Source of the DNA: Candidatus Bruticola sp.
Lineage (GTDB): Bacteria; Vulcanimicrobiota; Xenobia; Xenobiales; Xenobiaceae
DNA: 64,000 nucleotides
Assembly: GCA_051874695.1 (NCBI GenBank)
Contig: JBJEGC010000022.1
Coordinates: 5,895-69,894, forward strand
Direction: 5' to 3'
Shown here: in pieces, positions 1 to 64,000 of the stretch
How the letters are laid out: each line of letters opens with the position of its first letter
How positions within the stretch are numbered: the stretch's first letter is position 1
Notes under the pieces: generated by a model
Told to the model about the DNA's origin: nothing
The model's database searches: none
The model's input: the letters and a program-made list of their open reading frames with translations, nothing else
Position numbers and translations under genes: made by a program

Positions 1-543
1 CTGCGTATAGGAATTGAAATTTGCGAAAGAACTCCAATTCAACAAATTATGTTACTGCCGAATTATCTGCCTCCTCACCGTGAGGCTCCCACTGTTTCCG
101 CTCAAGATCGCCTGATGATGTGTTGTCTAGCTGCTAAGAGTAGTCCGGTGTTTACTGTCAGCGATATAGAAATACAACATAAAACTCTTTCTTATACCAT
201 AAATACTTGTCAAAAGCTGGTCCAGCAGCATCCGGAAGCAATTTTTTCTTTTATCACAGGTTCTGATTCTTTGGTAAAATCTGTTTGGTATCGATTCGAT
301 GATATTTTAGACCTTATGGAATATTTCTATGTTGTACATCGTCCCGGTGTCGACTTATTGGAACTAAAAGAGAAAATAGCCGGAATGCATTTGCAAAACG
401 CTCATAAAATTATGTGGTTTGAAGCTCCGGGACTCGATATTTCTTCTACTTATGTTCGCCAGTTGTTATCTGAAGGACGCTCGGCTAAATATTTAGTCCC
501 TGACAGTGTGCTTGAATACATCAGAGTTAGAGGGCTATTTTGA
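1..543 (+). CDS. nadD: nicotinate-nucleotide adenylyltransferase NadD, 5'-truncated at window edge
   Basis: Frame 1 is open from nt 1 with no upstream stop. The C-terminal half has NadD-like motifs (SYTINT, ISSTYVRQLL...GRSAKYLVPD). The ORF track lists 49..543. Confidence 0.75.
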   Translation: MRIGIEICERTPIQQIMLLPNYLPPHREAPTVSAQDRLMMCCLAAKSSPVFTVSDIEIQHKTLSYTINTCQKLVQQHPEAIFSFITGSDSLVKSVWYRFDDILDLMEYFYVVHRPGVDLLELKEKIAGMHLQNAHKIMWFEAPGLDISSTYVRQLLSEGRSAKYLVPDSVLEYIRVRGLF

Positions 544-713
544 ATTTTATGGACAATATGAGGAACTTTTTATGAATAGCTTGGGGGGCGGGGGGAAGAT
601 CTATATTTTTTGTTGAACGAGTTGCAGCAAGGAAGTGTTTTTTGAAAAAAAATCGGCTTTTCTAAGTACTTGTGGCTCTTTTTATTTTTTTGGTAGGAAA
701 GGAAAAGTACTGT

Positions 714-1175
714 ATGTTTTTTTACAAACGCAAATCTAGACGGGCTTTTACCATGGTTGAGCTCATCATTGTTCTAACTTTGATAGCTGCTGTTTCCGTG
801 TCCATAATCAGTTCATTCAAAAACAGACGTGAACAAGAATACCGTGCGGCTTGTCGCTCTTACATTCTGCGTCTGGCCAGTTGGCTAGAGTCGAGCAAAG
901 TTGAAGAAGGCGTTTATTTTAACCGGCATGGCGGTAGAAGTGCCAACTATGCTAACACCCGCAAATTTGAAGAGTGGTATGACAAACAGTGTCCTTTCTA
1001 CCGCTGTCCGTACGGCAACCCCGCTTACGATCGCAACCACGGTGGCAACGACAACGAGTACACTTATCTGTTTACTACTACCTACAGTGCTTTTACAATA
1101 ACTTGTACTTGTACTCATCCAGACGGTCTTTCTCCTCGATATTCTTCGTTGGCTGCCGGTGGTTGGGTTCGATAA
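714..1175 (+). CDS. prepilin-type N-terminal cleavage/methylation domain protein (orphan minor pilin or pseudopilin)
   Basis: N-terminus KRKSRRA/FTMVELIIVLTLIAAV matches a class III signal (basic stretch, FTxxE with Glu at +5, hydrophobic helix). Ala replaces the usual Gly at -1. ATG at 714 lies within ORF 672..1175 and is preceded by GGAAAGGAAAAG. Confidence 0.55.
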   Translation: MFFYKRKSRRAFTMVELIIVLTLIAAVSVSIISSFKNRREQEYRAACRSYILRLASWLESSKVEEGVYFNRHGGRSANYANTRKFEEWYDKQCPFYRCPYGNPAYDRNHGGNDNEYTYLFTTTYSAFTITCTCTHPDGLSPRYSSLAAGGWVR

Positions 1176-1217
1176 ACAAGTGTAAATAGGTTCCTAATTT
1201 TTATAAGTACAAAAAAT

Positions 1218-1258
1218 AAGCGGTGCTCTGTTTCAAGATTGAGCACCGCTTATTTTTT
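1218..1258. terminator. bidirectional rho-independent terminator between convergent genes
   Basis: Stem AAGCGGTGCTC / GAGCACCGCTT with a 12-nt loop. It is flanked by an A-tract upstream and a T-tract downstream. Confidence 0.6.
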
Positions 1259-1346
1259 CTTCCGTTTGTTTCATTGGGCGCTTCTCAGGCCGCTTTTATG
1301 AGCCGGTATCCTAGGGCTCATTGTATGGAGCAAACGGTTTCTTTAA

Positions 1347-3950
1347 TTAGAACTTGAAGTTCAAATAAGTTGTGAACAAGAATCCTTGCCAATTGAAGGG
1401 GTGAGCTCCCTGCTGAGGTCCGTAGCTCAAATTGAGGGCTGGAATTCCTGGGCTAGCAAAGATTTCTTCATCCATGCGGTCTTTAGTAGTAAAGAATTCA
1501 CCTAAGGCTCCCCATGACATATTGTCAGTAATATCCCAATCTAAACTAATATTAGGAATACGCTGTTCTAGGTTGATAATGTCGAATGTACTTGATCCTA
1601 TGGCATTGGCGTAATTGTTCATTACTCCTAAATGATCCAAGTGGCCGTACATATCGACTGATTTGTAGCCGGTATGGATACGCAGATTATTGGTAATATC
1701 ATAATCCAGATTGACTTGCCAGGCATCTAGGTAAAAGTTTACATAGTTCTGACTTTCTGAACCGTATCTTGTAGGGGTGTTAATTAAAGAAGCTAGCTGG
1801 GAGTGGCGGGTAAAGTGGGTGCTGCGAGCACCGCCGGAGAGAGTAATGCATCGCTTACTCTTTTTGGGTTCGACTGGATACTTAAAGCCTGTACTTAGTC
1901 TCCAGCTAGTAGCCTTGCCGCGCGGGTTTTCAAGAACTACTCCCAGTTCGTTGTTACCATCGCTGGCAAATGTTTCCGAAGAGAAGCCGCAGAAGACCGG
2001 ATCCATGAAACCGGGAGAAAAGCCCAAAACTGTAGTATTGGGAGTGCCTGGAGCAATGGAGTTGGCCGAATAGCGCACGTCTTGGCAAGAAGTTTTTGTT
2101 TGCTCTAAATCTTTGTACTCGAATGAGAAAAGGCCAGTGCGGCAGAAGCGCCAATCGAGCTTAGCTGTCCAACCCTTACGGTTATGAGTAAAAGTGTTGG
2201 TGTCATGCAAGGAGTACATGGAGTTATAGTAGTCAAAGCTAGGAACGTTCCAAATAGTGTTGCCTATACCGTTAATAGTAGGATAATTAAGTATAAAAGG
2301 ATCGTAAGTAGGGTCGGTGTGGACGTAAGTGCCCTGTAAGTTCAAAATATTGTCGAACATTTTGAAGTCGGCGCCTAATCTGTAAGCAGTACCGTCCACG
2401 GAATACGATGAATGCTTGTTCGGCTTATAAGTAGAGTGAGCATAGTCGGCGAACACGTTGGGCTTAACATCGCCTAAGTCGAATTCGTAGCTGGCACTGA
2501 AGCCGTAATTAAACATATCTTGGGCACCGATGCCTCCTACATTGGGGACGCCGGTTATGCCAGTAATGCCGTCGTTGCCGGCAGCTGCAATCATGGGAAT
2601 AGGACGTTCATCACTAATTGATCCCATACCGGCCACAGCGGCGGTGCCCGCTCCTAATTGGTTAATGTAATAACCGTTCGGGTTGACCCAGTTTAAAGTG
2701 AAATTGTCCTGCAGGTGCAAGCCTAGTGCAGCTTTATCGTATAGAGCACAGTCGATGGCATGGAGAATGTTTGCTTTAAAGTTGCCTTGGCCATCTTTAA
2801 AGATCAATTCAAAATTGCCGCCTTCTGCTCTGGACTGATAACCGTCATTGTCAAACAAACTATTGGCGATACCGTTGGCTAGGCGAGTTCCCATGAGCTC
2901 CCATTTAAAAGTGAAGTCCGGTGAAAGAGTTTTCTCGCCCTTTAGCTGAACGCCGTAAGTATCCAGATAATAATCACCCCAGGCGTTTGGGTTACGTTCT
3001 GGCACATAAACTAAGGAAGAAAAATTCTGCTCTTTTATACTGCCCACAGTCAGGCGAGTCTTACTCGGTTTGTGCATTACCCAGAAATTATCCAGAGCCA
3101 GTTTTGCATAGGGGGTGTGCTCTAAGCCTTGGGCACTGCTGTTTGCTCCGATGGTTGAGGTAAAGGGATTGCTGAGATAAGGTTGGGAGACTCCCCAAAA
3201 AGCGTCAATAACTTTGTTGCCGCAGCTTGAGTAAGCGCTGAACTCAGCTCCGCCTTCTAAGGAGTTGCCTAAATCGAATTTGGTGCCAAGCATAAGCTCG
3301 TGGGCTATGCTGGTGCCGCTTACCATTGGGCGTCCGTTAGACCAGTCTGTTACTGAGGCTACACCTATAAAGAAGGTATTAAAAGTAAGGCCTGCTGCTA
3401 CTGAGGGGGCGGGAATAATACCGCCGGCTCCGGTATTGCTGCCTACTGCATCGGAGTAATCTAAAATGGCCGGTGTCCCTAGAGAGCCTACACCGACATT
3501 GCGCATCGACAGAGTTGAAATGCGGGCTTTATATTCACCATAGAAACTGATACGTTCTAAGTCGCTTACCCTGCTGTCTAGCTTGGAGACTTCTGCTTCC
3601 AGTCGCTCGGTTCTGGCACCTAAGGCGGCTAATTCATCTTTTAAGCTGGCAGCCAATTTTTGTAGTTCTGCTAGTTCGGCTTTAGTGGCCAAGGAAGTGT
3701 GTTCGTTTTGTAGCTGAGCTAGCAGTCTGGCTACAATTAAGGCTACTTCCCAACGAGAAGCTTGTCTGTCACCTTTGAAAGTTCCATCTGGATACCCTTC
3801 GACAATGCCTTTGGCAGCTAGAACGGCTACTGCATCACTTGCCCATGTATTTTCCGGAACATCAGGGAAGAGCGGAGCGGCCCAAGCTGGAGTTAGAATG
3901 CTCAGCCCTAGAAGAGCTCCTAGAAGAGGGGTAATATTTTTAACAGTCAT
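1347..3950 (-). CDS. SLH-domain outer membrane porin (OmpM-like; SLH + coiled coil + beta-barrel)
   Basis: Signal peptide (…LTPAWA/AP). The N-terminal SLH motif is FPDVPENTWASDAVAVLAAKGIVEGYPDGTFKGDRQASRWEVA. A coiled-coil region follows (ELQKLAASLKDELAALGARTERLEAEV), then ~650 aa rich in aromatic/Gly beta-strands ending in ...YLNFKF. Confidence 0.8.
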   Translation of the reverse strand: MTVKNITPLLGALLGLSILTPAWAAPLFPDVPENTWASDAVAVLAAKGIVEGYPDGTFKGDRQASRWEVALIVARLLAQLQNEHTSLATKAELAELQKLAASLKDELAALGARTERLEAEVSKLDSRVSDLERISFYGEYKARISTLSMRNVGVGSLGTPAILDYSDAVGSNTGAGGIIPAPSVAAGLTFNTFFIGVASVTDWSNGRPMVSGTSIAHELMLGTKFDLGNSLEGGAEFSAYSSCGNKVIDAFWGVSQPYLSNPFTSTIGANSSAQGLEHTPYAKLALDNFWVMHKPSKTRLTVGSIKEQNFSSLVYVPERNPNAWGDYYLDTYGVQLKGEKTLSPDFTFKWELMGTRLANGIANSLFDNDGYQSRAEGGNFELIFKDGQGNFKANILHAIDCALYDKAALGLHLQDNFTLNWVNPNGYYINQLGAGTAAVAGMGSISDERPIPMIAAAGNDGITGITGVPNVGGIGAQDMFNYGFSASYEFDLGDVKPNVFADYAHSTYKPNKHSSYSVDGTAYRLGADFKMFDNILNLQGTYVHTDPTYDPFILNYPTINGIGNTIWNVPSFDYYNSMYSLHDTNTFTHNRKGWTAKLDWRFCRTGLFSFEYKDLEQTKTSCQDVRYSANSIAPGTPNTTVLGFSPGFMDPVFCGFSSETFASDGNNELGVVLENPRGKATSWRLSTGFKYPVEPKKSKRCITLSGGARSTHFTRHSQLASLINTPTRYGSESQNYVNFYLDAWQVNLDYDITNNLRIHTGYKSVDMYGHLDHLGVMNNYANAIGSSTFDIINLEQRIPNISLDWDITDNMSWGALGEFFTTKDRMDEEIFASPGIPALNLSYGPQQGAHPFNWQGFLFTTYLNFKF

Positions 3951-4395
3951 AACATGTTTACCTTATGCTAGTCATCTTCTCTGTTAAACGGTTCAATTTA
4001 TTTGCAGGCAGAGAAGCTGACAATTTATCTCGCTGCCAGTGTTGCCTATCCGCCAAGCAATTCAGTTTTTGACGGTATCTGAAGCTGTTTGGTGGCTGCA
4101 TAACGGCAGTGCGGTTGTAAAACCGGAGTGTAAGCTTGTATCGTTTTTTATTTGATTCCTGCTTATCAATTGAATAGCTTTTAATTTTTTAGATAAAAAA
4201 TTTCAGTGTCTGAAGATTCGTTTATAGGGCTTATTTGATGGCTTATCTACCCAAAAATAAATAATTTACTATAAGTCGCTTCCTCTAAATCCTACAGACT
4301 GTCTGTTGTTGAAACATTGTTTATTTGTTAAAATTATTTTGTTAAGGCAGTGTATTGCCGCTTTATTTTTGAAGAATGGGTGTCTAAACAAATAT

Positions 4396-4773
4396 ATGAA
4401 TAAATTTTTTTATACTTTAGTGTGCTTGTTAGCTGTTGCTACTGCCCCTGTTTGGGCTGGTCTTTCTGAACGCCTCACCTGGATCGACAATATCCCCGGA
4501 CTTAAGGTCATCAAATATGAAGAATCCATGCGCAAGGTTGAAAAAGACTATTTGGCCACTAACGCAGAGAAAGAGTACAACGCTATTGTTAACGGATTAA
4601 AAAAGAATGGCTGGCGCATTGTTAAAACCGAAATTGAAGATGGCCTGACCAATATGCCGGAAGTTACCGCTGTAAAAGACGGTATGAAATTTGAGTTGGA
4701 AGTAGACAAAGACATGCACATCGACGGCCACGAAATTTACAAGTTTGAGGTTAGTCTCAAATCTTATAAGTAG
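4396..4773 (+). CDS. small secreted hypothetical protein
   Basis: The internal ATG at 4396 gives MNKFFYTLVCLLAVATAPVWA/GL, a typical Sec signal. The ORF track starts at a TTG at 4306. Confidence 0.45.
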   Translation: MNKFFYTLVCLLAVATAPVWAGLSERLTWIDNIPGLKVIKYEESMRKVEKDYLATNAEKEYNAIVNGLKKNGWRIVKTEIEDGLTNMPEVTAVKDGMKFELEVDKDMHIDGHEIYKFEVSLKSYK

Positions 4774-4795
4774 TTACCGATAGCAAAACAAAAAA

Positions 4796-4828
4796 ATCCT
4801 GTTTAACTAATAAACAGGATTTTTTTTG
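4796..4828. terminator. bidirectional rho-independent terminator
   Basis: ATCCTGTTTA-ACTAA-TAAACAGGAT hairpin. An A7 tract lies upstream and a T8 tract downstream, between convergent genes. Confidence 0.6.
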
Positions 4829-4842
4829 TTATCTGGAGTTTG

Positions 4843-5784
4843 CTATACCGGACGCTTAGTAAATTTCACGTACAGGAATCCACCTATAGCTCCTCCTAAG
4901 TGCCCCCAGTTGTCCAAGAAAGTCATATTGGTCAAAAAAGACAAACCAAATCCTAAAAGCAGCAGTAGAACAACTCCTTGAATATAGGCAGAAGCTCTTT
5001 CAGAAGATCCTAAAGCCCAGCGTCTGTTATAGGCCCAATAGGCAGTCAGCAAAGCAAAAATGCCCGTTGAAGCTCCTATACCGCCGGCTGGATTGACAAA
5101 GGAAGATAATATATTTCCGGTGATACAACCGCATACAAATAAAAGTAAAAATTTTTTGCAGCCAAGTATTTCTTCCATTTCTAAACCTACTACATGTAGG
5201 CAGTACATATTGCAAAGTAGATGAAATAAGCTTCCGTGTAGCAAAGCTGCTGTGAGCAGTCGCCAAATTTCAGTTGGGGCAAACAAAGGCATATAAGGAG
5301 AGAGCCAAGGGGCTATCATTATTTGAAACTGAATTGGCCACAAAAGCTGCGCAGCATATATAACCAAACAGATAATTATTAGGGCATATACTGCTTTAGG
5401 GCGGTGATAAGAGACTGCACCGCCGGGAGATTGATATTTTTCCAGGATCTTTTTCTGGAAGCTGGAAGTTATGGCTCCGGATCCTCCGCATGATTCACAT
5501 ACTTTTGAACAGGGGATCGTTTTCCTACCTTTGCAAGTGCGGCAGGGCAGAGGTTTTCCCTGACTATTGTGTCCGGAGACACCACTGCCATTGCATCCTG
5601 GGCAGACCATTTCACCGCTGCCTCCGCAATCTAAGCAAGTTCCGCTGCCTTTGCATCTGGGGCAAAGGCGCCCGCCTTTTTGTTCTGCTGTTTCTGCGGC
5701 AGAAAGTGAGGCTGAAAAAGGCTTAAGCTCTGCTGCAGATTTGTTGTTTTGCTCGTTGTTTATTGTCGGCATAATAAGAGTCAC
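4843..5784 (-). CDS. rhomboid-family intramembrane serine protease with N-terminal DnaJ-type CxxCxGxG zinc-finger repeats
   Basis: Five Cys pairs are present (CPRCKGSG, CLDCGGSG, CPGCNGSG, CRTCKGRK, CESCGGSG). These are followed by multi-TM rhomboid motifs (GGIGASTGIF with the Ser, and WGHLGGAIGG with the His). Confidence 0.7.
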   Translation of the reverse strand: MTLIMPTINNEQNNKSAAELKPFSASLSAAETAEQKGGRLCPRCKGSGTCLDCGGSGEMVCPGCNGSGVSGHNSQGKPLPCRTCKGRKTIPCSKVCESCGGSGAITSSFQKKILEKYQSPGGAVSYHRPKAVYALIIICLVIYAAQLLWPIQFQIMIAPWLSPYMPLFAPTEIWRLLTAALLHGSLFHLLCNMYCLHVVGLEMEEILGCKKFLLLFVCGCITGNILSSFVNPAGGIGASTGIFALLTAYWAYNRRWALGSSERASAYIQGVVLLLLLGFGLSFLTNMTFLDNWGHLGGAIGGFLYVKFTKRPV

Positions 5785-5846
5785 CGCCGCGACATAAAAT
5801 TTATGAAACCTTTACACTATATATAGAAAGGTGTTAAGCTCCTGCT

Positions 5847-6836
5847 ATGGATATTATACAGGACACTGTTGACAATTTGTGTCTGACCGATTTAAGCGCA
5901 GCACATAAATTAAATAAAATTATGCTGTCTCGTGTTTCAATGTTGGCCATATCTGCTGCTCTGGCTTTGGGGGTAACCGCTAATTCAGCTTGGGCTGATG
6001 AAATAAGGGCGGAAATCCGTATGGTCAATGGGCAGCAGGAAGTTGTCTATACAAACGAAGCCAACGATATTTACAAACGCAGCATTAGCAACACGAACGG
6101 TGTAACCGTTATAAAAGATTATCCTACTTATAAAGGAAAGCAGCGTTCGGCTTCGGCAAAAAAGAAGAATAATGCTGCGCCAAGTAAAGCGGTGGCCGCT
6201 TCTTCAACTGGTTCAGCAGCTGCCAAGAAAAAGACAGCTCCTAAAGGCAAGCGACGCCCAGACGGCACCTATGAATTTGCTCCGCCTCAATACGAAGTTT
6301 ATGAGGTCAAGCCCAGCGGTCTATATCGAGATGACTGGTCGTTTGCTACTTTCAATGCGGCTCAACGTCAGCCTCGTTTAGTGAGTTATTACGGATGGGA
6401 CCCAAACGATGCTTCCCAGAATCAACGTACCTGGGTTGAGGTAGATATCAATCCCATTATTTTGAAATACGCGAAAATTTGGGGCGTAGATCCTCTGTTG
6501 GTAGAGATCGTCATCTGTCATGAATCCGGCTTTAATCCTAGGGCTGTTTCACCTGCGGGAGCGGTGGGTTTAATGCAGCTTATGCCCGGAACTGCTTCTG
6601 GATTGGGCGTCTATGACGTTTATGACGTAGAACAAAATATAGCAGGCGGAACTCGCTACATAGCCTCCCAGTTGGAGCGTTTTAATAGTGTGCCTTTGGC
6701 TTTAGCAGCCTATAATGCCGGTCCCGAAGCGGTACTTTATTACGGAGGGATTCCCCCGTATTCTGAAACTCAGTATTATGTAGATACTATATATGGAGAG
6801 TATTTGGCCGGTAAAAGGGCCAGAGAAGGCAGATGA
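5847..6836 (+). CDS. lytic transglycosylase (SLT domain) with N-terminal signal/anchor
   Basis: SLT catalytic motifs are present (CHESGFNPRA ... GLMQLMP ... AYNAGPEAV). The hydrophobic segment MLSRVSMLAISAALALGVTANSAWA starts at the alternative ATG 5922. Confidence 0.75.
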   Translation: MDIIQDTVDNLCLTDLSAAHKLNKIMLSRVSMLAISAALALGVTANSAWADEIRAEIRMVNGQQEVVYTNEANDIYKRSISNTNGVTVIKDYPTYKGKQRSASAKKKNNAAPSKAVAASSTGSAAAKKKTAPKGKRRPDGTYEFAPPQYEVYEVKPSGLYRDDWSFATFNAAQRQPRLVSYYGWDPNDASQNQRTWVEVDINPIILKYAKIWGVDPLLVEIVICHESGFNPRAVSPAGAVGLMQLMPGTASGLGVYDVYDVEQNIAGGTRYIASQLERFNSVPLALAAYNAGPEAVLYYGGIPPYSETQYYVDTIYGEYLAGKRAREGR

Positions 6837-6839
6837 GGA

Positions 6840-7859
6840 GTGTACAAAAAACAATACGCTGGTAGTATGAGTTCGCTTGGTCGTCTTCTGCTGCAATACT
6901 GCTTGGTTTTTGTATCGGTATTGAGCTTTTTATTGGTCGGCGATCCTAGTCTGGCGCGGGATCGTCGTTTGGTCTGTTCCAAATGCGGTCGGGTTATAAG
7001 CGGATATTATTATAAAATGAACGATGGCAGCATCGTTTGTTCCGATGACATCCCAAAGTGTTATATCTGTGGTAAAGAGTGTGCCGAGGGCTATTATGTG
7101 TTAAAAGATGGCCGTACAGTCTGCGCCAAAGATATGGAACGCCGGATTCCCACCTGTTCCTGTTGTAATAACAAACCTTCCGACGCCCAAATAGTTAGGC
7201 TGCGCGACAATTTGATATCATGTCGCAAGTGTTGGGAGTCGAAATTACCTCGCTGTTTTTTATGCAATTTACCTATTATCAACGGCGGGTTAGTCTTTTC
7301 TGACGGCCGTCGTCTTTGTCCGTACCATTCTGTTTCTGCTGTGAACGACCAGCATTCTGCTGAAGTATATTTTGACAAAGCCAAGCAGCTAATTCGTCAG
7401 TACGTATCACCGTCAATCAATATTGATGATGCTTCTCTCAGCATTCATATAGTGGACCAAAATGTTCTTTGTGAGAAAATGCGCTCTAGTGGCGATCCCA
7501 GCCCTTCGCTAAAGTTAACTAGCGGACGCACTTTACTATACAAAATAGGAGGGCGCATGCTCTTCCGTATCTATGTTTTGCAAGGGCTGCCCTCTGAAGA
7601 TTTTCTAACAACTATGGTTCATGAATGCGGTCACGTATGGCAAATGAAAAATAAAGTTGTTCCGTTAAGCAAACGCCGTGAGGAAGGCTTTTGCGAGTGG
7701 CTCTCCTACAAAGTTAATCAACATTTGCACCGCCAAACTCAAATAGAGCTTTTAGAGCATAAGAATGATTCTATTTATCATCAGGGGCTTATGGAATATC
7801 TTGACATAGAAAAGAAGCAAGGACGCAATGGAGTCCTGAGCTATGCTTTGGGCAAATAG
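6840..7859 (+). CDS. LIM-type zinc-finger protein with C-terminal DA1-like HExxH metallopeptidase domain
   Basis: N-terminal hydrophobic segment. Repeated LIM-like cysteine spacings are seen (CSKCGRV...C..C; CYICGKEC...C; CSCCNN...CRKC; CFLCNLP...CPYH). An HECGHVWQ motif resembles the DA1-like peptidase HEMMHAW. The start is GTG at 6840; an alternative ATG lies at 6867. Confidence 0.5.
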   Translation: MYKKQYAGSMSSLGRLLLQYCLVFVSVLSFLLVGDPSLARDRRLVCSKCGRVISGYYYKMNDGSIVCSDDIPKCYICGKECAEGYYVLKDGRTVCAKDMERRIPTCSCCNNKPSDAQIVRLRDNLISCRKCWESKLPRCFLCNLPIINGGLVFSDGRRLCPYHSVSAVNDQHSAEVYFDKAKQLIRQYVSPSINIDDASLSIHIVDQNVLCEKMRSSGDPSPSLKLTSGRTLLYKIGGRMLFRIYVLQGLPSEDFLTTMVHECGHVWQMKNKVVPLSKRREEGFCEWLSYKVNQHLHRQTQIELLEHKNDSIYHQGLMEYLDIEKKQGRNGVLSYALGK

Positions 7860-7936
7860 ATTTGGGCAGGTATTAATAGTCTTATATAGAAAATTCGCTG
7901 CAATTTAAAAGTGACGAATTAGGGAGAGTGTTGAAT

Positions 7937-8836
7937 ATGGCTGAAGAGCGCCGTCCCATATTGCAGGGCGAATATAAGTTGATTAGTGTCCTAGAAACTG
8001 TTGGCGACAGCACTATATACAGAAGTCAGTCAGTAAGTCATTCTGAGCGTGTTTATGCTGTGCGTGAGTTTAAACTTGAAGGATATGAGGCTCCAGAAAA
8101 GAGAGCCATGATTTCTTCCTATTTCCAGCCTATTGCTCAGGGTTATATGGACTTTATAGATCCCTGTTTAACTTCGCTGCGCGACTTCTTTATTGAGAAC
8201 GGCTACATCTATTTCGTTTTCGACTATGTTCCCGGGCGCCGTTTGAGCGAATATTTCCGTGCCCGTCAGCGTCCGTTCCCGGAAAATTTGGCCCTAGATA
8301 TAGCTTATAAAGTAGCTAAAGCTTTAGAAACTCTGCACGCTTGCAAACCTATCAAGTTCTTTGCCGATATGTCGATATCGAATATTGTTTTAGCCTCCAA
8401 CGGTTACGCCATGCTGACCGATTATGGCTTAGGCAAGCTTCTGGTCGATTTGCCAGTCGATGCTCCTCGTATGGGGACGGTCGGGTACGCTGCTCCTGAA
8501 CAGTATGGCTTGGCCGGTATAGTTAGCCAATCTACCGATATATACGGTCTGGGAGTGCTCATGCACCAGATGGTGACCTATATAGATCCTACTCTTAATC
8601 CGGGCAAGCTAGCTCCTATTGCAGAAGTAAATCCTGCTATCAGCGATGAGTATATACAAATTGTACGTACCGCTACCCGCACCGATCCCAAGAAGCGTTT
8701 TCTTTCTGCCGCTGATATGGCAGCAGCAATTCGTTCTATCTCTCCTAATCGCGGCAAAAGCTATAAAGTGTTGAAACGCGATCTGCTGGCTGAATTCATC
8801 GCTTCTCTGAAGGCCCCCTTTACAACAGCTAAGTAG
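7937..8836 (+). CDS. Hanks-type protein kinase-like protein with atypical catalytic residues (possible pseudokinase)
   Basis: DYG (DFG-like), GTVGYAAPE (APE) and DIYGLGV motifs are present. The VAIK Lys is replaced by Arg (YAVRE), the HRD loop reads FADMSISN, and the Gly-loop is degenerate. RBS AGGGAGAG lies 8 nt upstream of the ATG. Confidence 0.6.
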   Translation: MAEERRPILQGEYKLISVLETVGDSTIYRSQSVSHSERVYAVREFKLEGYEAPEKRAMISSYFQPIAQGYMDFIDPCLTSLRDFFIENGYIYFVFDYVPGRRLSEYFRARQRPFPENLALDIAYKVAKALETLHACKPIKFFADMSISNIVLASNGYAMLTDYGLGKLLVDLPVDAPRMGTVGYAAPEQYGLAGIVSQSTDIYGLGVLMHQMVTYIDPTLNPGKLAPIAEVNPAISDEYIQIVRTATRTDPKKRFLSAADMAAAIRSISPNRGKSYKVLKRDLLAEFIASLKAPFTTAK

Positions 8837-8867
8837 CTATATGTAGTTCTTAACTAATTGTCGATCG

Positions 8868-8903
8868 AGCACCCTCTTTTGTATCAAGAGGGTGCTTTTA
8901 TAT
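8868..8903 (+). terminator. rho-independent terminator
   Basis: AGCACCCTCTT-TTGTATC-AAGAGGGTGCT hairpin followed by TTTTAT. Confidence 0.5.
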
Positions 8904-9069
8904 TGCTCAGCTGTACAGATGCAGCAATATTTTTTCATAAAAAAACTCCATCTTCTTTGCAGAGTAATATCTCAAAGTTCAGATGGAGTTTCTGATGGCT
9001 CTTGTGTAAAAAAGAGTGAACGTGCTCCCGCCTACAGAGGAGGGAGACTTCTTGCAGGATGGGCTAAAG

Positions 9070-10341
9070 CTAGAGTACTTTGATCTTGTTATCCAGTTTT
9101 ACTCTGTCCGGGGGAATTTCGGCCATACCAATACGGTACTTACCGTCGATCAAGCCTGCCTCATTAACAGTATGTCCCTGCTCTCTAAGTTGGCGTACGT
9201 ACTGCTCCGCCACCTTTTCTCTGGGAATGGCTCTGTCTGACTCGATGGCAATGTTAGTGCCTTCGACTGGCTTATTGTTCTCGTCAACAAAGAAGAAGCC
9301 CCAATGTACGAGACGGCCTAAAAGGCGCAGGCCTTCACGGTGATGAGCGATAGAAGCGTTGAAGCGAGCCTGTCCTTCTTCTTTGTGACCCAAAGAATTT
9401 TCGACACCGGCTAAATGACGCAGTAGCGAGGATATCTGAAGGTGGAGCTCTCCGCTTTGAGGTAATGCTTTGATACCTTCTTCAAATACAGCCAGCGCTT
9501 TGTCGAACTCATTACGGCGCACATAGTAATGGGCTTTGTGGAACCACAGTTCAGGACTTTCAGGATCGAGTTCAATAGCTTTTTCAAAAGAGGCTATGGC
9601 TTCAGCTTGACGTTGTGGAATTAACGCTAAAGAGATACCGTTGATAACGTAGAGCTTAGCCTGATCTGGATATTTGGCTACGACCGGCTCTAAAATTTTA
9701 ACGGCAGATTCCGGCTCTCCCATGCGGCAGTAAGTCATGGCCATATTGCCGAAGGGAATGTAGTCGTCAGGATCAAGTTCGACAGCTTTATCGAAGAATT
9801 CTTTAGCAGTTTCTAGCTCTTTCCGATTGGCTTTGTCGTCATCTGAATGAATATTGTTCATATGGGCTTCGCCAATATGGTTAAGTACTCTGGCTTTGTC
9901 TTTGTCGCTGAGTTCAGTCTTTAAGGCTTCAGTCAAGCATTCGATAGCTTCAGTCCAGTGCCCCAGCTTGAGCAAACAATTACCCAAATGAATTTTAATT
10001 TTAGGGTAATTAGGGTCAAGCTTGTTGACTTTGTCAAAGCATCCAGCAGCCTGGCTAATGTTGTCGTGCTCGCTTAAAAAAGCGCCCAGCTCAAAGAAGC
10101 AGTCGGTATTTTCCGGCATGTCTTTGCAAGCTTGAGTGAGAACTTTGAAAGCTTCGCTGGGTTTGTCCATGTCTTGAAGCAAGCTGGATTTGGCGCAATA
10201 AGCTTTGCCGTTCTGGGGAGCGAGCTTTATAGCCTTCTCGACAGCTTTGAGAGCTTCTTCAAGGTTGTCGTCGTCTTCTAACTGTTCGGCCAACTCCAGG
10301 AGCTCATCGGCACTGGAGATGGAATCTATATCTCTAGTCAT
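9070..10341 (-). CDS. TPR-repeat protein
   Basis: Multiple 34-aa TPR-like units are present (e.g. ...AYCAKSSLLQDMDKPSEAFKVL..., KLYVINGISLAL..., WFHKAHYYVRRNEFDKALAVFEEGIKALP). It has an acidic N-terminus. Confidence 0.7.
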   Translation of the reverse strand: MTRDIDSISSADELLELAEQLEDDDNLEEALKAVEKAIKLAPQNGKAYCAKSSLLQDMDKPSEAFKVLTQACKDMPENTDCFFELGAFLSEHDNISQAAGCFDKVNKLDPNYPKIKIHLGNCLLKLGHWTEAIECLTEALKTELSDKDKARVLNHIGEAHMNNIHSDDDKANRKELETAKEFFDKAVELDPDDYIPFGNMAMTYCRMGEPESAVKILEPVVAKYPDQAKLYVINGISLALIPQRQAEAIASFEKAIELDPESPELWFHKAHYYVRRNEFDKALAVFEEGIKALPQSGELHLQISSLLRHLAGVENSLGHKEEGQARFNASIAHHREGLRLLGRLVHWGFFFVDENNKPVEGTNIAIESDRAIPREKVAEQYVRQLREQGHTVNEAGLIDGKYRIGMAEIPPDRVKLDNKIKVL

Positions 10342-10489
10342 AATTTGCGCTTATTCAATTGATAATATCCTTTTCCTTTCACGTGCTTTTCCGGCTGAAT
10401 TATATTTTTGTTGTAGTCTTGACAAAACAACGCTAACTGTGCATAATACTGACCGTAGTCAGCTGGTATCGGCTGGCGGTCGCTTGTAT

Positions 10490-10575
10490 GCGGGAGTGGC
10501 GGAACGGTAGACGCACGGGACTTAAAATCCCGAGTCCGCGAGGGCGTGAGGGTTCAAATCCCTCCTCCCGTACCA
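10490..10575 (+). tRNA. tRNA-Leu (anticodon UAA)
   Basis: 86-nt cloverleaf. The acceptor stem is GCGGGAG/CUCCCGU and the anticodon loop is CUUAAAA. It has a long variable arm, the T-loop GGTTCAAATCC, and an encoded CCA. Confidence 0.85.
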
Positions 10576-10746
10576 CAAACGGTAACTGAGTTAACAGTGA
10601 AGTTCGTCTTCGCTGTTTTTTTTTGCTTTTTTTAGGTCGGGCGGTTGCTGCCAAATATGGGAGGAAAGTAAGAAAAAAATCCCTTTGTTCTGTTTTTAGG
10701 TAGACAGACCAGAATATAGCGAAAATGCGTCTTTGAGGAGAAAAAA

Positions 10747-11583
10747 TTGTCCGAAGTCGAACTTATCGAGAAAGACATGTTAAATTGTGGGGCTGAGCTG
10801 CGCCGCTGTACACTTCCCTTAGCTACTGCCGGAGCAGGGGTGGCCGCGCTTTGTCTGTCTTATTCCGGACATGATTCGTCTGTGGAAATGTATGGCGTCA
10901 ATTCGGACCGTATTTTTCGGGCGGCCAGCCTAATTAAAGTGCCCATTATTGCAGCGCTTTTTTATGAAGCTGAACAGGATAGAATCTGTCTGGATGATAC
11001 TGTAGTATTAACGGCAGCTGATCTGGTCGATGGGGGAGTTCTCTGCGAAGTCGGAGAGGGGCGTCCCTTTAGTTGGAGGGAGCTCAGTCGTTTGGCTATC
11101 GAATTTAGTGATAATAGCGCCTCCAATGCTGTTATTAGGAAACTTGGTTTCTCTTTCATTAACGGCTTTATAAAAGATAAGCTGCGGGTTAAGAATACTG
11201 TGTTACGCCGCTTTTTTATGTATTCTTCCGAAGAAATGGGAGAAAATTATACTTCTGCCCGAGACTGTGTGTTTATTCTGTCCGAACTTTGGCAAGGTAG
11301 ATTGCTGAGTGCGCCTTTGTATAAAGAATTTTGGAATATTATGAGGCGCCAACAGTTTATAGAGAAAATTCCCGCTCGCTTGGCGGGAAGAGCCAAAACG
11401 TACAACAAAACCGGTGAGTTGGATGACGGTGCCCGCCATGACATGGCTATAGTAGAAGCGGATGGGGTGGTGTGGGCCTTAGCTGCTTTAACCGATCAGC
11501 AAGAAAAGCCTGGATGGCTAATCGATTGGGAAATTGGAGCTTGGGCAGAAAGTGTTTGCTGCAAATCCTGTCTGCTGTCCTGA
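10747..11583 (+). CDS. class A beta-lactamase-related serine hydrolase
   Basis: SxxK (SLIK), SDN (SDNSA) and KTG motifs are in the correct order and spacing. An N-terminal hydrophobic stretch is present. The TTG start is preceded by GAGGAG. Confidence 0.6.
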   Translation: MSEVELIEKDMLNCGAELRRCTLPLATAGAGVAALCLSYSGHDSSVEMYGVNSDRIFRAASLIKVPIIAALFYEAEQDRICLDDTVVLTAADLVDGGVLCEVGEGRPFSWRELSRLAIEFSDNSASNAVIRKLGFSFINGFIKDKLRVKNTVLRRFFMYSSEEMGENYTSARDCVFILSELWQGRLLSAPLYKEFWNIMRRQQFIEKIPARLAGRAKTYNKTGELDDGARHDMAIVEADGVVWALAALTDQQEKPGWLIDWEIGAWAESVCCKSCLLS

Positions 11584-11658
11584 CCTATTTATTTACTTTT
11601 TTCTTTTTTTTGTTTAAGCTGAACAGCTGAAAGCAAGAAAATAGACGGAGAGTTCAGT

Positions 11659-12570
11659 ATGAATGCTAAAGAATTTCACAGCGGTTTTGTTGCCCTTGTA
11701 GGCAGACCTAATGTGGGTAAATCTACCCTGCTTAACGCTATATTGGGCACTAAGGTGGCTATCACTTCCGGTATGCCTCAAACTACGCGCCACCGCGTTC
11801 TGGGAGTCAGTCATGCTCCTAATTGTCAAATCGTGTTTGTTGATACGCCCGGATTTCATCCGGCAGAAACGCGCTTAGGAGAATGGATGCTCGACTCTGC
11901 CAAAACAGAAGGAAGTGAGGCCGATGTAGCTGTTTTAGTGGTCGATGCTTCCTGCAAGCCCAGCGATGAAGATCGATTGGCTGCCGAATTCTTGGCCCAA
12001 GAAGTTAACTCTCCTAAATTATTGGTAATCAATAAAGTTGACAAAGTAACTCCTAAAGAGGCTTTGTTGCCTAGGATCGAAGCTTACCGAAAATTGGGAA
12101 ATTTCCTCGATATTTATCCTGTTTCTGCTAAAGATGGCGACAATCTGCCTGAATTGCTGGAGTGCTTACGCCGATTGATGCCTGTGGGAACTCCGTATTT
12201 CCCGGAAGAGCAGATTACCGATCAAGATGAGGAGCGTCGTGCTGAAGAAATTATCAGAGAAAAAGTGCTGCGCTGTACTTACCGTGAGGTACCTCATGCG
12301 GTGGCTGTTAAGCTGGAGGAGTGTCGCCCAGCGGTTAATAAAGACAATGTGCAGTATCTGCGGGCTGTTATCTATGTAGAGCGTGAGGGACAAAAGCATA
12401 TAATTTTAGGACGCAAGGGTGAGAAGCTGCGCGATATAGGAGCGGCAGCCAGGGCAGAATTGGAAGAAATGTTCGGTTGCAAGGTTTATCTCGATTTGTG
12501 GATTAAGGTTAAGGAAGATTGGCGCGACCGTCCCGATTGGCTGCGTGCTCTAGGATACGATTGCGAGTAG
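11659..12570 (+). CDS. era: GTPase Era
   Basis: G1 motif GRPNVGKST, DTPG, NKVD, and a C-terminal KH domain (YVEREGQKHIILGRKG...). RBS GGAGAG is present. Confidence 0.9.
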   Translation: MNAKEFHSGFVALVGRPNVGKSTLLNAILGTKVAITSGMPQTTRHRVLGVSHAPNCQIVFVDTPGFHPAETRLGEWMLDSAKTEGSEADVAVLVVDASCKPSDEDRLAAEFLAQEVNSPKLLVINKVDKVTPKEALLPRIEAYRKLGNFLDIYPVSAKDGDNLPELLECLRRLMPVGTPYFPEEQITDQDEERRAEEIIREKVLRCTYREVPHAVAVKLEECRPAVNKDNVQYLRAVIYVEREGQKHIILGRKGEKLRDIGAAARAELEEMFGCKVYLDLWIKVKEDWRDRPDWLRALGYDCE

Positions 12571-12714
12571 AAAAGTAACTAAGGGAAATTCTGTTTCGGC
12601 AGGCATGGTAGACTTTTCAGCGTAATTCTACGTGGGGGATCTTTGGCTGAGGCCACAGATAACAACGGAAATATCTTGGTTGCGCCTACAGTTGGGCGCA
12701 GGAGGCAGTTTTAA

Positions 12715-13398
12715 GTGGAAAACAAAAAAATTACTGGGCGCATGATTGGTGACATGATCGATCATACTCTTCTTAAGGCCGATGCCGTAAAAGATCAAAT
12801 TCTGAAAATTTGTGAAGAGGCTCGCCAATACAAGTTTGCCTCTGTGTGCGTCAATCCCGGATGGGTCAGCACCGCAGCTGAGGCTCTGCGTGGTTCTTCG
12901 GTAAAAGTTTGTACGGTTATAGGTTTCCCTTTAGGAGCGACTACTAGTTTTGCTAAGGCTTGTGAAACCAGAGACGCCATTGCCAACGGTGCTGACGAAG
13001 TTGATATGGTTATCAATATAGGAGCTCTTAAGGCTGGCGATGATGAGTTGGTAGAAAAAGATGTCAGAGCTGTAGTAGAGGCTGCCGGCGGACGGTTAGT
13101 CAAATGTATTTTGGAGACTGCTATGCTGACCGATGAGGAGGTAGAGAGAGCCTGTCGTTTAGCTGTAAAAGGTGGCACTGACTTTGTAAAAACTTCTACT
13201 GGTTTTGGCCCCGGAGGAGCTAAAGTTCATCATGTGGCTATTATGCGCAAAACAGTCGGACCAGATATCGGTGTAAAAGCCTCCGGAGGTATTCACGATT
13301 TTGAAAGTGCCGTTGCTTTAATAGAAGCTGGGGCCAATCGTATCGGAGCCAGTGCTTCTATTAAAATTATGCAGGGCGATCCTGAATTCAAACTGTAA
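12715..13398 (+). CDS. deoC: deoxyribose-phosphate aldolase
   Basis: IDHTLLK, VCVNP, the catalytic Lys region FVKTSTGF and a G-rich C-terminus are present. The GTG start at 12715 has AGGAGG 9 nt upstream. Confidence 0.85.
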
Positions 13399-13418
13399 TT
13401 GAACTGTTAGAATAAAAC

Positions 13419-13476
13419 AGCCGGACCTTAAATTTGAGTTGCTGTTGACTTGTTTTTAAGGTTCGGCCTTTTTTGT
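13419..13476 (+). terminator. possible terminator or attenuator hairpin
   Basis: CAGCCGGACCTTAAA ... TTTAAGGTTCGGC with a ~22-nt loop, then CTTTTTTG. The long loop lowers confidence. Confidence 0.3.
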
Positions 13477-14284
13477 GGCCGAGCAGATGAGTGAGTTCTT
13501 TTCTTCAAGGAGTATAGTGCTGCATCGTCGCCGTCTGAATGAAAATTCAGAATTAGTTATGTTGCTCAGTGTTGATAAGGGGCGCATCGATGCCGTATGC
13601 AGCGGACTGAGTAAGCCGCGCAGTTCTCTGCGCGGCCAGGTTGAGCCGTTTACCGAATTAGACGGACTGTTCGTTAAAGGACGCAGCTCTTTGGCCCGTT
13701 TAACTCAGGCAAAAACTGTCAAAGTCAGGCCTGTATTTTACGGTGACTATGAGTGTCTCTGCTGGGGAGCCTTTCTTCTTGAGCTGTTTTCTGCAGTTGC
13801 TCCAGGTATCCAAGACGGGGGATACAGCGCCGCTCCTTCCGAATGTGCGGGCTTTTTCCGTATCTTATCTGATGCTCTGGATAATTTAAGCTGTTGTCCG
13901 CGCAAAGGAGCGGCTGTTTCTATTTGGGTTATGGAGCGTCTGTTGGAAATTATGGGGATACTACCCAGCTTAAGAGAATGTGCCGTCTGTGGAAGACCTG
14001 GGCCTCTTGAAGCCTTTAACTCCCTGAAAGGAGGCATGCTCTGCTCGGAGTGCTTGGGAAATCGCCTGGATAATTTGCCTGTAAATCACGAAATTGTATC
14101 GCTGCTGCAAAAATTTGCTCAAAATTCTTTAGCAGACTCTTTGCTTAGTCGTTTCTTGGCTAAAGTTTATGCTCAAGCCGAGCACATTTTATGGCGTCAT
14201 CTTTCCACTTATTGTCCGCTCAATTTAAAATCGCGTCATCTTCTTCGCATAGGAGAAAAGAGTCTTGAGAGTTTTAGGTATTGA
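13475..14284 (+). CDS. recO: DNA repair protein RecO
   Basis: N-terminal OB-fold region and a C-terminal zinc motif (CAVCGRPG...CSEC). It lies in the era-recO neighbourhood. Confidence 0.8.
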   Translation: MAEQMSEFFSSRSIVLHRRRLNENSELVMLLSVDKGRIDAVCSGLSKPRSSLRGQVEPFTELDGLFVKGRSSLARLTQAKTVKVRPVFYGDYECLCWGAFLLELFSAVAPGIQDGGYSAAPSECAGFFRILSDALDNLSCCPRKGAAVSIWVMERLLEIMGILPSLRECAVCGRPGPLEAFNSLKGGMLCSECLGNRLDNLPVNHEIVSLLQKFAQNSLADSLLSRFLAKVYAQAEHILWRHLSTYCPLNLKSRHLLRIGEKSLESFRY

Positions 14285-14711
14285 TTTAGGGGAAAAAAGG
14301 GTAGGTTTGGCTATTTCTGATCCTATGGGTATGATCGCTAGTCCGTACGACGTTTGGGAAGGACGCGATCGGGACGGATTACCTGGTCGCATACGTCGCT
14401 TGGTAGAAGAGCGCTCCATCGGGCTGGTAGTAGTAGGGATTCCTAACCGTACTGACAGATTAGGTGGAGAAAAAGCTGAATACTGCACCGCTTTTGCCAA
14501 GGAGCTTCAAGAACGTTTGAACGTGCCAGTAGAGCTTATGGATGAACGTTTAACAACAGTTATGGCTCATCAAGCTATGCGGGCCGGAGGAGTAAAAGAA
14601 AAAAAGAGACGTCAGTCTGTCGACAAAGTTGCAGCTGTACTTATTCTACAGAGCTGGCTGGATAAGCAGAGTCGTCCTGTCAATTTCGATCCTCCGGAAT
14701 GGGAGTCCTAA
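14265..14711 (+). CDS. ruvX: Holliday-junction resolvase-like RNase YqgF/RuvX
   Basis: RVLGIDLGEKRVGLAISD N-terminal motif. TTG start; it overlaps the recO 3' end by 20 nt. Confidence 0.85.
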   Translation: MRVLGIDLGEKRVGLAISDPMGMIASPYDVWEGRDRDGLPGRIRRLVEERSIGLVVVGIPNRTDRLGGEKAEYCTAFAKELQERLNVPVELMDERLTTVMAHQAMRAGGVKEKKRRQSVDKVAAVLILQSWLDKQSRPVNFDPPEWES

Positions 14712-14799
14712 TTTTTGAAACAGAAGCAGCTTTTTTTGTTGTTAAAGTTTTTTGTGTACCGCTGAACTCAATGCTGCTTGCGTAGAGAGGGAGCCGCCA

Positions 14800-15792
14800 G
14801 TGAAAAAAATATTGCTGTTTTTGCTAATCTGCTGCATAGCTGCCGCTGTGGCTGCTTTTTGGGCGTACAACAGATTCAATGAGCTCAATCAGCCTGCTAA
14901 GGAAAAAGCTGAAGCCTCAGTTTATCAGGTTGAGCCGGGCACAACTTTGCGCAGTTTAGGCCGCGATTTGGAGAAAAAAAATATTATAAGATCGGCTTTA
15001 GTTTTTGAATATTGGGGACGACGTTCAGACAGTGGTGCTCATATTCAAGCTGGCCACTATTTAATCAGTGCGGCTATGTCTCCTCAAGAAATTTTGCAGT
15101 TGATTACTGAGGGCAGGACGGCCTCGCAAAAAATAACTTTTCCTGAGGGGCTCACCCTGAAAGAGTGCGCCGCTATAGTTGAACAACACAAAATAGGTAC
15201 TGCCGCTGAGTTTTTGCGTATAACTCAAACTCAGGGTAAAAAATATGGCGATATTTTTCCCGACAACATGGAGGGGTACTTTTTGCCTGATACTTATACG
15301 CTGCCTTTAGATTGCGATACTGAATTTTTGGTGAAAACAGTAGCTGAACGGTTCAAAGAGTTGGCTCTGCCCTGTCATACCGATAATTCGCCTCTGTCAT
15401 TGAGAGATACTGTTATTTTGGCTTCTTTGGTAGAGAGAGAGGCTCAGGTAGCCGCTGAACGTCCGATAATTGCCGGTGTTTATATCAACAGACTCAATGA
15501 CGGCATGAAATTGGAATGCGATGCCACTGTGCAATTTGCGCTCGGACGCCAGAAAGAATACCTGTTATATCGCGATTTAGAAATAGATTCACCTTATAAC
15601 ACCTACAAATATGCGGGATTGCCTGTGGGTCCTATTTGCAGTCCCGGTCTAGATTCTATCAAGGCTGCCTGCAGTCCCAAATCTAGCCGCTATTATTACT
15701 ATGTACGCAACGATGTGAAAGGAGACGGAAGTCATGTTTTTGGACAAGACTTCGGAGAACACCAAAACAACATTAGAAAATACCAATTGTGA
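14800..15792 (+). CDS. mltG: endolytic murein transglycosylase MltG (YceG family)
   Basis: Single N-terminal TM (VKKILLFLLICCIAAAVAAFWAY) and a YceG-like domain (YQVEPGTTLRSL..., ...AGLPVGPICSPG). The GTG at 14800 has a GAGAGGGAG RBS. The ORF track extends to 14752. Confidence 0.8.
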   Translation: MKKILLFLLICCIAAAVAAFWAYNRFNELNQPAKEKAEASVYQVEPGTTLRSLGRDLEKKNIIRSALVFEYWGRRSDSGAHIQAGHYLISAAMSPQEILQLITEGRTASQKITFPEGLTLKECAAIVEQHKIGTAAEFLRITQTQGKKYGDIFPDNMEGYFLPDTYTLPLDCDTEFLVKTVAERFKELALPCHTDNSPLSLRDTVILASLVEREAQVAAERPIIAGVYINRLNDGMKLECDATVQFALGRQKEYLLYRDLEIDSPYNTYKYAGLPVGPICSPGLDSIKAACSPKSSRYYYYVRNDVKGDGSHVFGQDFGEHQNNIRKYQL

Positions 15793-16486
15793 GCCGAGCA
15801 ACGACGTAAAAGGAGCTGCTCTTATTATCGGAATTGCCGGAGGAACAGGATCCGGAAAAACTACGGTTGCCCGCAAGTTGAAAGAGTCTTATCCTCCTCA
15901 TTTGGTTCAGGTAATAGCCCAAGATTCTTACTATAAAGATCAATCTGATATACCTTTAGAAGATCGTCTTAAAACTAATTACGATCACCCCGATGCTTAC
16001 GACAATGATCTTCTGATTCAGCATTTGGATGCTCTGCGCCGGGGAGAAGAAGTTAATCAGCCGGTTTATTCTTTTATTTCTCATACTCGCTGTAAAGAGA
16101 CAAAATTGGTCAAACCTGCCCATATTCTCATCGTTGAAGGTATATTGGCTTTGGCCGATCCCAGGCTGCGCGAGCGCATGGATGTAAAAATTTTCGTACA
16201 AACAGATGCCGATGTGCGCTTTATACGCCGTTTGAAGCGCGACACTATGGAGCGTGGCCGCAGTCTCAAGGATGTTATTGAACAGTATCAGAAGGTAGTG
16301 CGTCCTATGCATATGCTCTATACTGAGCCTACTAAGCGGTACGCTGATATTATTATTCCAGAAGGCGGTTCCAACGCGGTAGCTATAGGTATGGTGCGAG
16401 CCTGGATCGAGCAAGTGGTAACTAGAGCTAAGGCAGGACTGACACCTGTGGTAACTTATTTTGCGCAAGAATCAGAAACGTTTTAG
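15734..16486 (+). CDS. udk: uridine kinase
   Basis: P-loop IIGIAGGTGSGKTT and udk-like motifs (DHPDAYD, LIVEG, RRLKRD). The start is uncertain (possibly GTG near 15806). The ruvX-mltG-udk synteny matches Firmicutes. Confidence 0.8.
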   Translation: MFLDKTSENTKTTLENTNCEPSNDVKGAALIIGIAGGTGSGKTTVARKLKESYPPHLVQVIAQDSYYKDQSDIPLEDRLKTNYDHPDAYDNDLLIQHLDALRRGEEVNQPVYSFISHTRCKETKLVKPAHILIVEGILALADPRLRERMDVKIFVQTDADVRFIRRLKRDTMERGRSLKDVIEQYQKVVRPMHMLYTEPTKRYADIIIPEGGSNAVAIGMVRAWIEQVVTRAKAGLTPVVTYFAQESETF

Positions 16487-16548
16487 CTGTTATTCTGCCG
16501 ACAGTTCCTTCTTTCACCGTATTCCTTAATTTTCATTGGGAATTGTCT

Positions 16549-16582
16549 GCCGCCAAATACCAATTTGGCGGTATTTTTTTTC
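16549..16582 (+). terminator. rho-independent terminator
   Basis: GCCGCCAAAT-ACCA-ATTTGGCGG followed by TATTTTTTTTC. Confidence 0.6.
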
Positions 16583-16730
16583 TTTTCATTTAATAATTTG
16601 TTCCTGTAAACAGGATTAGATAAAGCTTTGCTTGAAACAGTTCAACCCAGTTGGCGTGTAGTTTTTTTCCTGTTTTCATGAAAAATAAAATCTGCGTCGA
16701 GTGAGATGCTGGCAACGGAGTGAGTTTGGG

Positions 16731-18470
16731 ATGGTTAGCAAGAGTCCAGAAGAAATTGGAGCTATGCTTGTTGAAGAAGGCTTTATTACTGTACGTCAGT
16801 TAGAAAAAGCCAAAATTCAGGCAGAAAATACCAAAGAGCCCTTACAGAAAGTTTTAGTCGCTAAAGGGTTTGTCACCGATAAAGATATCGTTGAATCTTT
16901 AGGAAAAGCTATGAATGTAGCTTTCGTCGATCTCGATGAAAAACACCTAGATTCAGAACTAGTCAAGTCTATTCCCGAACACCTGGCTAAACGATATAAC
17001 GTTATTCCTGTCGAACAGCGTGACAATAAACTCACTTTGGCCATGGTCGATCCGCTCAACGTATTGGCTATCGACGATATCCGTTTGATTACCGGATTCG
17101 ATATTAAGCCTGTTATTGCCACAGAAGACGCCATTAAAAAGGCTATCAGCACTATGTTCGGCACTACCGATATGGTAGCCGTCGATGATGCCGTTAAGGA
17201 CCTGGCCGAAACCGATTTTGGCGGTATGGAAGTTGAAGACGACATCGAAGAGAGTGAAGTCGATATTAACAAACTGAAGGAGCTGGTCGATGAAGCTCCT
17301 ATCGTGCGTGTAGTAAACTTAATTATTTCTCAGGCTATTAACGATAAAGCCTCCGACATTCACATTGAGCCTGAAGCACGCAACGTAAAAGTACGTTACC
17401 GCGTAGACGGTGTACTCCACGACGTAATGAGCCCGCCTAAGCATATCCAGGCGCCGATGGTCTCCCGTATCAAAATTATGTCCAATATGGACATCGCTGA
17501 GCGTCGTATTCCTCAAGATGGTAAGATTCACTTGCGCCACGACGGACGTGAGTTCGACCTTCGCGTATCTACCGTACCTTGTATTCACGGCGAAAAAGTG
17601 GTAATGCGCGTTTTGGACCGCGGTTCCGTTATGCTTGGTTTGAACAAGCTCGGTTTCTCCGATGTCAACCAGCGCATGTTTGAAGATGTGGTAGAAAAGC
17701 CCTACGGCATGATCTTGGTTACTGGCCCTACGGGTTCAGGAAAATCAACTACTCTGTATTCCTGTCTGAATAAGCTGAATACCGGCCTTACCAATATCTT
17801 AACTATTGAGGACCCTGTAGAGTACCAGCTCCCTGGTATTAACCAAGTTCAGGTTAATAATAAAGCCGATTTGACCTTTGCTTCCGCTCTGCGCGCCTTC
17901 CTCCGTCAAGACCCCGACATCATCATGGTCGGTGAGATCCGCGACACTGAGACGGCTAGAATCGCTGTAGAAGCTGCTCTTACGGGTCACTTGGTGCTTT
18001 CAACACTGCACACCAACGACGCCTCCGGTGCTATATCTCGTTTGGTAGAAATGGGTGTAGAACCGTTCTTGGTTGCTTCTTCCGTTATCGGTGTGCTTGG
18101 TCAGCGCTTGGCCAGAACTATTTGCCCCAACTGCAAAGAGCCTTACGAGCCCACTCCTGAGGCCGTGCGTCGCTTCGGTCTTTCCATGTATTCCGATACC
18201 ACCATTAACTTCTACAGAGGCCGCGGCTGCGATAACTGCAAGATGACCGGCTACCGCGGGCGTACTGGTATTCACGAAATTCTTACTATTAGCGATCGTG
18301 TTCGTGCTCTGATTCTGCATCGCAGTTCTACGGCAGAAATTAAGCAGGCTGCTATTGAAGAAGGTATGCGTACCATGCAGGATGATGCCTTGGCTAAAGT
18401 GCTTTCTGGCGTTACTTCAATGGAAGAGAGCCTGCGCGTCGTTTACGTAGAGAGCTCGGGCGAGTTCTAG
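16731..18470 (+). CDS. pilB: type IV pilus assembly ATPase PilB (GspE family)
   Basis: N-terminal GspE_N-like domain, Walker A GPTGSGKST, Asp/His boxes, and the tetracysteine motif CPNC...CDNC. The ATG at 16731 has GGAG 10 nt upstream. Confidence 0.9.
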   Translation: MVSKSPEEIGAMLVEEGFITVRQLEKAKIQAENTKEPLQKVLVAKGFVTDKDIVESLGKAMNVAFVDLDEKHLDSELVKSIPEHLAKRYNVIPVEQRDNKLTLAMVDPLNVLAIDDIRLITGFDIKPVIATEDAIKKAISTMFGTTDMVAVDDAVKDLAETDFGGMEVEDDIEESEVDINKLKELVDEAPIVRVVNLIISQAINDKASDIHIEPEARNVKVRYRVDGVLHDVMSPPKHIQAPMVSRIKIMSNMDIAERRIPQDGKIHLRHDGREFDLRVSTVPCIHGEKVVMRVLDRGSVMLGLNKLGFSDVNQRMFEDVVEKPYGMILVTGPTGSGKSTTLYSCLNKLNTGLTNILTIEDPVEYQLPGINQVQVNNKADLTFASALRAFLRQDPDIIMVGEIRDTETARIAVEAALTGHLVLSTLHTNDASGAISRLVEMGVEPFLVASSVIGVLGQRLARTICPNCKEPYEPTPEAVRRFGLSMYSDTTINFYRGRGCDNCKMTGYRGRTGIHEILTISDRVRALILHRSSTAEIKQAAIEEGMRTMQDDALAKVLSGVTSMEESLRVVYVESSGEF

Positions 18471-18716
18471 AAATAGAACTACCTGTTGTGGGGGGGCCGG
18501 GAAATCTGCTGTTTTTGTCGCTATCGAGTTCTTCTCGGCTCTCGCATGTATATCACTTTTTATACCGTACTGCAGGGCTCTGCCAGTTCGCTTTAGCCGG
18601 ATGGGGGAGGAGCGTCTGCCAGGCTTGTCGGTTTGCTTGAACAGACTGCGAGTCGGCCTGTAAAGCGGTTTTGTCTGTTAACATTAGACTAAAGCTCAAT
18701 ATCTGGAGGTCAAAAT

Positions 18717-19808
18717 ATGTCAGTAGCATCTGCGTTCCGCTACACAATGGACGATTTGCTTAAACTTACCGTTGAAAAGGGCGCTTCCGACTTGCATTTA
18801 TCCGTAGGTCTGCCTCCTATTCTGCGCATTAGCGGCAAGCTTACTCCTACCGAACTGCCTCGCCTTGTGTCTGATGACAGCAAGCGCTTGATCTATAGTA
18901 TTTTGAATGAGCGCCAAAAAGAGAAGTTTGAAAAAACTTGGGAATTAGACTGCTCCCACGGTGTGCGCGATTACGGACGCTTCCGTGTCAACGTGTTTAA
19001 GCAGCGCGGTAATGTAGGCGCTACTCTGCGTGCTATTTCCAGCGTTATCCCTTCTCGTGCCGAGCTCAACCTGCCTCCGGTTATTGAAGATATGGTACGT
19101 AGCCCTCAGGGACTGATTTTGGTGACTGGTGCTACTGGTCAAGGAAAGTCAACCACCTTGGCCTGCATGCTGGACTTAATTAACTCCGAGCATAATTTCC
19201 ATATTTTAACCATCGAAGATCCTATCGAGTATGTCCACTTCCATAAGAAGTCTATGATCAACCAGCGTGAGCTGGGACAAGACACCATGAGCTGGGCTAA
19301 CGCTTTGCGCTCTTCGTTGCGTGAAGATCCCGATGTAATCTTAGTCGGTGAGATGCGTGACCTTGATACTATGGCCGGCACTTTGACGGCTGCTGAAACT
19401 GGTCACTTGGTGTTCTCTACACTGCATACTTGCGATGCTTCTCAAACTGTAGACCGCATTGTTGACGTCTTCCCGCCTCACCAGCAGCAGCAGATCCGCA
19501 TTCAATTGGCTTCTGTACTTGAAGGTGTCTTCTCCCAGCAACTTATTCCTCACGCTTCTGGTAAAGGACGTGTGCCTGCTGTAGAGGTTATGATTACCAC
19601 TTCCGCTGTACGCAACCTGATTCGTGAAGGTAAGAGCCACCAGATTTACAACGCCATTCAGACCGGATCTAAGCATGGTATGCAGACCATGGAGCAGGCT
19701 CTGCTCGATCTGTACAACACTAAGCAGATTACTATGGAAGATGCTCTCAACCACACGACCCATGCCGACGACCTTCGCCGCATGATTGAGAGTTCCAACC
19801 GCAAGTAA
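18717..19808 (+). CDS. pilT: twitching-motility retraction ATPase PilT
   Basis: Walker A GATGQGKST and the PilT signature AVRNLIREGK, about 360 aa. Perfect GGAGG RBS. Confidence 0.9.
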   Translation: MSVASAFRYTMDDLLKLTVEKGASDLHLSVGLPPILRISGKLTPTELPRLVSDDSKRLIYSILNERQKEKFEKTWELDCSHGVRDYGRFRVNVFKQRGNVGATLRAISSVIPSRAELNLPPVIEDMVRSPQGLILVTGATGQGKSTTLACMLDLINSEHNFHILTIEDPIEYVHFHKKSMINQRELGQDTMSWANALRSSLREDPDVILVGEMRDLDTMAGTLTAAETGHLVFSTLHTCDASQTVDRIVDVFPPHQQQQIRIQLASVLEGVFSQQLIPHASGKGRVPAVEVMITTSAVRNLIREGKSHQIYNAIQTGSKHGMQTMEQALLDLYNTKQITMEDALNHTTHADDLRRMIESSNRK

Positions 19809-19926
19809 GGCCCGACAAGCCTTCCCCGTCAGGAAGGAATATCGCGCTGTTATCGAAAGAACGAAAATTGTGTCAATGGGCCAGCTGCTCTTTGAGCGGC
19901 TGGAAGATAAATAGGAGGTGTTAGCT

Positions 19927-19992
19927 ATGTCAGCTATTTGGTGGCTCGTGCCCGTTATGTGCATTCTTGTCGGTTCTTTGTCTCGCATCTAG
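19927..19992 (+). CDS. candidate 21-aa hydrophobic small protein (MSAIWWLVPVMCILVGSLSRI)
   Basis: ATG preceded by a perfect AGGAGG with an 8-nt spacer in the pilT-pilC intergenic region. It is too short for the ORF track. Confidence 0.25.
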   Translation: MSAIWWLVPVMCILVGSLSRI

Positions 19993-20033
19993 TTTTTAAT
20001 TGAAGAGAGTTGTTGCAAGGAGGTTAGGCGCCA

Positions 20034-21263
20034 ATGCCTGTCTTCGTATACGAAGCACGTGATCAAGAGGGTCAGATAAGAAAAGACCAATTGGAAGCTC
20101 CTAATATCAGAGCTGCCCAAAAGATCGTCCAACAGGACATGAAGATGACCATCGTTAAGATGGAACAGCGATCTGGCAGCGCTGCCGATGGGGATATCTT
20201 TGGCTGGCTCCAGAATATGAAGAAAGTCGATGAGCAGGCGCTTACGGTTTTTAGTAGACAGTTTGCCACGATGATTAACGCTGGTTTGGCAATGGTCCGT
20301 TGCCTTGACATTTTGTCTGAGCAAACTGAAGACAAAAAGTTGCAGCAGGTTCTCGTCCAAGTTAGGCGCGATGTGGAAGGCGGTTCTACTTTATCGAGCG
20401 CTTTGCAGAAGCACCCCGATGTTTTCTCCACGCTGTACCACAGCATGGTAAAGGCCGGCGAGATGGGTGGTGTACTCGATGAAGTTCTGGAACGTTTGGC
20501 CGGATTTATGGAAAAAGACTTCGCCTTAAAGAAAAAGGTGAAGGCGGCTTTAACTTATCCTGTGGTTATCTTGGTTATGGCCATGGGTATCGTATTCTTC
20601 TTAGTTACCTATATTTTGCCTACGTTCGTATCTTTGTTTGAAGGTATGAACTTGCAGTTGCCTTTGCCTACCAGAATTTTGATTGGCCTCACTAAACTGG
20701 CCAGAAATCCTGTAGTTCTGTTCCTTGTTTTTGTCTGTGGCGGTGTGATTGCCGTAGTTTTGAAGAAATATGTCGAGACTCCAGCCGGACGCAAACAGTA
20801 TGACCAGTTGAAATTGAATTTGCCGGTGTTTGGTCTGTTGAACAAGAAGGTGGCTATTTCCCGCTTCTGCCGTACGTTAGGTACATTGCTGTCCTCGGGT
20901 GTGCCTATTATGCAGTCTCTGGAAATTGTAGGTAAAGCCTCTGGTAACGAAGTGATCGCCGCTACGGTTACCCGTATCCGTGATAGTATCCGCGAAGGTG
21001 AAAGTATCGCTTCTCCTTTAGGCGCTTCGGGTATGTTCCCGCCAATGGTAACTCAGATGGTTGCCGTAGGTGAGGAAACCGGTAACTTAGACGCCATGCT
21101 TTCTAAGATTGCCGACTTCTATGATACTGAAGTTGACTACCTGCTTTCCTCTTTAACTTCAATGTTAGAGCCTATCATGATTGTTGGTATGGGTGGTATT
21201 GTAGGTTTCATCGTTATATCCGTATTCTTACCTCTCTATCAGTTGGTTGGAAGTATGGCCTAG
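20034..21263 (+). CDS. pilC: type IV pilus inner-membrane platform protein PilC (GspF family)
   Basis: Two GspF-type repeats with 3 TM segments. AAGGAGG RBS. Confidence 0.9.
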   Translation: MPVFVYEARDQEGQIRKDQLEAPNIRAAQKIVQQDMKMTIVKMEQRSGSAADGDIFGWLQNMKKVDEQALTVFSRQFATMINAGLAMVRCLDILSEQTEDKKLQQVLVQVRRDVEGGSTLSSALQKHPDVFSTLYHSMVKAGEMGGVLDEVLERLAGFMEKDFALKKKVKAALTYPVVILVMAMGIVFFLVTYILPTFVSLFEGMNLQLPLPTRILIGLTKLARNPVVLFLVFVCGGVIAVVLKKYVETPAGRKQYDQLKLNLPVFGLLNKKVAISRFCRTLGTLLSSGVPIMQSLEIVGKASGNEVIAATVTRIRDSIREGESIASPLGASGMFPPMVTQMVAVGEETGNLDAMLSKIADFYDTEVDYLLSSLTSMLEPIMIVGMGGIVGFIVISVFLPLYQLVGSMA

Positions 21264-21323
21264 TTTTCGTCGGGAGGTCAGCTTCGGTTATTCAAACCGA
21301 GACTGACGCTTTCGGTTTATTTG

Positions 21324-21375
21324 AAAAGAGCTTTCCGTCTAGTCGGTACGACTTTGCGGAAAGCTCTTTTTTTTA
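21324..21375 (+). terminator. rho-independent terminator after pilC
   Basis: AAAAGAGCTTTCCG ... CGGAAAGCTCTTTT hairpin followed by a T-tract. Confidence 0.6.
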
Positions 21376-21549
21376 CGTATTTTTACGTATGTACAAAATC
21401 GTAATTTCTGTAGTGAACTAGAATATCGTAAAATTAAGTTTTTTTTTCTTTTTGTCGGGGCCGAACAAGTTAGTTTGTTTGCCAGGTGTATGCCTCTTTA
21501 TAAACATTATTTTTTTTGTAAAAATCGTGGAAATTACTATTAAAAGCTA

Positions 21550-21578
21550 TTGATAAAAGTAAGTTCGTATATTATTAT
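21550..21578 (+). promoter_or_regulatory. sigma70-type promoter candidate for pilA (TTGATA-N17-TATTAT)
   Basis: Near-consensus -35 and -10 hexamers with 17-nt spacing, about 80 nt upstream of the pilA ATG in an AT-rich intergenic region. Confidence 0.4.
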
Positions 21579-21658
21579 TGTTGATAACTGCAGAGTTTAT
21601 TGCAAGGGCAAAATTCTGTCAGTACTGCATTTATGAATACTTTGGAGGAAATCATCAG

Positions 21659-22120
21659 ATGATGCATCGCGTCTCTTCTCGTAAGGGTTTCACCCTAATC
21701 GAGCTCATGATTGTAATCGCTATTATCGCTATCTTGGCTGCTATCTTGGTGCCTAACTTCATCCGCGCTCGTGCTCAGGGCCAGGTCACTTCCTGCAAGT
21801 CCAACCTGAAGAACATCGGTACTGCTTGCGAAATGTATGCTACCGACAACGGTGGTCGTTATCCTCAAGACCTCAACAAGCTCACCGTGTCCGCTCAGGG
21901 CCAGCAGCCCTACTTGAAGCAGATTCCTAAGTGCCCCTCCACCGGTACTTCCGATCCTTACAACTCTTACACCTCCAGCATGAACCCCGACGTCTACACC
22001 ATTTTCTGCCAGGGCTCCAACCACACCGCCGCCGGCTGCGAAGCTGACTATCCTAAGTTCACTGCCACCCAGGGTCTGATCGAGAACCAGGCTGCTGACC
22101 CCGACAAGAACGGTGGTTAG
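21659..22120 (+). CDS. pilA: type IV major pilin PilA
   Basis: MMHRVSSRKG/FTLIELMIVIAIIAILAAILVPNF is a canonical prepilin leader with a mature N-terminal helix. C-terminal Cys pair. GGAGG lies 10 nt upstream. It has its own promoter and terminators on both sides. Confidence 0.85.
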   Translation: MMHRVSSRKGFTLIELMIVIAIIAILAAILVPNFIRARAQGQVTSCKSNLKNIGTACEMYATDNGGRYPQDLNKLTVSAQGQQPYLKQIPKCPSTGTSDPYNSYTSSMNPDVYTIFCQGSNHTAAGCEADYPKFTATQGLIENQAADPDKNGG

Positions 22121-22168
22121 TTTACGCTTTGCTGTTTAGCTGGTTTTCAGCTGATATAGCTTAAGCAA

Positions 22169-22210
22169 AAGAAGGGATTATGCTAATGTAATCCCTTCTT
22201 TTTTTTTATT
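22169..22210 (+). terminator. rho-independent terminator after pilA
   Basis: AAGAAGGGATTA-TGCTAATG-TAATCCCTTCTT hairpin plus T9. Confidence 0.7.
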
Positions 22211-22298
22211 TTATTGGTGCCATGCTTTTTTATTGACACCCTTTAAAGTTTGTTTTAACCTTTACAGAATTGCAACTAACCAGGAGCGTACTCTCTTT

Positions 22299-23189
22299 AT
22301 GCTGGAAGAACTGTGCAGCGCTAATTTAGTAGGTGCTGTAATTGTCTTTATTTATGGCTCTTTAATTGGCAGTTTTCTTAATGTTGTCATTTATCGTCTT
22401 CCCCTAGATCGCTCTATCGTCTACCCGGGATCGGCCTGTGGCACTTGCGGAACTCCACTAACTTGGTGGGAAAATCTGCCCATAATCGCTTACTTCTATT
22501 TGGGAGGACGCTGTCGAGTTTGCGGCAGCTCTTATTCTTGGCGGTACGCAGCCGTTGAAGCCTTCACCGCTGCAGCTTCTGTGTTTCTTTTCTATTTTTA
22601 TGATGGCATAAATGCTCAGTTCCTTTACAGTTTTATTTTTCTTTGTTTGCTTCTGGTTGTTTTCTTTACCGATTTTGATCATTGGATTATTCTTGACTCC
22701 ATTTCTTACGGCGGCATGGCTGTCGGTTTAATTGGGTCCTTCTTTGTGCCCCTTAGGGCTGATTTTACTTTTTTTGATTTTTCTCTTTTGCCTGAAAATT
22801 GGCTTGTTTATGAGGCTATGGGATGCCCTTGGCTGAACATACTTTCTTCAATTTATGGTATGGCTATAGGAACTGCTTTCTATTGGGCTATTCAATATGT
22901 CGGTAAAGTAATTAGTCGCCAGGAGGCTATGGGCAGCGGAGATATAAAATTGGCTGCTATGATTGGGGCTTTTTTGGGTTGGAGCTTAGGTATAGTTTCT
23001 TTCTTCATCAGTTTTATTTTAGGGGCGGTTTTTGCCGTATGTATGATGATTTTCTCTAAGAAACGAAGTAAAGATCCGCTTCCTTTAGGCACTTTTATGG
23101 CTATAGGTGCTTTTGTGTGTATGCTTTTTAACAGCAGAATTACCAACTTCATTTATTATTGGCCTTTGTATATCGGCTTGTGGGATTAA
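22299..23189 (+). CDS. pilD: prepilin peptidase PilD (A24 family)
   Basis: N-terminal zinc tetracysteine CGTCGTPL...CRVCGS, a multi-TM body, and a GSGDIKLAAMIGAFLG peptidase motif. ATG at 22299 with an AGGAG RBS. Confidence 0.85.
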   Translation: MLEELCSANLVGAVIVFIYGSLIGSFLNVVIYRLPLDRSIVYPGSACGTCGTPLTWWENLPIIAYFYLGGRCRVCGSSYSWRYAAVEAFTAAASVFLFYFYDGINAQFLYSFIFLCLLLVVFFTDFDHWIILDSISYGGMAVGLIGSFFVPLRADFTFFDFSLLPENWLVYEAMGCPWLNILSSIYGMAIGTAFYWAIQYVGKVISRQEAMGSGDIKLAAMIGAFLGWSLGIVSFFISFILGAVFAVCMMIFSKKRSKDPLPLGTFMAIGAFVCMLFNSRITNFIYYWPLYIGLWD

Positions 23190-23364
23190 ATGAGAGTTGG
23201 CAGGGGTTTTCTTTAGATAATCGAACTGCAGAAACTCTCTATAGGTGTATCTTATTTAGGTTGGGGGGCCCTTGGAGGTTTTTCACGAACTAAGAAGAAA
23301 GACTGCGGTATAGCAACTGGGAGTTAGTGCGCTCTCACGGCTTTTTTGGGAAGAAGGGGTTTGT

Positions 23365-24486
23365 ATGGACTTTATCAACGGGTTGTTGAAGAAGATCTTC
23401 AAAAAGGAAGAAGAAGTATGCGGCATGGATATTGGCAGTAGCGCTATAAAAGTTGCCGCTATGGTTCGCGGCAAAAAAGGACTCCAATTGACACGCTACG
23501 CCTCTTGCTCCACGCCACCGGCCACTATTAAGGACGGTGCCATTGTAGATGCCCAAACGCTAGGTGAAACTATCCGTGAGTTGCTGCGTGAAAATAATTT
23601 CCCCGCTGATTGTCCGATTGTAAGTGCCGTTTCTGGCCAGTCTGTAGTCATCAGACCCATTAAAATGCCTATTATGACTGAAAGAGAACTTTCTACCTCT
23701 ATTCAGTATCAGGCCGATCAATATTTGCCTTATGCAGTTTCTGATGCGCAGGTTAGTGGTATCATTTTGCGGGAATCTCTCCCCGATGAGCCCAACACTA
23801 TGGAAGTTCTGTTGGTTGCTGCTCCTAAAGAAATGATTACCAACACGCGCGAGCTTATCCAGATCGCTGGTGCCGTTCCCGAGGCCGTCGATTTGGAGCC
23901 GTTCGCCTTGCTGCGTGCTATCCAAGAAAGTAACCCCGAAGTTTCTTCCGGAGATAAGACGATTGCTCTGATCAACTTAGGAGCTTCATCGGGGAGTGTA
24001 AATATTTTTAAGGCGGGCTTGCTCCGCCATAATAGAACAATTTCTATAGCCGGCAATAGCTTTACGAAGGCTATCGGCCAGGAGCTTAACTTGTCTTTTG
24101 AAGAAGCTGAACGCTTCAAAATTGAGAAGTGTGTGGTCAGAGTTGGTGAAAATGACTCTGAGCCTGTCGCTCCTACCACGATGCGTGTCTTTAAGATCAT
24201 TGTTCCCGTTCTGCAGGAACTGGTCCGCGACATACAGCGTTCCTTCGATTATTATCGGTCTAGAGAAAAAGCAGAGTCGGTAGATTTAGTTGTTCTTTCC
24301 GGCGGTACTGCCCGCATGAAGAATATCGATGTCTACCTGGCGAACGAGTTAAGTATCGAGTGTCAGATAGCTAATCCGTTCCGGAGCGCTTCGATTTCGA
24401 ACGTTCAGGGCATTTCAGCTGATGATCTCGAAGCACTTGCGCCTATGGCTATGGTTGTCGCCGGTTTAGCGCTGCGCAAACGTTAA
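23365..24486 (+). CDS. pilM: type IV pilus assembly protein PilM (actin-like ATPase)
   Basis: GMDIGSSAIKVA phosphate-1 motif and an FtsA/PilM-like fold with C-terminal LVLSGGTARM. Confidence 0.85.
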   Translation: MDFINGLLKKIFKKEEEVCGMDIGSSAIKVAAMVRGKKGLQLTRYASCSTPPATIKDGAIVDAQTLGETIRELLRENNFPADCPIVSAVSGQSVVIRPIKMPIMTERELSTSIQYQADQYLPYAVSDAQVSGIILRESLPDEPNTMEVLLVAAPKEMITNTRELIQIAGAVPEAVDLEPFALLRAIQESNPEVSSGDKTIALINLGASSGSVNIFKAGLLRHNRTISIAGNSFTKAIGQELNLSFEEAERFKIEKCVVRVGENDSEPVAPTTMRVFKIIVPVLQELVRDIQRSFDYYRSREKAESVDLVVLSGGTARMKNIDVYLANELSIECQIANPFRSASISNVQGISADDLEALAPMAMVVAGLALRKR

Positions 24487-24544
24487 GTTTGCAGCGCGGG
24501 CTTGGCGAGCTTAGTCGAGCTGATACTCCAAAGGGAGGTGCACG

Positions 24545-25183
24545 ATGACCATCAAGGTCAACCTATTGCCTACTGAGCGTAAGAGGTTTACTTTCGACCC
24601 GCTGGTCGCAGTTTTGTTTGTGTGTGTCTGCGCCGCGCTGGTTGGTTGCATAGTTTGGGGGTCCCGTCTGCAGCAAGATGTAGACGCTACTCAAGCTAAG
24701 ATCCAGCGGCTAGACGACGAGATCAAAAAAACGGAGCAGAGTCTGCCCGTTATTGATGAGATCAAGACGCAGATTGCCAAACTAAAAGGTGAGATTAAAG
24801 TTATCACCAGTTTGAAATATGATCCGGTTCGGTATGCAAATCTCTTGACTGAAGTAGGAAAGGTCTTACCAGAAAATGTATGGCTAACTAGTTTGTCCGT
24901 TGAACCTTCGACGACTGCCGTTACTATGAGCGGTGTTGCCGTTCCTCGCCCCGGCAAACCCCCGTTAGCTACCGTGGCTGAGTTTATACAGAAGATGGAC
25001 AACTCTAAAATTTTTACAGAGTCTTCCTTGTCTTCAACTTCCCAGACTAGGGTTGATAATTCTGGTGTAGGCTTTACTTTCCAAATTGAAGCTCGTTACG
25101 ACGCTGATACTGCCGCCGGTTTAGCTGAGCAGCAGACTGCTGGAGCTTCAAAAGACGTTTCATCCAGTGAAACAGAATCTTAA
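24545..25183 (+). CDS. pilN: type IV pilus assembly protein PilN
   Basis: The N-terminus MTIKVNLLP is the conserved PilN INLLP motif. Single TM plus a coiled coil. GGGAGG RBS. Confidence 0.75.
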   Translation: MTIKVNLLPTERKRFTFDPLVAVLFVCVCAALVGCIVWGSRLQQDVDATQAKIQRLDDEIKKTEQSLPVIDEIKTQIAKLKGEIKVITSLKYDPVRYANLLTEVGKVLPENVWLTSLSVEPSTTAVTMSGVAVPRPGKPPLATVAEFIQKMDNSKIFTESSLSSTSQTRVDNSGVGFTFQIEARYDADTAAGLAEQQTAGASKDVSSSETES

Positions 25184-25192
25184 GGAGGTACG

Positions 25193-25864
25193 ATGACTAT
25201 AAATACACCTATTAAAATCGTCGTAGCCTTCGTAGTAATCGCACTCATTGTTGTTATGTTCTGGTTGTTTGACTGGAAAGATAAAACAGAGCAGATCGAA
25301 CAAAACAACAACAAAGTAGCAGAACTTGAAGTCAAATTAGAGGAACAGCGCAAGCTGGTTGCCGATTTGCCTGCTCTTACCAAAGAGAAGAATGAATTGG
25401 ACCAAGAGCTGGCTCGTGTCGTCCAGACCAATCTCGTTCCTGAAAAAGCCGAGCTCTTTGTTGCTAACTACATCAAAGAGATCGAAAAGCTGACCCAGGA
25501 AGAAGGGTACCGTACTGGTGATGATTCCTTTGAAATTATCTCCATTACCCCTGGTGCTCTGACTTCACAGGCTGCACAAGGTTCCGATGCCGGCAACACT
25601 GAAGCTGCTGAAGAAGACGAAGGCGTTGACGCTACTCCCGATGCTCTTAAGCAGTTCCCGACCCGTATGTTCCAGATGACTATGAAGGGCAGATACTCTA
25701 CCCTGATCGAGTTCCTCTATCAGTTGGGTGATCTCCGTTTAGAGCGTTTGGTTACAATCGACAAGATTGCGCTGCAGCCTGAAAATAAAAAAGAAGGCGA
25801 AGCTGGTAATCCCGTCTTGACGATCCAAATTCCCATCACAGCTTACATGAGACAGGGAGGTTAA
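25193..25864 (+). CDS. pilO: type IV pilus assembly protein PilO
   Basis: Single TM plus a coiled coil, positioned after pilN. AAGGAGG RBS. Confidence 0.65.
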   Translation: MTINTPIKIVVAFVVIALIVVMFWLFDWKDKTEQIEQNNNKVAELEVKLEEQRKLVADLPALTKEKNELDQELARVVQTNLVPEKAELFVANYIKEIEKLTQEEGYRTGDDSFEIISITPGALTSQAAQGSDAGNTEAAEEDEGVDATPDALKQFPTRMFQMTMKGRYSTLIEFLYQLGDLRLERLVTIDKIALQPENKKEGEAGNPVLTIQIPITAYMRQGG

Positions 25865-25873
25865 AGAAAAAAT

Positions 25874-26638
25874 ATGAACCTGCCTGAATTTGGCTCAAAA
25901 TTGAACAAGGGTTGTAAAATTTTCGCTCTCTCTCTGGCTATGTTAGCTTGCGCCGCTTGCGGTGGAGGAGAGACTGCTGATGATTCTCCCAACTCTCCGG
26001 TTAGCAGTGAAGTAGAAGTTGCTGAAAATGCCGGCGGCGATGCCTCTGGCGGAAGTGCCGTCGAGAATCCGGGCGCTTCTTCTGAAGGTGGTGCCGAGGT
26101 AACTGATGCCGGTGTGGCCAGCTCTGGTGAGGGTACCGGAGATGGTACCGTCGTTGAGCCTGCTGCCGATGAAGGCGCAGCTGCTTCGTCTAATAAGGCT
26201 GCTTCTGAGAAGAAGCCCGCTCCTGCAAGACGCAAAGTTGCCGTTCGTGACCCCTTCCTTAACACGGCATCAGGTCCCGTTGTGGTTTCTAACGCCAGTC
26301 TTGCCAAGATGTCGGCTGCTCAAAGAGCTGCTTTACAGAGAAGTCAGAAGAAAGCTGTAACGAACACTTCTGCTAAAAAAGCCAAAGCTGCTAAAAAGGT
26401 CGTAAAAGTCGTTAAGCCCAATATCATGGTCAATGGTATTTTGAGAGGCAGTAATGGTTACGAAGCCATGATTAGCGACGGCACTCAGACCCGCTTGGTG
26501 GCGGTCGGTCAGAGAGTTGATAAGTATCGCATCTTGGGAATCGATCCTAAGACAAACACTGTTACTATCGGTCTCGGCAAAGAGCATAAGTTCCGCTATA
26601 CCTTGGAAAAAGAGCAGTTCGGAGACGCTAAAAAATAG
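25874..26638 (+). CDS. PilP-like lipoprotein
   Basis: Lipobox LAMLAC/AACGG. Low-complexity Ala/Glu/Ser-rich linker. A C-terminal beta-rich domain lies immediately upstream of the secretin gene. Confidence 0.5.
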   Translation: MNLPEFGSKLNKGCKIFALSLAMLACAACGGGETADDSPNSPVSSEVEVAENAGGDASGGSAVENPGASSEGGAEVTDAGVASSGEGTGDGTVVEPAADEGAAASSNKAASEKKPAPARRKVAVRDPFLNTASGPVVVSNASLAKMSAAQRAALQRSQKKAVTNTSAKKAKAAKKVVKVVKPNIMVNGILRGSNGYEAMISDGTQTRLVAVGQRVDKYRILGIDPKTNTVTIGLGKEHKFRYTLEKEQFGDAKK

Positions 26639-26878
26639 CTCATCTTCTGGATAAAATGTCAGTCTCTTTTGAAAAATTGAAAATAATAAAAAGCACGGCC
26701 AGGCTTTCGAGGGTGTCTGTCCGTTTGCAGGAAGGTCTACCTAATTAAGAAAGGGGCGCACATATTGCTTTGCGCGTGCTTTCCAAATGGTGGATCGCAC
26801 CCTCGGAATGAAACTTATGGTTTCAAGTAATTAAGTTCTTAATTGAACGTGATGGCCAATAGGAGGTGGGTAAAACCA

Positions 26879-28867
26879 ATGCTCTTGTCCAAGCGTAGAA
26901 GCATTCAGCTTCTGTTTGCATGCCTGATGGCCGTGGGACTATTTTTGTCTTCGTCCATGGCAGTGACAGCTCAAGGCAATGCTGCAACTATTAACGGCGT
27001 CAATTACAGCCTAGATAATTCCAAAGGTCTTATCAAGGTAGTAGCTGATACCACTGCACCAGTTCAGTATAAACAGTTGAAGTCTGACAACGCCATATGC
27101 GTTGAAATTTCTCCCGCTGTTGTCGGTAAAAATGTAAAACGCAGCCAGAATATTAATACTGGTTTGCTTCAGAGTATCGTTGTCGCTCAGACTTCTGCTA
27201 ACGTAGTATTAGTTCGCATGAATGTCAGCGGCACTCCCAAGACCAGCTATTGCACCGCTTTGGCGGAGAATAAGGGCGTCTCTGTCGCTTTCTCCAAAAA
27301 CGAAGTTGCTAGTGCGAAAGTAGCGAAAGCACCAGCTGCTGATACTGTAGCTAAAGCCGGAAGCAATGTAGCTCCTCGTAAAGTCGCTGCGCCCGCTAAG
27401 AAGGCCGCTGCTGCTAAGAAGGTTGCTCGCAAGCCCGTTGCCAACAGAGTCAAAGTTGTCAATATGGAATTTGTCAACGCTGACCTCGTTTACATCGTAA
27501 AGTTCCTTGCTAAGGAAATGGGACGTAACGTCTACGTCGGTCCCGATGTACAGGGCTCTGTTACCGTAACTTTGAAGAATGTTCAGCCCGAAGGTGCTTT
27601 GGCTTTGGTTCTGAAAATGCAGGAAACTCCTTATGACTACAAGATCGTTGACAACACCGTAATTGTAGCCACTTCCGAGAAGCTGCAGACCATTGCTGAC
27701 AACATTCTTACTCCCAAAACCAAGTCCAGCTCCGTCAGGAAGAACCTCTCCGAGCAGGAATTCGTTCTTGAAGCTGCTCCCGCCGCTAACATTATTGAGT
27801 TCTTGAAGGGTCAGTACCCCGACGTAGTTTTCACTCCCCATCCCACTATTAACGGTTTCTATGCTAAGGGCACTCAGCAGGAACTCAGAGAGATCAAGAG
27901 CAAGCTCCCTAACCTCGATCAGGTTCCCGCTCCTCCGCCAGCTCCTCGCCGTGAGTACATCACCGTCAACTATGGTAAGGCTGAAGAAATTCAGACCCTC
28001 ATCAAAACCTTGGTTCCTGATATTACTCTTAACTTAGACAAGCGCATGGGCATCCTCGTTGTTGAGGGTACTGATGAGCAGATCGAACAAGTTCAGGAAG
28101 TGTTGGCTAATATTGACAGACCCTTAAAGCAAGTCATGTTAGACTTCAAGGTCGTTGAGCTCAACGAAACCGGTTCTAAGAACTTAGGTGTACAGTGGAG
28201 TGATGACGCCGGTGCTATGGGTGTATTCAACACTACCTTCGCTGAAATCGTTCCTTCCTTATTCTACGGTGCCGATCGTCACATGATCACCAACGAAGAG
28301 TTCGACCTTGGTGAAGACACCAGCGATTTGACCGCTTTCAACCTCGGTACTTTCGGCCGTTCCCCTCTCTTAATTAAAGCTTCTCTCTCCTTCGTGGTAG
28401 AGAACAGCGATTCCAAAACCTTAGCTTCTCCTCGCATTGCTACTCAGAGCGGTGAGAAAGCCGAAGTTTATGTGGGTCAGAGATATCCTATCGTATTCTA
28501 CGATCCTCGTGCCGGTCAGTTCCAGGTTCAGTATGTTGATATCGGTACTAAGTTGGAAGCTACCCCTGAAGTCAAGGATGACGGCCACGTAGTGGTTGAG
28601 CTCACTCCTACCACTTCCAGCGCTGGTAACTTGGTAAACAACCAGTATCCTATTACTTACGAGCGCACTGCTAAGTCCAAAGTCCGCGTCAAAGACGGTG
28701 ACACCATCGTTCTGGGCGGTCTGATCAGTGACAGTGAGAAACACTCTGTCTCCAAGCTCCCTCTCTTAGGCGACCTTCCCGTCATCGGTGCTTTGTTCCG
28801 CTACGAGAGCCACAGCTCAGACAGAAGCGAAGTCGTATTCATGGTCACTCCTCATATCATGGACTAA
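26879..28867 (+). CDS. pilQ: type IV pilus secretin PilQ
   Basis: Signal peptide, N-domains, and a C-terminal secretin domain (...IVLGGLISDSEKHSVSKLPLLGDLPVIGALFRYESHSSDRSEVVFMVTPHIM). AGGAGG lies upstream. Confidence 0.85.
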   Translation: MLLSKRRSIQLLFACLMAVGLFLSSSMAVTAQGNAATINGVNYSLDNSKGLIKVVADTTAPVQYKQLKSDNAICVEISPAVVGKNVKRSQNINTGLLQSIVVAQTSANVVLVRMNVSGTPKTSYCTALAENKGVSVAFSKNEVASAKVAKAPAADTVAKAGSNVAPRKVAAPAKKAAAAKKVARKPVANRVKVVNMEFVNADLVYIVKFLAKEMGRNVYVGPDVQGSVTVTLKNVQPEGALALVLKMQETPYDYKIVDNTVIVATSEKLQTIADNILTPKTKSSSVRKNLSEQEFVLEAAPAANIIEFLKGQYPDVVFTPHPTINGFYAKGTQQELREIKSKLPNLDQVPAPPPAPRREYITVNYGKAEEIQTLIKTLVPDITLNLDKRMGILVVEGTDEQIEQVQEVLANIDRPLKQVMLDFKVVELNETGSKNLGVQWSDDAGAMGVFNTTFAEIVPSLFYGADRHMITNEEFDLGEDTSDLTAFNLGTFGRSPLLIKASLSFVVENSDSKTLASPRIATQSGEKAEVYVGQRYPIVFYDPRAGQFQVQYVDIGTKLEATPEVKDDGHVVVELTPTTSSAGNLVNNQYPITYERTAKSKVRVKDGDTIVLGGLISDSEKHSVSKLPLLGDLPVIGALFRYESHSSDRSEVVFMVTPHIMD

Positions 28868-28900
28868 TGGCTTGAGCTAATCTCCATAGTGAGACAAAAG

Positions 28901-28937
28901 TAGGCAGTTGGTATAAAACCAGCTGCCTATTTTTATT
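28901..28937 (+). terminator. rho-independent terminator after pilQ
   Basis: AGGCAGTTGG-TATAAAA-CCAGCTGCCT (one G-U pair) followed by ATTTTTATT. Confidence 0.5.
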
Positions 28938-29393
28938 GGTGGAAAAAAAGTCATTTTTATACGGTGGTGAGGAAACAGTATACTGCATATACTGAGTGTT
29001 TTATGCAGGAACTAATTAAGTACAGTACGAACTTTTAGCCCTCTTTAGTCTCCTTGGATCGCAAGATGTCGCAACAGAATCTCTCCTATGTTTCAACTTT
29101 TGCGATTTACCAAGGCAAAGAAGAGCAGCCGCAAGGTGCAGGTTATTGTTTACTGTTTTTTTTGTGGCTGAGGAGGGGGCGTCTCTAATTCGCGCAGGGC
29201 GCCGTCGACCGTCCTGCAGTGCAGCTCATCCTGCTGGCGGTTGTACCCGTGCAGGTGTGCGATCCGGGGAATGCTGAGAACCTGACTGCGCAATGCTGCA
29301 GCTTGGCTGTTTCCCCTGCGGAGCAGTCAATTTAGACAAGATTGAACTGAACGGATTAGTAGAAGATGGCTGACAAGTCGTTGAGAAGGTGGT

Positions 29394-32300
29394 GTGACTT
29401 ACGTGGCTGATACCATTGAAGGGTTGATGCAGGAGGCCCGAGCGTTCGCTGACAGCAGAAGCTGGGACCAAGCCATAGAGAGTTATTCCAGAGTAATAGA
29501 TCTGGATGCTGATAATGATGAGGCTTGCCGAAGCTTGGCTAATATCTACGCTTTGCGTGGAATGTTTAAGTCGGTAATAAGTACCTATCTGCGGTTGATG
29601 CACATCTATGTTGCGCGCAGTGACATGGATAATGCGATGGCTGTGGCTAACTATGTGCTCCTTTTAGAACCGGCGTCCATTGATGTCCGCTCTGAGCTCA
29701 TAAATATGTATCGCTATCGCGGGGATACAGCTGAGGTTGTGTCGCGCTCGCTCGATTTAGCTCGCCTTTATACCGAGTTAGACGAGGGGGATCGCTCTAT
29801 TGAACTTCTTCAGGCCGTCTTAAACGACGATCCGAATAATGCTGACATCTGCCGCGAACTGGCCGAAATGTATATTCAGTACGGTCAAGTAGAGCGCGGT
29901 GCCAGCCAGTATCATCAAGTCGCTGATTTGTATCAGGCGAACGGTCAGCTTGACAAAGCTTGCGATGCTCTAGAGCGAATTCTGGTTGTAAACAGCGGCG
30001 ATTCCGGCGCAGTATTCCATCTGGGAGAACTTTATTCCATGATGGAACGCTGGGAAGATGCCGAAAGGCAGTTCCGCAGCGCTCTTAAATTTGACTTTGA
30101 AAATCTCGATGTCATGTTCGCTTTGGGCAATGTTTGTCAGCGCAAAGGAGACTTGGACCAAGCCAGTTTAGCATATCGTAAGATAGTCATGATTGCTCCC
30201 GACTATGTCTTGGCTCAAGAACGCCTCGGCGAAATTTACCATATGCAGAACAACATAGAGCTGGCCATTAAGGCTTACCTTACGGCTGGTGGTCTCTATG
30301 TACGCAGTAACGACTCTGAACACGCCATAGCGCTTTATCAGCGCGTCATTTTCCTCGATCCCAATAATCCTGCTGCTACCCGTGAACTTACCAACTTGGG
30401 AGCTCCTGTCGTCGGTAACGATGGTGGTATTCAGCCTCTCGTTAAAAATAAGGCTGCAACCAAGTCTTCCCGATCTGAGTCACGCCGCGAGAAGAAAGAT
30501 GGAGAGCGTAAAACTCGCAGCGGTTTGCTTCCTAAGGGAGGCGGTGGTGTGCGCTCTGGTCTGGTTGCCAAAGGTGGCGGCTCCAAGCCTGGTTTAGGCG
30601 GAAAGCCCGTACTTGGTGGCGATGGTGAGGCTGAAGGTGCGCCGCGTCCGGGCTTAATGCGCGCAGGCTTGAAAGCTTCCGGAGGAGGTAAGCCCTCTTT
30701 AGGAGGCAAGCCTATGCTCGGTGGCAAGCGCGTTTTGGGTAGTCGTAAGAAGAAGGCTGAAGAGGCTAAAGAAGAGGCTCCTGTTGAGCATACTGCTATT
30801 AGCTTGGCTAAAGAGCCTGAAAACGATCAGAGTGCTGCTGTAGAAAATGTTGCCGCGAATGATGGTGAAGTTCAGGCCGCCGAAGTTGTAGCTGTAGAGT
30901 CCGGCGTAGATGAAGTAATGCCTACGCCAGAGCATGTTGAATCTTCAGAGTCACAGCCAGAAGTAGGAACCGTAGCTGAGGCCGTTCCAGAAGTAGGAGC
31001 AGCTATACCTGAGTCTGCGGGTGATATTCATTCCGAAATGACTCCGGAGCATAACCCGGAAGCTTTTTCCGCTTCCGAACATCAGGTTCCGCTCGAAGAT
31101 AACATTTACGCCGATGGAAACCAGCAGTATGTCGGGGAAGATCAACAATTCGGCGGTGATATGCAGCAATATGCTGGTGAAGCCCATCAGTTCGGCGGTG
31201 ATATGCAGCAGTATGCCGGTGAGGCTCAGCAGTTCGGCAATGATATGCAGCAATATGCCGGTGAAGTTCAGCAGTTCGGCAGTGATATGCAGCAGTATGC
31301 TGATGATTCTCAACAGTTCGGTGGTGACATGCAGCAGTATGTCGGCGCGGAGCAAGGCCAGGGTCATGAGTATTATCAGGAACCTTATGCTGCCCAAACT
31401 GGAGAATTCTACGGAGAGCATGCCGATGGAACCGGCCATTTTGAGCAGCCTACCGAATCTCACGAAGCTTATTACCAGCAGGAAGGAACTGCGGCTGAAT
31501 ACGGAGAGCAGCACCAGTACGAAGATGCTGCTTACGGTGGGGAAAACTACTCTGATAACGGTTACGGATTCGATATGCACCGTCCGCTTATCATGGTGCC
31601 CGAGGGCGAACTGATTGTACCTGCTCCTATACTTTATTTAGAGCGCACCGATCTGTACGAGGCTATTTGCCAGGCAATCACCGAGGTGCCGGATCCTTCG
31701 GTTATTCCGTGGGAACCTCTGCGTGTTATCGATGAAGCTGCTATAGAAGAGAAGCTGGCTCAACAGAGTGCTGAAGCTGCCAGAGCCGCGGCCGAGGCTG
31801 AGGAAGCTGCCAGAGCTGAGGCTGAGAAAGAACAGGCCGCTTCTAGTTCAGTGGAAGGTTTCGACTTCAGCGGTGGCGTTAACCTCAAAGGGGTTTCCGG
31901 GACTGGACTTCGCCGCAAATATTCTAAAGGTGAGTCTAAAGGCAGCTCGTCTTCAGGACGTTCCCGTCTTAGCGGCAATCAATCGCTTTCAGAGCGTGTG
32001 GCCCGCATGCGTGCGGAGAGCGCTGAACTTGAAGAAAGCGCTTCCGAGCATCGCGCCATTAGTGGTATCAACCGTCATCATCAAGATAAGTCTCAGAAGA
32101 AGGAGAAAGGCCGCTCGATTGTTGGCGGTATCTCCAGACCTATTAACCAAGTTATTGAAGAAGCCAACCAAGCCAACCAAGCCAATGGCACTGCTCCTCA
32201 AACTTATGCCGATCAAGCTCCTGAGATTCCTCGTCCCGAACTCACAGCCACGCGTTCTCGCAGCAGTTTGAGTGAACGTATTAAGAGGGCCAGACAATCG

Positions 32301-35300
32301 AAGGCTGCGGCTAAAGTTCAGGCTGAAGAGGTCAACGCGGAGCTTTCTGCTCAGTCTGTAGAACAGCCTGTTGCTGAATTCGACGGCAATGCTTATCAGG
32401 CTGAGTCTCAAGAAGCGGTCAACACTTCAGCGGCCTCAGCAGAATATGGTGCACCTACTGCTCCGGATGGGCAGTTAAGCGGGGAATATGAAGCTTATCA
32501 AGCTGCCGAGCAGGCGGCAAGTGACCCGTCTGCTTCCGAGCTTGGTCTTGCTCAGGTTGCTGTCGGCGCTGTAGCCATTGGAGCTGTCGCTGCTGCTAGT
32601 TCGGCTGTAGCCGACAATCTCGACGATCTCACTCAGGGCGAATATCCAATTGAATCTGGTGCTGAAGCAGAGCAGCTTGGCGGTCAGTACGGTGCCTATC
32701 CTGAAGCGGAACAGGCTAACGAAGGAGAGCAGCTTGGCGGTCAGTACGGTGCCTATCCCGAGGCTGGGCAGGCTGCCGAAGGAGAGCAGCTTGGCGGTCA
32801 GTACGGTGCCTATCCTGAGGCTGAACATGCTGCCGAAGCAGAGCAGCTTGGCGGTCAGTACGGTGCCTATCCCGAAGCTGAACATGCTGCCGAAGCAGAT
32901 ACTTCCGGCGTTGGTTTAGCCAAAGTTGCCGTAGGTGCTGTGGCCATAGGTGCTGTGGCTGCTGCCAGTTCTACCGTTGCTGACAATTTCAGTGGTGCTG
33001 AATTATATGCCGACACTGCGGCTGAGGAGCTGCTTGGAGAGCAGTATGGCGGGGGTGAAAACGTCGAAGCCGAGCCTGCTGCTGTCGTTGAAGAAGAACA
33101 GTTGGGCGCTCATTATAGCGCTTATCCCGAAGCTGAACCTGCTGCCGAAGCAGATACTTCCGGCGTTGGTTTAGCTAAAGTTGCTGTTGGTGCTGTGGCT
33201 ATAGGTGCTGTAGCTGCGGCTAGTTCTACTGTGGCAGACAATTTCAGTGATGCTGAGTTGTACACTGAGGCTGTGTCTGAGGAGCAGTTTAGCGGTCAGT
33301 ACGAGGCTGAGCCCGTTGAAGCTGAACCTGCAGCCGCTGAAGCTGAACAATTAGATGGAGATTACGGAAACTACGCAGATGCAGTTGAGCAGGCTGTTAA
33401 TTCTGGCGTAGGCTTAGCCAAAGTTGCCGTAGGTGCTGTGGCTATAGGTGCTGTGGCTGCTGCCAGTTCTGCTGTGGCTGATAATTTTGGCGATTTAGAG
33501 CAGTATGCATCCTATCCCGATGCAGATGGTGCTCCTGTGAGTGAACCTGTCGCTCAGATAGAAGATCGTCAATTGAATAAGGCAAATGCGAATCCGTCAA
33601 GAGACGTGGCAGAGGAAGTTCAGTCGGTGGAGACTCCTGTCGCCGTTGCCGATGAACTTGATACTTCTTCTAACGATGACAATGCTCAGGTGGTAGAGCT
33701 CGATGAAGCTGGAGCTTCAATGATTGAATTCGTTGAAGTTGACGACGATCGAACCGATGTTCCTGAGATAGTACTTAACGAGCCCGATGAAGTTGCTACT
33801 CCTACTAAGGTTAAAGTTCCCGTTCGCATAAAACGTAGAAAACGCCGCAGCGCTCCTGTTATCGAGCAAATCGAAGAAGTAGAAGAAATTGAGGCTGATC
33901 TCCCTCAAGGAGACGCTGGTTCGGATGCCTCTTCCGGCGTAGGGTTGGCTAAAGTTGCCGTCGGTGCCGTAGCTATAGGTGCTGTGGCTGCTGCCAGTTC
34001 AATGGTCGCGGATAACTTTGCTGCGAATGCTTCCGAACTTTACCAACAGGATGCTCAGTCTGAGTTTATTGAAGCTGAGAATATTCATGAAGAAAGTGCT
34101 GTAGCTGAAGCTGAACCTGAAGAGGTGCAGCCAGAGCCGGAACCTGAGCCGGTTGGCGATGAGCTTTGCTCGCTTTCTGTAGAATCTGAACTGCCTCCGG
34201 AATACTTAAAGGAAGCTCAGCGTCTGCGTGACAAGTTGGTGGGAGCCGATGTTACTACAGCTATAGGTGATTACCGTCGGGCTATTGAGAATTCTCCCGA
34301 AAACTTAGTGCTGCGTACCGATTTGGCTGATGTTCATTTGCGGTTCAGCTTAATGGATGACGCTATTAATCAGTATCGTCAAATTCTGCGCCGTAAACCC
34401 GACTCTGTGGCTTTGCGCCATCGTTTAGCTTGTGCTCACTTGTGGAACGAAGATTTCGATGAAGCTATAAAAGTGTATCTCGATTTGGCTGAACTGCATA
34501 CTCAAAACGAACAGTATGCTGATGTAATCGATGTTTTGCAAACTGTTCTCAGCCTCGATCCTCAACACTTTAAGGCTCGTCGTCTCCTTATTGATCGCTT
34601 TATCGCTCAGGGTAAAGTCGATTTAGCCACTCATCATCTGCGTCAGTTCGTGGATGCTGCTCTCTCTTTAGGTAGCGTAGATAATGCCATCTTCGCCCTT
34701 AAGCAACTTATAGAACTCTCTGATGATCCTGCTTTCGTAGAGCGTCTGGCTAAAGTTTACGAAGAACATGACAATGTCAGTGAAGCCATCTCCTACTATC
34801 AAATTCTTTCTGAACGCTACAGAAAGGAAGAAAAGTGGAGTGAAGCTTTGGCCGTCTGCAGCAAGTTGGTTGCTTTAGAGCCGGACAATTTTGACGAGCG
34901 CCGCCTGCTGATCAGTCTGTATCAGAATCTGGGCCGTTACGATAAGGCAATGGCTGAACAGTTCCATCTGGCCGGACTTTACAAAGAGCAGAACTCCATG
35001 GATGAGGCTGCTGAACTTTACCAGTCGATTGTAGACAAAGATCCTGGTCACTATGCCGCTCGTCGCTGCTTGGTTGACTGCTACCTGAGTAAGGGCAACC
35101 TGCAGGCTGCTATGATGCAAGTTGCTCCTTTAACCGAGCGTTACAGATCTGAGCGTCTCTTCGAGCAGGCTATTGAAATGTATAGAAGCTTGGTCGAGGC
35201 CGATCCGAGTTCTGTAGATTTGCGTGAAGAGTTGCTGGCCTTCTATACCATGGGAGAACAGCGCGAGAATATGCTCAGTGAGCTGCTCACTCTTAACGAA

Positions 35301-36065
35301 ATTCATGAAAACAAAGGCGAGTACAGAGATTCGGTTCGTTACTTGCGCCGCGCTATCGAGTTGGCGCCGGATCGTGCCGATCTGCACTGCCGTCTGGCTA
35401 AGCTTTATGATGAGCAGTTGCAAAGCATCAGTGGAGCTATGCAGGAATACAGAAAAGTATTCGAGCTCAATCCAGGTGATGCGGAAGCTATGAGCCGCTA
35501 CGCTCAGCTTTTGGTATCCCAGCGCAAGCCCAAAGAAGCTGCAGCCGTCCTGCTTAAATTGCAATCAATTAATAAAGAAGTTGGTAAGCAGGCCATCAAC
35601 ACCATCTGCAAGTCCTTCTTGGACAAGATCGCTCAAGACGGTGCTGATTTAGCTACCAGATATAGCTATGGAGAGCTGTGTTACTACCTCAACCGCATTA
35701 GCGATGCTATCGAGCAGTTCCAGAAGACTCATGCCGACAGAGACTTAGAGCTGCGCTCCCGCAACATGTTAGGTTTGTCCTTTATAAAGATGCCTCGTAT
35801 GCGTGAAATGGCTATCCGTCAGTTCCGCTTAGGTCTTGATACTAAAGGACATGCGGAGCAAGATTACCTCGAGCTGCGCTATAACTTGGCTATGTTGTTC
35901 TACCAGACCGACCGCCTCCAAGAGGCTCTGACCGAATTCAAGAGCATTTTGGCCTTTGACATTACTTACCGCGATGTCGAAGCCAGAGTTAAAGATTTGC
36001 AGGCTAAGATCGCTGCCGGCGGAGGCGCTTCTAAAGGCAGAGGCGTTCCTCCCCGCCGCAAATAG
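29394..36065 (+). CDS. giant (2223 aa) TPR protein with repetitive disordered centre and five repeated hydrophobic segments
   Basis: Single uninterrupted ORF. TPR-like units occupy the N-terminal ~330 aa and the C-terminal ~600 aa. The centre is Gly/Lys-rich, then Gln-rich 14-aa repeats, then acidic EQLGGQYGAYPEA repeats. It holds five copies of GVGLAKVAVGAVAIGAVAAASSxVADNF. Confidence 0.7.
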   Translation: MTYVADTIEGLMQEARAFADSRSWDQAIESYSRVIDLDADNDEACRSLANIYALRGMFKSVISTYLRLMHIYVARSDMDNAMAVANYVLLLEPASIDVRSELINMYRYRGDTAEVVSRSLDLARLYTELDEGDRSIELLQAVLNDDPNNADICRELAEMYIQYGQVERGASQYHQVADLYQANGQLDKACDALERILVVNSGDSGAVFHLGELYSMMERWEDAERQFRSALKFDFENLDVMFALGNVCQRKGDLDQASLAYRKIVMIAPDYVLAQERLGEIYHMQNNIELAIKAYLTAGGLYVRSNDSEHAIALYQRVIFLDPNNPAATRELTNLGAPVVGNDGGIQPLVKNKAATKSSRSESRREKKDGERKTRSGLLPKGGGGVRSGLVAKGGGSKPGLGGKPVLGGDGEAEGAPRPGLMRAGLKASGGGKPSLGGKPMLGGKRVLGSRKKKAEEAKEEAPVEHTAISLAKEPENDQSAAVENVAANDGEVQAAEVVAVESGVDEVMPTPEHVESSESQPEVGTVAEAVPEVGAAIPESAGDIHSEMTPEHNPEAFSASEHQVPLEDNIYADGNQQYVGEDQQFGGDMQQYAGEAHQFGGDMQQYAGEAQQFGNDMQQYAGEVQQFGSDMQQYADDSQQFGGDMQQYVGAEQGQGHEYYQEPYAAQTGEFYGEHADGTGHFEQPTESHEAYYQQEGTAAEYGEQHQYEDAAYGGENYSDNGYGFDMHRPLIMVPEGELIVPAPILYLERTDLYEAICQAITEVPDPSVIPWEPLRVIDEAAIEEKLAQQSAEAARAAAEAEEAARAEAEKEQAASSSVEGFDFSGGVNLKGVSGTGLRRKYSKGESKGSSSSGRSRLSGNQSLSERVARMRAESAELEESASEHRAISGINRHHQDKSQKKEKGRSIVGGISRPINQVIEEANQANQANGTAPQTYADQAPEIPRPELTATRSRSSLSERIKRARQSKAAAKVQAEEVNAELSAQSVEQPVAEFDGNAYQAESQEAVNTSAASAEYGAPTAPDGQLSGEYEAYQAAEQAASDPSASELGLAQVAVGAVAIGAVAAASSAVADNLDDLTQGEYPIESGAEAEQLGGQYGAYPEAEQANEGEQLGGQYGAYPEAGQAAEGEQLGGQYGAYPEAEHAAEAEQLGGQYGAYPEAEHAAEADTSGVGLAKVAVGAVAIGAVAAASSTVADNFSGAELYADTAAEELLGEQYGGGENVEAEPAAVVEEEQLGAHYSAYPEAEPAAEADTSGVGLAKVAVGAVAIGAVAAASSTVADNFSDAELYTEAVSEEQFSGQYEAEPVEAEPAAAEAEQLDGDYGNYADAVEQAVNSGVGLAKVAVGAVAIGAVAAASSAVADNFGDLEQYASYPDADGAPVSEPVAQIEDRQLNKANANPSRDVAEEVQSVETPVAVADELDTSSNDDNAQVVELDEAGASMIEFVEVDDDRTDVPEIVLNEPDEVATPTKVKVPVRIKRRKRRSAPVIEQIEEVEEIEADLPQGDAGSDASSGVGLAKVAVGAVAIGAVAAASSMVADNFAANASELYQQDAQSEFIEAENIHEESAVAEAEPEEVQPEPEPEPVGDELCSLSVESELPPEYLKEAQRLRDKLVGADVTTAIGDYRRAIENSPENLVLRTDLADVHLRFSLMDDAINQYRQILRRKPDSVALRHRLACAHLWNEDFDEAIKVYLDLAELHTQNEQYADVIDVLQTVLSLDPQHFKARRLLIDRFIAQGKVDLATHHLRQFVDAALSLGSVDNAIFALKQLIELSDDPAFVERLAKVYEEHDNVSEAISYYQILSERYRKEEKWSEALAVCSKLVALEPDNFDERRLLISLYQNLGRYDKAMAEQFHLAGLYKEQNSMDEAAELYQSIVDKDPGHYAARRCLVDCYLSKGNLQAAMMQVAPLTERYRSERLFEQAIEMYRSLVEADPSSVDLREELLAFYTMGEQRENMLSELLTLNEIHENKGEYRDSVRYLRRAIELAPDRADLHCRLAKLYDEQLQSISGAMQEYRKVFELNPGDAEAMSRYAQLLVSQRKPKEAAAVLLKLQSINKEVGKQAINTICKSFLDKIAQDGADLATRYSYGELCYYLNRISDAIEQFQKTHADRDLELRSRNMLGLSFIKMPRMREMAIRQFRLGLDTKGHAEQDYLELRYNLAMLFYQTDRLQEALTEFKSILAFDITYRDVEARVKDLQAKIAAGGGASKGRGVPPRRK
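31130..31350 (+). repeat. in-frame tandem repeat, ~7 x 42 bp (DMQQYAGEAQQFGG)
   Basis: Near-identical 42-bp units are visible in the sequence. Confidence 0.8.
32541..34020 (+). repeat. five dispersed copies of an ~80-bp unit encoding the hydrophobic segment GVGLAKVAVGAVAIGAVAAASS(A/T/M)VADNF
   Basis: Copies start near 32541, 32907, 33163, 33406 and 33936. The peptide is conserved, while the DNA differs at many synonymous positions. Confidence 0.8.
32665..32885 (+). repeat. in-frame tandem repeat, 4 x 60 bp (EQLGGQYGAYPEAEQAxEG)
   Basis: Almost identical 60-bp DNA units. Confidence 0.8.
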
Positions 36066-36103
36066 TGGAACTCTTAAGCGCCTTTATTGGAATCGGAGAA
36101 AAA

Positions 36104-39100
36104 ATGACAGATCGTAGCAATATGGAGTCCCTTATTCAGCAAGCCGATGATTTAGTTGGCGCTGGTAATTGGGAAGAGGCCCGAGAAATATATAAGCAAG
36201 TGGTCAGTCAGGACCCTAATAACGTGGAAGTGCGCGAACACGTGCTTGCATCTGCAAAACGAGCATTGGCTTTCCAGGTTATTATCGGCCAGGATATGGC
36301 TCTGGCTGAGCTCTTTGCGGCTAACGGTGAAGCTGAGAAAGCTATCGATAGCTACAAAGATATCCTTAATTTAGAGAAGATGGCTCAAAGTCAGGGTATC
36401 AGTGGTGCCCAGCTGAGTGAAATTCAGAACTTAGTGGCTCAGGTTAAGCCGGAAATTTTCGCTAAAACCGGTACTATTTATCTGAATGAAGGCCGCTACA
36501 TGGAAGCCATTAAGTGGTTGCGGCCCAGTTTAGATTTGGATCCTAGCCGTTGGGATACGCATATGGCTATGGGACGCGCCCTGATGATGGACAACAAGAA
36601 CAAGGAAGCCATTTCCGAGTTCCAAGAAGTTGTTCGTTTGGCCAGTACTGAAGCTGCTAGTGCTTATGAACTGCTGGGTGAGGTCTTCCTGCGTATTGGG
36701 CGCTCTCCGCAGAACACGATCGTTTGGTTCCGTAATGCAGGTGAACTTTTTGTGCAGCGCAATGAGTTTACCGATGCCATTAGAGCTTATGAGCGTATTT
36801 TGCAATTTGAGCCTCGCAACAAAGATATTCTAGTTCGCTTAAGTGACATCTATACCGCCGAAGGCTATACCGAAAAAGCTTGTGCTGCTTACTTTACTCT
36901 GGCTCAAATTTTTGAGGAAGAAGGCTTCTCCGACAAAGTAATGAGTTACTTGGAGAAGACAATTGAGTTCAATCCTGCTGATGATGAAGCCAGAACGAAG
37001 CTGATCGCTATTTATGGCGAAGCCTTGGAAAACGATCCCTCCAATGTTAGTCTCAGAGTTCGCCTCATTGAGAATCTCCTTAAAAAAGGCATGTTTTCTG
37101 AAGCGGCGGAAAATCAGCTCGAACTGGCCAAGATCTATATCGACAAGGGCAGCATAGATGACGCCATCGCCACTTTGCGCAAACTTATCGATATTGAGCC
37201 GGATAATATTGAGGCCCGTCGTTTACTGGGCGATCAGTACCGGCGCAAAGATATGGGTACTGAGGCTTTGTCTGAGTATCAGGAAGTGGTACGCCTGTAT
37301 CAAGAGAACGGCTTTGCCGATGAGGCTATTGAGTTCCAACATCAGCTGGTCGAGATGTTCCCCGAAACTTCGGATTTGCGCTATCAAGTTGCTTTGTCTC
37401 TGCGCAGTCAAGGCAACCATGAGGGGGCTGTCAGAGAGTTGGACCGTCTGGTACGCAGCAATCCCGATGACATGATTGCCATGAACTATCTGGCTGAGGA
37501 GTATGCGGCTTTAGGCCATTGGGATAAGGCCATAGGGGCTTACCATGAGATACTTAATCATGATCCTGCCCGCTACGATGTGCGCAAGCGTTTAATTAAG
37601 TATTACGTTGAGCAGAGCTTTTATGAAGAGGCTATGGCGGAGATTCGTTTACTGCCTGATGACGACTTTGAAAAGAGAGCTTTTGCTTACAAGATCATTG
37701 AGCGCTGTTTGGAAGAAAACCGCACCGACGAAGCTGAAGCTTATATTCATGGTCTTGAGCCGGATGACGAACGTCTGGTTTCGTTCCACAAAGAGCTGCT
37801 TAAACGTTACCTCGATTTAGGAGAGCTTGTTCAGGCTGACAGGGTTGTAACTTTAATTCCTCGTTCTGATAAAGAACGTAATAAGTTGATTACTCGCCTG
37901 ATGGAGTTGTATCTTGGCGCCTCCAATATGGAAAGTGCAGTAGCGTTGATCGATCGTTTGCCTGACGACGATTCCCTGCGCCTTTCTTTTCAGCGTCGCC
38001 TGATTAATTCTTATCAAGAGATGGGACGCTTTGAAGATGCGGCTACTGAAATGGCGAAGCTTCCTCCCGGCGATGAGTCTTATCACGATTTCTCCATGCG
38101 TCAGATCTCCGGTCTTATGCAGTCTGGCAGACTCAACGATGCCATGAACTGCATCAAAGAGCTCAGTGAAGACGACCCTGCCCGCAACTCCTTTATGGGG
38201 CAGCTTATAGAAGCTTATTTGCAGGATGGCAATATCGATAAAGCTGCTCAGGAAGTGGCCGGTCTCCCTCCGAAGACTGAAGTTTGTTCCAGATATATGC
38301 GCCGCATTATTCAGGCCTATTTGAATAATAACCGTTTTGAAGAAGCTGAGCGCGATATTATGCTTCTCGATTCTAACGATCCTGAGAAGCTGTCGTTCTT
38401 GCGTATTTTGCTCCAAAAGTACGAAATTAACGGTTTAGTAGATAACCTTAGAGAGCTTGTGGTTAAGTTGCCTGACGGCATGCCTGAAAAGCAGCAGTAT
38501 CTGGACGGTATAGTGCATTCTTTCTTGACTGCCGGCAATATGGCGAAGGCGCGACAAGAAATTTACAGTTTAGCCGAGACTGTGTCGGAAAAAGGCAATC
38601 ACTTAGAAGCGGAGCGTCTCTATTCCGATCTTTTGGCTTACCATCCCGTCGATGTAGAAATCAGGATGCGGTTGTGCCAAGAAGTGGCTGCTCAAGGTAA
38701 GTTAGAGCGTGCTTCTGAAGGATTGTTGGTGTTGGCCGGACGTTTCCGTAAAGAGGGCAATGCTACATCGGCGGTAGACATTTATACTCGTCTTTTAGAA
38801 ATTGATCCGGGTAATCTCAATGCTCGCTACCGTTTGGGTGAAATTTGGGCTCAACATGGCCAGACTGCTCAGGCTTTAGAGCATTTCTCTTTCCTGGCTA
38901 GTGAGTATTTGCGGCAGAACTTGAATGAGGTCGCTCAAAAAGTTTTGCATCGCATTCTCGATTTGGACAGTAAGGACATTGTTCACCGCCGTCAGCTTAT
39001 CACTTTGTTGGCCAGAAACATGCGTCTGGAAGAAGCCATAGAAAATTATCGGGTTCTTTTGGGCATACATCTGGACAGGGGAGAGCTCGAAGAAGCTTTG

Positions 39101-40519
39101 ACTTGCGTGCGTGAAGTCAAGCTGCTGCAGCCTTTGAATTTGGAGCTCAGCCAGTGTTTGGGCGCTATGTTCCTGAAGGCCGGTTACTTAGAAGAAGGAC
39201 AGCAACTGCTGGAAGAGCTCATTCCTGCTTACAAAGGGCGCTCCGATCATGAAAACGTGGTTAAAGTGTTCCGAACCCTTTCTGAAGCCTTCGATGCTAA
39301 TCAGCAATGGGAAGCTGCTTTGGAGTATTTGGAGCGTGTTGGTGACGAACAGGTTGAGGCTGATGAGTGGAGGGAAGCTCAATCCAACTATTTGAAGGCC
39401 TTGGAAGAGTACTTGCGCCGTGGACGTCGAGAGTACACGGATACTCTCTTTGTTAAGTTGATTGACGGTTTCTTCCGTCATAAGAACGTCAATGAGGGTG
39501 TAGAGCTGCTGAAGGAAGTTGAGGAGCGTTTCGTTAGGGCGGGTCGAACCGATTTAGCTCTGATCGTAAAAGATCGCCTGGCTTCTATCATGGAGCGGCT
39601 TGAAGAATGGAGCGAAGCTCTCGATGTGGTCATTCTGATTGCTGATACCAACTTGGAGCTGGGGGATGTCGAGCAGGGTATTGCTTACTATCGTCGCGGC
39701 GTCGATTTGGCTGTCAATCATGATATGACCGAGCGCGGCGTTGAGCTGGCTTTCAAAATGGCCGACTTACTCATTAACTATCGGGGCATTGAGGCAGCTC
39801 GTCCGATTTTCGATGAGGTCAGGGTTTACGATAACCAGTCTCCGGAAACCATTGAGCGCATTGCCGATATTATGTTTGAGCGTGGTTACCGCGGTGAAGC
39901 TTGCCCTATCTACAAGGAAGTTTTGGAGTTAGAACCTGGACGCGCTCAGTCTCTTTCCCGCGTGTCTATTATTTACGCCTTAGAAGGTAAACTGGAAGAA
40001 GCGGCCGGCTTGGCTCGTCAGATATTCGCGAAGGGACTCGTTGGCAAAATCACTGAGGAATACGGCAAAGCTCTTTGCTGCAAGCCAAACGATGCCGTTT
40101 ACCACATTAAAATGGGCGAATTCTTTAGGCAGCTTGGTTTCTTGGAAGAAGCTATCGATGAGTTCCATAAAGCTATTACCGATCCGGCTAAGGTTTTGGT
40201 CGCAGTTAATGGTTTAGCTATGGCCTTCCAAGAAAAGGGCTACCGTGACTTAGCTATTAAACAGCTGCAGAAAACCATGGAACAGCCTGGTTTCAGCGAT
40301 GAAGAACTCCTCGATCTGCGCTATAATTTAGCTATTATTCTCCAGGCTGAAGGCCGCTACGATGACGCCATTCAGGCTTTCCAAGAGTGCTACGCCGTAG
40401 ATATTAAGTACCGTGATGTATCTGAGCGCTTGAGTGAACTCTTTGAAAAGGTTGGAGACGGAGTGCCAGGTGAGGGCAGTGGTTACGATGATTACTACTA
40501 TTTCGAAGGAGAGGAGTAG
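36104..40519 (+). CDS. giant all-TPR protein (ORF-track length 1484 aa; ~1471 aa from ATG 36104)
   Basis: TPR-like 34-aa units run throughout, with no TM segment. The ATG at 36104 has GGAG 5 nt upstream. The ORF-track start (GTG 36065) overlaps the upstream stop, so the two genes are translationally coupled or co-transcribed. Confidence 0.7.
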   Translation: MTDRSNMESLIQQADDLVGAGNWEEAREIYKQVVSQDPNNVEVREHVLASAKRALAFQVIIGQDMALAELFAANGEAEKAIDSYKDILNLEKMAQSQGISGAQLSEIQNLVAQVKPEIFAKTGTIYLNEGRYMEAIKWLRPSLDLDPSRWDTHMAMGRALMMDNKNKEAISEFQEVVRLASTEAASAYELLGEVFLRIGRSPQNTIVWFRNAGELFVQRNEFTDAIRAYERILQFEPRNKDILVRLSDIYTAEGYTEKACAAYFTLAQIFEEEGFSDKVMSYLEKTIEFNPADDEARTKLIAIYGEALENDPSNVSLRVRLIENLLKKGMFSEAAENQLELAKIYIDKGSIDDAIATLRKLIDIEPDNIEARRLLGDQYRRKDMGTEALSEYQEVVRLYQENGFADEAIEFQHQLVEMFPETSDLRYQVALSLRSQGNHEGAVRELDRLVRSNPDDMIAMNYLAEEYAALGHWDKAIGAYHEILNHDPARYDVRKRLIKYYVEQSFYEEAMAEIRLLPDDDFEKRAFAYKIIERCLEENRTDEAEAYIHGLEPDDERLVSFHKELLKRYLDLGELVQADRVVTLIPRSDKERNKLITRLMELYLGASNMESAVALIDRLPDDDSLRLSFQRRLINSYQEMGRFEDAATEMAKLPPGDESYHDFSMRQISGLMQSGRLNDAMNCIKELSEDDPARNSFMGQLIEAYLQDGNIDKAAQEVAGLPPKTEVCSRYMRRIIQAYLNNNRFEEAERDIMLLDSNDPEKLSFLRILLQKYEINGLVDNLRELVVKLPDGMPEKQQYLDGIVHSFLTAGNMAKARQEIYSLAETVSEKGNHLEAERLYSDLLAYHPVDVEIRMRLCQEVAAQGKLERASEGLLVLAGRFRKEGNATSAVDIYTRLLEIDPGNLNARYRLGEIWAQHGQTAQALEHFSFLASEYLRQNLNEVAQKVLHRILDLDSKDIVHRRQLITLLARNMRLEEAIENYRVLLGIHLDRGELEEALTCVREVKLLQPLNLELSQCLGAMFLKAGYLEEGQQLLEELIPAYKGRSDHENVVKVFRTLSEAFDANQQWEAALEYLERVGDEQVEADEWREAQSNYLKALEEYLRRGRREYTDTLFVKLIDGFFRHKNVNEGVELLKEVEERFVRAGRTDLALIVKDRLASIMERLEEWSEALDVVILIADTNLELGDVEQGIAYYRRGVDLAVNHDMTERGVELAFKMADLLINYRGIEAARPIFDEVRVYDNQSPETIERIADIMFERGYRGEACPIYKEVLELEPGRAQSLSRVSIIYALEGKLEEAAGLARQIFAKGLVGKITEEYGKALCCKPNDAVYHIKMGEFFRQLGFLEEAIDEFHKAITDPAKVLVAVNGLAMAFQEKGYRDLAIKQLQKTMEQPGFSDEELLDLRYNLAIILQAEGRYDDAIQAFQECYAVDIKYRDVSERLSELFEKVGDGVPGEGSGYDDYYYFEGEE

Positions 40520-40532
40520 GGCTGAGTTTTAC

Positions 40533-41984
40533 ATGAATTGCTCTGTTACTCCATATCGGAAGGTTTTGCGCAGAAGCGTAATTGCTGCCGGTGCAGCGAT
40601 GGCTCTCTTCTGCCTTTCCTGCAGAGCATGGGCCCAGGAAGTCGGCGGCGAAGCTGCTGCTGGTGAGGGCGGGCTCGTGCAAACTTTAGCTTCTCATATG
40701 CAGGTGCTACAGATAGTCTGCGGAGTGTCTGCAGCCATTTTTGTAGTCTGTCTGTGCTGGGAAGTTTGGGTCTCCATTCAGCTGCATCAGAATGGAGGTG
40801 TGCTTCCTGAACCTGAGCCGCAGGAAGAAGAGCCTGAACCTGAAAAGCCTTCCCGCTTTGAGGCTCCTGTGCTGGACGAAACAGAAGATCCGTTTAAGGC
40901 GCTGTTAAATAAGGCCAGCTCGTCTGAGGATGCTAATAAAAATGAGGGAGGAAGTAAGAAGAGTTCTGGGTCTTCCTCTGCTTCTGCACCTTCGTCTTCC
41001 GATTCTGCTGAATCGGGGAGCGGTTTCTCCGGCAGTAAGAAATTTGAACCTTACAAAAATGTCGAACCTATTAAGAGTGGCGATCGTATAACTCGCCGTG
41101 AGCAGGATAATCCGTCTTTTGATGGCGATGCGACTATCGCTGTTGGAGCGGGGTTAGTTCCTCCTAAGGTCGGTGGTTTTGGCGTAGGTACTGGCGGAGC
41201 TGTTGGATTTGGCACTCCTCCTAAACCACCCGCACAGCCTGCTGCTGTCGGATTTGGAGCTCCTTCCAAGCAACATAGTATAGGTTTTGCTCCGCCGAAG
41301 TCTCCCGCCTCCGGTTCGACTGGCTTTGCTCCGCCGAAGCCTCCCGTTTCTGGTCAGGCCGGTTTTGCTCCGCCGAAGTCTCCCGTTTCTGGTCCGGTAG
41401 GCTTTGCTCCGCCGAAGTCTCCCGTTTCCGGTCCGGCCGGTTTTGCTCCGCCGAAGTCTCCCGTTTCTGGTCCGGTAGGTTTTGCTCCGCCGAAGTCTCC
41501 TGTTTCCGGCCCTGTAGGCTTTGCTCCGCCGAAGCCTCCCGTTTCCGGCCCGGCCGGTTTTGCTCCGCCGAAGCCTCCCGTTTCCGGCCCGGCCGGTTTT
41601 GCTCCGCCGAAGTCTCCTGTTTCCGGCCCAGCCGGTTTTGCTCCGCCGAAGTCTCCTGTTTCTGGCCCAGCCGGTTTTGCTCCGCCGAAGTCTCCTGTTT
41701 CTGGCCCAGCCGGTTTTGCTCCGCCTAAACACGGAGGTTTAGGCGTTGGTCCGGGAGCATCCTCAAGTCGTTCTGCTGCGGTTCCTACCAATGTGGGAGC
41801 GGCTCGTCCGACAGTTCCTTTGGGGGCAGCCAGGAGCGCTGCCGGTTCTGCTGACGCCGCTAAAACAGGAGATTCTTGGAAAGCTTTAGCCAGCGGTATG
41901 GAGAATAAAGGTATGGCTCACGGAGCGCCCCGAAGCCAATCTTTAGATATTAAGCGCAGTGGTTTCCCCCCTGCTAACCCTTAA
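40533..41984 (+). CDS. signal-peptide/TM protein with 12 tandem 13-aa proline-rich repeats (GFAPPKSPVSGPA)
   Basis: The ATG at 40533 gives MNCSVTPYRKVLRRSVIAAGAAMALFCLSCRAWA/QE (signal peptide). A second hydrophobic helix follows (VLQIVCGVSAAIFVVCLCWEVWV). Then come an acidic/Ser-rich region, the repeat array, and a Gly/Ala-rich C-terminus. Confidence 0.6.
   Translation: MNCSVTPYRKVLRRSVIAAGAAMALFCLSCRAWAQEVGGEAAAGEGGLVQTLASHMQVLQIVCGVSAAIFVVCLCWEVWVSIQLHQNGGVLPEPEPQEEEPEPEKPSRFEAPVLDETEDPFKALLNKASSSEDANKNEGGSKKSSGSSSASAPSSSDSAESGSGFSGSKKFEPYKNVEPIKSGDRITRREQDNPSFDGDATIAVGAGLVPPKVGGFGVGTGGAVGFGTPPKPPAQPAAVGFGAPSKQHSIGFAPPKSPASGSTGFAPPKPPVSGQAGFAPPKSPVSGPVGFAPPKSPVSGPAGFAPPKSPVSGPVGFAPPKSPVSGPVGFAPPKPPVSGPAGFAPPKPPVSGPAGFAPPKSPVSGPAGFAPPKSPVSGPAGFAPPKSPVSGPAGFAPPKHGGLGVGPGASSSRSAAVPTNVGAARPTVPLGAARSAAGSADAAKTGDSWKALASGMENKGMAHGAPRSQSLDIKRSGFPPANP
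41283..41735 (+). repeat. tandem 39-bp repeat x12 encoding GFAPPK(S/P)PVSGP(A/V)
   Basis: Directly visible in the sequence. Units differ at a few synonymous and A/V sites. Confidence 0.85.
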
Positions 41985-42013
41985 CAGTGTGAAGTTCGAC
42001 GGAGGATGTCCAG

Positions 42014-42907
42014 TTGTATATCCCTAAAGGCAACATATTAATCGAAGACGTAGAGTTGTCGTATGACAATATGCGCGAAATGCAGGCTAACTTATCCAAT
42101 GACGGCTTCACCGGCTATGTCAAGTTAGACTTAGAAAATTCTTCTGCTTATGTTTTTTATGATAATGGCACTGTGGTCCAGGTTTTAGAGGTTGATAACG
42201 CAACTAGTCTGGTTAGTTTGCAATTGGAACAGCGCCTTCTTAATCGTATTAAGCTCGACAACATAAAATGCTCTAGCTACGTGACTTCTAAGCGTATTGT
42301 CAACGTACTGACAGGTATTTTTGCCTTCCAACCTCTTTATCTTGATTATGAAGCCAAAAAGCGTGATATGCCTCGCATTTTGGAAAAACTCCAAGATGGA
42401 GGTTACAGTGGTCTAATGAAGCTGTCTACTCGTGAGGGTACCTATTATTTGGCAATCGATAATGGCGATATTGTGCGCGATCGTTTTTGCTACAACTATG
42501 GGGAAGTTCTCAGTGGTACCGAGGCTATCGATCGCATACTCAATTTTGAGTTCGATAGCGAAGGAGCCACTATGAGCATCTTTGCTGAGCGCGTTGAAGA
42601 GATCGACATTAAGCGCAGTGCTAAAGAAGAGGAACTTGAGAAGATCAAGACTCTGATTGTCAAATCTGATGGCGGTTTCCTGCGGGCTAACGATGTTGTC
42701 AAAGTTGATAACTATATTGTGCGCGAGTGGAATATCGCCGATATTAAGTCTACTTTCTCTGTCGAGATTGAAACTCCGGACGGCTCTCTCTATGAATACA
42801 GATGTCAGGCCGGTTCTAAGTTCGGCGATCGTGCCGGTTTAACGCCTGCCATGATGAAGAAGATGGGATTAGCTGAAGGAGATAATATCTCTATTCGTCC
42901 TCTGTAA
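42014..42907 (+). CDS. protein with two DUF4388-like domains
   Basis: Two segments fit the DUF4388 pattern G.L....L..L......G.L.L......YF.DG.IV. They are GNILIEDVEL...DGFTGYVKLDLENSSAYVFYDNGTVV and ILEKLQDGGYSGLMKLSTREGTYYLAIDNGDIV. The TTG start has GGAGG 8 nt upstream. The domain call relies on recalled family patterns. Confidence 0.45.
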   Translation: MYIPKGNILIEDVELSYDNMREMQANLSNDGFTGYVKLDLENSSAYVFYDNGTVVQVLEVDNATSLVSLQLEQRLLNRIKLDNIKCSSYVTSKRIVNVLTGIFAFQPLYLDYEAKKRDMPRILEKLQDGGYSGLMKLSTREGTYYLAIDNGDIVRDRFCYNYGEVLSGTEAIDRILNFEFDSEGATMSIFAERVEEIDIKRSAKEEELEKIKTLIVKSDGGFLRANDVVKVDNYIVREWNIADIKSTFSVEIETPDGSLYEYRCQAGSKFGDRAGLTPAMMKKMGLAEGDNISIRPL

Positions 42908-43009
42908 ACTTAATGATGCCGGTGCCTCTCTCTATGAAATTTTTTCTGATTAGGGAGGCCCCCGGCTTCTGGCTCCATGAAATAATAGGTGTTTGGAAGG
43001 AGAGAGAGC

Positions 43010-43369
43010 ATGTCTCAACTGACATCTCTGCTGCAAAGTTTTCAGCGTTTAGATGGGGTTCTGGGCGCTTGTATTCTGAGCAAAGATTGTGAAATATTGG
43101 CGGAAAATTTAAACGATTCGGTCAAAAATGATGTCGCAGCCGTTTCTTTTAAGGAGTTCTTGCCTAAAGTAGAAGCTCTCGTGTCCGGATTGGGCGTTGC
43201 CGGGGTTGACAGGCATCATCTGATTCTCGATGATAAACAGCTTATGATAGAAGTTTTAGTCGGCGGGGCTATGCTGGTTGTTTTTACCAGCAGCGACAAC
43301 AGCAATCAAGGGCGCGTGCGCTTAGAGATTCGCAAGAGCAAAAAGAATATAGAAGCAGCTTTGGCTTAG
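43010..43369 (+). CDS. Roadblock/LC7 (MglB-like) domain protein
   Basis: About 119 aa with the roadblock pattern LDGVLGACILSKDCEILAENL...AAVSF...LGVAGVDRHHLILDDKQLMIEVLVGGAMLVVFTSSDNSNQGRVRLEIRK. AGGAG lies 7 nt upstream. Confidence 0.6.
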   Translation: MSQLTSLLQSFQRLDGVLGACILSKDCEILAENLNDSVKNDVAAVSFKEFLPKVEALVSGLGVAGVDRHHLILDDKQLMIEVLVGGAMLVVFTSSDNSNQGRVRLEIRKSKKNIEAALA

Positions 43370-43460
43370 CTGGTTTTTGGGGTCGAAATTCGGTTTATAA
43401 GCTGCAGATTGAATTTTGTCTGTGATAATTAAATGAGGAATAGTGAGGCCGGATACTAAA

Positions 43461-45101
43461 ATGGAAGTAATGACTACTCTGGAAAGGCAAATTCAGAGAA
43501 ATCGCCGTTTACTGGAAAGTGATCCTAATAATGTCGATTTGATGCTTACTTACGCGCTGGATTGCCTGCGTCGCGATTTGCGTTTTGAGGCTTTAGTTAC
43601 TTTCCAGAAGGCAATTCAACTGAAAGATACGGCTGATGCTCATCTGGCTTTGGCGCAAATTTTCTATTTGCAGTCTCTTTATCGCGAATCTTATGAAGAG
43701 CTGCGCCGTGTTTTTAAACTCGATTCCATAAATATAGGCGCTCATGTTTTACTCCATCTGTTGAAGGATAAAGAGAGCATTCCCGACGACTTAGTGCCTC
43801 GTTTAGCTTTTGTGCCATCCCGTTCTGCTTTGGGAGATGAAATGATCAACGCGAGCAATGAGCGCGATCTATATCGTCGTGAAGTTCAGGAATATGAGGC
43901 TATTGCGGCTAGCGGTGTCAACGATCCCGAGCCTATTGTTCTTTATTGTTTGGGGGAAGCTAAAAAGCGCGTTGAGCGCATAAATGTCAACTTGAAAATA
44001 ATGAGCCGCTGGGAGCTTTTGGCTATTGATATGCCAGGCTTCCTGCCTGAAGAGAAGAGCGACTTAGTTGATAAATCTGAGGCTGCTTCCTCTGCTGAGT
44101 CTGAGGAGGTGGAGTCCGTCCAACCTCAAGAATCCTCTGTTGAAATAGAGGCTGTTGCGGCTGTGGAAACTGAGGCTGAAATTGATGCTGAAGCTGAAGA
44201 AAGCCACACTAAGAAAACTAAGAAGTCTAAGCGCCGTCGCGCCAAGGAACGCCATACTTCAGCCGTTGCTGAGACTGAGCAAGTTGCTGCTGTGGAAACC
44301 ACAGAGCCTGCGGCTGAGGTGGAAACTGAGGCTGCTGTAGCTGAGGAGACAACTGAAGCGGAAATTTCTAAAACTGCAGAAACTCTTGATACCACTAGTA
44401 TTGAAGCAGAGCAGCCTGTTGCAGTCAAGATTGAACAACCTGTTGCTGAAGATGAGAGCACCGTTTCCGAAGTTGCCGATATTGTCGAGGAGGTTCCTGC
44501 TGTTGCAGTTACTCTCGATAGTGAGTCTCCCAAGAATGAAGTGGCAGAAGTTGTTTCATCCGAGATTGAGGTGCCCGCTGCTGATCTGTCCGTTGTAAAA
44601 GACGAACAAACTGAGGATAAGGCGACTGCAACTGAGCCTGAGTCTGTATCCGATGATAGTACAACAGAGGTAATAGAAGTTTCTGAATCTGAAGTCGCTG
44701 TCGCCGAAGAGCCTGCAGCGGTGGAGGAAGTTCCTGAACTGCCTTCTGAAGAGGAGTTGGCCAAAGAGGCGTCCTTTAATGAATTTTTGGCTTCCATGTG
44801 CAAAATTAAAGGCAGTGTGAGAGCTATGGTTTTGACCGCTCGCGGACGTTTGGCTGCTATAGAGGGAGAGTTTGAACAGCCTGAAGAGACTGCTGCCAGA
44901 GTCGCTGGTTTCCTGAAAGGTGTCTGCAGTGACGGCAAGATGCGTCTAATTACTTTTGTCAGTGAGAGCAAGAACAGTTCAGTCATTCTGCAGCAGATTA
45001 ATGACACTTATTATATGTTGGTAGACGGACGGTCAGTCACCTTGGGCGTTTTGCGCCAACGTGCTGAGCGATGCAAAACTGAATTGGCTGGTTTGTGTTG
45101 A
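43461..45101 (+). CDS. TPR - acidic low-complexity linker - Roadblock/LC7 domain fusion protein
   Basis: N-terminal TPR-like repeats and a ~230-aa Glu/Ala/Val/Thr-rich linker. The C-terminal ~110 aa fit the roadblock pattern (GSVRAMVLTARGRLAAIEGEFEQPEETAARVAGFLKG...SSVILQQINDTYYMLV). Confidence 0.55.
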   Translation: MEVMTTLERQIQRNRRLLESDPNNVDLMLTYALDCLRRDLRFEALVTFQKAIQLKDTADAHLALAQIFYLQSLYRESYEELRRVFKLDSINIGAHVLLHLLKDKESIPDDLVPRLAFVPSRSALGDEMINASNERDLYRREVQEYEAIAASGVNDPEPIVLYCLGEAKKRVERINVNLKIMSRWELLAIDMPGFLPEEKSDLVDKSEAASSAESEEVESVQPQESSVEIEAVAAVETEAEIDAEAEESHTKKTKKSKRRRAKERHTSAVAETEQVAAVETTEPAAEVETEAAVAEETTEAEISKTAETLDTTSIEAEQPVAVKIEQPVAEDESTVSEVADIVEEVPAVAVTLDSESPKNEVAEVVSSEIEVPAADLSVVKDEQTEDKATATEPESVSDDSTTEVIEVSESEVAVAEEPAAVEEVPELPSEEELAKEASFNEFLASMCKIKGSVRAMVLTARGRLAAIEGEFEQPEETAARVAGFLKGVCSDGKMRLITFVSESKNSSVILQQINDTYYMLVDGRSVTLGVLRQRAERCKTELAGLC

Positions 45102-47577
45102 TTTGAAAGCAGAGCGCGTTATTTTTAACATAAGCACTTACGGTGCTTTGGCTGTTGTTGGTGGTATTTTGGCCTTTCCTGCCGTTACAGCGGTGTCACA
45201 GGCCTACAGTAACGGCGCGCTCAGCTCTGCCCCCGTTTCTTCTCTCAGTCTGTTCGACTTTTTGAGACATGTTGTCCTAGATTCCGATTCAGGGGCCATG
45301 ATGGGAATGGGCAGAGGGGCTCTGGTTATGCTCATTGGAGTGGCCTCTCTGCTTTGGTTGTCTGTACCTCGCCTGCGCACTGAAAAGGGTGTTTTTGTTG
45401 GCATTGGTTTAAGTCTACTGCTTTTGTGGGGGGCCCTTTCTGCTTACTTCAGCGTCTGCGCTTATGAGAGCATGCTCGATTTATGTTCCTACGCTTCTTC
45501 CGTCAGTTTCTTTTTGTTGATAGCTGCCCTTAGCAGAGAGTTCTCTCTAAGGAGATGCCTTGGGGGAAAAAGTGGCGGTGAGGTTCAGCAGTCTGCAGAG
45601 CGCACTGCCAAAGCGGCTGTTTCGTATTTGCAGCTGATGACTTTTGCTGCAATAGCAGGGGCATGGCTGCTTTTTTTATGCAATCCTGTGGGCGATGGCT
45701 TGTCCGGCAGCTTTTACAATAAGAATTTACTCGCCGTATTTCTGCTTTTAACTCTTCCTGTAGGAATAGTTCGTCTATTTGAGCACTGCCGGGAGGCAGA
45801 AATCCATTATATAAGTGGTCTTAGTGCCTCTTTAGTTGCGTCAATTTTTTGTCAGATTTCTTTTATCACTGCAAATATAAGTAGTCTGTTTTTAACTTAC
45901 AGCCGTTCTTGCTTAATATTAGCTTGTTTTGCTCTGTCTGCTTCTTTTTGGCTAATTGTTTATCTTTCTAAAAATAGTCGTGAAGCTTGGCGTGGGGCAG
46001 CTTGGGCCGCCTTAAGTTGTCTGCTGTTGATCTTTTCAGTTTTTCTCTTTTCACGCTCGTTTTATGTCGCTTTAGTTTGCCTGGCCGCATCAGCAGTGGT
46101 TGTTTACAGGTTTTTCTTGAGTGGTGTCAAGGGCGGTAAGTTGATGGCGGCTCTTTTATGTGCTTCGGCTGTTTTATTTTCGTTGGTTGTCCTTTTTGTG
46201 CAGAGCGATTCGATGGCCGCTAAAGGAAGTCGCCATTTACAAGATTTGGGGGCCAAAGGCGATACCTCTTTAACATCCAGATGTCAATTCTATGAAGCTT
46301 CTCTAAAAATTACTGGGGAACATCCTCTGCTGGGAGTAGGGGCCGGTAATTTTGAGCGCTATTATCCTCTGTTTCAAACTGATTTTCGCTGGTTTTCTAA
46401 GCGTTCTCATTCTTTGAGCTGCGATTTGTTGGCTGAAGGAGGGGTGCTCTCGTTTGTACTTTTTTATGGACTGCTTGCTTTTGTTTATGTGCAGACCGTC
46501 AAAAAGGTCAGATCTGATGCGCCGCTTGTGGCTCAGCTTCGTTTGGCCTGTGCTTTAGGAGCTGCCCTTCTACTTATTCATGCCCAGTTAGATATAGACA
46601 GCCATGTTATGGTACTGCCTCTTTGGGGAGCTGCTTTGCTTGGTTTGGCTTGGGGAATTCCCAGCCGGGATGAGTGTTTATCTAATACTCTGGATGAGTG
46701 TGGTTTGTGGAGCAGTGGCAAACGTTACTTTATTAGTTATAACTGCATTCCCGCCGCGGCAGTTATCTTGGTTTTTTGCTTTTCAGGACAGGCCTGGGGA
46801 GGGCAATATTACAGTACTATAGGTAAAATTTATCTTGATATGGATGAACCGGAGAAGGCCAGGCAGTGTTATAACTGGGCTTCTGAATACGATCCCAATA
46901 TCGGTGAGTACTGGCGTCAAATGGCCGCTCTGGCCTTAAACCAGTGTAAGAGCGAAGATAAAGCTAAGTCGGTAGCCGTTAGCATACGTTTTTGTGCTAT
47001 GCAGGCTGCGCGTCTCGATCCCCATAGAGCTTCTGTACAGAGTATACTGGGACAGGGATTGGAGCTGTCTGACGATTTGCAGGGAGCCGAACAATGTTAT
47101 AAGCGCGCTTTAGAATTGGATAGTAAAAATTCTCCTGATATTTATAGCAATTTGGCTAGAGTATATTCGAAGCAAGGACGCCTTAAAGAGGCTAAGTCTG
47201 TACTCGATCGGGCTTGGTCGGCTTTTCCGGAAGAGTTGCTGCATCAGAATTATTTCTTTGACTTTCGTTACAAGCTGATAAATAATGAAATGGCTTCTTG
47301 TTGTTTAATGCGTTTTGAAATTGCTGCAACTGAAGGCAACATGGCAGAAGCAGAACTCAGCTTGTCCAGGGCGTGCAGGTTTGATAGCTCTCTTAAGAAT
47401 AGTTTGAAAGATGCAGCTGTCTATTTTCTAGAGCAGAGCAAGATTTCTGCTGCAGCGGGACAAATTAGCAAGGCAGAAAAGGAGAAAGCCAAAGCTGTAT
47501 GCTTCCTAAAGGTGGCTGCTTCTGCTATGCCGCAGGACGACAATATAAAAGGTTTGCTCCGGCTAACGGAAAGGTAA
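45061..47577 (+). CDS. O-antigen ligase-like (Wzy_C) polytopic membrane protein with C-terminal TPR domain
   Basis: More than 10 TM helices. The Wzy_C signature is present (EHPLLGVGAGNFERYY...RSHSLSCDLLAEGGVLS). The C-terminal ~280 aa are TPR-like. The start is uncertain because it overlaps the upstream gene. Confidence 0.65.
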   Translation: MLSDAKLNWLVCVDLKAERVIFNISTYGALAVVGGILAFPAVTAVSQAYSNGALSSAPVSSLSLFDFLRHVVLDSDSGAMMGMGRGALVMLIGVASLLWLSVPRLRTEKGVFVGIGLSLLLLWGALSAYFSVCAYESMLDLCSYASSVSFFLLIAALSREFSLRRCLGGKSGGEVQQSAERTAKAAVSYLQLMTFAAIAGAWLLFLCNPVGDGLSGSFYNKNLLAVFLLLTLPVGIVRLFEHCREAEIHYISGLSASLVASIFCQISFITANISSLFLTYSRSCLILACFALSASFWLIVYLSKNSREAWRGAAWAALSCLLLIFSVFLFSRSFYVALVCLAASAVVVYRFFLSGVKGGKLMAALLCASAVLFSLVVLFVQSDSMAAKGSRHLQDLGAKGDTSLTSRCQFYEASLKITGEHPLLGVGAGNFERYYPLFQTDFRWFSKRSHSLSCDLLAEGGVLSFVLFYGLLAFVYVQTVKKVRSDAPLVAQLRLACALGAALLLIHAQLDIDSHVMVLPLWGAALLGLAWGIPSRDECLSNTLDECGLWSSGKRYFISYNCIPAAAVILVFCFSGQAWGGQYYSTIGKIYLDMDEPEKARQCYNWASEYDPNIGEYWRQMAALALNQCKSEDKAKSVAVSIRFCAMQAARLDPHRASVQSILGQGLELSDDLQGAEQCYKRALELDSKNSPDIYSNLARVYSKQGRLKEAKSVLDRAWSAFPEELLHQNYFFDFRYKLINNEMASCCLMRFEIAATEGNMAEAELSLSRACRFDSSLKNSLKDAAVYFLEQSKISAAAGQISKAEKEKAKAVCFLKVAASAMPQDDNIKGLLRLTER

Positions 47578-47608
47578 TCGTTACTGTTTTTATTTTTGCA
47601 TTAAATAA

Positions 47609-47652
47609 AACTCCCCGCCGACGGATGGCTTATCTGACGGCGGGGAGTTTTT
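47609..47652. terminator. bidirectional rho-independent terminator
   Basis: AACTCCCCGCCG ... CGGCGGGGAGTT hairpin with an A-tract upstream and a T-tract downstream, between convergent genes. Confidence 0.7.
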
Positions 47653-47712
47653 ATATCAGAAGAAGTACTATATTGGCCTAGCCCCTTTAGTAGGGACAAG
47701 GCCGACAGCACA

Positions 47713-48471
47713 CTATTGGGCAGATGCCATATATATATCGCTTTGAGGAGCCTCAACCCTATTGGCATAAAATACGAAGTTGCCGTCAGGGTGCTGAGGA
47801 GCAGTATTCATAGCTTGCTTGGTGGTTGTGCGCAACTCTCCGGTAGCAGGATCGGCGATGGTGACGGTATCACCCTCTGTTTTGACGATGGTTACGATGT
47901 GACCGCGTCCTGAAGGGGAGAACTCAGGGCCGTTCAAAGCTACAATAACAGGAGTTTTTTCGTTGTTAACCTTGTGATCGATCAGTTCCCAAGAACCGGC
48001 GTTGAGATCGCCGCCGTCTTTCCAGTTATAACCTGCCTTACCGCATTCTGCATTGAGAGCGTTGAGCAGTTCAAAACCGTACTTGTCGTTAATATCGTAA
48101 TCGGTTAAGTTCTGTCCAGTTAAAGCGTTGACAGCCATGGCTACGCTAGTTTGACCGCAGGAAACTGGGGTATTCTGAGCCAACGGTTTTACTCCCATTT
48201 CGCCTAATCTGGCACTGCCGAAGTTAGAAGGATCGACTACGCCAACATTCTGGCTATTCATTAGGCTCCACAATTGGGGATTTACACCTTGAATATCATT
48301 CAAATTGATGGGAGCTTGAGGCTGAGCAAGGGCTTGAGGCACAGGAGCCTTATTCACCTTTTCAAACATCTGGGAGAAAGCGAGTGAATTCACTTCAGGT
48401 TCTTTGTTCAGACGCTTTTCGATTTGCTCTATACGATTCATCGCTTGCTGGATGTTATTGAGCATAAACAA
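47713..48471 (-). CDS. papain-fold C39-like cysteine peptidase domain protein
   Basis: The C-terminal domain has a Cys in QNTPVSCGQTSVAMAV and a His in GRGHIVTIV, followed by Asp, resembling the Peptidase_C39_2 arrangement. No signal peptide. GGAGGG RBS. The peptidase assignment is tentative. Confidence 0.45.
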   Translation of the reverse strand: MFMLNNIQQAMNRIEQIEKRLNKEPEVNSLAFSQMFEKVNKAPVPQALAQPQAPINLNDIQGVNPQLWSLMNSQNVGVVDPSNFGSARLGEMGVKPLAQNTPVSCGQTSVAMAVNALTGQNLTDYDINDKYGFELLNALNAECGKAGYNWKDGGDLNAGSWELIDHKVNNEKTPVIVALNGPEFSPSGRGHIVTIVKTEGDTVTIADPATGELRTTTKQAMNTAPQHPDGNFVFYANRVEAPQSDIYMASAQ

Positions 48472-48621
48472 CCCTCCTGATAAAAGATAGCCAACTTTGA
48501 TAAAAATCTGCCATTGTATGCGAATATTTTACCTTATTTTGTCAAGTATTATCATATTTATATATTAAATTTCAATGAACATTAAGGGCCGAACAGTTAC
48601 GATAGTCAAATTTCAGCCGAT

Positions 48622-49668
48622 TTAAATAAGGGAGCTGATATCGTTGAACTGATGGCGGAAATTTTGTGAGCCTATAGAGCGCACATCGCTGACTCTCTCT
48701 CCGTAAACAGGCTTAAATTCTTCTCCTCCGTAGCGATAGGCATATTCATTCCAAGGACCTTCGCATACCAACCTAAATCGGCAGGATAAACATGGAGGAA
48801 ATTTTTCTTTTATAGTAGGTCGGAGTTCTGACCAGTTCGAGGCGCCGAAGTTTGAGCCGTATTGGTTGATTTCCGAGTAAGCTTGCGTCTGTTGGAATAT
48901 TTCACCGACTAAGTGTTCGTATCCGCTTACTGTACAGTAAGGGAAAGTTTCCAGCCGTACATTTACATGTTTTTGCTGCAAACGCCGGGCTGCTTCTTTT
49001 ACAAAGGGAGATACGTCTTTGTAGCGGGGAACTACTAATTCCCACATTTTTGAGGCACGCCCCTGAGCGTGTGGAAAGGCTATATCGATGGATTCTGCCT
49101 GTAACTCGGCAAATTTATCGGCAATTTCCGGCAGCAAGCGAAAATTTTGCAACGAAATGACAATTTTTCCGCTAAAGGAAAAACCTAATTTGTGAATGTT
49201 GCGCAGCCCCTGAACAGTTTCTGCAAAGGAACCGTTTCTTTGAGTTATTTTATCGTGAACAGTTGCTGTAGGTCCGTGCAAGGCGATACAAAAATTGAAA
49301 ATACCGCGATAGTTGTTCAGATTTTGAGCAAATGCCCAATCGGAAAAAGCTCTGCCGTTGCTTTGCAGCATGATATTGTAGTCAAGTTCCTTAGCCAACT
49401 GGACAATATCCCAAAAATCGGATCTTATAGTCGGTTCTCCGCCGGTAATTACCAGTGTGTCTCCGCGTTCTCTGGCCGAACGCATTTCCTGAGCTATTTC
49501 AGCAAAAGTTTTATCTTGCTTCATATGCTTATTTTTGAGAGCATCGCGAAAATCATCAACTACACAGTGTATGCAGGCATCATTGCATGAATAGCCGACT
49601 TTTAAATCTATTACAGTCATAAGATAGCCTATTTTTAAGTTCTGTGCGCCTTCCTTCCCATGGAACAT
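48622..49668 (-). CDS. radical SAM enzyme with C-terminal SPASM/twitch domain (peptide-modifying-type)
   Basis: The CxxxCxxC motif (CNDACIHC) sits near the N-terminus. GGE-like (TGGEPT) and ribose motifs are present. The C-terminal CLSCRFRLVC (Cx2Cx5C) cluster is typical of SPASM. Confidence 0.8.
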   Translation of the reverse strand: MFHGKEGAQNLKIGYLMTVIDLKVGYSCNDACIHCVVDDFRDALKNKHMKQDKTFAEIAQEMRSARERGDTLVITGGEPTIRSDFWDIVQLAKELDYNIMLQSNGRAFSDWAFAQNLNNYRGIFNFCIALHGPTATVHDKITQRNGSFAETVQGLRNIHKLGFSFSGKIVISLQNFRLLPEIADKFAELQAESIDIAFPHAQGRASKMWELVVPRYKDVSPFVKEAARRLQQKHVNVRLETFPYCTVSGYEHLVGEIFQQTQAYSEINQYGSNFGASNWSELRPTIKEKFPPCLSCRFRLVCEGPWNEYAYRYGGEEFKPVYGERVSDVRSIGSQNFRHQFNDISSLI

Positions 49669-49836
49669 TCAACTTTTTCAACCTTATCGAGAATCGGTAG
49701 CTGTTTTGCCGTTACTTGTCTCTCTCGATTTCAGGTTAAGCCGATTTATTTTTGGCTATAAAAATGGGGATCTGACTACAAGCGGCGAAAGCGCGCCAAA
49801 ACGGTTTTGAATAGCCTAAATCATTTGGATAGAGCC

Positions 49837-51246
49837 ATGAAGCATAGTAGTGAAAAAATAGTAGATGAAGAGTTAGATAGAGCAGTATTTGTTAAAGCCG
49901 ATCATGTGAGAGTTTTTAAGGAAAATTCTGTTTGGGCAATAGATCTGGAGAGTGGTTCTGTTATGAACTTTACCGATTTGGGTAAATCTCTGTATATGGC
50001 CTGCAACGGTTTAGACAACGTTCAGGAAATTGGACGCTGTTTGGGGATATCCACAGAAAATGCCCGCTGTTTATTTCTGGAAATGATGCGGGCCGGTTTC
50101 ATTAAAATTGCAGGTAATGTGGTGTCAGTTAAGGAGAGTGCAGCCGGTACTGGTGTGAATTGTAGTTTTGGGACTGACACATGCGTTTTTGATGCCCGAG
50201 AATTGGAAGAAAATGTCAGGCCACTTAATGAAATCGAACAAAAATGGCGTGACAGAGGATATGCGTTTCTGAAGCACTTGGGCAATACGGCTCATGTGCC
50301 GACCGAAAGCAGAAGGCCGATTTTTTATTTTAGAAATTGGGATTGGTATAAACACAGTCAAATATTAAGTAATTTGTTGTCTGTTTGGATGGAAATAGTC
50401 GGCTTGAGCGATGAGGCACTGCCTAGTATGAATAAGGTTGTTGCTCCCTTCAAGGTTGTTATTGAAAGTGCAGTATTGCCCAAAGCTTCTCAGTTTGTAG
50501 ATATATGTCGTGGCTGTGCCTCTGAAGAGCTGCTGTGCAATTGGGAGCGGCTAACCGATTTAGGGCTTCTGTGGTGTCGTTTACATCTGCTCAGTGCACA
50601 TATATTGTGGAGCGTCAGTCCGGCAGATATAAAGCAAGGCAATACCTCGGCTTTTGCAAAATGTTTTAAGTTCGAGCCGGTGAAACTTCCCGGTCTTGCT
50701 GCTGCAGCAGAAATATCTTCAATGTTATTAGATACAGCTATAAAGCATTTTGCTTTACCCTCCGGATATTGCGGCAGTTTTCCCATAGCTGGTATTTCTG
50801 TAATGCCTGTAGTGTGCTGCTCTCACGAGGGAGAGCTGAAAGAAATTGCTGAGAACTTAGCTGAAGTTAGTTGTTGCACTTGGGGATTTTCGCTAAATGA
50901 TTCTTTGTTGTCAGCAAGTCCGGCTTGGTTGGAAAAAGAGCTCGATGAGCTTTTGCTATTGTGCTTTAACAGCAACGGCCTATCACAGAATACAGAAATA
51001 TTTCCTTTAACTCGTTGGCTTAAAGATATTTTAGGTTATGTCGATCGTTGTGAAAGTTTGGAAACAGTTTTAAATAGGAAAAAAGCGGAGCCATGGTTTA
51101 AAAATAAGTGTCGCCGTTGCCCAAATTGGCATTTTTGCGCTTCAAGTTTTGGCCACCCGTCTTTACCTTGCTCTTGGTTGACTCGCCAGTCTCTGCAAAT
51201 CCTGCGCAGAGTTGCTGACCTTCCTTCTAATAAGCAGCACAGCTAA
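49837..51246 (+). CDS. PqqD-like RiPP-recognition-element (RRE) domain protein with Cys-rich C-terminal region
   Basis: The N-terminal ~90 aa (VWAIDLESGSVMNFTDLGKSLYMACNGLDNVQEIGRCLGISTENARCLFLEMMRAGFI) fit the PqqD/RRE pattern. The remainder has no recognisable domain and ends in CRRCPNWHFC...C. The ORF-track alternative start is TTG at 49807. Confidence 0.5.
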   Translation: MKHSSEKIVDEELDRAVFVKADHVRVFKENSVWAIDLESGSVMNFTDLGKSLYMACNGLDNVQEIGRCLGISTENARCLFLEMMRAGFIKIAGNVVSVKESAAGTGVNCSFGTDTCVFDARELEENVRPLNEIEQKWRDRGYAFLKHLGNTAHVPTESRRPIFYFRNWDWYKHSQILSNLLSVWMEIVGLSDEALPSMNKVVAPFKVVIESAVLPKASQFVDICRGCASEELLCNWERLTDLGLLWCRLHLLSAHILWSVSPADIKQGNTSAFAKCFKFEPVKLPGLAAAAEISSMLLDTAIKHFALPSGYCGSFPIAGISVMPVVCCSHEGELKEIAENLAEVSCCTWGFSLNDSLLSASPAWLEKELDELLLLCFNSNGLSQNTEIFPLTRWLKDILGYVDRCESLETVLNRKKAEPWFKNKCRRCPNWHFCASSFGHPSLPCSWLTRQSLQILRRVADLPSNKQHS

Positions 51247-51284
51247 AAGGAAGCCTATTTGCAGGTATAGAAGCTGAGCGGGCT

Positions 51285-54134
51285 ATGACTGATAATCATC
51301 AAAAATTCACCGAATTAAGTGAAGAGTCCGACAGTAGTGACTCTTTTTCATCTTCATCTCAGACAGAAAAATCTGTCGAAGAACATGTTGAAACTATAGA
51401 TAAAAGTGTAGAAGATAGCCAAGAGACATCAGAGAGTGCTGTGCAATCGTCTAAACAGCAGATTAGTTCCGATATTGCAGAAGATCCTGGCGATGCATTT
51501 GTTTTTGTTGACAGTGACGCTCCTGAAGGTCCGAGCTCTATGGAGCGCTTAACTGATGCTCTGATCAGCCGCTGGCAGCAGCGTCAGGAAAAGCATAGAG
51601 CTGAATCGGAGCCTCCGGTTGTGGATTCTTCTGCTGTGGAGAATAATAAGGAACCAGATCAAGCTTCCGGTGCCGATAAGCAGTCTGAAATCTTTCAGCT
51701 CTCGGATACGGAATTTGACATTATAGGAGCTGACGGAGGCGTTGTGCCTAAAACTGAGGTCGAAGAAGAAATGGACCGTGAGGTTGAACATCAGCGGCGC
51801 CGCAGTGCTTTCTTTGAGGAACAAGAGTTGGTTATGCTGCCTGTTCCTGATATTGTAGTTTTTCCCGGTTTGATTCTACCCGTTTCCATCGAGACGGAAA
51901 GTTCTATAAAGGCAGTAGAGTATGCTCTGGAAAATGACACGCCTTTATTCTTAATTACCAAGAGGCAGAGTGACAGCTCTAACATAGCTAAAACCACTTT
52001 ATATAAGACCGGCTGTATTTGTGCTTCAGTTCAGGCTGCCCGCTTGCATAATGGCAGTTTTCGTTTGGTGCTTCATGGTATTCTTAGAGCTAAAGTCAAG
52101 AAAATTACTTCGCGCAAGCCCTTCGCTAAAGTAAGACTGGAAGTAGTTCATGACATTATTAGCGATAAGTCGGAAATTGAAGCGGCTATGCAGGTGGTGG
52201 CCCATCAGTTCCGCCAAGTGGCCTCTTTGAGCTCCAATATATCTCCTGAATTAGCTATGGCTATGTCTAGCGTGCGCAACCCTGGACAGATAGCCGATTT
52301 AGTGGCTGTCAATTTGGGAGTAACAACCAAAGAAAAACAGTCAGTTCTCGATACGTTAGATGTCTGCGCCCGTTTGCACAAAGTTTCTGTACTACTTTCT
52401 AAAGAAATTGAAGTACTCAAGATAGAAAATAAAATTCAGAACAAAGCTGAAATGGAAATGATGAAGGGGCATAAAGAGTATTTCCTTCGTCAACAGATTA
52501 AAGCTATTCAGGAAGAACTGGGTGATAGCGTCGACGAAGGCGCTGATGTGCAAAGATTGAAAGAGGGAATCGCGGAGAGCGGTATGCCACCAGAAGCTGC
52601 TGAGCATGCTTCAAAAGAGGTAAAACGGTTGAGCCGCATGTCAGCAGCCTCTCCCGATTACAACATGATCTACACCTACGTAGAGCGCTTACTGCAGTTC
52701 CCTTGGAATAAGACTACCCAAGACATTCTCGATTTAAAAAAAGCGGAAGCTATACTCAATGAAGAGCATTATGGGTTAAAAGAGGTCAAAGAGCGAATTT
52801 TAGAGTTCTTGTCCGTGCGTAAGCTTAAAGAAAATCATCGAGGTTCTATTATTTGCTTTGTAGGACCGCCTGGAGTTGGTAAAACTTCTTTAGGTCGGTC
52901 AATTGCCCGCACTATGGGACGCAAGTTCAATCGCACTTCCTTAGGAGGTGTGCGCGATGAAGCTGAAATCAGAGGACACCGCAGTACTTACATCGGTTCT
53001 ATGCCTGGTAGAATTATTCAGGCTATGTGCAGTGCCGGGGCGCGCAATCCGGTAATTATGCTCGATGAAATCGATAAGTTAGGTAACGATTATCGAGGCG
53101 ATCCCTCGGCAGCTCTATTAGAGGCATTGGATCCGGAGCAAAACAAAGAATTTAAAGATAATTATTACGGCATACCTGTCGATCTTTCGGCAGTAATGTT
53201 TATCATGACTGCCAATGTGCTCGATACTATTCCTCCGGCTTTGCGTGATCGCATGGAGGTCATCCGTCTGTCCGGCTATACTTTAGAAGAAAAGATGGAA
53301 ATAGCCAAAGGCTTCCTTATTCCCCGTCAGATAGAAGAAAACGGTTTAACTGGTCAGCTGTTTAGTCTTACCGATGAAGCATTGCGCTGTGTGATTAAAG
53401 AGTATACTCGGGAAGCCGGCGTGCGCAGTTTGGAAAGAGAAATAGCTGGGTTGTGTCGTAAGGTTGCTCGCAAAATTACAGAATCACGCCGTCCGCGTCG
53501 CAAATTAAAAACCCTGACAATTGCAGACGTCCGTGAACTGTTGGGAACCGCACCTTATACAGATTCTGACAAGCTGGATATAGATCCTATACCCGGATGT
53601 GTACAGGGATTGTCATGGACTCAAGTTGGCGGAGAAATGCTGACTATTGAAACTAATATTATTCCCGGTAAAGGACGCATGACTTTGACTGGAAATTTGG
53701 GTCAAGTTATGAAAGAATCGGCCAAGGCTGCCGTTACTTGGGGGCGCAGTTTCTTGAATAGCCGTGGTATCGATTTTGATTATTACAAACACGATATCCA
53801 CATTCATGTGCCGGAAGGGGCTATTCCTAAAGATGGTCCTTCAGCAGGTATAACTTTAGCTAGTTCTTTTATTTCGGCTGCTTTAGGCAAGCCTGCTCGC
53901 CAAGATATTGCCATGACTGGTGAAATTACTTTGACTGGACGTGTTATGGCCATAGGAGGAGTTAAGGAAAAGGTTTTAGCTGCTTTTAATTCGTCTATAC
54001 GTGAGGTTATTTTGCCTGAAGAAAACAGACGCCATCTTCAGGAAATACCTGACGAGATTCGCAGTCAAATCACTTTCCATTTTGTTAAACATGCCGATGA
54101 AGTTATAGATATAGTTATGACCGGGGCAAAATAA
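51285..54134 (+). CDS. lon: ATP-dependent protease Lon with ~170-aa acidic N-terminal extension
   Basis: Lon N domain, AAA+ Walker [10 protein letters not shown], and a C-terminal protease domain with the catalytic Ser in DGPSAGIT and the Lys in ...KEKVLAA. Confidence 0.9.
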
Positions 54135-54220
54135 CCTTATGAACGGCTGCTGAGACGGCTCCGTTTGCTTGTAAACAATATAGCCGAGTTTTTTGTTAAA
54201 GCAGGGAGGTGTCTCAGCCT

Positions 54221-55132
54221 ATGCATCCGGCAATCATTAGAGTGACTCCAGCGGTAAAGTTTATACTGATACTGAACTGCCTTGTGTATGTGGGCCAGTT
54301 GGTGTTTCAGAAACTGTTGGGGAGTACGCTCATAGAGAGCTGGCTGGCCTTAGTCTGTAAGCTAAGTTATATCTGGCAGCTTTGGCGTTTTGTTTCTTAT
54401 GCTTTTTTGCATACTTCTGTTTGGTCTTTGTTGCTGTCCATATTGGCTTTGCTGCTTATCGGCCCTGCTCTGGAAGGATATTTGGGAAAGCTTAAGTTTT
54501 TGCATGTCTATTTCGGGAGCGTTATCTGTGGAGGCTTGGCATCTTATGTAGTGGCGCAGTTTGTACCTGAGCCTGTAGTTGTCGTGGGCGGTAGTGCCGG
54601 AATTTTTGGAATTTTAGCTTGTTTTGCCATCTTGAATCCGGAAGCGTGCTTTAATGTTTGGCTGCTGTTGATCATTCCTATTAAGGCTATTTATGTGTGG
54701 TGTATTACGGCGTCCTTTCTTGTCATATGCATGTTGGACGGCCCGGGAATGGGCTGGTGGCCAGCCAATGATTTAGGAGGTTTCGTTTTCGGAACTTGTA
54801 TCTGGCTGTCGCAAACGGATGTAGGACGGAGCTTAAAAGCGCGATATAGCCGCTGGAAAGCTTGGAGACGAATAAAGTTCAGCAGATTGAAGGCTATGCG
54901 CTCTTCCGGTAGTACAATCCTTAATAAAGATAATCAGGATAGCAAACGCTGCATTTCTTTAAAATTGTTGCCCAACTCTCAAACTTTCCATAATTCTGAA
55001 AGCAGCAAAGCTGCCAGTAATCCTGATGAATTGAAACTTAACGCTCTCATGGACAAATTAACTCTCGAGGGAGCGAAGTGCTTAACGGAAGAAGAGCGCG
55101 CCTTTCTGAAGTCGAAGTCAAAAAGAAATTGA
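54221..55132 (+). CDS. rhomboid-family protein (possibly catalytically altered) with ~100-aa C-terminal cytoplasmic tail
   Basis: Six TM helices. A GxSxG-like motif is present (VVGGSAGIFG). The position of the TM6 catalytic His appears to read ANDLGGFVFG (Asp for His), judged by hand alignment. Confidence 0.55.
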   Translation: MHPAIIRVTPAVKFILILNCLVYVGQLVFQKLLGSTLIESWLALVCKLSYIWQLWRFVSYAFLHTSVWSLLLSILALLLIGPALEGYLGKLKFLHVYFGSVICGGLASYVVAQFVPEPVVVVGGSAGIFGILACFAILNPEACFNVWLLLIIPIKAIYVWCITASFLVICMLDGPGMGWWPANDLGGFVFGTCIWLSQTDVGRSLKARYSRWKAWRRIKFSRLKAMRSSGSTILNKDNQDSKRCISLKLLPNSQTFHNSESSKAASNPDELKLNALMDKLTLEGAKCLTEEERAFLKSKSKRN

Positions 55133-55141
55133 TTCTCTCTG

Positions 55142-56365
55142 CTAAGATATATCGGATTGGGGCGAAGAGGAATCGCAGTTTGCTGAAGCTTGCGAGTCGG
55201 CCAAATTTTGTGCCGTTTTTTTCGGATCACCTTCAGTATGGCTTATTGCCTGAGTGCAGTTTTTATTCGTTTTGCGCCCCGAGAGCAGACTGGCTAACGG
55301 TTTCGCCCAGTCTATACGATCGATAACCATTTTACAGGCTACAGTTATTGGTGTAGCCAGAAGCATACCTACCGGACCCCAAAGTACGCCGGCGAGCATC
55401 AAGGTTAATAAAATAACTACCGGATCTAACTCTAAAGAATCTCCGATAACTCTGGGCTCGATTAAGTGGCCGGAAATTAGATGAACTACAGTAGGCAAAA
55501 TAACCACCATACTGAAAGAGTAAAGACTGACATTGGGGTCGAGTAGCACTAGAGGAAGTGGCAGAATAACCGCTATAATAGGTCCTACGTTGGGAATAAA
55601 GTTCAGGGCGAAGGCCAAAATGCCCAGTACATAGGCCATGGGTACGCCGAAAATGGTAAGAATGAGCCAAGTTAAACCGCCTACAGTAAGCGACAATACT
55701 ACTTTGACAAATACGTAATACTCGATGCTCTTGCAAATATCTTGAAAAAGAGTGGTCTGTTCGCTTTTTTCATTGCCTATCGAAGAACCAAACATAAGGA
55801 AAATGAGATAAATTCCCACTAACACAATGTTTGAGACGAAAGAAAAAAGAGCATTGAAGACGGCGGCTAGGGCATCGCCAATGCTGTTGGCCGCTTCTGA
55901 ACCTATAGTGGAAAGTATATCTGCACTTTTAAAGTTCAGGCGGCGCATCCAGGGATTGCTGCATAAATTATCTATGAGGTTTACAAAGCGCTGTTCATAA
56001 ATATCTAGGTTAGAAGTTAAATCGACTACAGAGTTCGATACAACTACAGTTAAGCTAACGAGCAGAAAGGCGCCTATAAAAAGAGTTAAAATAATAGAGA
56101 GAATTCTGGGACAGTGGAATTTATTGGTAAGATAGCTGACGATAGGGCGCAAAGTGAGCGCCAAAAAGACAGAAAAAGCGAAGGGCAGCAGAACCGATTT
56201 TAGCCAGTAAGCCGCAGCAGCACAAGTCAGACAAGTTAGAATGAGCAAACAGAAAGCCTGCATTCGCTGGCAATCTTCAAGGCTGATTTTAACGATATCA
56301 ACAGCTTCTCCGGAGTTCAGCTCCGGCTCCAATGGCAGGGTAAGCTGACAATTCTTTTCTGACAT
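55142..56365 (-). CDS. AI-2E family transporter (UPF0118/PerM-like)
   Basis: Eight TM segments with characteristic NFIPNVGPIIAVILPLP and ...EPRVIGDSLELDPVVILLTLMLAGVLWGPVGMLLATP motifs. Confidence 0.7.
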   Translation of the reverse strand: MSEKNCQLTLPLEPELNSGEAVDIVKISLEDCQRMQAFCLLILTCLTCAAAAYWLKSVLLPFAFSVFLALTLRPIVSYLTNKFHCPRILSIILTLFIGAFLLVSLTVVVSNSVVDLTSNLDIYEQRFVNLIDNLCSNPWMRRLNFKSADILSTIGSEAANSIGDALAAVFNALFSFVSNIVLVGIYLIFLMFGSSIGNEKSEQTTLFQDICKSIEYYVFVKVVLSLTVGGLTWLILTIFGVPMAYVLGILAFALNFIPNVGPIIAVILPLPLVLLDPNVSLYSFSMVVILPTVVHLISGHLIEPRVIGDSLELDPVVILLTLMLAGVLWGPVGMLLATPITVACKMVIDRIDWAKPLASLLSGRKTNKNCTQAISHTEGDPKKTAQNLADSQASANCDSSSPQSDIS

Positions 56366-56452
56366 ACACTATGTTCTTTCTGTTTATTATTTGTGATCGA
56401 GAGCACCGAATAAACACCGACTATGCAGTGGCTGTCATAATAAATTTAATAA

Positions 56453-57517
56453 TCAGGCGGAAGGAGAAGTATTTGACTCCGTTCCAGATGTAGTTTCCTG
56501 TTGGTGTACCGCCGGAAGATCGTCTTCGGAAGGCCGGTATTCTGGGTCAAGATTGCGGATCTCGTCCATAACAGCTTCGGACAGTTTTGTGTAATAAAGC
56601 ATTTGGTTAAGACGATCTCCGGGCAACTTATCCAGGAAGAGATGGCTCAAATCCATAGGCTTGCCTATGTAGACTTTCATTGTTTTGAAAACGGTGGGAA
56701 ATTTCATCCCTACGCCCAAAACTTGAGCCGTTCCGGCCATAAAAACAGGCATAACTATAGGGCGTGCCTCGTGAATAAGTTTACCCACGCCCGGCTTCCC
56801 GTGGCCTACTTTGCCGGTGCGGGAGCGGGTTCCCTCTGGATATACGATCATTATATTATCTTTGAGGAGCTTGCGCCATTCCTCAACCTGCTCCATATTA
56901 CCGGTGCGTCGATCTACCGGATACGCTTTGAGATGGCGAAAAAAATGACGTCCTAAAATGCGCATGACTCTATCACGCAACTTCCTGGAAGAGGGGTCGC
57001 CGAAAAAGTTTTTACGGTCTGCTAAATTGATGGGCAGATACTTGGGCTGGAAGAATATTTTGGGTACGTAAGCGGCGGCTTCAAAAATAAAGTTGTCCAG
57101 CAAAGAGTTATGATTGATACAATAAAGTACATTCTCATGTTCTTTGGGAATATTCTTCAATCCGTAAACTTTGGTTTTATTCAGCATTCTGAAGAGTACG
57201 ACAGAACCTACAGCTGCGGCTCCGAATGCAACGGAAAAACCAAGGCCATCTATAGTTTTGCCTATAGCCTTCTTAGCTGCGCCAATAAATTTGTTGGTCC
57301 GTTTAAGTTTGGTCTCACACATTCTTACCTCATTGGTACCTAAGTCTGCTGACGATTCGGTAGAGTCCAAGTCTGAAAACTTTTCAGCTACGGTTGTGTC
57401 GCCACTTTTCTTAAAAAATAAATTGCGCACGGCCCCGCCTAATTTGCTGCGAGATACAACTGCAGGAATGTCTTTCCGCTCCGCTTTGGCTTTATCATCA
57501 TTAGTCTTTTGGTACAT
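56453..57517 (-). CDS. lysophospholipid acyltransferase (PlsC/LPLAT family) with N- and C-terminal extensions
   Basis: HxxxxD motif (HNSLLD) and a PEGTR motif (YPEGTRSRTG). Confidence 0.7.
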   Translation of the reverse strand: MYQKTNDDKAKAERKDIPAVVSRSKLGGAVRNLFFKKSGDTTVAEKFSDLDSTESSADLGTNEVRMCETKLKRTNKFIGAAKKAIGKTIDGLGFSVAFGAAAVGSVVLFRMLNKTKVYGLKNIPKEHENVLYCINHNSLLDNFIFEAAAYVPKIFFQPKYLPINLADRKNFFGDPSSRKLRDRVMRILGRHFFRHLKAYPVDRRTGNMEQVEEWRKLLKDNIMIVYPEGTRSRTGKVGHGKPGVGKLIHEARPIVMPVFMAGTAQVLGVGMKFPTVFKTMKVYIGKPMDLSHLFLDKLPGDRLNQMLYYTKLSEAVMDEIRNLDPEYRPSEDDLPAVHQQETTSGTESNTSPSA

Positions 57518-57623
57518 ATCGATCGAACTTCTACGTATGAGGGTAAAATCTTTTTATAAGCGGGATCAAAAAAAATAGCCGCACACCGTCTGAAACGACT
57601 AGCATACAGCTATCACCTATAAT

Positions 57624-57710
57624 TGGTGCGGAAGAAGAGATTCGAACTCTTACAGGTTTTACCCCACAGAATCCTGAGTCCTGCGCGTCTACCGATTCCG
57701 CCACTTCCGC
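57624..57710 (-). tRNA. tRNA-Leu (anticodon CAG)
   Basis: 87-nt reverse-strand cloverleaf. Acceptor stem GCGGAAG/CUUCCGC, anticodon stem-loop CAGGA-CUCAGGA-UUCUG, a long variable arm, T-loop GTTCGAATC, and an encoded CCA. Confidence 0.85.
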
Positions 57711-57790
57711 ACGGAAACCTCAGCCTCTGCTCATCTGCAGCGGCCCCGAGCATTTAGAATTTTAACAGAAAAAATACGATTGTCAAGAGA

Positions 57791-58282
57791 TTATCTCTTA
57801 AAAATTTCTGTTTGTTCTCGGGCCAATTTATCGCACAGTTCATTGTAATAATGATCTTTGTGGCCAGGTACATATTGCCAGTCGATTGTATGGAGTTGAC
57901 TCACTTCCAGAAGTTGTTTCCACAGATCGATATTCTCAACCGGTTTCTTCTTTGAATTAAGCCAATTGGATGACTGCCATTTTTTCAGCCATCCGTCTTT
58001 GAAAGCTTTTAGTACATATTGAGAATCTGCAAAAACGGTAATTACTGCCGACCGTTTGACGGCCTTCAATCCCTCAAGTACAGCAGTAATTTCCATACGA
58101 TTGTTAGTAGTGTGTTTGTCGCCGCCTGATATATGTTTCTCCGTACCCGATTTTGGATGAATTAGCACGGCAGCCCATCCTCCCGGCCCAGGATTGCCTG
58201 AACAAGAACCGTCAGTAAAAATAACCACTTCTCCAGAAGACTTAAAGTCGGCAGCACGTCGAGTTTTTAATAAACAAGTCAT
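57791..58282 (-). CDS. rnhA: ribonuclease HI
   Basis: The DEDD catalytic core is recognisable (VVIFTDGSCSGNPGPGGWAAVL, TNNRMEITA, HKDHYYNELCDKLA). Confidence 0.85.
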   Translation of the reverse strand: MTCLLKTRRAADFKSSGEVVIFTDGSCSGNPGPGGWAAVLIHPKSGTEKHISGGDKHTTNNRMEITAVLEGLKAVKRSAVITVFADSQYVLKAFKDGWLKKWQSSNWLNSKKKPVENIDLWKQLLEVSQLHTIDWQYVPGHKDHYYNELCDKLAREQTEIFKR

Positions 58283-58615
58283 TTCTTCTTCTTCTTCGTC
58301 GTCGTCAGCATAGCCTATCTACATGCTCCTGCAGGGAAAGAGTTGATCAAGCATTTTCTTAAAAGTAGCCTACAGTTAGGCATATAGAGAGCAAACGTAC
58401 CAGAAGTACGATCTATTATAGTGACAAACTCATTTAAATACTAGGATACTTTTTGTGTGGCGCGAACTTTGCGCAGGGTCTTTCCTCGTTAAATTGAAAA
58501 ATCCCGTCTTCAAACTGATAACCTGAGTTCGCTTACGGTATCAACATATTTGAGGAGTATATACTAAGTTTATTAGCCGCAGGCTGATTAAGCTGTCAGA
58601 GGTTCTTTGCATATT

Positions 58616-59002
58616 ATGTCAACTTTATTCACCAAGATACTGAATCATGAACTTCCCGGTCATTTTGTGTACGAAGACGAAAAATGCGGCGTCTTTCTCT
58701 CCATTGCTCCTATAGGTCGCGGCCACCTTTTGGTCGTGCCCCGCAGCGAAGTTGATCATTGGATCGATCTTAGCAGCGAAGACATGAACCATTGTACTGC
58801 TGTTGCTCAAAAGATGGGAAAAGTTTTGATGAAAACTTTTAATCCCACTAAAGTGGGGGTATTGATTGCCGGATTAGAGGTTCCTCACACCCATATTCAC
58901 TTGATTCCGATTATTACCGAAGCCGATCTGTTTAAACGTCCTCAGGAAGTTTCTCAAGAGGAATTAGCCCAGACAGCTGCACTCATCAGGCAGAATATTT
59001 GA
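58616..59002 (+). CDS. HIT-family (histidine triad) protein
   Basis: The HxHxH motif (HTHIHLIP) and the N-terminal HINT-like region are present. Confidence 0.8.
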   Translation: MSTLFTKILNHELPGHFVYEDEKCGVFLSIAPIGRGHLLVVPRSEVDHWIDLSSEDMNHCTAVAQKMGKVLMKTFNPTKVGVLIAGLEVPHTHIHLIPIITEADLFKRPQEVSQEELAQTAALIRQNI

Positions 59003-59083
59003 ATCGATTAAGCTTTATCTTGATAGCGTAAAACGGCAGGCCCCCCTCTTTTTTGCTTTACCTGAAGATAGTACGAGTTAATA

Positions 59084-60100
59084 ATGCTCCATAATAATGT
59101 TTATTTGCAGTCTCTAGAATATGAGCTGCCATCAAATGTTGTCACCACTGAAGATATTTACGATCGTCTTAATGTAACTTTCAAGCGTTTAGGGTTGCCT
59201 ATCAGCTGGGTTAGTGCTCTTTCTGGTGTAAATGAGCGCCGGGTTTGGAGAGCTGAAGAGAAACTTCCGGATATAGCGGCCAGAGTTGCTGGTAAGGCGG
59301 TTAAGCAGGCCGGTATACCTTTGGAAAAGATTGGCTGCATTGTGTGCACCTCTGTATCCAAAGAATTTATAGAGCCCTCAATGGCCTGTATGGTTCATAA
59401 TGCGTTAGGATGTCCCCCTGAGACTATAAGTTACGATATTTCCAACGCGTGTTTAGCATTTATCAATGCCATATCTTATATGGGACAGCTTATTGACAAG
59501 GGTATTTACGAGGCCGCTTTAATTGTCGATGTGGAAAGCTCCCGCTTGGTTATGGAGAATACTATCGAGCATTTGGCCAAGAGTGATACCGATTTAACTA
59601 CGTTCTCTAAGCGTTTTGCCGGTTTGACATTGGGATCCGGGGCTGTAGCCGCTGTTATTTGCAATGAAAAGTTGGCTACTTGTGAACGCAAAGTTTTGGG
59701 ACATGTTCAGCTAGCTGATACCAGGTACTGCCGCCACTGTATAGGCACTTTTTCGGATATTATTACGGATCAGACTAGTTTAATGAAAGCTGGCATTGAA
59801 CTGGCCGGCCGAACTTGGAAAGTTGCTGAACAAACTTTAGGGTGGAGCGCTGACAAATTAAAACATTATATTTGTCATCAAGTTGGAGCACGTCACTACC
59901 GCTTGCTGTTTGAAGCTTTAGGTCTCGATTTAGCTAAGTCTTTCCAGACTTTTCCCTTCTTGGGAAACGTAGGACCGGCGGCAGCTCCCATTACTTTGGC
60001 GATAGCTGCTGAGCGGGGAATAATCAAAAGTGGCGATCATGTAGGTATTATGGGCATTGGCAGCGGCTTAAACTGTGCTATGATGGAGATTGTTTGGTAA
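59084..60100 (+). CDS. oleA: FabH-like thiolase-fold condensing enzyme (OleA-like)
   Basis: KAS III family motifs are present (DISNACLAF with the Cys, HQVGARH, GNVGPAAAP). It is the first gene of a tight FabH-like / alpha-beta hydrolase / AMP-ligase / reductase block, which is the ole gene order. Confidence 0.55.
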   Translation: MLHNNVYLQSLEYELPSNVVTTEDIYDRLNVTFKRLGLPISWVSALSGVNERRVWRAEEKLPDIAARVAGKAVKQAGIPLEKIGCIVCTSVSKEFIEPSMACMVHNALGCPPETISYDISNACLAFINAISYMGQLIDKGIYEAALIVDVESSRLVMENTIEHLAKSDTDLTTFSKRFAGLTLGSGAVAAVICNEKLATCERKVLGHVQLADTRYCRHCIGTFSDIITDQTSLMKAGIELAGRTWKVAEQTLGWSADKLKHYICHQVGARHYRLLFEALGLDLAKSFQTFPFLGNVGPAAAPITLAIAAERGIIKSGDHVGIMGIGSGLNCAMMEIVW

Positions 60101-60101
60101 G

Positions 60102-60998
60102 ATGAAAAAAGTAAGATCAGATGCTTGGAAGCCTTTATATCCTTTTGCTTCCAATTACATGTATGTACCCAACACCGGGTTGCGCATGCATTTCATCGAT
60201 GAGTGCCAGGCTGAACCGGGGCGGGAGCGTGAACCCATTGTTTGCGTGCACGGTAATCCGACTTGGTCGTATTATTACCGGGAATTAGTCAAGGCTTTCA
60301 GGCCTCATCACCGTGTAATAGTACCCGATCATATCGGTATGGGCCTTTCCGACAAGCCGCAACATTATAATTATTGCTTAAGTTCCCATATAGATAACTT
60401 TGAACTGCTCATGGATAAGCTCAATCTTGAACCTTTTACTATGGTCGTTCATGATTGGGGAGGGGCTATAGGACTGGGGTATGCCGTTCGCCATCCGGAA
60501 AAAGTGAAACGTATTCTTTTCTTGAATACGGCAGCTTACCGCTCTCCGTTTATGCCGTCCGTCATAAAGTTGGCCCGAGTTCCTGTATTGGGTAGTTTAT
60601 TAGTGCGCGGTCTTAATGCTTTTGTTATAGGAGCTTTATTAATTAGTACTAAGCGGCCTATAAGTTCTTATACTGCTTCCGGTTACATCGCTCCCTACAA
60701 CTCTTGGTCTAACCGCATAGGTGTGCTGCGCTTTGTGCAGGACATTCCTATGGATCAGTCACACCCTTCTTATCAGACTTTGAAAGAAATAGAATTAAAC
60801 TTACCTAAGCTGGCTTCTATTCCCAAAACCTTTGTTTGGGGCGGCTTGGATCGTGTGTTCAATGATAACTTTTTGCGTCGGTGGCAGACTATTTATCCAG
60901 ATGCTGAGTTCCATCGTCTTAATGATGCCGGTCACTATGTAATGGAAGATGCTTCGGAGGTAGTTTTTGAACATTTAAGAAATCTGCTGGCACGCTGA
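60102..60998 (+). CDS. oleB: alpha/beta hydrolase, haloalkane-dehalogenase-like (OleB-like)
   Basis: HGNPTWSYYY and a nucleophile elbow VVHDWGGAIGL. The ATG lies 1 nt after the upstream stop. Confidence 0.55.
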   Translation: MKKVRSDAWKPLYPFASNYMYVPNTGLRMHFIDECQAEPGREREPIVCVHGNPTWSYYYRELVKAFRPHHRVIVPDHIGMGLSDKPQHYNYCLSSHIDNFELLMDKLNLEPFTMVVHDWGGAIGLGYAVRHPEKVKRILFLNTAAYRSPFMPSVIKLARVPVLGSLLVRGLNAFVIGALLISTKRPISSYTASGYIAPYNSWSNRIGVLRFVQDIPMDQSHPSYQTLKEIELNLPKLASIPKTFVWGGLDRVFNDNFLRRWQTIYPDAEFHRLNDAGHYVMEDASEVVFEHLRNLLAR

Positions 60999-61031
60999 TT
61001 TTAATATATTTTTTGCGACAGGTATTTTTGT

Positions 61032-62720
61032 ATGAGTAAAACACGCAGCCAATCAGCTGAAGGTAATAAGGCTTCAGCTGCAGCCAATATTTCAATTCAC
61101 CTTCCTAACATGGCCAAAGAACGGCCCGATCAGGATGCCGTCAGGTTTCCTGTGAAAAAAGAGTATCAGTCCTGGACTTATAAGCAGTTAAATAAAACGG
61201 TTGACGCTTATGCTCAAGCCATGAAGGCCGCCGGTGCCGTTAAAGGACAAAAGGCGTTGGTCTTCCTGAAGAGTGGCCCAGAACTCATTGCTGCGGTTTT
61301 TGCTCTCTTTAAAATGGGTGTGCTGCCGGTAATGCTCGATCCGGGCATGGGTACCAAGAATATGCTCCGCTGCATAGAACACGTTCAGCCGGATATCTTT
61401 ATAGGCATACGCAGGGCTCATATCATGCGCTGGGTTGTTCGTAAGTCGTTTAAGAGTGTAAAGTTGAACTTTACCGCTGGAGAGTGGATGCCCGGATGTA
61501 TTGATATGGCTAAGGAGGGAGCCAAATATACTGAAGCTTTTAAAGTGGTTCCCGTAGAAGAGAACGAAACTGCGGCGATTCTTTTTACTTCCGGTTCTAC
61601 TGGCAAGGCAAAAGGCGTAATTTATACGCACTCTATTTTCCAAAACCAGGTCAAGTATCTGAAAAATCTTTTCAACTTTAAACCCGGCGAGCTGGATATG
61701 CCCGGATATCCTCTTTTTGCTCTTTTCGATATAGCGTTAGGTATGACTTCGGTTATTCCGCGTCTCGATCCCAGCTGTCCAGCCAGTTGCGATCCTGCTC
61801 TCTTGGTAGAAACTATGGAAGAGTTCGGAGTTACTACCTGTCAGGGATCACCTGCTATTTGGCGCAAAGTGTACAATTACTGCAATGAAGAATCCATTCA
61901 GCTCGATACCCTGAAGCGTCTCATTACTTTCGGTGCCCCCATCCCCAGTGAGCTTTTAAAGGGCATGTTCTCTATAATGAACGACGAAGCCGAAATTTAT
62001 ACTCCTTATGGAGCTACCGAGAGCCTGCCTGTGGCAATTATTCCCGGCAGTAGTTTGTTAGAAGAAGCTGCTGATAAAACTATCTCCGGTGCCGGTACTT
62101 GTGTTGGAAAACCTATTAATGGCATGGAAGTCAAAATTATTAAAATTACTGATGACCCCATTGCTGAATTCGATGACAGTTTAGTATTGCCCGACGGTGA
62201 GGTCGGCGAAATTGCTGTTTATGGTCCGGTAGTTACTCAAGAGTATTATCATGAAGATGAAGCTAATGCGGTGTCGAAAATGAAAGACCGCCGTGGACGC
62301 AACTGGCATCGTATGGGTGACACCGGCTATTTTGACAGTAATCACAATTTGTGGTTCTGTGGACGCAAAGCTCATCGTGTGGAAACTGAGAAGGGAACGC
62401 TTTTCCCCGTTATGGTCGAAGGCATGGCGAATAATCATCCTCGAGTTTTCCGCAGTGCTTTAGTGGGCGTGGGCAAGCAAGGGAAACAAACTCCCGTCTT
62501 GGTTGTAGAACCTAAGCCCGGTTCTTTCCCTGAAGACGATAAGCAGAAAGAGTTGCTCTCCCGTCAAATTTTGGCTCGCTACGATGAAGACAAGCTTTAT
62601 AGTCAAATTCAAGAAGTACTTTTCTACGATTCTTTCCCGGTAGATCCGCGCCATAATGTTAAGATCCATCGTGAAGAACTTGCTCAGTGGGCTGCGGAAG
62701 AACTTGGCAGTGCTCAATAG
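61032..62720 (+). CDS. oleC: AMP-dependent synthetase/ligase (OleC-like beta-lactone synthetase family)
   Basis: AMP-binding motif I ILFTSGSTGKAKGV and motif II-like YGATE. About 560 aa. Confidence 0.55.
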   Translation: MSKTRSQSAEGNKASAAANISIHLPNMAKERPDQDAVRFPVKKEYQSWTYKQLNKTVDAYAQAMKAAGAVKGQKALVFLKSGPELIAAVFALFKMGVLPVMLDPGMGTKNMLRCIEHVQPDIFIGIRRAHIMRWVVRKSFKSVKLNFTAGEWMPGCIDMAKEGAKYTEAFKVVPVEENETAAILFTSGSTGKAKGVIYTHSIFQNQVKYLKNLFNFKPGELDMPGYPLFALFDIALGMTSVIPRLDPSCPASCDPALLVETMEEFGVTTCQGSPAIWRKVYNYCNEESIQLDTLKRLITFGAPIPSELLKGMFSIMNDEAEIYTPYGATESLPVAIIPGSSLLEEAADKTISGAGTCVGKPINGMEVKIIKITDDPIAEFDDSLVLPDGEVGEIAVYGPVVTQEYYHEDEANAVSKMKDRRGRNWHRMGDTGYFDSNHNLWFCGRKAHRVETEKGTLFPVMVEGMANNHPRVFRSALVGVGKQGKQTPVLVVEPKPGSFPEDDKQKELLSRQILARYDEDKLYSQIQEVLFYDSFPVDPRHNVKIHREELAQWAAEELGSAQ

Positions 62721-62732
62721 CGGAGAAAGAAT

Positions 62733-63743
62733 ATGGCAAAAGTATTAGTCGTAGGCGGTGGTGGATTCTTAGGCAAGGCGCTGGTCAAGAGACTTATCGC
62801 TCGAGGCGATAGTGTACGTAGTTTAGCTAGAGGGTCCTACCCTGAGATCGAATCGCTCGGTGCTGAAGTTATGCGTGGCGATATCGTCTCTTCAGAGACA
62901 TCTTTAGAGGCCGTTGCCGGATGTGAAGCAGTTTATCATACTGCTTCTAAAGCCGGTATTTGGGGCGATTATGCCGAGTACGAACGCATAAATGTTTATG
63001 GCACGCGCTCACTCCTTGAAGCCTGCAGACGCCAGGGTGTGGCTAAATTTATTTATACCAGTACGCCTAGTGTCATCTATCATCCTAAGGCTAAAATTGA
63101 GAACATTCAGGAAGATACTCCTTATCCGGAACAGTTTGAGTGTGCTTATGCTCAAACTAAAGCTCAAGCTGAGAGAGAAGTGTTACAGGCTAACAGCCAA
63201 AGCCTGCAGACAGTTTCTTTGCGTCCCCATTTAATTTATGGACCTGGTGACCCTCATTTAGTTCCTCGCTTAGTGGAGCGTGCTTTTGCCGGTCAGCTGT
63301 TTCAGGTTGGTGATGGAACTAATAAAGTTGATATAACCTATGTTGATAATGCTGCGCAAGCTCATATTGATGCCTTTGAACATATAGATAAGTGCGCCGG
63401 CAAGGCTTATTTTATAAGCGATGGTCAGCCCGTTGTACTCTGGGATTGGGTTAAAGAGCTCTTAGAAAAAGTTGGAGCTCCTCCCATTACTCGTTCCATT
63501 CCTTATGGCCTTACTTGGGGTTTAGGGGCAACCCTAGAATTTGTTTATAAGGTGCTGCGCAAAAAAGAAGAACCTAAAATGACGCGTTTCACCGCTGCTC
63601 AGTTGGCGACTTCTCATTACTTCAATATCGCTAACGCTCGTCGCGATTTGCAGTACGATCCTGAAGTTTCAGGTGCTGAGGGTATGGAACGTTTAGTGGC
63701 CTGGATTAAAGAGCAGGGAGCTGGTACTTTGCGCCATCAGTAA
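62733..63743 (+). CDS. oleD: NAD(P)-dependent reductase of 3-beta-HSD/epimerase family (OleD-like)
   Basis: Rossmann motif VVGGGGFLGKALV and a YxxxK catalytic pair (YAQTK). Confidence 0.55.
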   Translation: MAKVLVVGGGGFLGKALVKRLIARGDSVRSLARGSYPEIESLGAEVMRGDIVSSETSLEAVAGCEAVYHTASKAGIWGDYAEYERINVYGTRSLLEACRRQGVAKFIYTSTPSVIYHPKAKIENIQEDTPYPEQFECAYAQTKAQAEREVLQANSQSLQTVSLRPHLIYGPGDPHLVPRLVERAFAGQLFQVGDGTNKVDITYVDNAAQAHIDAFEHIDKCAGKAYFISDGQPVVLWDWVKELLEKVGAPPITRSIPYGLTWGLGATLEFVYKVLRKKEEPKMTRFTAAQLATSHYFNIANARRDLQYDPEVSGAEGMERLVAWIKEQGAGTLRHQ

Positions 63744-63782
63744 ACGGAAGAGGAGGGATTCCGCAGAAAAGATGTATTTATC

Positions 63783-63830
63783 GATGCCGTTGTCAGTTGC
63801 AGTGTAAACTGACAACGGCATCGCTGTTTA
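63783..63830. terminator. rho-independent terminator hairpin (perfect 16-bp stem)
   Basis: GATGCCGTTGTCAGTT-GCAGTGTA-AACTGACAACGGCATC followed by GCTGTTTAT. It follows the oleD-like gene and overlaps the last codons of a minus-strand ORF. Confidence 0.6.
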
Positions 63831-64000
63831 TACGGCACAGTCTGGTGTAATCGATAGGAACGATGACTGTGCGTACTCCTTCTTTCTTTAGTTGGTTCAT
63901 TTTAAGAAGTAAGAAGGCGGCTCTGGCAGTTATATCTTGCACTTGCAGATAATCGAGACGCTCTTCAAATGTCAGGGGCATATGATTGTAAAGATAAGTT
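63793..64000 (-). CDS. 3' end of a minus-strand ORF that continues beyond the window (hypothetical)
   Basis: The ORF track lists 63793..63981. The reading frame is open to the window edge, with no recognisable motifs. Confidence 0.25.
   Translation of the reverse strand, partial: TYLYNHMPLTFEERLDYLQVQDITARAAFLLLKMNQLKKEGVRTVIVPIDYTRLCRINSDAVVSLHCN

Follow-up and report, generated by a model that had tools for sequence, protein, structure and literature searches.

Three adjacent genes, ORF1, ORF2 and ORF3, in a 64,000-nucleotide stretch of Candidatus Bruticola sp. DNA (the window) appear to make up the core of a cytoplasmic regulatory cassette that is conserved in UBP9/Xenobia-type Eremiobacterota and attached to their type IVa pilus cluster. 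The cassette is without a linked GTPase gene and is proposed to have arisen from the known PATAN-MglB-MglA module. A probability of about one half is assigned to this reading. The trio most likely acts as a scaffold that controls the pilus motor. No relevant publication emerged from a literature search that combined Bruticola, Xenobia, UBP9 or Eremiobacterota with MglA or pili.

The trio consists of real open reading frames on the forward strand at the coordinates first given for them (Table 1), and closes a type IV pilus cluster that runs from pilB to pilQ and then through a pair of giant tetratricopeptide repeat (TPR) genes. The preliminary description mentioned neither this pilus-operon context nor the C-terminal domain of ORF1, and it also missed the two-component pair, described below, that has been lost. 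The pilus genes gave Pfam matches to T2SSE with MshEN, T2SSE, T2SSF, N_methyl, Peptidase_A24, PilM_2, PilN, PilO and Secretin; the lipoprotein gene is possibly pilP. The giant TPR proteins possess neither a signal peptide nor an N-terminal transmembrane segment, and the pair is kept in all related loci. The gene for the proline-rich protein contains a 39-nt tandem repeat present in 11.4 copies, its product has transmembrane-like segments, and its position is kept in relatives. The longest open reading frame of ORF2 begins at a GTG codon at 42989. Scanning of the 28.8-47.8 kb interval for promoters and terminators yielded a number of sites that was not above that in shuffled sequence.

Table 1. 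Positions in the window of the trio, its parts and the neighboring genes.
Feature	Position	Strand	Description
Type IVa pilus genes	16701..28867	+	upstream of the trio; pilB, pilT, pilC, pilin, pilD, pilM, pilN, pilO, lipoprotein, pilQ
Two giant TPR proteins	29394..40519	+	2223 aa and 1484 aa; after pilQ and before the cassette; Pfam TPR, E down to 1e-65
Membrane-anchored proline-rich repeat protein	40434..41984	+	likely start ATG 40533; directly 5' of ORF1
ORF1	42014..42907	+	297 aa; PATAN/DUF4388-like repeats and DPBB
ORF1 domains			repeat 1, aa 1-104; repeat 2, aa 105-200; long helix, aa 194-209; C-terminal double-psi β-barrel, aa ~212-297
ORF2	43010..43369	+	119 aa; standalone MglB-like Roadblock/LC7
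ORF3, whole	43443-45101	+	alternative ATG 43461
ORF3, N-terminal region	43443..44042	+	aa 1-200; TPR and helical segment
ORF3, acidic linker	44043..44753	+	aa 201-437; Glu/Ala/Val/Ser-rich
ORF3, C-terminal Roadblock/LC7	44754..45101	+	aa 438-552, followed by the stop codon
Wzy_C (O-antigen-ligase-like) polytopic membrane protein	45061..47577	+	C-terminal TPRs; Pfam Wzy_C E 1e-17 and TPR; 15 TM-like segments

The gene order TPR-TPR-U-ORF1-Robl-[RR-HK]-TPR..Robl-WzyC was found in about 30 loci from UBP9/Eremiobacterota-type metagenome-assembled genomes representing >20 species, and extends to the locus of the most divergent ORF2 homolog. Exactly two Roadblock genes, one standalone and one fused, are present in 28 of 29 related loci. 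The pilQ gene also is directly upstream of the cassette in L027, the most distant relative; linkage of the cassette to pilB-pilQ was seen directly in the window and in L027 only, as the 10-kb flank of the other loci stops within the first TPR gene. Linkage of the cassette to the Wzy_C protein is equally tight and, in relatives, includes glycosyltransferase and radical-SAM genes. In deeper relatives, genes for a CheY-like response regulator (RR) and a GAF-PAS histidine kinase (HK) are located between the two Roadblock genes. The pair is missing in the gut clade to which the window belongs, and in L005 and L021 only a kinase core of 234 aa is left of it. These losses could be viewed as signs that the locus is a decaying remnant from which the GTPase and, in the gut clade, also the regulator and kinase have disappeared, leaving three non-functional genes. 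This view is very improbable given that the three open reading frames are intact, identity across gut species is 91-96% for ORF1 and 72-90% for ORF2, family-wide invariant motifs are kept, and the gene order is maintained in >20 species.

The proposal that ORF1 contains two DUF4388-like domains was upheld: PF14332 (DUF4388) matched two stretches of the protein with 27.5 bits vs. a cutoff of 25, thereby passing the Pfam gathering threshold. The domain also was matched by 10 of 14 members of the ORF1 family and by distant relatives of the N-terminal module. A PKGN motif near the N-terminus is invariant. The fold of the C-terminus agrees with solved double-psi β-barrel (DPBB) domains of the Cdc48-N/VAT-N type. 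These domains dominated the matches when the Protein Data Bank (PDB) was searched with the ORF1 model, and no solved homolog of the PATAN repeats was retrieved. A Roadblock-like nature of the PATAN repeats was considered and rejected (hhalign probability ≤4%).

A further alternative is that the cassette controls the neighboring Wzy_C-TPR protein and the downstream sugar-modification genes, for surface polysaccharide or pilin glycosylation, instead of the pilus motor. The Wzy_C-TPR gene, which is the last of the conserved cassette, always follows ORF3, and relatives carry radical-SAM/B12, GT4 glycosyltransferase and epimerase genes next, which would suit this arrangement. However, the stretch immediately upstream carries pil genes in the same orientation and, to our knowledge, no Wzy-type protein is under Roadblock control. 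Moreover, the only PATAN output known by experiment is action on PilB (PilB1) and PilC, with the PATAN domain of Synechocystis PixE binding the N-termini of both proteins (bioRxiv 10.1101/2021.06.11.447907). Control of polysaccharide or glycosylation functions thus is judged improbable.

The assignment of Roadblock/LC7 domains to both ORF2 and ORF3, which was to stand or fall with a profile match to Robl_LC7, was substantiated by family profiles and by structure. Pfam and NCBIfam searches with single sequences gave Roadblock matches that were sub-threshold or absent, and family profiles were required. PF03259 attained 16.7 bits on ORF2, below the Pfam gathering threshold of 23, and Pfam gave no PF03259 match on the C-terminal 115 aa of ORF3; phmmer with the single ORF2 sequence similarly found no match in the PDB. 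Nevertheless, most ORF2 family members have a precomputed PF03259 match, and the ORF3 ortholog in L003 has a weak precomputed match to Robl_LC7. The profile of the ORF3 C-terminal family (A2) matched the 7yh1 Roadblock protein (E 5.6e-7), MglB (2e-6), CvnB5 (3.5e-5) and LAMTOR2 (0.007) in the PDB, and the family aligned with that of ORF2 with an hhalign probability of 98.6% (E 1e-15). The ORF2 profile matched MglC, whose conserved F25-D26-I28 acidic patch binds MglB, weakly (E 0.0055). ORF2 displays the Roadblock fold, α-β-β-α-β-β-β, with a five-stranded sheet between α2 and α1/α3. When the ORF3 Roadblock profile was used in a word-indexed search, it produced only five short matches, which were uninformative.

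The description of ORF3 as a TPR-acidic-Roadblock fusion likewise held. TPR_11 was matched at the N-terminus at E 0.007 only, which is sub-threshold in Pfam, but the N-terminal family profile (A6) matched consensus TPR proteins (CTPR3, E 2e-10). The first 200 residues comprise ~2.5 TPR repeats and then a conserved helical segment with IPxDL...FVPSR and EPILxY motifs. The 237-aa linker (residues 201-437) contains 69 Asp and Glu vs. 17 Lys and Arg residues, and is probably disordered. Among relatives ORF3 varies from 326 to 559 aa in length, with a linker of variable length.

Conservation in ORF2 was measured over 108 sequences. Helix α2 is the least conserved element (mean 1.03 bits) and α3 the most conserved (2.82 bits), with Asn-99, Gly-101, Arg-102, Arg-104 and Glu-106 invariant. 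Helix α3 is basic and has the near-invariant motif NLGRIRLEIRKxKK. Invariant Arg-104 and Lys-109 (93%) align with Arg-115 and Lys-120 of the K14/R115/K120 ('KRK') patch on MglB's four-helix side, whereas the counterpart of MglB Lys-14 in α1 of ORF2 is not conserved. In Myxococcus xanthus this patch is dispensable for GAP activity, but is needed for localization and for MglC binding (PMC10329633). MglA instead contacts the α2, two-helix side of MglB through an interface that holds no catalytic residue of MglB (PMC3199381). As that interface is hydrophobic and tolerant as well as devoid of a catalytic residue, low conservation of α2 is not proof that GTPase binding has been lost.

The absence of a partner GTPase that was noted previously was corroborated. 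A search of the 64 kb for P-loop GTPases identified housekeeping Era (11659-12570) as the only one, neither the window nor any of 30 related loci gave a tblastn match to genuine MglA, and there is no GTPase in the ~5 kb beyond each end of the window (~74 kb of the genome covered in all). By contrast, the nearest outgroup tandem-PATAN proteins have, 2-4 genes away, an MglB of 167-168 aa and a canonical MglA in which PGxSGKTT, TVPGQ and NKRD motifs are present. The accompanying claim that Roadblock/MglB genes usually neighbor mglA is weakly true: among 749 MglB-like genes, 421 are coupled to mglA, but 328 (about 44%) are orphans (PMC4316618). The trio is less unusual than the preliminary description assumed because orphan MglBs are common and PATAN-MglB neighborhoods reportedly were noted already in 2006. 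With both already known, the cassette is a lineage-specific variant of a pilus/polarity control module.

ORF2 might still serve, by itself or together with the Roadblock domain of ORF3, as a classical GAP for a small GTPase of the MglA or SofG type that is encoded elsewhere in the genome, or contribute to a GAP/GEF platform for such an enzyme. The cassette then would be an unlinked portion of a normal polarity switch in the manner of MglC of M. xanthus, whose Roadblock gene is unlinked yet whose product works in the MglA pathway. This alternative is possible, if rather unlikely. In about 30 loci from >20 species the surrounding 10 kb contain no GTPase gene, whereas mglB-mglA pairs that are coupled co-evolve at a distance of no more than four genes; among the elements of ORF2, the MglA-binding helix is conserved least; and, at 119 aa, ORF2 is without the C-terminal extension of the 160-170-aa outgroup MglBs. 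The variable α2, the invariant α3, and the regulator-kinase pair in relatives lead us to lean towards a partner other than a GTPase.

Among known systems, the MglA/MglB/MglC-RomR module of M. xanthus, in which the TPR effector SgmX acts on type IV pili, shares with the cassette the MglB-like fold, two different Roadblock proteins, and the basic α3 residues that align with Arg-115 and Lys-120 of MglB. Resemblances extend to the Glu-rich region of ORF3 that follows a disordered stretch as in RomR, to the CheY-type receiver in relatives of the window, and to large TPR proteins beside pilus genes with PATAN genes nearby. The cassette differs in the lack of a linked mglA, in the non-conserved MglA-binding helix, in the fusion of Roadblock and TPR through an acidic linker, and in a PATAN partner that bears a DPBB domain. 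In cyanobacterial PatA-type PATAN-REC regulators (PixG, PixE, PilG), PATAN/DUF4388 also is encoded with type IV pilus genes and constitutes the output that binds PilB1 and PilC. However, ORF1 has two PATAN-like repeats and a terminal DPBB domain, without a receiver or the α-clip insertion, and the receiver is a separate gene in relatives of the window. The actinobacterial conservon (CvnA kinase, CvnB Roadblock, CvnC DUF742, CvnD GTPase) resembles the locus in the combination of Roadblock and histidine kinase in deeper relatives and in the profile matches to CvnB5 (E 4.5e-5 and 3.5e-5), but the kinase is a soluble GAF-PAS protein with a CheY-like receiver and the pair is missing from the window. 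A conservon was rejected as DUF742 and a GTPase are absent from all loci and the kinase occurs in deeper relatives only. The Ragulator Roadblock heterodimer LAMTOR2/LAMTOR3 (p14/MP1) is a eukaryotic platform for Rag GTPases, and the likeness goes no further than the fold.

The domain identities, the gene order and its conservation, the pattern of conservation and the finding that no GTPase is linked were each observed directly, and from them we infer the physical interactions and pilus output of the scaffold that is favored here. A heterodimer of the ORF2 and ORF3 Roadblock domains is plausible from the co-occurrence of one standalone and one fused gene in nearly every locus, and would assemble via α2/β3 as Roadblock domains do. 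The basic α3 helix of ORF2 probably binds an acidic partner; this could be the Glu-rich linker within ORF3, by analogy with RomR, in which a Glu-rich tail binds the KRR patch on MglC. Through the TPRs at its head, ORF3 would anchor the dimer on the giant TPR scaffolds whose genes lie upstream. ORF1 may connect this assembly with the pilus motor, by analogy with PixE, whose PATAN domain binds PilB and PilC. Input in deeper relatives may come from the CheY-like regulator and the cytoplasmic GAF-PAS kinase. As the gut clade has lost this pair, the module there is expected to be constitutive or fed by another input.

A bolder version of this scheme is a small-GTPase-independent Roadblock switch in which the heterodimer, tied to TPR scaffolds and joined to the tandem-PATAN/DPBB adaptor, acts directly on the PilB/PilT ATPases, under two-component control ancestrally and constitutively in the gut clade. 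This version is regarded as unlikely. If correct, it would be the first bacterial Roadblock pair shown to have a secretion-type ATPase, and not a Ras-like GTPase, as the enzyme it regulates, and would fit an old proposal that Roadblock proteins are general NTPase regulators.

Overall, three 'hypothetical' genes are annotated in an uncultured gut lineage (UBP9/Xenobia), although the practical impact will stay modest for as long as neither a host that can be cultivated nor a heterologous assay exists. The predictions are that the basic α3 patch is the working surface, that this patch binds either the second Roadblock domain or the Glu-rich linker, and that the PATAN target is PilB or PilC. Very few orphan MglB-like Roadblock proteins have been studied. 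The cassette is a clean, conserved orphan case that is tied to type IV pili, a PATAN adaptor, a second Roadblock protein and TPR scaffolds, with a putative regulator and kinase input in relatives, and could reveal whether Roadblock scaffolds work without a G protein.

The three ORFs at 42014-45101 are co-directional with short gaps between them and carry the domains that the preliminary description attributed to them: DUF4388 was detected in ORF1 by Pfam, and Roadblock domains in ORF2 and ORF3 by family profiles. The trio belongs to a long run of same-strand genes and lies at its end.

Features of the window in the order of their coordinates
Feature	Position	Strand	Remarks
LIM/DA1-like gene	6840-7859	+	339 aa
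Ser/Thr protein kinase gene	7928-8836	+	adjoins preceding gene
pilB, pilT, pilC, pilin gene, pilD, pilM, pilN, pilO, lipoprotein, secretin pilQ	16701-28867	+	
Two giant TPR proteins	29394-40519	+	no signal peptides
TPR_A, giant TPR protein	29394-36065	+	central ~1,200 aa non-TPR (especially 32394-34193)
DNA tandem repeats of TPR_A centre	31122-31345; 32660-32899		
Membrane-anchored proline-rich repeat protein	40434-41984	+	directly upstream of ORF1
DNA repeat in preceding gene	41283-41725		39 nt x 11.4 copies, 90% matches
ORF1	42014-42907	+	297 aa; TTG start preceded by GGAGG motif
ORF2	43010 (most likely ATG start)	+	119 aa; GGAGAG ahead of start
ORF3	43443-45101	+	TPR N-terminus, acidic linker, Roadblock C-terminus
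Polytopic Wzy_C (O-antigen-ligase-like) protein	45061-47577	+	C-terminal TPRs; always last in cassette
Peptidase_C39_2-like gene	47713-48471	-	

As a single sequence ORF2 scored beneath the Pfam Robl_LC7 threshold (16.7 bits versus 23). A profile of 16 orthologues matched solved Roadblock (E 5e-8) and MglB (E 7e-7) structures, and a model built from 108 homologues (pLDDT 90.3) showed the canonical a1-b1-b2-a2-b3-b4-b5-a3 order. A Candidatus Bruticola sp. MAG encodes the identical protein (100%), annotated there as a 'hypothetical protein'. The N-terminus of ORF3, as a family profile, matched consensus TPR (E 2e-10) and is followed by a linker of 237 residues, 69 of them acidic and 17 basic. 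The profile of the C-terminal 115 residues matched Roadblock, MglB, CvnB and LAMTOR2 structures (best E 5.6e-7) and the ORF2 family (hhalign 98.6%). Thus, significant Roadblock profile matches were obtained for both proteins.

Pfam DUF4388 corresponds to the PATAN domain (bioRxiv 10.1101/2021.06.11.447907). Its match in ORF1 (27.5 bits, cutoff 25) was split over two stretches, and 10 of the 14 family members matched the model. One half of the N-terminal 200 residues aligned to the other (hhalign E 5e-5). A confident AlphaFold2 model from the family alignment (pLDDT 89.9, pTM 0.82) showed a pair of similar alpha/beta repeats, a long helix and, at the C-terminus, a barrel of ~85 residues. Exhaustive HMM searching with the ORF1 profile recovered ~45 full-length relatives and >100 proteins that have only the N-terminal tandem module in common. 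The MAGs that encode ORF1 relatives carry the labels UBP9, Eremiobacterota, Vulcanimicrobiota, 'bacterium' or a few others, and were obtained from Hadza gut, rumen and bioreactor samples. Two distant relatives of the tandem module (P0177 and P0205) also matched Pfam DUF2226, an uncharacterized archaeal family, which hints at an overlap between DUF2226 and PATAN/DUF4388.

The order TPR-TPR-unknown-ORF1-Roadblock-(RR-HK)-TPR..Roadblock-Wzy_C, in which RR-HK denotes a response regulator and histidine kinase pair, was found in ~30 loci, including L030, which encodes the most divergent ORF2 homologue detected, and L027, from an Armatimonadota-labelled MAG, where pilQ also is directly upstream. Profile searches of all ORFs identified exactly two Roadblock domains per locus, one standalone and the other C-terminal, in 28 of 29 loci, with no further Roadblock domains elsewhere in these loci. 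Functional decay of the cassette is very improbable; high sequence conservation across species speaks against it. In deeper-branching members (L001, L003, L004, L016 and L028) a ~125-aa CheY-like receiver and a ~530-aa GAF-PAS-HisKA-HATPase kinase, both with intact phospho-acceptor motifs, lie between the Roadblock genes. Only a 234-aa HisKA-HATPase kinase core (10567-11271) is left in the L005/L021 lineage, and a 73-nt spacer alone separates the Roadblock genes in the window's clade. The pattern looks like stepwise loss of two-component input toward this clade. In L016 (11015-13259, minus strand) and L001 (11019-11765, minus strand), one or two opposite-strand genes separate ORF1 from the Roadblock gene, and the ORF1-ORF2 junction therefore is not strictly fixed.

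Neighboring genes displayed further features. The centre of TPR_A contains at least five copies of the hydrophobic Gly/Ala/Val segment GVGLAKVAVGAVAIGAVAAASSxVADNF with acidic 'AEQLGGQYGAYPEAE' repeats between copies, and this middle part had no BLAST match in relatives. In the proline-rich repeat protein, ~13 tandem copies of 'GFAPPKSPVSGPA' come after two TM-like segments; orthologues at the same position bear other proline-rich repeats, e.g., EEDPWKALL. The Peptidase_C39_2-like gene is the most conserved neighbor of the cassette (69-99% identity across loci). Distant from the cassette, the 339-aa protein matched Pfam LIM (E 1e-6) and DA1-like (E 3e-4), both essentially eukaryotic domains.

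Era is the sole GTPase in the window and none is encoded within ~5 kb past each end, which bears out the earlier remark that the Roadblock genes are without an adjacent GTPase. A P-loop and NKxD together were present in no ORF of any related locus. Two outgroup proteins possessing only the N-terminal tandem module are located two to four genes from a 167-168-aa MglB, followed by a 194-aa MglA with every hallmark of that protein (PGxSGKTT, RTxFFDF, TVPGQ and NKRD). The outgroup loci (L032, 2920-12765; L033; L034, 1598-4727) include several PATAN genes, one receiver-fused, dCache-HAMP sensors, a sigma-54 activator, MglB and MglA, and are the GTPase-containing counterpart of the cassette. With the outgroup MglA as query, tblastn over 633 kb, made up of the window and every lineage locus, gave no match. 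As searches of the window, flanks and lineage loci were null, whereas the outgroup is GTPase-linked, the lineage genuinely has no GTPase gene linked to the cassette. The main rival explanation, namely conventional MglB-type control of a GTPase whose gene lies elsewhere, is possible if rather doubtful. MglB binds MglA by its two-helix side (alpha2), with no catalytic residue (PMC3199381). Across the elements of the ORF2 family, conservation is lowest in alpha2 (1.03 bits per position) and highest in alpha3 (2.82 bits): N99, G101, R102, R104 and E106 do not vary, and positions R108, K109 and E115 are >90% conserved.

By profile alignment, R104 and K109 correspond to R115 and K120 of Myxococcus xanthus MglB, where they form part of the 'KRK' patch. 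This patch, situated on the four-helix side, is needed for MglC binding and polar localization, yet is dispensable for GAP activity (PMC10329633). The basic KRR patch in MglC alpha3 binds RomR in a Glu-rich C-terminal region preceded by a disordered stretch (PMC10329633). By analogy, the second Roadblock domain and the long Glu-rich linker of ORF3 are possible ligands. In PixE, the PATAN domain is enough for output and binds PilB1 and PilC at their N-terminal domains (bioRxiv 10.1101/2021.06.11.447907), and SgmX, a large TPR protein of M. xanthus, is reported to connect MglA to pilus activation (PMC7668184, PMC7519303). We consider it about an even chance (~0.5) that the cassette arose from the PATAN-MglB-MglA module and regulates the pilus machine as a scaffold, a scheme in which we infer every interaction. 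ORF2 and the ORF3 domain would form a Roadblock heterodimer that the acidic linker tethers to the TPR repeats, with docking via the basic alpha3 patch. ORF1, with its tandem PATAN repeats and double-psi beta-barrel (DPBB), would couple the complex to the pilus motor, and the two-component pair would supply input in the ancestral form. Control of the Wzy_C/glycan genes by the cassette is an improbable minor alternative. The pilin O-oligosaccharyltransferases PglL and TfpO likewise have a Wzy_C domain, and by analogy the Wzy_C-TPR protein may glycosylate pilin.

PATAN genes are located near some mglA genes, and PATAN-MglB neighborhoods reportedly were described in 2006. Among 749 MglB homologues, 328 are uncoupled from mglA (PMC4316618). 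The orphan Roadblock state and the PATAN association both have precedent. What appears to be new is the conserved architecture of a PATAN-PATAN-DPBB fusion, a TPR-acidic-linker-Roadblock fusion and an obligate Roadblock gene pair, as well as the fixed place of the cassette at the end of a pilus cluster, the absence of a linked GTPase throughout the lineage, and the ancestral form with a two-component pair. The cassette makes the role of orphan MglB-like proteins, a long-standing question, directly testable.

Follow-up and report, generated by a model that had tools for sequence, protein, structure and literature searches.

In WaaL, the ligase that joins O-antigen to lipid A-core, and in the protein O-oligosaccharyltransferase (O-OTase) PglL, two arginines and one histidine are essential (R215, R288 and H338 in E. 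coli WaaL; R224, R298 and H349 in PglL) (PMC3643930). According to proposals for these enzymes, the arginines grip the lipid-linked glycan donor by its undecaprenyl-pyrophosphate, and the histidine acts as catalytic base. WaaL belongs to the Wzy_C family, has 12 transmembrane (TM) helices and is about 400–420 aa long (419 in E. coli, 403 in PDB 7TPJ from Cupriavidus metallidurans); its structure stops at this 12-TM core, and its gene is found in an LPS-core cluster. In the protein O-OTases PglL, PglS and TfpO, a C-terminal periplasmic domain follows the TM core (bioRxiv 10.1101/2020.04.19.049825; PMC12800693). PglL and PglS of Neisseria and Acinetobacter have a Wzy_C core with the conserved histidine and arginines, measure 520–600 aa and are often encoded by pilin-linked genes (PMC3643930). 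TfpO (PilO) and TfpM, Wzy_C family members of 420–470 aa, glycosylate type IV pilins; they act on a C-terminal Ser/Thr and their genes lie immediately downstream of that of the pilin (PMC9829042). Adjacency to the pilin gene extends to TfpW and most PglL homologs (PMC3643930, PMC9829042).

Two described transferases also carry tetratricopeptide repeats (TPRs). In Paenibacillus alvei, the S-layer O-OTase WsfB combines Wzy_C with a C-terminal TPR motif (PMC2943079), and its gene shares an S-layer glycan (slg) locus with sugar-synthesis genes; the Geobacillus counterpart is WsaB plus the TPR protein WsaA. The acceptor of WsfB is a protein (PMC2943079), and bioRxiv 10.1101/2020.05.20.105809 cites it as an O-OTase. 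TfpW, the pilin arabinosyl-/oligosaccharyltransferase of Pseudomonas aeruginosa Pa5196, is polytopic with a large C-terminal TPR domain, the periplasmic location of which was shown experimentally (bioRxiv 10.1101/2020.04.19.049825). The TfpW core is an ArnT/Emb-like GT-C fold with a DDX motif, and its gene directly follows pilA.

Here we describe a Wzy_C protein with C-terminal TPRs (Wzy_C-TPR) encoded in a 64-kb stretch of DNA (the window) from a Candidatus Bruticola metagenome-assembled genome (Vulcanimicrobiota/Eremiobacterota, class Xenobia). The initial annotation had recognised both domains, and its ORF boundaries were exact; Pfam Wzy_C (PF04932) and several TPR families all match above their cut-offs. 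In public annotation the protein is called an 'O-antigen ligase family protein'. The translated product probably begins downstream of the ORF start, at TTG 45103, which shortens it to 824 aa, as the N-terminus of 10 of 12 orthologs reads MK[AELT]ER, corresponding to this codon (ortholog N-termini begin at MKAERIVFN), and as the codon lies two bases past the stop of the upstream gene (45099–45101). Since the two ORFs overlap or abut, the arrangement is consistent with translational coupling. Coordinates of all features are given in Table 1.

Table 1. Features of the pilus-linked locus, in window coordinates (aa numbering from the 838-aa ORF).
Feature	Coordinates	Strand	Basis or remark
Type IV pilus cluster: pilB, pilT, pilC, pilA, pilD, pilM, pilN, pilO, lipoprotein-like gene, pilQ secretin	16701..28867	+	Pfam matches; pilin leader and mature sequence
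pilA	21659-22120	same as Wzy_C-TPR	
Two giant TPR proteins (2223 and 1484 aa), no signal peptides	29394..40519	+	directly after pilQ
Protein with two TM-like segments and a proline-rich 13-aa repeat	40434..41984	+	repeat encoded by a 39-bp tandem array, 41283-41725
DUF4388/PatA_N protein of conserved module	42014..42907	+	55-96% identical across loci
Roadblock/LC7 protein of conserved module	42989..43369	+	syntenic
TPR-acidic-Roadblock gene directly upstream of Wzy_C-TPR	43443..45101	+	syntenic in 13/13 loci
Wzy_C-TPR, ORF as reported	45061..47577	+	838 aa; probable start TTG 45103 (824 aa)
Membrane domain	45103..46806	+	about 15 TM helices, WaaL (GT-C_B) fold
Pfam Wzy_C (PF04932) match, aa 320-469	46018..46467	+	E 9.9e-18, 64.8 bits (cut-off 31.7)
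Large periplasmic catalytic loop (predicted), aa ~385-461	46213..46443	+	invariant columns of alignments A1, A4, A5
Extra last TM helix TM15, aa ~557-577	46729..46791	+	hydropathy, AF2 secondary structure, positive-inside statistics
C-terminal TPR domain, aa ~581-838	46801..47574	+	Pfam TPR, AF2, topology inference
Peptidase_C39_2-like gene, convergent, just downstream	47713..48471	-	69-99% identical across loci

The membrane domain has a WaaL-like three-dimensional fold, and when the family profile was compared with PDB sequences, the WaaL entries 7TPG and 7TPJ were the only matches. A search with only the membrane domain gave 65 nearest relatives, all of which contain Wzy_C. In the alignment with E. 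coli WaaL, R282, located before the catalytic loop (at about 45904–45906), falls on R215 and R407 on R288. The histidine match rests on C. metallidurans WaaL, where H450 aligns to the His in the motif HAHND, the H338 column of E. coli WaaL being misaligned in MAFFT. Each residue of this Arg/Arg/His set is either invariant or conserved to 90% or more across the family (15–65 diverse relatives), and S403, R407, G425, G427, F431, H450, E459 and G461 of the catalytic loop are family-invariant. The comparison of periplasmic loops that the initial annotation had called for thus found the residues of WaaL and PglL retained, and its placement of the protein in their superfamily is supported by sequence, fold and catalytic residues alike. 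Judged on these, Wzy_C-TPR is in all probability a glycan transferase of the WaaL/PglL class (Wzy_C, GT-C_B), polytopic in the inner membrane, with an undecaprenyl-pyrophosphate-linked donor presumed as in WaaL.

The positive-inside rule gave 15 TM helices with the N-terminus inside. In 15 diverse sequences, the density of lysine and arginine was 0.159 in loops predicted to be cytoplasmic, compared with 0.046 in those predicted to be periplasmic, and every family-invariant polar residue falls on a predicted periplasmic loop. The catalytic loop is accordingly predicted to face the periplasm. TM15, one additional helix beyond the WaaL core, would place the C-terminus there as well, so that with 15 helices and an inside N-terminus the TPR domain of ~260 aa appears to be periplasmic. 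Pfam TPR_1, TPR_2, TPR_8 and TPR_19 match aa ~584–725 of this domain, which consists entirely of helical hairpins in the AF2 model. As 59 of the 65 nearest relatives carry TPRs although they were searched for by the membrane domain alone, the fusion is old and widespread and forms a stable subfamily. PglL and PglS likewise extend past the TM core into a C-terminal periplasmic domain (PMC12800693), but that of Wzy_C-TPR is a multi-repeat TPR and not Wzy_C_2. Neither PglL_A (PF15864) nor Wzy_C_2 (PF11846) was among the 25 best of its 26 Pfam matches at E <= 1 (weakest 0.26); in the relatives, Wzy_C_2 occurred in 1 of 65 and PglL_A was not among the 25 families listed.

Wzy_C-TPR is the main polytopic membrane protein of its gene module, and this, together with the apparent coupling to a cytoplasmic TPR-Roadblock protein, could mean that it is a non-catalytic anchor or scaffold that holds the pilus machinery, or a complex of cytoplasmic TPR/Roadblock proteins, at the inner membrane. 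Such a role is very improbable. Even relatives of only 20% identity retain the Arg/Arg/His set and further residues of the periplasmic loops without change, and the TPR domain is predicted to lie across the membrane from the cytoplasmic partners.

Next, we consider the setting of the gene. All 13 related loci, with identities as low as 29%, have one and the same array, which Wzy_C-TPR ends; its order is two giant TPR proteins, DUF4388, Roadblock, TPR-acidic-Roadblock, Wzy_C-TPR. In four lineages (the window, L024/L025, L026 and L027) pilMNOQ precedes the array or its giant TPR genes, which follow pilQ in the same order in L024–L027; L024 and L019 overlap at 99.3% identity, forming one continuous locus from pilT to Wzy_C-TPR. 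The position at the end of a pilus-linked module, as first described, is therefore deeply conserved and no accident of this genome. The immediate conserved partners are cytoplasmic, lacking signal peptides and TM segments, and look regulatory. The product of the gene directly upstream begins with a TPR-like region, continues as a long acidic linker and ends in a Roadblock/LC7-like domain (hhalign of the C-terminus against Roadblock: 94.5% probability, E 7e-8), again with neither signal peptide nor TM segment. The preceding protein matches Pfam Robl_LC7 weakly (E 0.006), its L017 ortholog clearly (E 6e-10). Module variants in some lineages add a response regulator and a histidine kinase, and the Peptidase_C39_2-like gene adjoins Wzy_C-TPR in every locus. 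Across loci Wzy_C-TPR is 29–70% identical, compared with 55–99% for its cytoplasmic neighbours, and so evolves much faster than they do. Envelope glycan enzymes usually diverge fast, and WaaL genes do so too.

This fast divergence is one point at which Wzy_C-TPR would suit a conventional WaaL that joins O-antigen to lipid A-core. WaaL is also the sole solved structure that it matches, with the catalytic residues in common; the phylum's one cultivated member is an LPS-bearing diderm (PMC9758169), and the secretin and SLH-domain protein encoded in the window fit an outer membrane. Nevertheless, this identity is unlikely. Wzy_C-TPR is twice the size of WaaL, with about three more TM helices and a periplasmic TPR domain that defines a stable subfamily. 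Unlike E. coli waaL, which lies within the waa core cluster, its gene belongs to a pilus cluster and regulatory array. The initial annotation had reasoned that a conserved place beside LPS-core genes in relatives would refute a pilin or S-layer O-glycosyltransferase; all 13 syntenic loci keep the pilus-linked module instead, and none has LPS-core or O-antigen genes beside Wzy_C-TPR. The window contains no LPS-core, LPS, glycan-synthesis, glycosyltransferase or flippase genes either.

Another role in glycan assembly is possible, if rather doubtful: Wzy_C-TPR may act alongside pilus-driven motility as the polymerase or ligase of a polysaccharide that is secreted or displayed on the surface. The Wzy_C core would polymerise or ligate lipid-linked repeat units, the periplasmic TPR domain would be a scaffold toward export, and the cytoplasmic TPR/Roadblock module (with the kinase where present) would control output. 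Myxococcus and cyanobacteria need a co-regulated polysaccharide for their type IV pilus motility, and here the conserved partners are regulatory, with a histidine kinase and receiver in some lineages. The superfamily includes Wzy-type polymerases as well as ligases, 7TPG itself being titled 'polysaccharide polymerase/ligase', and TPR domains are recognised scaffolds for polysaccharide export (ref. 99 of PMC2943079). In a TPR-fused relative from another phylum (L022), a tandem pair lies beside a Wzx-type flippase, methyltransferases and GT2/GT4 genes, a context that suits a protein O-glycosylation locus equally well. However, no initiating transferase, glycosyltransferase, flippase, co-polymerase or outer-membrane exporter is encoded in the window or the 13 syntenic loci, and an extra TM helix followed by a C-terminal periplasmic domain is the pattern of protein O-OTases (PMC12800693; bioRxiv 10.1101/2020.04.19.049825). 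The neighbours of a Wzy O-antigen/EPS polymerase (Wzx, co-polymerase and glycosyltransferases) were likewise seen only at the distant L022.

A protein acceptor fits the periplasmic TPR tail, by analogy with the precedents of WsfB (PMC2943079) and TfpW (bioRxiv 10.1101/2020.04.19.049825). WsfB, compared by description, resembles Wzy_C-TPR in its domain combination and its Terrabacteria origin; it differs in that the host of Wzy_C-TPR is a diderm and in that no slg-like locus is present in the 64-kb window. For the tail, TfpW is the best functional analogue, although Wzy_C-TPR has a WaaL-fold core and does not directly follow pilA. At 824 aa it is also longer than PglL and PglS, and about twice the length of TfpO and TfpM.

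Whether that protein is the pilin is a separate matter. The gene had been described as near the pilin gene: it does share a strand and one gene array with pilA, but lies ~23 kb and 14 genes downstream. The Ser/Thr-rich C-terminal half that had been noted in PilA proved mild, with 18.1% Ser plus Thr compared with 11.5% in the proteins of the window; at least 18.1% is reached in 10.5% of equal-length sequence windows, so that the enrichment is not significant and what stands is one local Ser/Thr-rich patch, PSTGTSDPYNSYTSS. The pilin ends in ...PDKNGG, with no C-terminal Ser/Thr of the kind used by TfpO and TfpM. Moreover, a sister lineage that has Wzy_C-TPR also has a TfpW-like membrane-TPR gene directly after pilA (L024 2708–4621), and in that lineage the latter is more likely to be the pilin glycosylase. 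Because of this gene, the distance to pilA and the composition and C-terminus of the pilin, the case for a pilin-specific role is weak. The proposal of a pilin O-glycosyltransferase thus holds for the pilus-linked array and a TPR domain that fits a protein acceptor, whereas nothing points to PilA specifically. The alternative of an S-layer O-glycosyltransferase was not upheld, the sole feature in its favour being the SLH protein, encoded 41 kb from Wzy_C-TPR.

We tentatively favour, with a probability of roughly 0.4, a pilus-linked enzyme that transfers O-glycans to protein under the guidance of its TPRs, rather than an LPS ligase. Counting against pilus glycosylation are the distance to pilA, the cytoplasmic regulatory partners and the TfpW-like gene of the sister lineage, as well as PglL_A and Wzy_C_2 not being among the Pfam matches listed, the TPR scaffolds of polysaccharide export and the L022 glycan cluster. 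In pilus-linked protein glycosylation by Wzy_C-TPR, a lipid-linked oligosaccharide would come from genes elsewhere in the genome and be flipped to the periplasmic side. There the TPR domain would dock a periplasm-exposed protein of the pilus system, either the pilin or another pilus-associated protein, and the Wzy_C core would move the glycan en bloc onto a hydroxyl side chain of the docked protein. In one group of gut bacteria, Wzy_C-TPR is always the last gene of a long type IV pilus operon, and given this conserved position, the glycosylation that it may carry out would be linked to the pilus.

The 838-aa ORF that the initial annotation had described as a Wzy_C membrane protein with a C-terminal TPR domain is present in the ORF list, and Pfam recovered both parts: Wzy_C at residues 320-469 (E 9.9e-18, 64.8 bits against a cut-off of 31.7) and several TPR families at residues ~584-725. 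NCBIfam gave weak, TPR-driven matches only, far below the cut-offs. In an ortholog alignment, 10 of 12 orthologs start at 'MK[AELT]ER', which corresponds to a TTG at 45103 in the target, two bases past the stop of the upstream gene. As the ortholog starts match this TTG and it adjoins the upstream stop, the product is probably 824 aa long; residue numbers here follow the 838-aa ORF. The database record of the identical protein reads 'O-antigen ligase family protein [Candidatus Bruticola sp.]'. Bruticola belongs to class Xenobia of the Vulcanimicrobiota (Eremiobacterota), whose sole cultivated member is a diderm that bears LPS and is motile by type IV pili (PMC9758169).

Searching 1.84 billion representatives with only the membrane domain yielded 3617 relatives at E <= 1e-3, of which 147 reached E <= 1e-10. 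In 128 of the 148 best relatives, the last TM helix is followed by 150 aa or more of soluble tail. Among the best 65, Pfam identified Wzy_C in all 65 and TPRs in 59, which marks the Wzy_C-TPR fusion as an old and widespread subfamily. A word-indexed search with the target returned 12 orthologs and, beyond these, unrelated proteins. The same type of search with a diverse membrane profile missed the intermediate relatives and returned mostly generic Wzy_C proteins of 430-470 aa labelled 'bicarbonate transporter' (IctB-like). We rejected this label for the target, as it is the annotation of distant IctB-like proteins only. The best match without TPRs (P0164) has a gene context of cyanobacterial type and is uninformative on a second ligase in Xenobia.

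A whole-protein search of PDB sequences matched TPR proteins only, and the family profile, searched against all PDB sequences, matched WaaL alone (E 5e-9). In the target, R282 and R407 align to R215 and R288 of Escherichia coli WaaL, while H450 falls on the His motif of the Cupriavidus enzyme. All three vary little or not at all in the family; the corresponding residues are reported to be needed by WaaL and to be conserved in PglL (PMC3643930). Aligned by hhalign to the single E. coli WaaL sequence, the family reached a probability of only 8.9%, with R288 nevertheless correctly placed, and in the MAFFT alignment the H338 region of E. coli WaaL was misaligned. The enzyme class and catalytic residues of the target are established, and it is very improbable that the protein is a non-catalytic scaffold.

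The fold is established as well. The AF2 model of the membrane domain, built from 15 diverse sequences, was confident (pLDDT 82.8, pTM 0.89) and was used in place of the full-length model (12 sequences), which had a pLDDT of only 65.8 and Foldseek matches that were all TPR proteins. Family-averaged hydropathy indicates ~15 TM helices, 11 ahead of the large loop and four behind it. With the N-terminus inside, the K+R density in 15 diverse members is 0.159 in cytoplasmic loops versus 0.046 in periplasmic loops, and all invariant polar residues of the family lie on predicted outside loops. Whereas WaaL terminates after the third helix past the loop, the prediction places a fourth helix there in the target, which would lead the TPR domain, residues 581-838, to the periplasm. 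A periplasmic TPR domain is thus a well-supported prediction.

This architecture has precedents. The four characterised O-OTase families comprise proteins of 420-600 aa (PMC9829042), and PglL, PglS and TfpO have a periplasmic C-terminal domain beyond the TM core (bioRxiv 10.1101/2020.04.19.049825; PMC12800693). In Paenibacillus alvei, the S-layer O-OTase WsfB has both Wzy_C and a C-terminal TPR motif, and a TPR protein gene lies just upstream of Geobacillus WsaB (PMC2943079). TfpW, which acts on pilins, has a periplasmic TPR tail on another GT-C core (bioRxiv 10.1101/2020.04.19.049825).

In the window, the target closes an array of genes on its own strand that runs from pilB, pilT, pilC, pilA, pilD, pilM, pilN and pilO through a PilP-like, lipoprotein-like gene at 25874-26638 and the pilQ secretin into a module (see table). 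In the module, genes for two giant TPR proteins precede those for a DUF4388/PatA_N protein, a Roadblock/LC7 protein and a 552-aa protein. The C-terminal ~110 residues of the 552-aa protein are homologous to the neighbouring Roadblock/LC7 protein (hhalign 94.5%, E 7e-8), so the module has two Roadblock-like domains; no small GTPase was seen with them. The giant TPR, DUF4388, Roadblock and 552-aa proteins are taken to be cytoplasmic because they have neither a signal peptide nor a TM helix. A scan of 28800-48700 for promoters and terminators was uninformative on operon boundaries, as sites were no more numerous than in shuffled sequence.

Features of the window around the Wzy_C-TPR gene
Feature	Position	Strand	Remarks
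867-aa protein with N-terminal SLH domain	1347-3950	-	41 kb from target
Two giant TPR proteins (2223 and 1484 aa)	29394-40519	+	directly past pilQ; no signal peptide
Tandem array in first giant TPR gene, 42 bp x 5.3	31122-31345
Tandem array in first giant TPR gene, 57 bp x 4.2	32660-32899
ORF with two TM-like segments and proline-rich repeat	40434-41984	+	between giant TPRs and DUF4388 gene; fast-evolving (28-76% identity across loci)
39-bp tandem repeat, 11.4 copies, 90% matches	41283-41725		encodes proline-rich 13-aa repeat
552-aa protein, TPR-like N-terminus, ~300-aa acidic low-complexity middle	43443-45101	+	stop abuts target's probable start
Wzy_C-TPR protein (target)	45061-47577	+
Peptidase_C39_2-like protein, no signal peptide	47713-48471	-	beside target in every locus

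The pilus-linked position of the target is conserved. Orthologs at about 55% identity, from human-gut metagenomes, have the same gene order. A scan of one genome per species, with a four-sequence alignment as query, returned 14 loci. When the window proteins were compared with the ORFs of these loci, 13 retained giant TPR 2, DUF4388, Roadblock, the TPR-acidic-Roadblock protein, Wzy_C-TPR and the opposite-strand C39-like peptidase, including five in which the Wzy_C domain is only 29-40% identical. The remaining one (L020), an alphaproteobacterial match of 72 residues without any module gene, was set aside. Directly behind each of the PilQ homologs (55, 50 and 42% identity) lie two giant TPR genes; the pair is found at 29394-40519 in the window, at L024 12469-22036 and at L027 12382-22067, the first protein being about 1700-2200 aa and the second about 1470 aa long. 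In several MAGs the contig breaks off within the first giant TPR gene, so that these assemblies conceal its connection with the pilus genes. L024 and L019 share a 1204-nt overlap at 99.3% identity, which allowed the stretch from pilT through Wzy_C-TPR to be rebuilt as a single continuous locus in a distant lineage. Contigs with the Xenobia/UBP9-type module and pilQ (L015, L016 and that of protein P0250) come from MAGs named 'Burkholderiales bacterium', a label that is probably wrong. In the contig of one ortholog (L002), an IS605 OrfB/TnpB-type gene (16128-17378) that is absent from the window lies between an unknown 484-aa gene and lon.

No other gene of the set evolves as fast per residue as the target: across L007/L009/L014/L017, identities were 70/54/34/29% for its membrane domain, 96/91/73/64% for giant TPR 2, 96/92/74/55% for the DUF4388 protein and 99/94/79/about 70% for the C39-like peptidase, which is unusually conserved (99-69% where the target is 70-29%). 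In some, distant lineages the module also includes a response-regulator receiver and a GAF-PAS histidine kinase between the Roadblock and TPR-acidic-Roadblock genes (L017 6936-8920), indicative of a function in signalling. That pilus genes, giant TPRs, the Roadblock/DUF4388 module and Wzy_C-TPR follow one another in a conserved order suggests that a layer of regulation acts on type IV pili; we found no description of one of this TPR/Roadblock/DUF4388 type in the literature searched.

We favour the reading, at a probability of roughly 0.4, that the target is a pilus-linked protein O-glycan transferase, for which we infer the acceptor. The window pilin PilA, with a classic leader (MMHRVSSRKG|FTLIE), is 143 aa long when mature. 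The Ser/Thr-rich C-terminal half of PilA, which had been advanced in favour of pilin glycosylation, does not stand out: S+T is 18.1%, a share reached by 10.5% of windows of the same length, versus 11.5% in the window's proteins. The rule of a pilin C-terminal Ser/Thr for TfpO/TfpM (PMC9829042) fails here, as the pilin ends in ...KNGG, and PglL_A and Wzy_C_2 are absent among the Pfam matches listed for the target. In a UBP9/Xenobia relative, pilA is directly followed by a gene for a 637-aa polytopic protein with C-terminal TPRs (L024 2708-4621, also L025), which shares gene position and architecture with TfpW, a pilin glycosyltransferase. No Pfam family matches the membrane part of the 637-aa protein. 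That lineage has the Wzy_C-TPR gene alongside it, and the TfpW-like gene is absent from the window and L027. S-layer proteins had also been named as candidate acceptors, and the SLH protein of the window could be an S-layer protein or an outer-membrane tether, as in other diderm Terrabacteria.

The initial annotation's alternative, a conventional WaaL, is unlikely. Genes for LPS core, initiating transferases, flippases and glycosyltransferases are absent from the rest of the 64-kb window. Somewhat less likely than the pilus-linked transferase, but a real possibility, is a polysaccharide polymerase or ligase tied to motility. TPR-fused relatives in other phyla neighbour a Wzx/GT2/GT4 glycan cluster (L022) or an ECF sigma factor (L021, L023), with no pilus genes beside them at these three loci. 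At L022 5066-10337, two tandem Wzy_C-TPR genes precede those for a Wzx-type flippase, two methyltransferases and GT2/GT4 enzymes; in this genome the fusion acts within a glycan-assembly locus.

The Wzy_C-TPR protein belongs to a known kind of enzyme, and its conserved tie to the pilus-attached TPR/Roadblock module is the more unusual part. Tentatively, it may act in the periplasm as the output enzyme of a hitherto undescribed module that is associated with pili and deeply conserved in Xenobia/Eremiobacterota. In this module, cytoplasmic polarity/signalling proteins would control pilus-component glycosylation or motility-polysaccharide release at the pilus assembly site, and the target would be the first of a fifth class of pilus-linked O-oligosaccharyltransferases, one with TPRs, in diderm Terrabacteria. 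Should the target be no more than a polysaccharide polymerase or ligase, the result would be unremarkable. If it glycosylates pilus proteins, a TPR-guided class would join the four known O-linking oligosaccharyltransferase families (PglL, PglS, TfpO and TfpM), which are working tools for bioconjugate vaccines. As the acceptor would be picked by a separable TPR domain, the enzyme could be re-targeted. It would also provide the first functional handle on the surface structures of Xenobia, a gut-associated lineage without cultured members in a little-known phylum.

Follow-up and report, generated by a model that had tools for sequence, protein, structure and literature searches.

A dispensable radical SAM gene pair related to the His-Xaa-Ser antiphage system in the gut bacterium Candidatus Bruticola

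The His-Xaa-Ser system and the radical SAM enzyme of the locus

The His-Xaa-Ser (HXS) system, HxsD-HxsB-HxsC-HxsA (TIGR03976-03979), was reportedly described by Haft and Basu in 2011. HXS is an antiphage system, and mutation of the radical SAM (rSAM) cluster of HxsB leads to loss of canonical HXS function (PMC13128918). It has two paired rSAM-type genes, the larger of which encodes an N-terminal domain followed by rSAM and SPASM domains, and its genes are co-directional. In HxsD/HxsC, as in PqqD/PqqE and MftB/MftC, a non-catalytic peptide-binding protein of about 90 aa hands the substrate to a separate rSAM enzyme.

Here, a 64,000-nt stretch of DNA (the window) from Candidatus Bruticola (Vulcanimicrobiota, class Xenobia), a gut bacterium, was analysed. 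A first-pass annotation had read three neighbouring genes in it as a peptide-maturation locus consisting of a radical SAM/SPASM enzyme, a 479-aa protein with a RiPP recognition element (RRE) and a C39-like peptidase. All three open reading frames (ORFs) are genuine and lie at the coordinates given by that annotation. They are not a complete peptide-antibiotic cluster; the first two, encoding the rSAM enzyme and the RRE-type protein (hereafter the partner), are a dispensable pair related to the HXS system, with which they share the arrangement of two paired rSAM-type genes.

The rSAM gene (48622..49620, minus strand), defined by Pfam and NCBIfam matches and by family invariants, lies in an ORF that extends to 49668; the conserved start is the ATG at 49620, giving a protein of 332 aa rather than 348. 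Its identity as a radical SAM enzyme was confirmed by a match to Pfam Radical_SAM (E 6e-18) and by the CX3CX2C and GGEP motifs. FPHAxG and a single four-Cys auxiliary motif (C229 and CX2CX5C-EGPWxEY; 332-aa numbering) are also present, and CNDACIHC, GGEP, C229 and CX2CX5C are invariant across 18 family members. The SPASM domain first assigned to the enzyme was not recovered. Pfam SPASM gave no match to the 332-aa protein at E<=1, and the seven-Cys SPASM motif with its two auxiliary clusters (PF13186 / TIGR04085; CX9-15GX4C…CX2CX5CX3C…C) is absent; only four C-terminal Cys are conserved, and these therefore make up one auxiliary-cluster motif. With no catalytic motif missing and one auxiliary Fe-S motif in place, the enzyme looks, from its sequence, catalytically active.

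The two best NCBIfam matches are HxsC4 (NF038332, E 4e-36) and HxsC (TIGR03977, E 1.6e-30), and CX3CX2C and a second Cys-cluster motif, both features of these families, are found in the window enzyme. Unlike true HXS members, the enzyme scores far below the curated cut-offs (124.8 versus 500 bits for HxsC4 and 106 versus 267.9 bits for HxsC). It is regarded as HxsC-like because its family adjoins bona fide HxsB in 27 of 67 loci outside the Xenobia, often together with HxsD and His-Xaa-Ser precursors (HxsD-like genes in 24/67 loci and HxS repeats in 12/67); ORFs with an HxsA-type leader occur in 15 loci of the family. The family is widespread, with members in DPANN archaea, Omnitrophota, Negativicutes, Myxococcota and gut Vulcanimicrobiota, and in many of these archaeal and bacterial loci it fills the HxsC slot beside HxsB, HxsD and HxS-repeat precursors. 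In a woesearchaeotal locus, a true HxsB (443 bits; cut-off 370) and an HxsD-like gene precede a family member that has the same scores as the window enzyme. With HxsC/HxsC4 as the closest families, and with relatives in true HxsD-HxsB-HxsC-HxsA cassettes, the enzyme is not of the sactipeptide or ranthipeptide type proposed by the first-pass annotation. PADLOC returned nothing at the locus beyond generic rSAM similarity to pVip.

The rSAM enzyme might instead act on a small molecule, glycan, lipid or cofactor tied to the nearby envelope genes (Wzy_C-TPR and C39_2), with the partner as a structural accessory that has nothing to do with recognising peptides. Such chemistry would fit a weaker likeness to AhbD, NirJ, BlsE and MoaA-type enzymes (NCBIfam E 1e-21 to 1e-14; PDB BlsE 3.6e-15) and the 40 of 67 family loci that are not beside HxsB. 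It is considered quite unlikely, and both the rank of HxsC4 and HxsC as top family matches and the direct Hxs context in 27 loci argue against it.

The first-pass annotation had noted that no precursor gene is annotated, and none is detectable at the locus. The window and 13 Xenobia-type loci yielded neither HxsB nor HxsD, and no HxS repeats ((H.S)x3 scan) or HxsA-type leader (HMM); HxsA is likewise absent from the 64 kb, in contrast to HXS. No conserved small ORF lies outside the large genes in any of 15 homologous neighbourhoods, and the small-ORF clusters that are conserved there are all alternative-frame shadows of large genes. The lineage thus has no conserved precursor peptide gene of the kind that marks sactipeptide- and ranthipeptide-type clusters, an outcome that the first-pass annotation had itself named as refuting its reading. 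Substrate candidates were found neither within the 64 kb nor in any related locus.

The degenerate partner protein

The partner gene (49837..51246, plus strand) is a divergent neighbour of the rSAM gene, as first annotated, and in this it differs from the co-directional HXS genes. It encodes 469 aa from the conserved ATG at 49837, or 479 aa from a TTG at 49807. The divergent intergenic region (49621..49836) presumably holds both putative promoters, and a semi-conserved small hairpin, GGCGAAAGCGCGCC, is located at 49784-49797 between the two genes.

Pfam and NCBIfam searches with the 479-aa protein gave no matches, and a PDB sequence-profile search gave one chance match only. An AF2 model from four sequences was too weak (pLDDT 57), and one from nine sequences reached medium confidence (pLDDT 67). 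The predicted N-terminus consists of a three-stranded sheet and a three-helix winged helix, which superposes on known RREs. This predicted PqqD-like RRE covers about residues 25-104 (479-aa numbering; 49879..50118, plus strand) and holds the invariant YMACNGLDN motif. Pfam PqqD (PF05402) had no match to the window partner at E<=1, and the homologue P0127 reached E 0.035, below the cut-off. The PqqD-like N-terminus claimed earlier thus stands as a predicted fold and fails as a profile match. Peptide binding is the known role of this fold, which speaks against non-peptide chemistry.

The following ~390 aa had been described as a novel Cys-rich C-terminal domain, and are instead a degenerate rSAM barrel with a SPASM remnant. 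The pseudo-rSAM beta/alpha core (about residues 123-410; 50173..51036, plus strand) has neither the CX3CX2C cluster loop nor the GGEP-type SAM-binding motif of the Radical SAM superfamily (PF04055), and the ligands of the first auxiliary cluster (cluster I) are missing. Of the SPASM Cys motif only CX2CX5C…C is kept, as C435-X2-C438-X5-C444-X10-C455 (51109..51171, plus strand), and it is invariant in 9/9 homologues. These four Cys align with CX2CX5C[X3C]…C of intact partners, and their pattern presumably resembles the four auxiliary-cluster-II ligands of anSME (anSMEcpe).

Intact counterparts, which keep CX3CX2C, GGEP and CX2CX5CX3C, occupy the same position in sister lineages (loci L005-8, L015-17 and L020). 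Direct similarity of the Bruticola partner to these intact forms is weak (HMM E 0.19, hhalign E 7e-4, BLASTP E 0.002); the two are considered related because of the degenerate L019 partner, an intermediate that the intact-partner HMM matches at E 8.8e-16, together with synteny and the medium-confidence model. The partner therefore probably descends from an RRE–rSAM–SPASM maturase that lost its SAM-cleaving centre and kept an RRE of the peptide-binding type. In a tree of the rSAM enzymes, those linked to partners form one clade (98% bootstrap), in which the enzymes with intact partners are flanked on either side by ones with degenerate partners; this indicates two or more separate losses of the catalytic motifs. 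The dead state has been maintained in two separate clades.

Intact partners resemble HxsB in hhalign comparisons (probability 91.6%, E 8e-7), and the HxsB profile gave E>=0.006 even for these intact forms. Equating the Bruticola partner itself with HxsB was rejected, as hhalign with the mixed alignment A2 or with the degenerate set gave non-significant probabilities of 0.3-1.5%. The Bruticola partner is catalytically dead and cannot work canonically, because HXS depends on the cluster of HxsB (PMC13128918). Its identity to RRE-containing rSAM/SPASM RiPP maturases (TigE 8VPO, CteB 5WGG, SuiB 5V1Q, ChlB 9GM3 and SkfB 6EFN) is 8–13%, and unlike them it has no CX3CX2C, GGEP, auxiliary-cluster-I ligands or known cognate precursor. 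A precedent is TIGR04347 of the Halobacteria, named 'pseudo-SAM/SPASM protein' in NCBIfam, which is conserved despite loss of the canonical cluster motif; it is a different family from a different lineage and does not match the Bruticola partner significantly. None of the papers listed for rSAM pseudoenzymes and RREs used the word 'pseudoenzyme'.

Loss of the pair in a close relative and the C39-like neighbour

The rSAM and partner genes are adjacent and divergent in 13/13 genome loci. At L092, a locus of a close relative, both have been lost together and all that is left is a trace of the rSAM 3' end; the deletion cost no neighbouring gene, and Wzy_C and the C39 gene are retained. It seems rather likely that rSAM and partner together make up the functional unit, an accessory cassette of two genes, and a three-gene model is not supported. 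Partner, rSAM, C39 and Wzy_C genes cluster through three gene orders (the window, L005-8 and L019), an arrangement that would suit an rSAM chemistry tied to the envelope; the persistence of Wzy_C and C39 at L092 without the pair counts against it.

The C39-like gene (47713..48465, minus strand) encodes a Peptidase_C39_2-like cysteine peptidase (Pfam PF13529) of 250 aa from a conserved ATG at 48465. Its papain-fold assignment was borne out, since the protein scores 29.9 bits against a gathering cut-off of 24 (E 9.5e-7), with conserved Cys, His and Asp and invariant SCGQTS, GRGHIV and ADPATG. In these respects it resembles the stand-alone papain-like peptidases of that family, from which a conserved 90-aa N-terminal extension sets it apart, and it is distinct from the N-terminal C39 domain of bacteriocin ABC exporters; a link to peptide maturation is putative. 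A comparison with PDB sequences gave no informative match. A conserved region upstream of the gene (48466..48621, minus strand), seen in an alignment of seven loci including the pair-less L092, carries a TTGACA box (48525-48545) and an AGGAGG ribosome-binding site and is 86% identical to L092 over 185 nt. The peptidase is hyper-conserved; its aa identity within the clade is 94–99% and its dN/dS 0.004–0.024.

The most complete form of the peptide reading is a cryptic RiPP cluster in which the RRE protein binds a small unannotated precursor, the rSAM enzyme modifies it and the C39 peptidase removes the leader. The adjacency of rSAM and RRE protein is in keeping with such a cluster, as is the clustering of the four genes through three gene orders, but the reading is largely refuted by L092, where the C39 gene is intact and its upstream region conserved after loss of the pair. 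More than 30 metagenome loci also hold C39 homologues (39–70% identity) but have neither this rSAM family nor the partner nor Wzy_C, so that the peptidase is not co-inherited with the maturase in the manner of a RiPP leader peptidase. In addition, a dN/dS of about 0.01 is atypical of a tailoring protease, the peptidase in true Hxs-type cassettes with this rSAM family is an A24 prepilin peptidase and not a C39, and the 15 neighbourhoods hold no small ORF that could serve as precursor. A complete RiPP cluster is accordingly judged highly improbable. The C39 gene is excluded from the cassette because L092 lost rSAM and partner alone, and the peptidase is judged a bystander. What survives of the peptide-maturation proposal is an rSAM enzyme beside an RRE-bearing protein, both from peptide- or protein-maturase families; the sactipeptide type and the role of C39 do not.

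At two other loci, L107 and L111, an rSAM gene lies directly upstream of a C39 homologue. This rSAM was rejected as a member of the same family (BLASTP E 1.9; HpnJ/PhpK-like core), and a 239-aa protein near it is unrelated to the partner.

Selection on the partner and the possible role of the pair

The partner diverges fast (40–62% identity, versus 74–86% for Lon) and has the highest substitution rate of the region. It could therefore be a decaying relic, an orphaned HXS-like remnant that lost HxsA and HxsD and now drifts towards a pseudogene with no current function. The loss of its catalytic motifs, the lack of a substrate, the deletion of the cassette from L092 with all neighbours kept and the shortened partners (291–325 aa) of L021 and L022 would agree with decay. 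Such a relic is unlikely, however, as full-length partner ORFs persist across lineages with saturated synonymous sites (dS>1) and dN/dS is 0.17–0.30 (about 0.2) for the partner and 0.03–0.09 for the rSAM enzyme, indicating purifying selection. Fifteen positions, including the four Cys and RRE residues, are invariant among nine partner homologues, all rSAM catalytic motifs are intact, and the dead partner persists in both of its clades.

The explanation favoured here, with some confidence, is that the HxsC-like rSAM would be the active enzyme of the pair and the partner its adaptor. The ancestor of the partner would have been an RRE–rSAM–SPASM maturase with the architecture and partner role of HxsB. 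In the Bruticola lineage it has lost CX3CX2C, GGEP and the first auxiliary cluster and retained the RRE and the four-Cys site. The dead protein would then serve as a substrate-recruiting or scaffolding subunit, comparable to PqqD for PqqE or HxsD for HxsC, presenting an unlinked peptide or protein on which the rSAM enzyme would install a radical-mediated modification. In contrast to the small adaptors, the Bruticola partner is a 470-aa former enzyme with a whole dead barrel and a four-Cys site. The anatomy of the genes, their homology, the loss of motifs, purifying selection, the joint deletion of the pair and the independence of the C39 gene are established here; that the two proteins pair physically, that their substrate is a peptide and which chemistry takes place is what we infer.

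Points against the adaptor explanation are that no substrate was found, that HxsD is absent and that direct partner similarity is weak. Fast evolution of the partner and dispensability of the cassette at L092 also fit decay.

By analogy with HXS, the biological role of the cassette is possibly defence-like. A further-reaching proposal, offered tentatively, is that in gut Xenobia an HxsB-like RRE–rSAM–SPASM maturase became a conserved pseudoenzyme on two or more occasions. Reduced to its RRE and one Fe-S or metal site, it would now serve the active HxsC-like rSAM as an obligate adaptor, and this rSAM would act on a new protein target that is unlinked to the pair. Such a cassette could be a mobile and dispensable trait that serves in defence or modifies the envelope.

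Tools such as RODEO and antiSMASH would be likely to report the combination 'rSAM + RRE + C39 peptidase' as a RiPP cluster, a plausible misannotation that comparative genomics corrects here. The practical pay-off is modest pending a substrate. The range of the HxsC-like family is extended to the lineages named above, from DPANN archaea to gut Vulcanimicrobiota; the antiphage role of its proteobacterial relatives is a recent finding. The partner rSAM proteins make up a natural series graded between intact enzymes and dead ones, with repeated loss of catalytic motifs, which bears on the division of labour between the two rSAMs of Hxs-type systems and on the route from an RRE-bearing enzyme to a pure adaptor. 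If the partner is indeed a pseudoenzyme adaptor, this series would be a natural experiment indicating that, in pairs of the Hxs type, the second rSAM can give up catalysis for a non-catalytic role.

Gene models and family of the radical SAM enzyme

The first-pass annotation of this Candidatus Bruticola metagenome-assembled genome (Vulcanimicrobiota/Eremiobacterota, class Xenobia) had read three open reading frames as a cryptic RiPP-like locus. All three were found exactly where it had placed them, and their start codons were shifted after alignment with orthologous loci. Metagenomes of the human gut (Hadza) and the goat rumen supplied related contigs. The radical SAM gene (rSAM; 48622-49620, minus strand) starts at a conserved ATG at 49620 and encodes 332 aa. 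Its divergent partner (49837-51246, plus strand), annotated at 479 aa, encodes 469 aa from the conserved ATG at 49837. The Peptidase_C39_2-like gene adjoining rSAM (C39; 47713-48465, minus strand) encodes 250 aa from a conserved ATG at 48465, preceded by an AGGAGG site. The region between the divergent genes also carries a small GC hairpin whose loop is GAAA (49784-49797; GGCGAAAGCGCGCC), semi-conserved in five loci with a varying stem sequence.

The rSAM protein matches Pfam Radical_SAM (E 6e-18), and the Pfam SPASM profile gave no match to it at E<=1. Invariant among 18 diverse homologues are CX3CX2C, GGEP, FPHAxG, a lone Cys, and CX2CX5C followed by EGPWxEY. Because the lone Cys and CX2CX5C are invariant, the enzyme has a single four-Cys auxiliary motif and not the seven-Cys signature of the SPASM domain first attributed to it. 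The top NCBIfam families are HxsC4 (4e-36) and HxsC (1.6e-30), each far under its own cut-off. The family comprises 741 protein clusters, and relatives occur in 433 stretches of a one-genome-per-species collection; its members come from DPANN archaea, Omnitrophota, Myxococcota, Negativicutes, Heliobacterium, Chloroflexota and further groups.

Neighbourhoods of the family were analysed in 79 genome loci, 67 of them non-Xenobia. HxsB is present in 27 of the 67 (<=300 bp away in 20), an HxsD-like gene in 24 and a His-Xaa-Ser repeat ORF in 12. A profile of the precursor leader KK.L..FL..EEGKISK recovered leader-bearing ORFs in 15 loci; a neighbouring protein cluster is also present in 15, and its tested members match A24 prepilin-type peptidases. 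Two loci from Woesearchaeota, L035 and L046, each have a family member whose scores are likewise sub-threshold (HxsC4 129 bits and HxsC 89 bits in L035) directly behind a bona fide HxsB (443 bits; cut-off 370), and also contain HxsD or an HxsD-like gene (NF038315, 52.8 against 41). From these family matches and the Hxs neighbourhoods of its relatives, rSAM is therefore HxsC-like.

A published survey placed 99.7% of HXS systems in Pseudomonadota. Hxs-like cassettes outside that group (DPANN, CPR and other) occur at 16 loci (L025, L030, L033, L035, L041, L045, L046, L052, L053, L062, L071, L073, L074, L076, L084 and L086), with contents drawn from HxsD or HxsD-like, HxsB, HxsC-like rSAM, A24 prepilin peptidase and precursors. 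The latter are 85-190 aa long and combine the conserved leader with a hydrophobic segment and HxS repeats at the C-terminus; the repeats are missing from some ORFs that have the leader (L046, L025, L035, L049). The context differs from Hxs cassettes in L040, L051 and L059 (Heliobacterium, Negativicutes), where the HxsC-like rSAM is set among other rSAM/SPASM genes and, in L051 and L059, comes after a UvrA-like, ~1050-aa double ABC ATPase.

The partner protein

Sequence profile searches with the 479-aa partner gave no match. The protein is narrowly distributed, with four matches among 5.8 billion proteins and four among 1.84 billion representatives searched exhaustively by profile. In UBP9-type MAGs of sister Xenobia lineages, the rSAM orthologue (54-57% identical) has a divergently transcribed neighbour of 425-430 aa. 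That protein contains CSPSCPEC (CX3CX2C), either GGEP or GAEP, and the complete SPASM pattern CX2CX5CX3C flanked by Cys. This intact partner weakly matches Radical_SAM (1e-4), SPASM (0.005) and, in the StsB sactipeptide maturase, the N-terminal region (1.8e-6); profile-profile comparison aligns it with HxsB over 208 columns (probability 91.6%, E 8e-7). BLASTP aligns the N-terminal domain of the Bruticola partner with intact partners (E 0.002); the C-terminal block C.RC..W..C…C…LLWR aligns as well, and so do the proteins in hhalign (E 7e-4). The L019 partner is intermediate: it lacks the motifs, yet matches the intact-partner HMM over its full length (8.8e-16) and the Bruticola-type HMM at 0.0024. 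An AF2 model from nine homologues reached pLDDT 67 and pTM 0.61, and Foldseek results for both partner models agreed. Position, sequence bridge and structure therefore identify the partner as an RRE followed by a decayed rSAM barrel and a SPASM remnant. The RRE was thus correctly recognized, although the PqqD profile gives no pass, and the supposed novel Cys-rich domain is the decayed barrel and remnant. Two contigs labelled 'Burkholderiales' (L020, L029) have rSAM, partner and C39 genes of the Xenobia type and are probably misbinned.

CX3CX2C and GGEP are absent from the Bruticola partner and its relatives. What is kept is exactly C435-X2-C438-X5-C444-X10-C455, invariant in 9/9 homologues. 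In anSMEcpe, auxiliary cluster II is ligated by CX2CX5C and the last Cys; by this analogy, the four retained Cys would correspond to one kept cluster site.

Nei-Gojobori dN/dS values, which are approximate since dS is saturated, were 0.17-0.30 for the partner, 0.03-0.09 for rSAM and 0.004-0.024 for C39. The partner is the fastest-evolving gene of the region (40-62% identity, against 74-86% for the neighbouring Lon), and by these ratios it is still clearly under purifying selection. Its ORF is full length across lineages and shortened in L021 and L022. In a bootstrapped neighbour-joining tree, partner-linked rSAMs form one clade (98%) with two subclades, one (94%) exclusively with degenerate partners, the other (91%) uniting the intact-partner group (100%) with L021 and L022, whose shortened partners are degenerate. 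Because lost motifs cannot be regained and degenerate partners occur in both subclades, the catalytic motifs were lost at least twice, assuming that rSAM and partner are co-inherited. That the pair is simply a decaying relic is unlikely, given that purifying selection has been long-term and that two clades have kept the dead state.

The C39 gene and the surrounding region

C39 is a true Peptidase_C39_2 member (Pfam) and the most conserved gene of the neighbourhood (94-99% identity). Its conservation exceeds that of Lon (dN/dS ~0.01; still 70% identity with distant Xenobia), and its N-terminal helix is invariant (MLNNIQQAMNRIEQIE). Its own upstream block of ~120 nt, with a TTGACA box and ribosome-binding site, is strongly conserved. 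In L003 (6440-6835) and the same region of L004, a ~230-bp insertion separates this block from the ribosome-binding site; the 75- and 103-aa ORFs called there are spurious.

Nearness through three gene orders (partner-rSAM-C39-Wzy in the window, partner-rSAM-[P-type ATPase]-C39-Wzy in L005-8, C39-partner-rSAM-Wzy in L019) at first suggested that C39 was linked to the pair. This was ruled out by L092, a close relative (C39 93%, Lon 77%) found by scanning metagenomes with C39 as the query. Its order is complete, rhomboid-Lon-[373 bp]-C39-Wzy_C-acidic protein-Roadblock-DUF4388, with neither rSAM nor partner. The 373-bp gap retains an rSAM 3'-end remnant (residues 307-338, 47% identity, E 1.6e-4), the sequence upstream of C39 matches that of the window at 86% identity over 185 nt, and no other gene loss was found across the 17-kb neighbourhood. 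With order, remnant and upstream region kept, rSAM and partner were therefore deleted together, and C39 is an independent bystander. Homologues of C39 (39-70% identity) also occur in >30 loci without the rSAM family, partner or Wzy_C. The original proposal, a full RiPP cluster whose leader peptidase is C39, is contradicted by L092 and is very improbable.

C39 homologues are widespread in metagenomes, in varying contexts. In L107 (6123-8543) and L111 (6116-8543), a C39_2 homologue is directly preceded by genes for a 239-aa protein and an HpnJ/PhpK-like rSAM core (288-303 aa) unrelated to the window rSAM, with a WD40 Ser/Thr kinase ahead of them; the arrangement may reflect chance or a second link between rSAM and C39_2 genes.

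Lon (51285-54134, plus strand) starts 39 bp past the partner gene and has an acidic, Ser-rich N-terminal extension of ~180 aa before its substrate-binding domain. A long co-directional run (29394-47577, plus strand) encodes two giant proteins with TPRs (2223 and 1484 aa), one protein of 516 aa, a DUF4388/PATAN-like protein (297 aa, 93-96% conserved across the clade), a Roadblock/LC7 protein, an acidic low-complexity protein (552 aa; its end Roadblock-like by eye, without profile match) and a Wzy_C (O-antigen-ligase-like) and TPR membrane protein. The run resembles a module for polarity, motility or the envelope. Non-peptide chemistry tied to envelope genes is a distinctly unlikely role for the pair, in view of the partner's RRE, the Hxs context of rSAM relatives and L092.

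Possible role of the pair

When all 15-130-aa ORFs of 15 Xenobia-type loci were clustered, the only conserved small ORFs were alternative-frame shadows of large genes, and the conserved precursor expected beside homologues did not emerge. Neither an (H.S)x3 repeat nor an HxsA-type leader was found in the window or the Xenobia-type loci. The original description holds for the three ORFs and the RRE and fails for SPASM, the novel domain and the role of C39; its interpretation is partly supported. Instead of a novel RiPP cluster, the locus is, from its comparative record, an apparent Hxs-type rSAM pair whose second member has turned pseudoenzyme.

Recent work established HXS (HxsD-HxsB-HxsC-HxsA) as an antiphage system, in which the HxS-repeat effector HxsA is matured by HxsB, HxsC and HxsD (PMC13128918). 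The C98A/C101A substitution in the HxsB radical cluster abolished HxsA cleavage and defence, and canonical HXS needs HxsA and HxsD (PMC13128918). In contrast, the Bruticola partner appears dead, and no HxsA leader or repeat was found. Because that cluster is essential and HxsA and HxsD are required, the Bruticola pair cannot work like canonical HXS. The partner may recruit a peptide or protein substrate via its RRE, possibly stabilized by a residual Fe-S or metal site, and would pass it to the active rSAM, like PqqD to PqqE or HxsD to HxsC. An accessory, possibly defence-related role of the cassette is compatible with its dispensability in L092 and its ancestry; PADLOC gave no support for a defence role.

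The comparisons show that an rSAM with intact catalytic motifs and a predicted catalytically dead, RRE-bearing former rSAM have been passed on, and lost, together; both are under purifying selection, and the pair goes back to an HxsC-like enzyme and an RRE–rSAM–SPASM partner. Noteworthy are the natural series of partners from intact to dead and the broad spread of the HxsC-like rSAM family.

Follow-up and report, generated by a model that had tools for sequence, protein, structure and literature searches.

A predicted oleABCD operon for head-to-head olefin synthesis in an uncultured gut-associated Xenobia bacterium

Four genes of the ole type lie on the plus strand at positions 59084-63743 of the 64,000-nucleotide stretch of DNA analysed here (the window), in the order A-B-C-D and with spacers of 1, 33 and 12 nt between them. 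The oleA gene (59084-60100) encodes a protein of 338 aa with the Pfam domains ACP_syn_III_C and Thiolase_N, and the oleB gene (60102-60998) encodes an α/β hydrolase of 298 aa (Pfam Abhydrolase_1) resembling the subfamily-III haloalkane dehalogenases (HLD-III), a candidate β-lactone decarboxylase. The oleC product (61032-62720; 562 aa; Pfam AMP-binding) is a predicted olefin β-lactone synthetase of the ANL adenylate-forming family, and the oleD product (62733-63743; 336 aa; Pfam 3Beta_HSD) is a predicted NAD(P)H-dependent 2-alkyl-3-oxoalkanoate reductase of the extended SDR family. The ORF coordinates and the Pfam families bore out the four-gene arrangement proposed for this interval by an earlier reading of the DNA made from the letters alone (the sequence-only reading). 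A chance origin was ruled out, since the same four-gene order was present in dozens of unrelated genomes. The 1-nt spacer separates the stop codon of oleA (60098-60100) from the ATG of oleB at 60102. Starting oleB from a TTG at 60090 would give a product of 302 aa instead of 298 aa, and the 298-aa form is the one used in public gene calls. Strong purifying selection was found on all four genes, with dN/dS values of 0.025 for oleA, 0.040 for oleB, 0.037 for oleC and 0.044 for oleD at a dS of about 1, which is near saturation and makes these figures approximate.

Downstream of oleD, the terminator scan and the fold energy calculation identified a 17-bp perfect hairpin at 63782-63823 (no strand assigned), with a free energy of -41.4 kcal/mol, a z score of -6.4 and not one equally stable structure among 200 shuffles. 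The hairpin separates oleD from a convergent minus-strand gene, which extends past the window edge and whose last codons the hairpin overlaps, and it probably represents the operon end or a terminator. On the upstream side, a HIT-family (HinT-like) gene (58607-59002, plus strand; Pfam HIT) lies directly 5' of oleA. In the 81-nt gap between the HIT gene and oleA, the search for a terminator showed a fold no better than that of the shuffles and no significant structure, and the two genes may be co-transcribed. The promoter consensus scan for the operon yielded 14 sites versus 9.5 expected, none of them convincing, and the best σ70-like match near oleA ended within the oleA start codon.

By its sequence, the first gene encodes an OleA-type condensing enzyme, with the activity predicted accordingly. 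The protein aligned without gaps over residues 1-338 to the OleA structures of Xanthomonas campestris (3ROW, 4KU5 etc.), with 248 bits and 37% identity, whereas the best FabH structure gave 75 bits in the PDB sequence comparison. The NCBIfam model PRK09258, which is also matched by OleA of the Chloroflexus and Lysobacterales clusters, scored 387 against a cut-off of 285, whereas the fabH model TIGR00747 failed with 103 against 292. In the gapless alignment the catalytic triad C123, H265 and N295 corresponded to Cys143, His285 and Asn315 of the X. campestris enzyme, and E97-P98 occupied the position of its Glu117. An insertion of the OleA type was present relative to FabH, and the neighbor-joining tree placed the protein inside a Xenobia clade adjoining other Eremiobacterota sequences. 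The Glu-Pro pair was conserved in all 43 of the OleA-like sequences compared, with Phe-Pro at the same site in E. coli FabH. The search pattern EPxx[AS]x(14,18)DxxNACL published for OleA (Surger et al. 2020, PMC7158056) was present as E97-P-S-M-A101, 16 intervening residues and D118-I-S-N-A-C123-L124. The essential Glu (Glu117 in X. campestris), which is followed by Pro and comes from the partner subunit, marks OleA, and FabH has Phe instead; an OleA whose gene neighbourhood contains two or more of oleB, oleC and oleD is regarded as 'high-confidence' (PMC7064751). Here all three genes lie directly 3' of oleA on the same strand.

The protein is labelled '3-oxoacyl-ACP synthase III' in the public annotation, and Pfam assigns FabH-type domains only, as would be expected if the first gene were an ordinary FabH for fatty-acid initiation and the four genes an unrelated lipid-metabolism neighbourhood. 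FabH indeed shares with OleA the thiolase fold and the Cys-His-Asn triad, but it carries Phe-Pro, lacks the OleA insertion and catalyses a decarboxylative condensation with malonyl-ACP. The failure of the fabH model, the low scores of the FabH structures and the Glu-Pro motif ruled out this assignment, and no acpP, fabD, fabG or fabF was found near oleA. The FabH alternative, which the sequence-only reading had itself raised, is effectively refuted by these scores and by Glu97-Pro98, and we give it next to no chance.

For the second gene product, the best NCBIfam match was haloalkane dehalogenase, below the cut-off of that model (156 against 241), and the closest solved relative was DhmeA (8CKP/8OOH), an HLD-III enzyme, with an E value of 4e-37. 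The HLD-III pentad was intact, and N56, D122, W123, D254 and H282 of OleB (numbered from the TTG start) corresponded to N63, D129, W130, D258 and H286 of DhmeA. OleB of X. campestris also belongs to HLD-III (PMC10503415) and has the same pentad type. In addition, the protein was 40-50% identical to the hydrolase encoded between oleA and oleC in the clusters of other phyla. Neither an HMM nor a solved structure specific to OleB could be found, and the protein is set apart from other HLD-III enzymes only by its context and by its homology to these cluster-encoded hydrolases.

The third and fourth genes are oleC and oleD, with the activities of their products predicted. For OleC, the top score came from the broader NCBIfam model PRK09274, at 631 against a cut-off of 478, and the next unrelated ligase family reached 189 bits. 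The Pfam AMP-binding domain was matched with an E value of 5e-54, the core motifs of the ANL family were present as TSGSTGKAK (186), YGATE (326) and GDTG (429), and some relatives of the protein carry the JGI name 'olefin beta-lactone synthetase'. For OleD, the dedicated NCBIfam models NF042422 and NF042423 gave 413 and 375 bits, compared with 155 bits for HpnA as the next family, and both the Rossmann motif GGGGFLG (8; GxxGxxG) and the catalytic YAQTK (139; YxxxK) were found. The OleD scores missed the equivalog cut-off of 580, and the OleC scores for NF045786 (523 against 900) and NF045785 (477 against 850) missed theirs. Proteins encoded by the standard clusters of Chloroflexus, Acidobacteriota and Lysobacterales also missed these cut-offs (571, 529 and 730 for OleC; 315, 362 and 371 for OleD, all lower than the 413 found here), so that the equivalog test was uninformative rather than negative. 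The OleC equivalog cut-offs describe narrow, genus-level groups. A comparison by sequence found no solved OleC or OleD structures, the best matches being generic acyl-CoA ligases and NSDHL-type SDRs.

The identity of the four genes, their conserved catalytic residues and the operon architecture were established here, along with their conservation in related genomes and the purifying selection acting on them. We consider it likely that these genes make up a functional oleABCD operon in an uncultured Xenobia bacterium associated with the gut; the enzyme activities and their substrates, the chain length of the product and the physiological role are predictions. The proposal of a head-to-head olefin operon made in the sequence-only reading was upheld by the gene order, the scores and residues of OleA, the pentad of OleB and the best-specific models of OleC and OleD. 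In the mechanism inferred from the systems characterised in Xanthomonas, Shewanella and Micrococcus, the first fatty acyl-CoA would be loaded on Cys123 of OleA, and Glu97 of the partner subunit would act as the base for the head-to-head condensation with a second acyl-CoA to give a 2-alkyl-3-oxoalkanoic acid. OleD would reduce this product to the 3-hydroxy acid with NAD(P)H, and OleC would adenylate the carboxylate and then close it to a cis-β-lactone. The lactone would be opened and decarboxylated by OleB through the Asp nucleophile D122, together with H282 and D254, to yield a long-chain cis-alkene with about 2n-1 carbon atoms, which is expected to stay in the membrane.

The OleABCD system of X. 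campestris is characterised both biochemically and structurally (OleA structures 3ROW, 4KU5, 5VXD etc.). It shares with the present locus the four enzyme families and their A-B-C-D order on one strand, the length of OleA (338 aa), and the Xanthomonas-type OleC and OleD models, which were the best specific matches here. The two systems differ in the sequence of OleA (37% identity), in the OleC and OleD scores, which were under the Xanthomonas-type equivalog cut-offs here, and in the conserved upstream HIT-family gene of the present locus. X. campestris is an aerobic gammaproteobacterial plant pathogen, whereas the host here, uncultured and obligately anaerobic, is a diderm of the Terrabacteria from animal guts. 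The oleA-oleBC-oleD clusters of Micrococcus luteus and other Micrococcales share the pathway chemistry and a Terrabacteria (Bacillati) host, but oleB and oleC are fused in them (PMC7064751, PMC7158056), whereas they are separate genes 33 nt apart here.

An OleA-like thiolase, an OleC-like β-lactone synthetase and an OleD-like reductase are also encoded by the lipstatin (LstABCD) and nocardiolactone clusters, and OleA, OleC and OleD are common to the olefin and the β-lactone pathways (PMC7064751). The end product might then be a β-lactone or a β-hydroxy acid made by an oleACD pathway, with another role for the hydrolase. Some of the loci scanned (L030, L048 and L049) have A, C and D without an adjacent B, and the function of OleB here was deduced from its context only. 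The β-lactone clusters, however, are distinguished by the lack of oleB and contain tailoring genes (PMC7064751), and the present locus is the opposite on both points: between oleA and oleC it encodes an HLD-III hydrolase whose pentad is intact and whose gene is translationally coupled to oleA, and no P450, glycosyltransferase or formyltransferase gene adjoins the ole genes. The hydrolase gene is moreover kept in every Xenobia cluster under a dN/dS of 0.04, and a β-lactone end product seems very improbable. The ole-like pathway may instead lead to another head-to-head lipid, such as long-chain ketones or the products of branched, hydroxylated or short donors, rather than to the 'C25-C33 polyolefin' named in the sequence-only reading. 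The structure of the product is set by OleA, and the diverse OleA enzymes are predicted to give diverse products (PMC7064751); the OleA here and that of X. campestris have only 37% identity, and stand-alone oleA genes are found in non-gut relatives. The four enzymes and their catalytic residues, in contrast, are conserved together, so that the full route to the alkene is the simplest expectation, and we judge a different lipid unlikely. The oleABCD operon with an alkene as its product is the reading preferred here.

The host is an uncultured gut-associated member of the Xenobia (Eremiobacterota/Vulcanimicrobiota) close to Candidatus Bruticola, which provided the nearest relative of OleA (94%). 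The closest proteins and loci came from Candidatus Bruticola and from UBP9/Xenobia of the phylum Vulcanimicrobiota (= Eremiobacterota), and no Bacillota locus was present among the best 80 loci. The Firmicute-like host suggested by the sequence-only reading did not hold, and a Firmicute origin was ruled out by the nearest relatives and the taxonomy. The lineage of Candidatus Bruticola belongs to the class Xenobia, formerly UBP9, and is anaerobic, diderm and found in animal guts. An OmpM-type outer membrane had also been proposed, and this claim stood in part. A pilus secretin was present, which shows that the cell has an outer membrane. The SLH protein of 867 aa (1347-3950, minus strand) matched the N-terminal SLH/stalk region of Veillonella OmpM and of Deinococcus SlpA. 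The connection of the ole genes with outer-membrane lipid composition that the sequence-only reading raised is speculative.

Orthologous operons with the same gene order and the same HIT-oleA junction were found in Bruticola sp. GCA_051874735.1, UBA4705, HGM23016, RUG807 and UBA1432, with OleA identities of 94, 87, 88, 71 and 58%, respectively. The dS of about 1 between the window and the Bruticola sp. MAG indicated a distinct species-level sequence. Contiguous A-B-C-D genes were present in Bruticola sp. (L085), in UBA4705 (L003), in the divergent Candidatus Xenobia bacterium GCA_054610835.1 (L087; OleA 48% identical) and in many other phyla, and the locus of RUG807 (L004) contained A-B-C and only the start of oleD, where the contig ends. 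Xenobia genomes from the human gut, from the rumen and from other sources carry the operon, whereas distant non-gut relatives from Vulcanimicrobiota and 'Armatimonadetes' had an oleA with no other ole gene in the 6-7 kb flanking it on each side. The Xenobia clusters bear no ole label in the public records consulted, where the condensing enzyme appears as '3-oxoacyl-ACP synthase III' and the ligase as 'fatty acid CoA ligase family protein', and nothing relevant was found in the literature searched for a link of Eremiobacterota, Xenobia or UBP9 to olefins or ole genes.

Published surveys list ole clusters in 5-7 phyla (PMC7158056, PMC7064751) and report none in Firmicutes and Bacteroidetes, the phyla that dominate the gut (PMC7158056). 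OleA-type loci were found here in at least 583 stretches of GTDB species-representative genomes from many phyla, including Acidobacteriota, Gemmatimonadota, Myxococcota, Desulfobacterota and Chloroflexota, which shows that the surveys greatly under-represent the distribution of ole genes in current genome collections. The earlier suggestion that an ole cluster would be taxonomically unusual in this organism is accordingly weak. The ole pathway itself is well known and the host is only a mildly new point: the locus extends the documented ole range to Eremiobacterota/Vulcanimicrobiota (class Xenobia) and adds neither new chemistry nor a new mechanism. For an anaerobic gut lineage that is uncultured and has an outer membrane, it gives a concrete and cheaply testable prediction on membrane lipids.

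Among the neighbouring genes, those for a PlsC-like acyltransferase, an RNase H and an AI-2E transporter were rejected as parts of the cluster, their synteny being found in the closest relatives only and absent beside ole genes elsewhere. The product of the HIT gene was matched by the HinT-like model of NCBIfam below its cut-off. Its adjacency to oleA was kept in loci L002-L005 and L085, at identities as low as 50% and with different genes further upstream, and the HIT gene did not stand beside the ole genes of other phyla. It is a conserved neighbour and is possibly co-transcribed with oleA. A wider reading, which we consider unlikely, is that the animal-gut Xenobia, as basal and obligately anaerobic Eremiobacterota, are a so far unrecognised source of long-chain olefinic hydrocarbons in mammalian guts and that the HIT protein may be a fifth component acting on the acyl-adenylate chemistry of OleC. 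As a nucleotide hydrolase, it could for example clear stalled or mis-formed acyl-AMP intermediates of OleC.

The four genes oleA (59084-60100, 338 aa; Pfam ACP_syn_III_C/Thiolase_N), oleB (60090-60998, 302 aa with TTG as start codon; Abhydrolase_1), oleC (61032-62720, 562 aa; AMP-binding) and oleD (62733-63743, 336 aa; 3Beta_HSD/Epimerase) were all found on the forward strand in the ole order, and the ORF list and the Pfam matches confirmed as written the oleABCD-like operon proposed in the sequence-only reading. The in-frame ATG at 60102, which is the oleB start chosen in public gene calls and gives a protein of 298 aa, is one base away from the oleA stop codon (60098-60100). The oleB-oleC gap was 33 nt, and the oleC-oleD gap was 12 nt with a preceding GGAG. 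A perfect 17-bp hairpin (63782-63823; -41.4 kcal/mol, z -6.4) was present 3' of oleD. It lies between oleD and the convergent gene and overlaps the final codons of that minus-strand gene, whose product in locus L001 of our genome scan is a 247-aa protein with no Pfam match there. The four ole genes were clearly under purifying selection, with dN/dS values of 0.025 (OleA), 0.040 (OleB), 0.037 (OleC) and 0.044 (OleD) against a Candidatus Bruticola sp. MAG (L085), ratios that are approximate because dS (about 1.2-1.7) was near saturation; the values against UBA4705 were similar.

Window OleA aligned without gaps to Xanthomonas campestris OleA over residues 1 to 338, with 248 bits and 37% identity, versus 75 bits for the best true FabH. 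The X. campestris OleA structures (3ROW, 3S21, 4KU5, 5VXD and others) are deposited under the name '3-oxoacyl-[ACP] synthase III'. The residues E97, C123, H265 and N295 were aligned with Glu117, Cys143, His285 and Asn315 of the X. campestris enzyme, so that Cys-His-Asn and the OleA-specific Glu were kept, and the stretch E97...L124 fits the published OleA search pattern EPxx[AS]x(14,18)DxxNACL (PMC7158056). E-P was present at the Glu97-Pro position in all of the 43 OleA-like sequences compared. E. coli FabH has F-P at that position and is without the OleA insertion of about 15 residues. Window OleA also passed the NCBIfam model PRK09258 (387 against a cut-off of 285) and failed the fabH model (103 against 292). 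Because of these scores, the E-P motif and the outcome with the two models, the grouping of the condensing enzyme with FabH, which the sequence-only reading had named as the finding that would count against it, was refuted.

OleC scored 523 and 477 bits with the NCBIfam olefin beta-lactone synthetase models (the best-scoring unrelated ligase family reached 189) and contained the adenylation motifs, and OleD scored 413 and 375 bits with the 2-alkyl-3-oxoalkanoate reductase models (155 for HpnA) and contained the SDR motifs GxxGxxG and YxxxK. The curated equivalog cut-offs (900/850 for OleC and 580 for OleD) were not reached. These cut-offs are narrow, since the proteins of standard clusters from a Chloroflexus sp., one Acidobacteriota genome and one genome of Lysobacterales, the order of Xanthomonas, fell below them likewise (OleC 529-730, OleD 315-371), and the window proteins are within the normal range of bona fide clusters. 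The closest solved relative of OleB was DhmeA (8CKP/8OOH; E 4e-37), the first structure of the subfamily-III haloalkane-dehalogenase-like enzymes (HLD-III), with the pentad N63, D129, W130, D258 and H286; X. campestris OleB, which conserves the pentad, has likewise been assigned to HLD-III (PMC10503415). The aligned residues of window OleB were N56, D122, W123, D254 and H282. As no OleB-specific model or solved OleB structure was found, its assignment is based on this pentad, on the gene order, in which it lies between oleA and oleC, and on the 40-50% identity that it shares with its counterpart in ole clusters from other phyla.

By homology with the systems of Xanthomonas, Shewanella and Micrococcus (PMC7064751, PMC7158056), from which activities, substrates and product size are all predicted, OleA would form a 2-alkyl-3-oxo acid by head-to-head condensation of two acyl-CoAs, OleD would reduce this acid, OleC would form a beta-lactone via an acyl-adenylate, and OleB would decarboxylate the beta-lactone, giving a cis-alkene. 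Olefin clusters are told apart from beta-lactone natural-product clusters by having oleB (PMC7064751), which places the window operon among the putative olefin clusters. With its oleB conserved, intact and translationally coupled to oleA, the pathway is unlikely to end at the beta-lactone. Other head-to-head products, for example ketones or unusual chains, are slightly less unlikely. For this uncultured lineage, the operon yields a prediction on lipids that is easy to test.

The sequence-only reading correctly identified this well-known pathway and misidentified the host as Firmicute-like; the nearest relatives were Candidatus Bruticola/UBP9, which belong to another Terrabacteria phylum. The nearest OleA (94%) and the nearest OleC (92%) were both from 'Candidatus Bruticola sp.' (NCBI taxonomy: Vulcanimicrobiota; Candidatus Xenobia; Xenobiales; Xenobiaceae). 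The closest loci among the matches listed were those of the human-gut MAG HGM23016 (88%), UBP9_UBA4705 (87%), rumen RUG807 (71%), UBP9_UBA1432 (58%) and a Vulcanimicrobiota MAG (49%). HGM23016 (CAAGRW010000070.1) is deposited as 'Candidatus Riflebacteria bacterium'; its ole locus and flanks were 83-88% identical to the window and UBP9_UBA4705, and the label is probably wrong or outdated. UBP9, whose members are apparently obligate anaerobes, is the basal class of Eremiobacterota, a diderm phylum (PMC6664022). The gene content of the window agrees with a diderm cell, with a secretin-bearing pilus operon, a Wzy_C-type protein and an SLH protein. The complete-looking type IV pilus operon (16701-28867, +) encodes PilB-like and PilT-like ATPases, PilC, PilM/N/O, the secretin, a pilin with the N-methylation motif, a prepilin peptidase and an unassigned 254-aa ORF. 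The 867-aa SLH protein (1347-3950, -) has its SLH domain at the N-terminus, and its first ~140 residues matched Veillonella OmpM (8BYS/8BYM), Deinococcus SlpA (7ZGX) and a cyanobacterial SomB-type porin model; its large C-terminal part had no family match. In this Eremiobacterota genome the protein is likely an outer-membrane tether of the OmpM/SlpA type. The OmpM-type outer membrane of the sequence-only reading is therefore plausible from this N-terminus and the pilus secretin.

In a scan with each GTDB species represented by one genome, at least 583 OleA-type stretches were confirmed; the best 80 of these came from Acidobacteriota, Desulfobacterota, Myxococcota, Chloroflexota, Gammaproteobacteria, Gemmatimonadota, Bradymonadia, a 'Cyanobacteria' MAG and others, and about half had contiguous A-B-C-D on the fetched DNA. 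Published surveys reported ole genes in five (PMC7158056) and seven (PMC7064751) phyla, and no paper connecting Eremiobacterota, Xenobia or UBP9 with olefins was found in the searchable literature. The pathway gains a phylum and a gut-anaerobe setting, which is of modest interest. Window OleA fell within a gut-Xenobia clade of a FabH-rooted NJ tree; the sister group of that clade included sequences labelled Eremiobacteraeota, Vulcanimicrobiota, Xenobia and Armatimonadetes. Contiguous oleABCD was also present in a divergent 'Candidatus Xenobia bacterium', whose OleA was 48% identical, and a PMT_2-type glycosyltransferase-like gene comes next there. In three non-gut genomes (two Vulcanimicrobiota and one 'Armatimonadetes'; L006, L082, L084) oleA stood alone: the 6-7 kb to each side of it contained none of the other three ole genes. 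Together these findings agree better with long residence of the ole genes in the phylum than with recent import, weakly so since the NJ tree is of one protein.

A HIT-family (HinT-like) gene (58607-59002, +) precedes oleA in the same orientation at a distance of 81 nt, and it may be co-transcribed with oleA since no significant structure was found in the gap. The junction was kept in the gut-Xenobia loci L002-L005 and L085, down to about 50-58% identity, with different genes further upstream; no HIT gene was found beside the ole genes of other phyla. The adjacency may be lineage synteny alone, and a functional link to the adenylate chemistry of OleC is speculation. The PlsC-like acyltransferase (56453-57517, -; long N-terminal extension, domain from residue ~190), the RNase H and the AI-2E transporter were syntenic in close relatives only and were not counted as operon parts, and the acyltransferase is for this reason probably unrelated to the pathway. 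Elsewhere in the window, two giant TPR-repeat proteins of 2223 aa (29394-36065, +) and 1484 aa (36065-40519, +) abut each other immediately downstream of the pilus operon, followed by two ORFs with no Pfam match (40434-41984 and 43443-45101) and the Wzy_C (O-antigen-ligase-like) and TPR protein (45061-47577). The window also encodes two rhomboid-family proteases (4843-5784, -; 54209-55132, +), a protein with a weak LIM-domain-like match (6840-7859), a truncated-looking Ser/Thr kinase domain protein (7928-8836) and a class-A-type beta-lactamase family protein (10747-11583).
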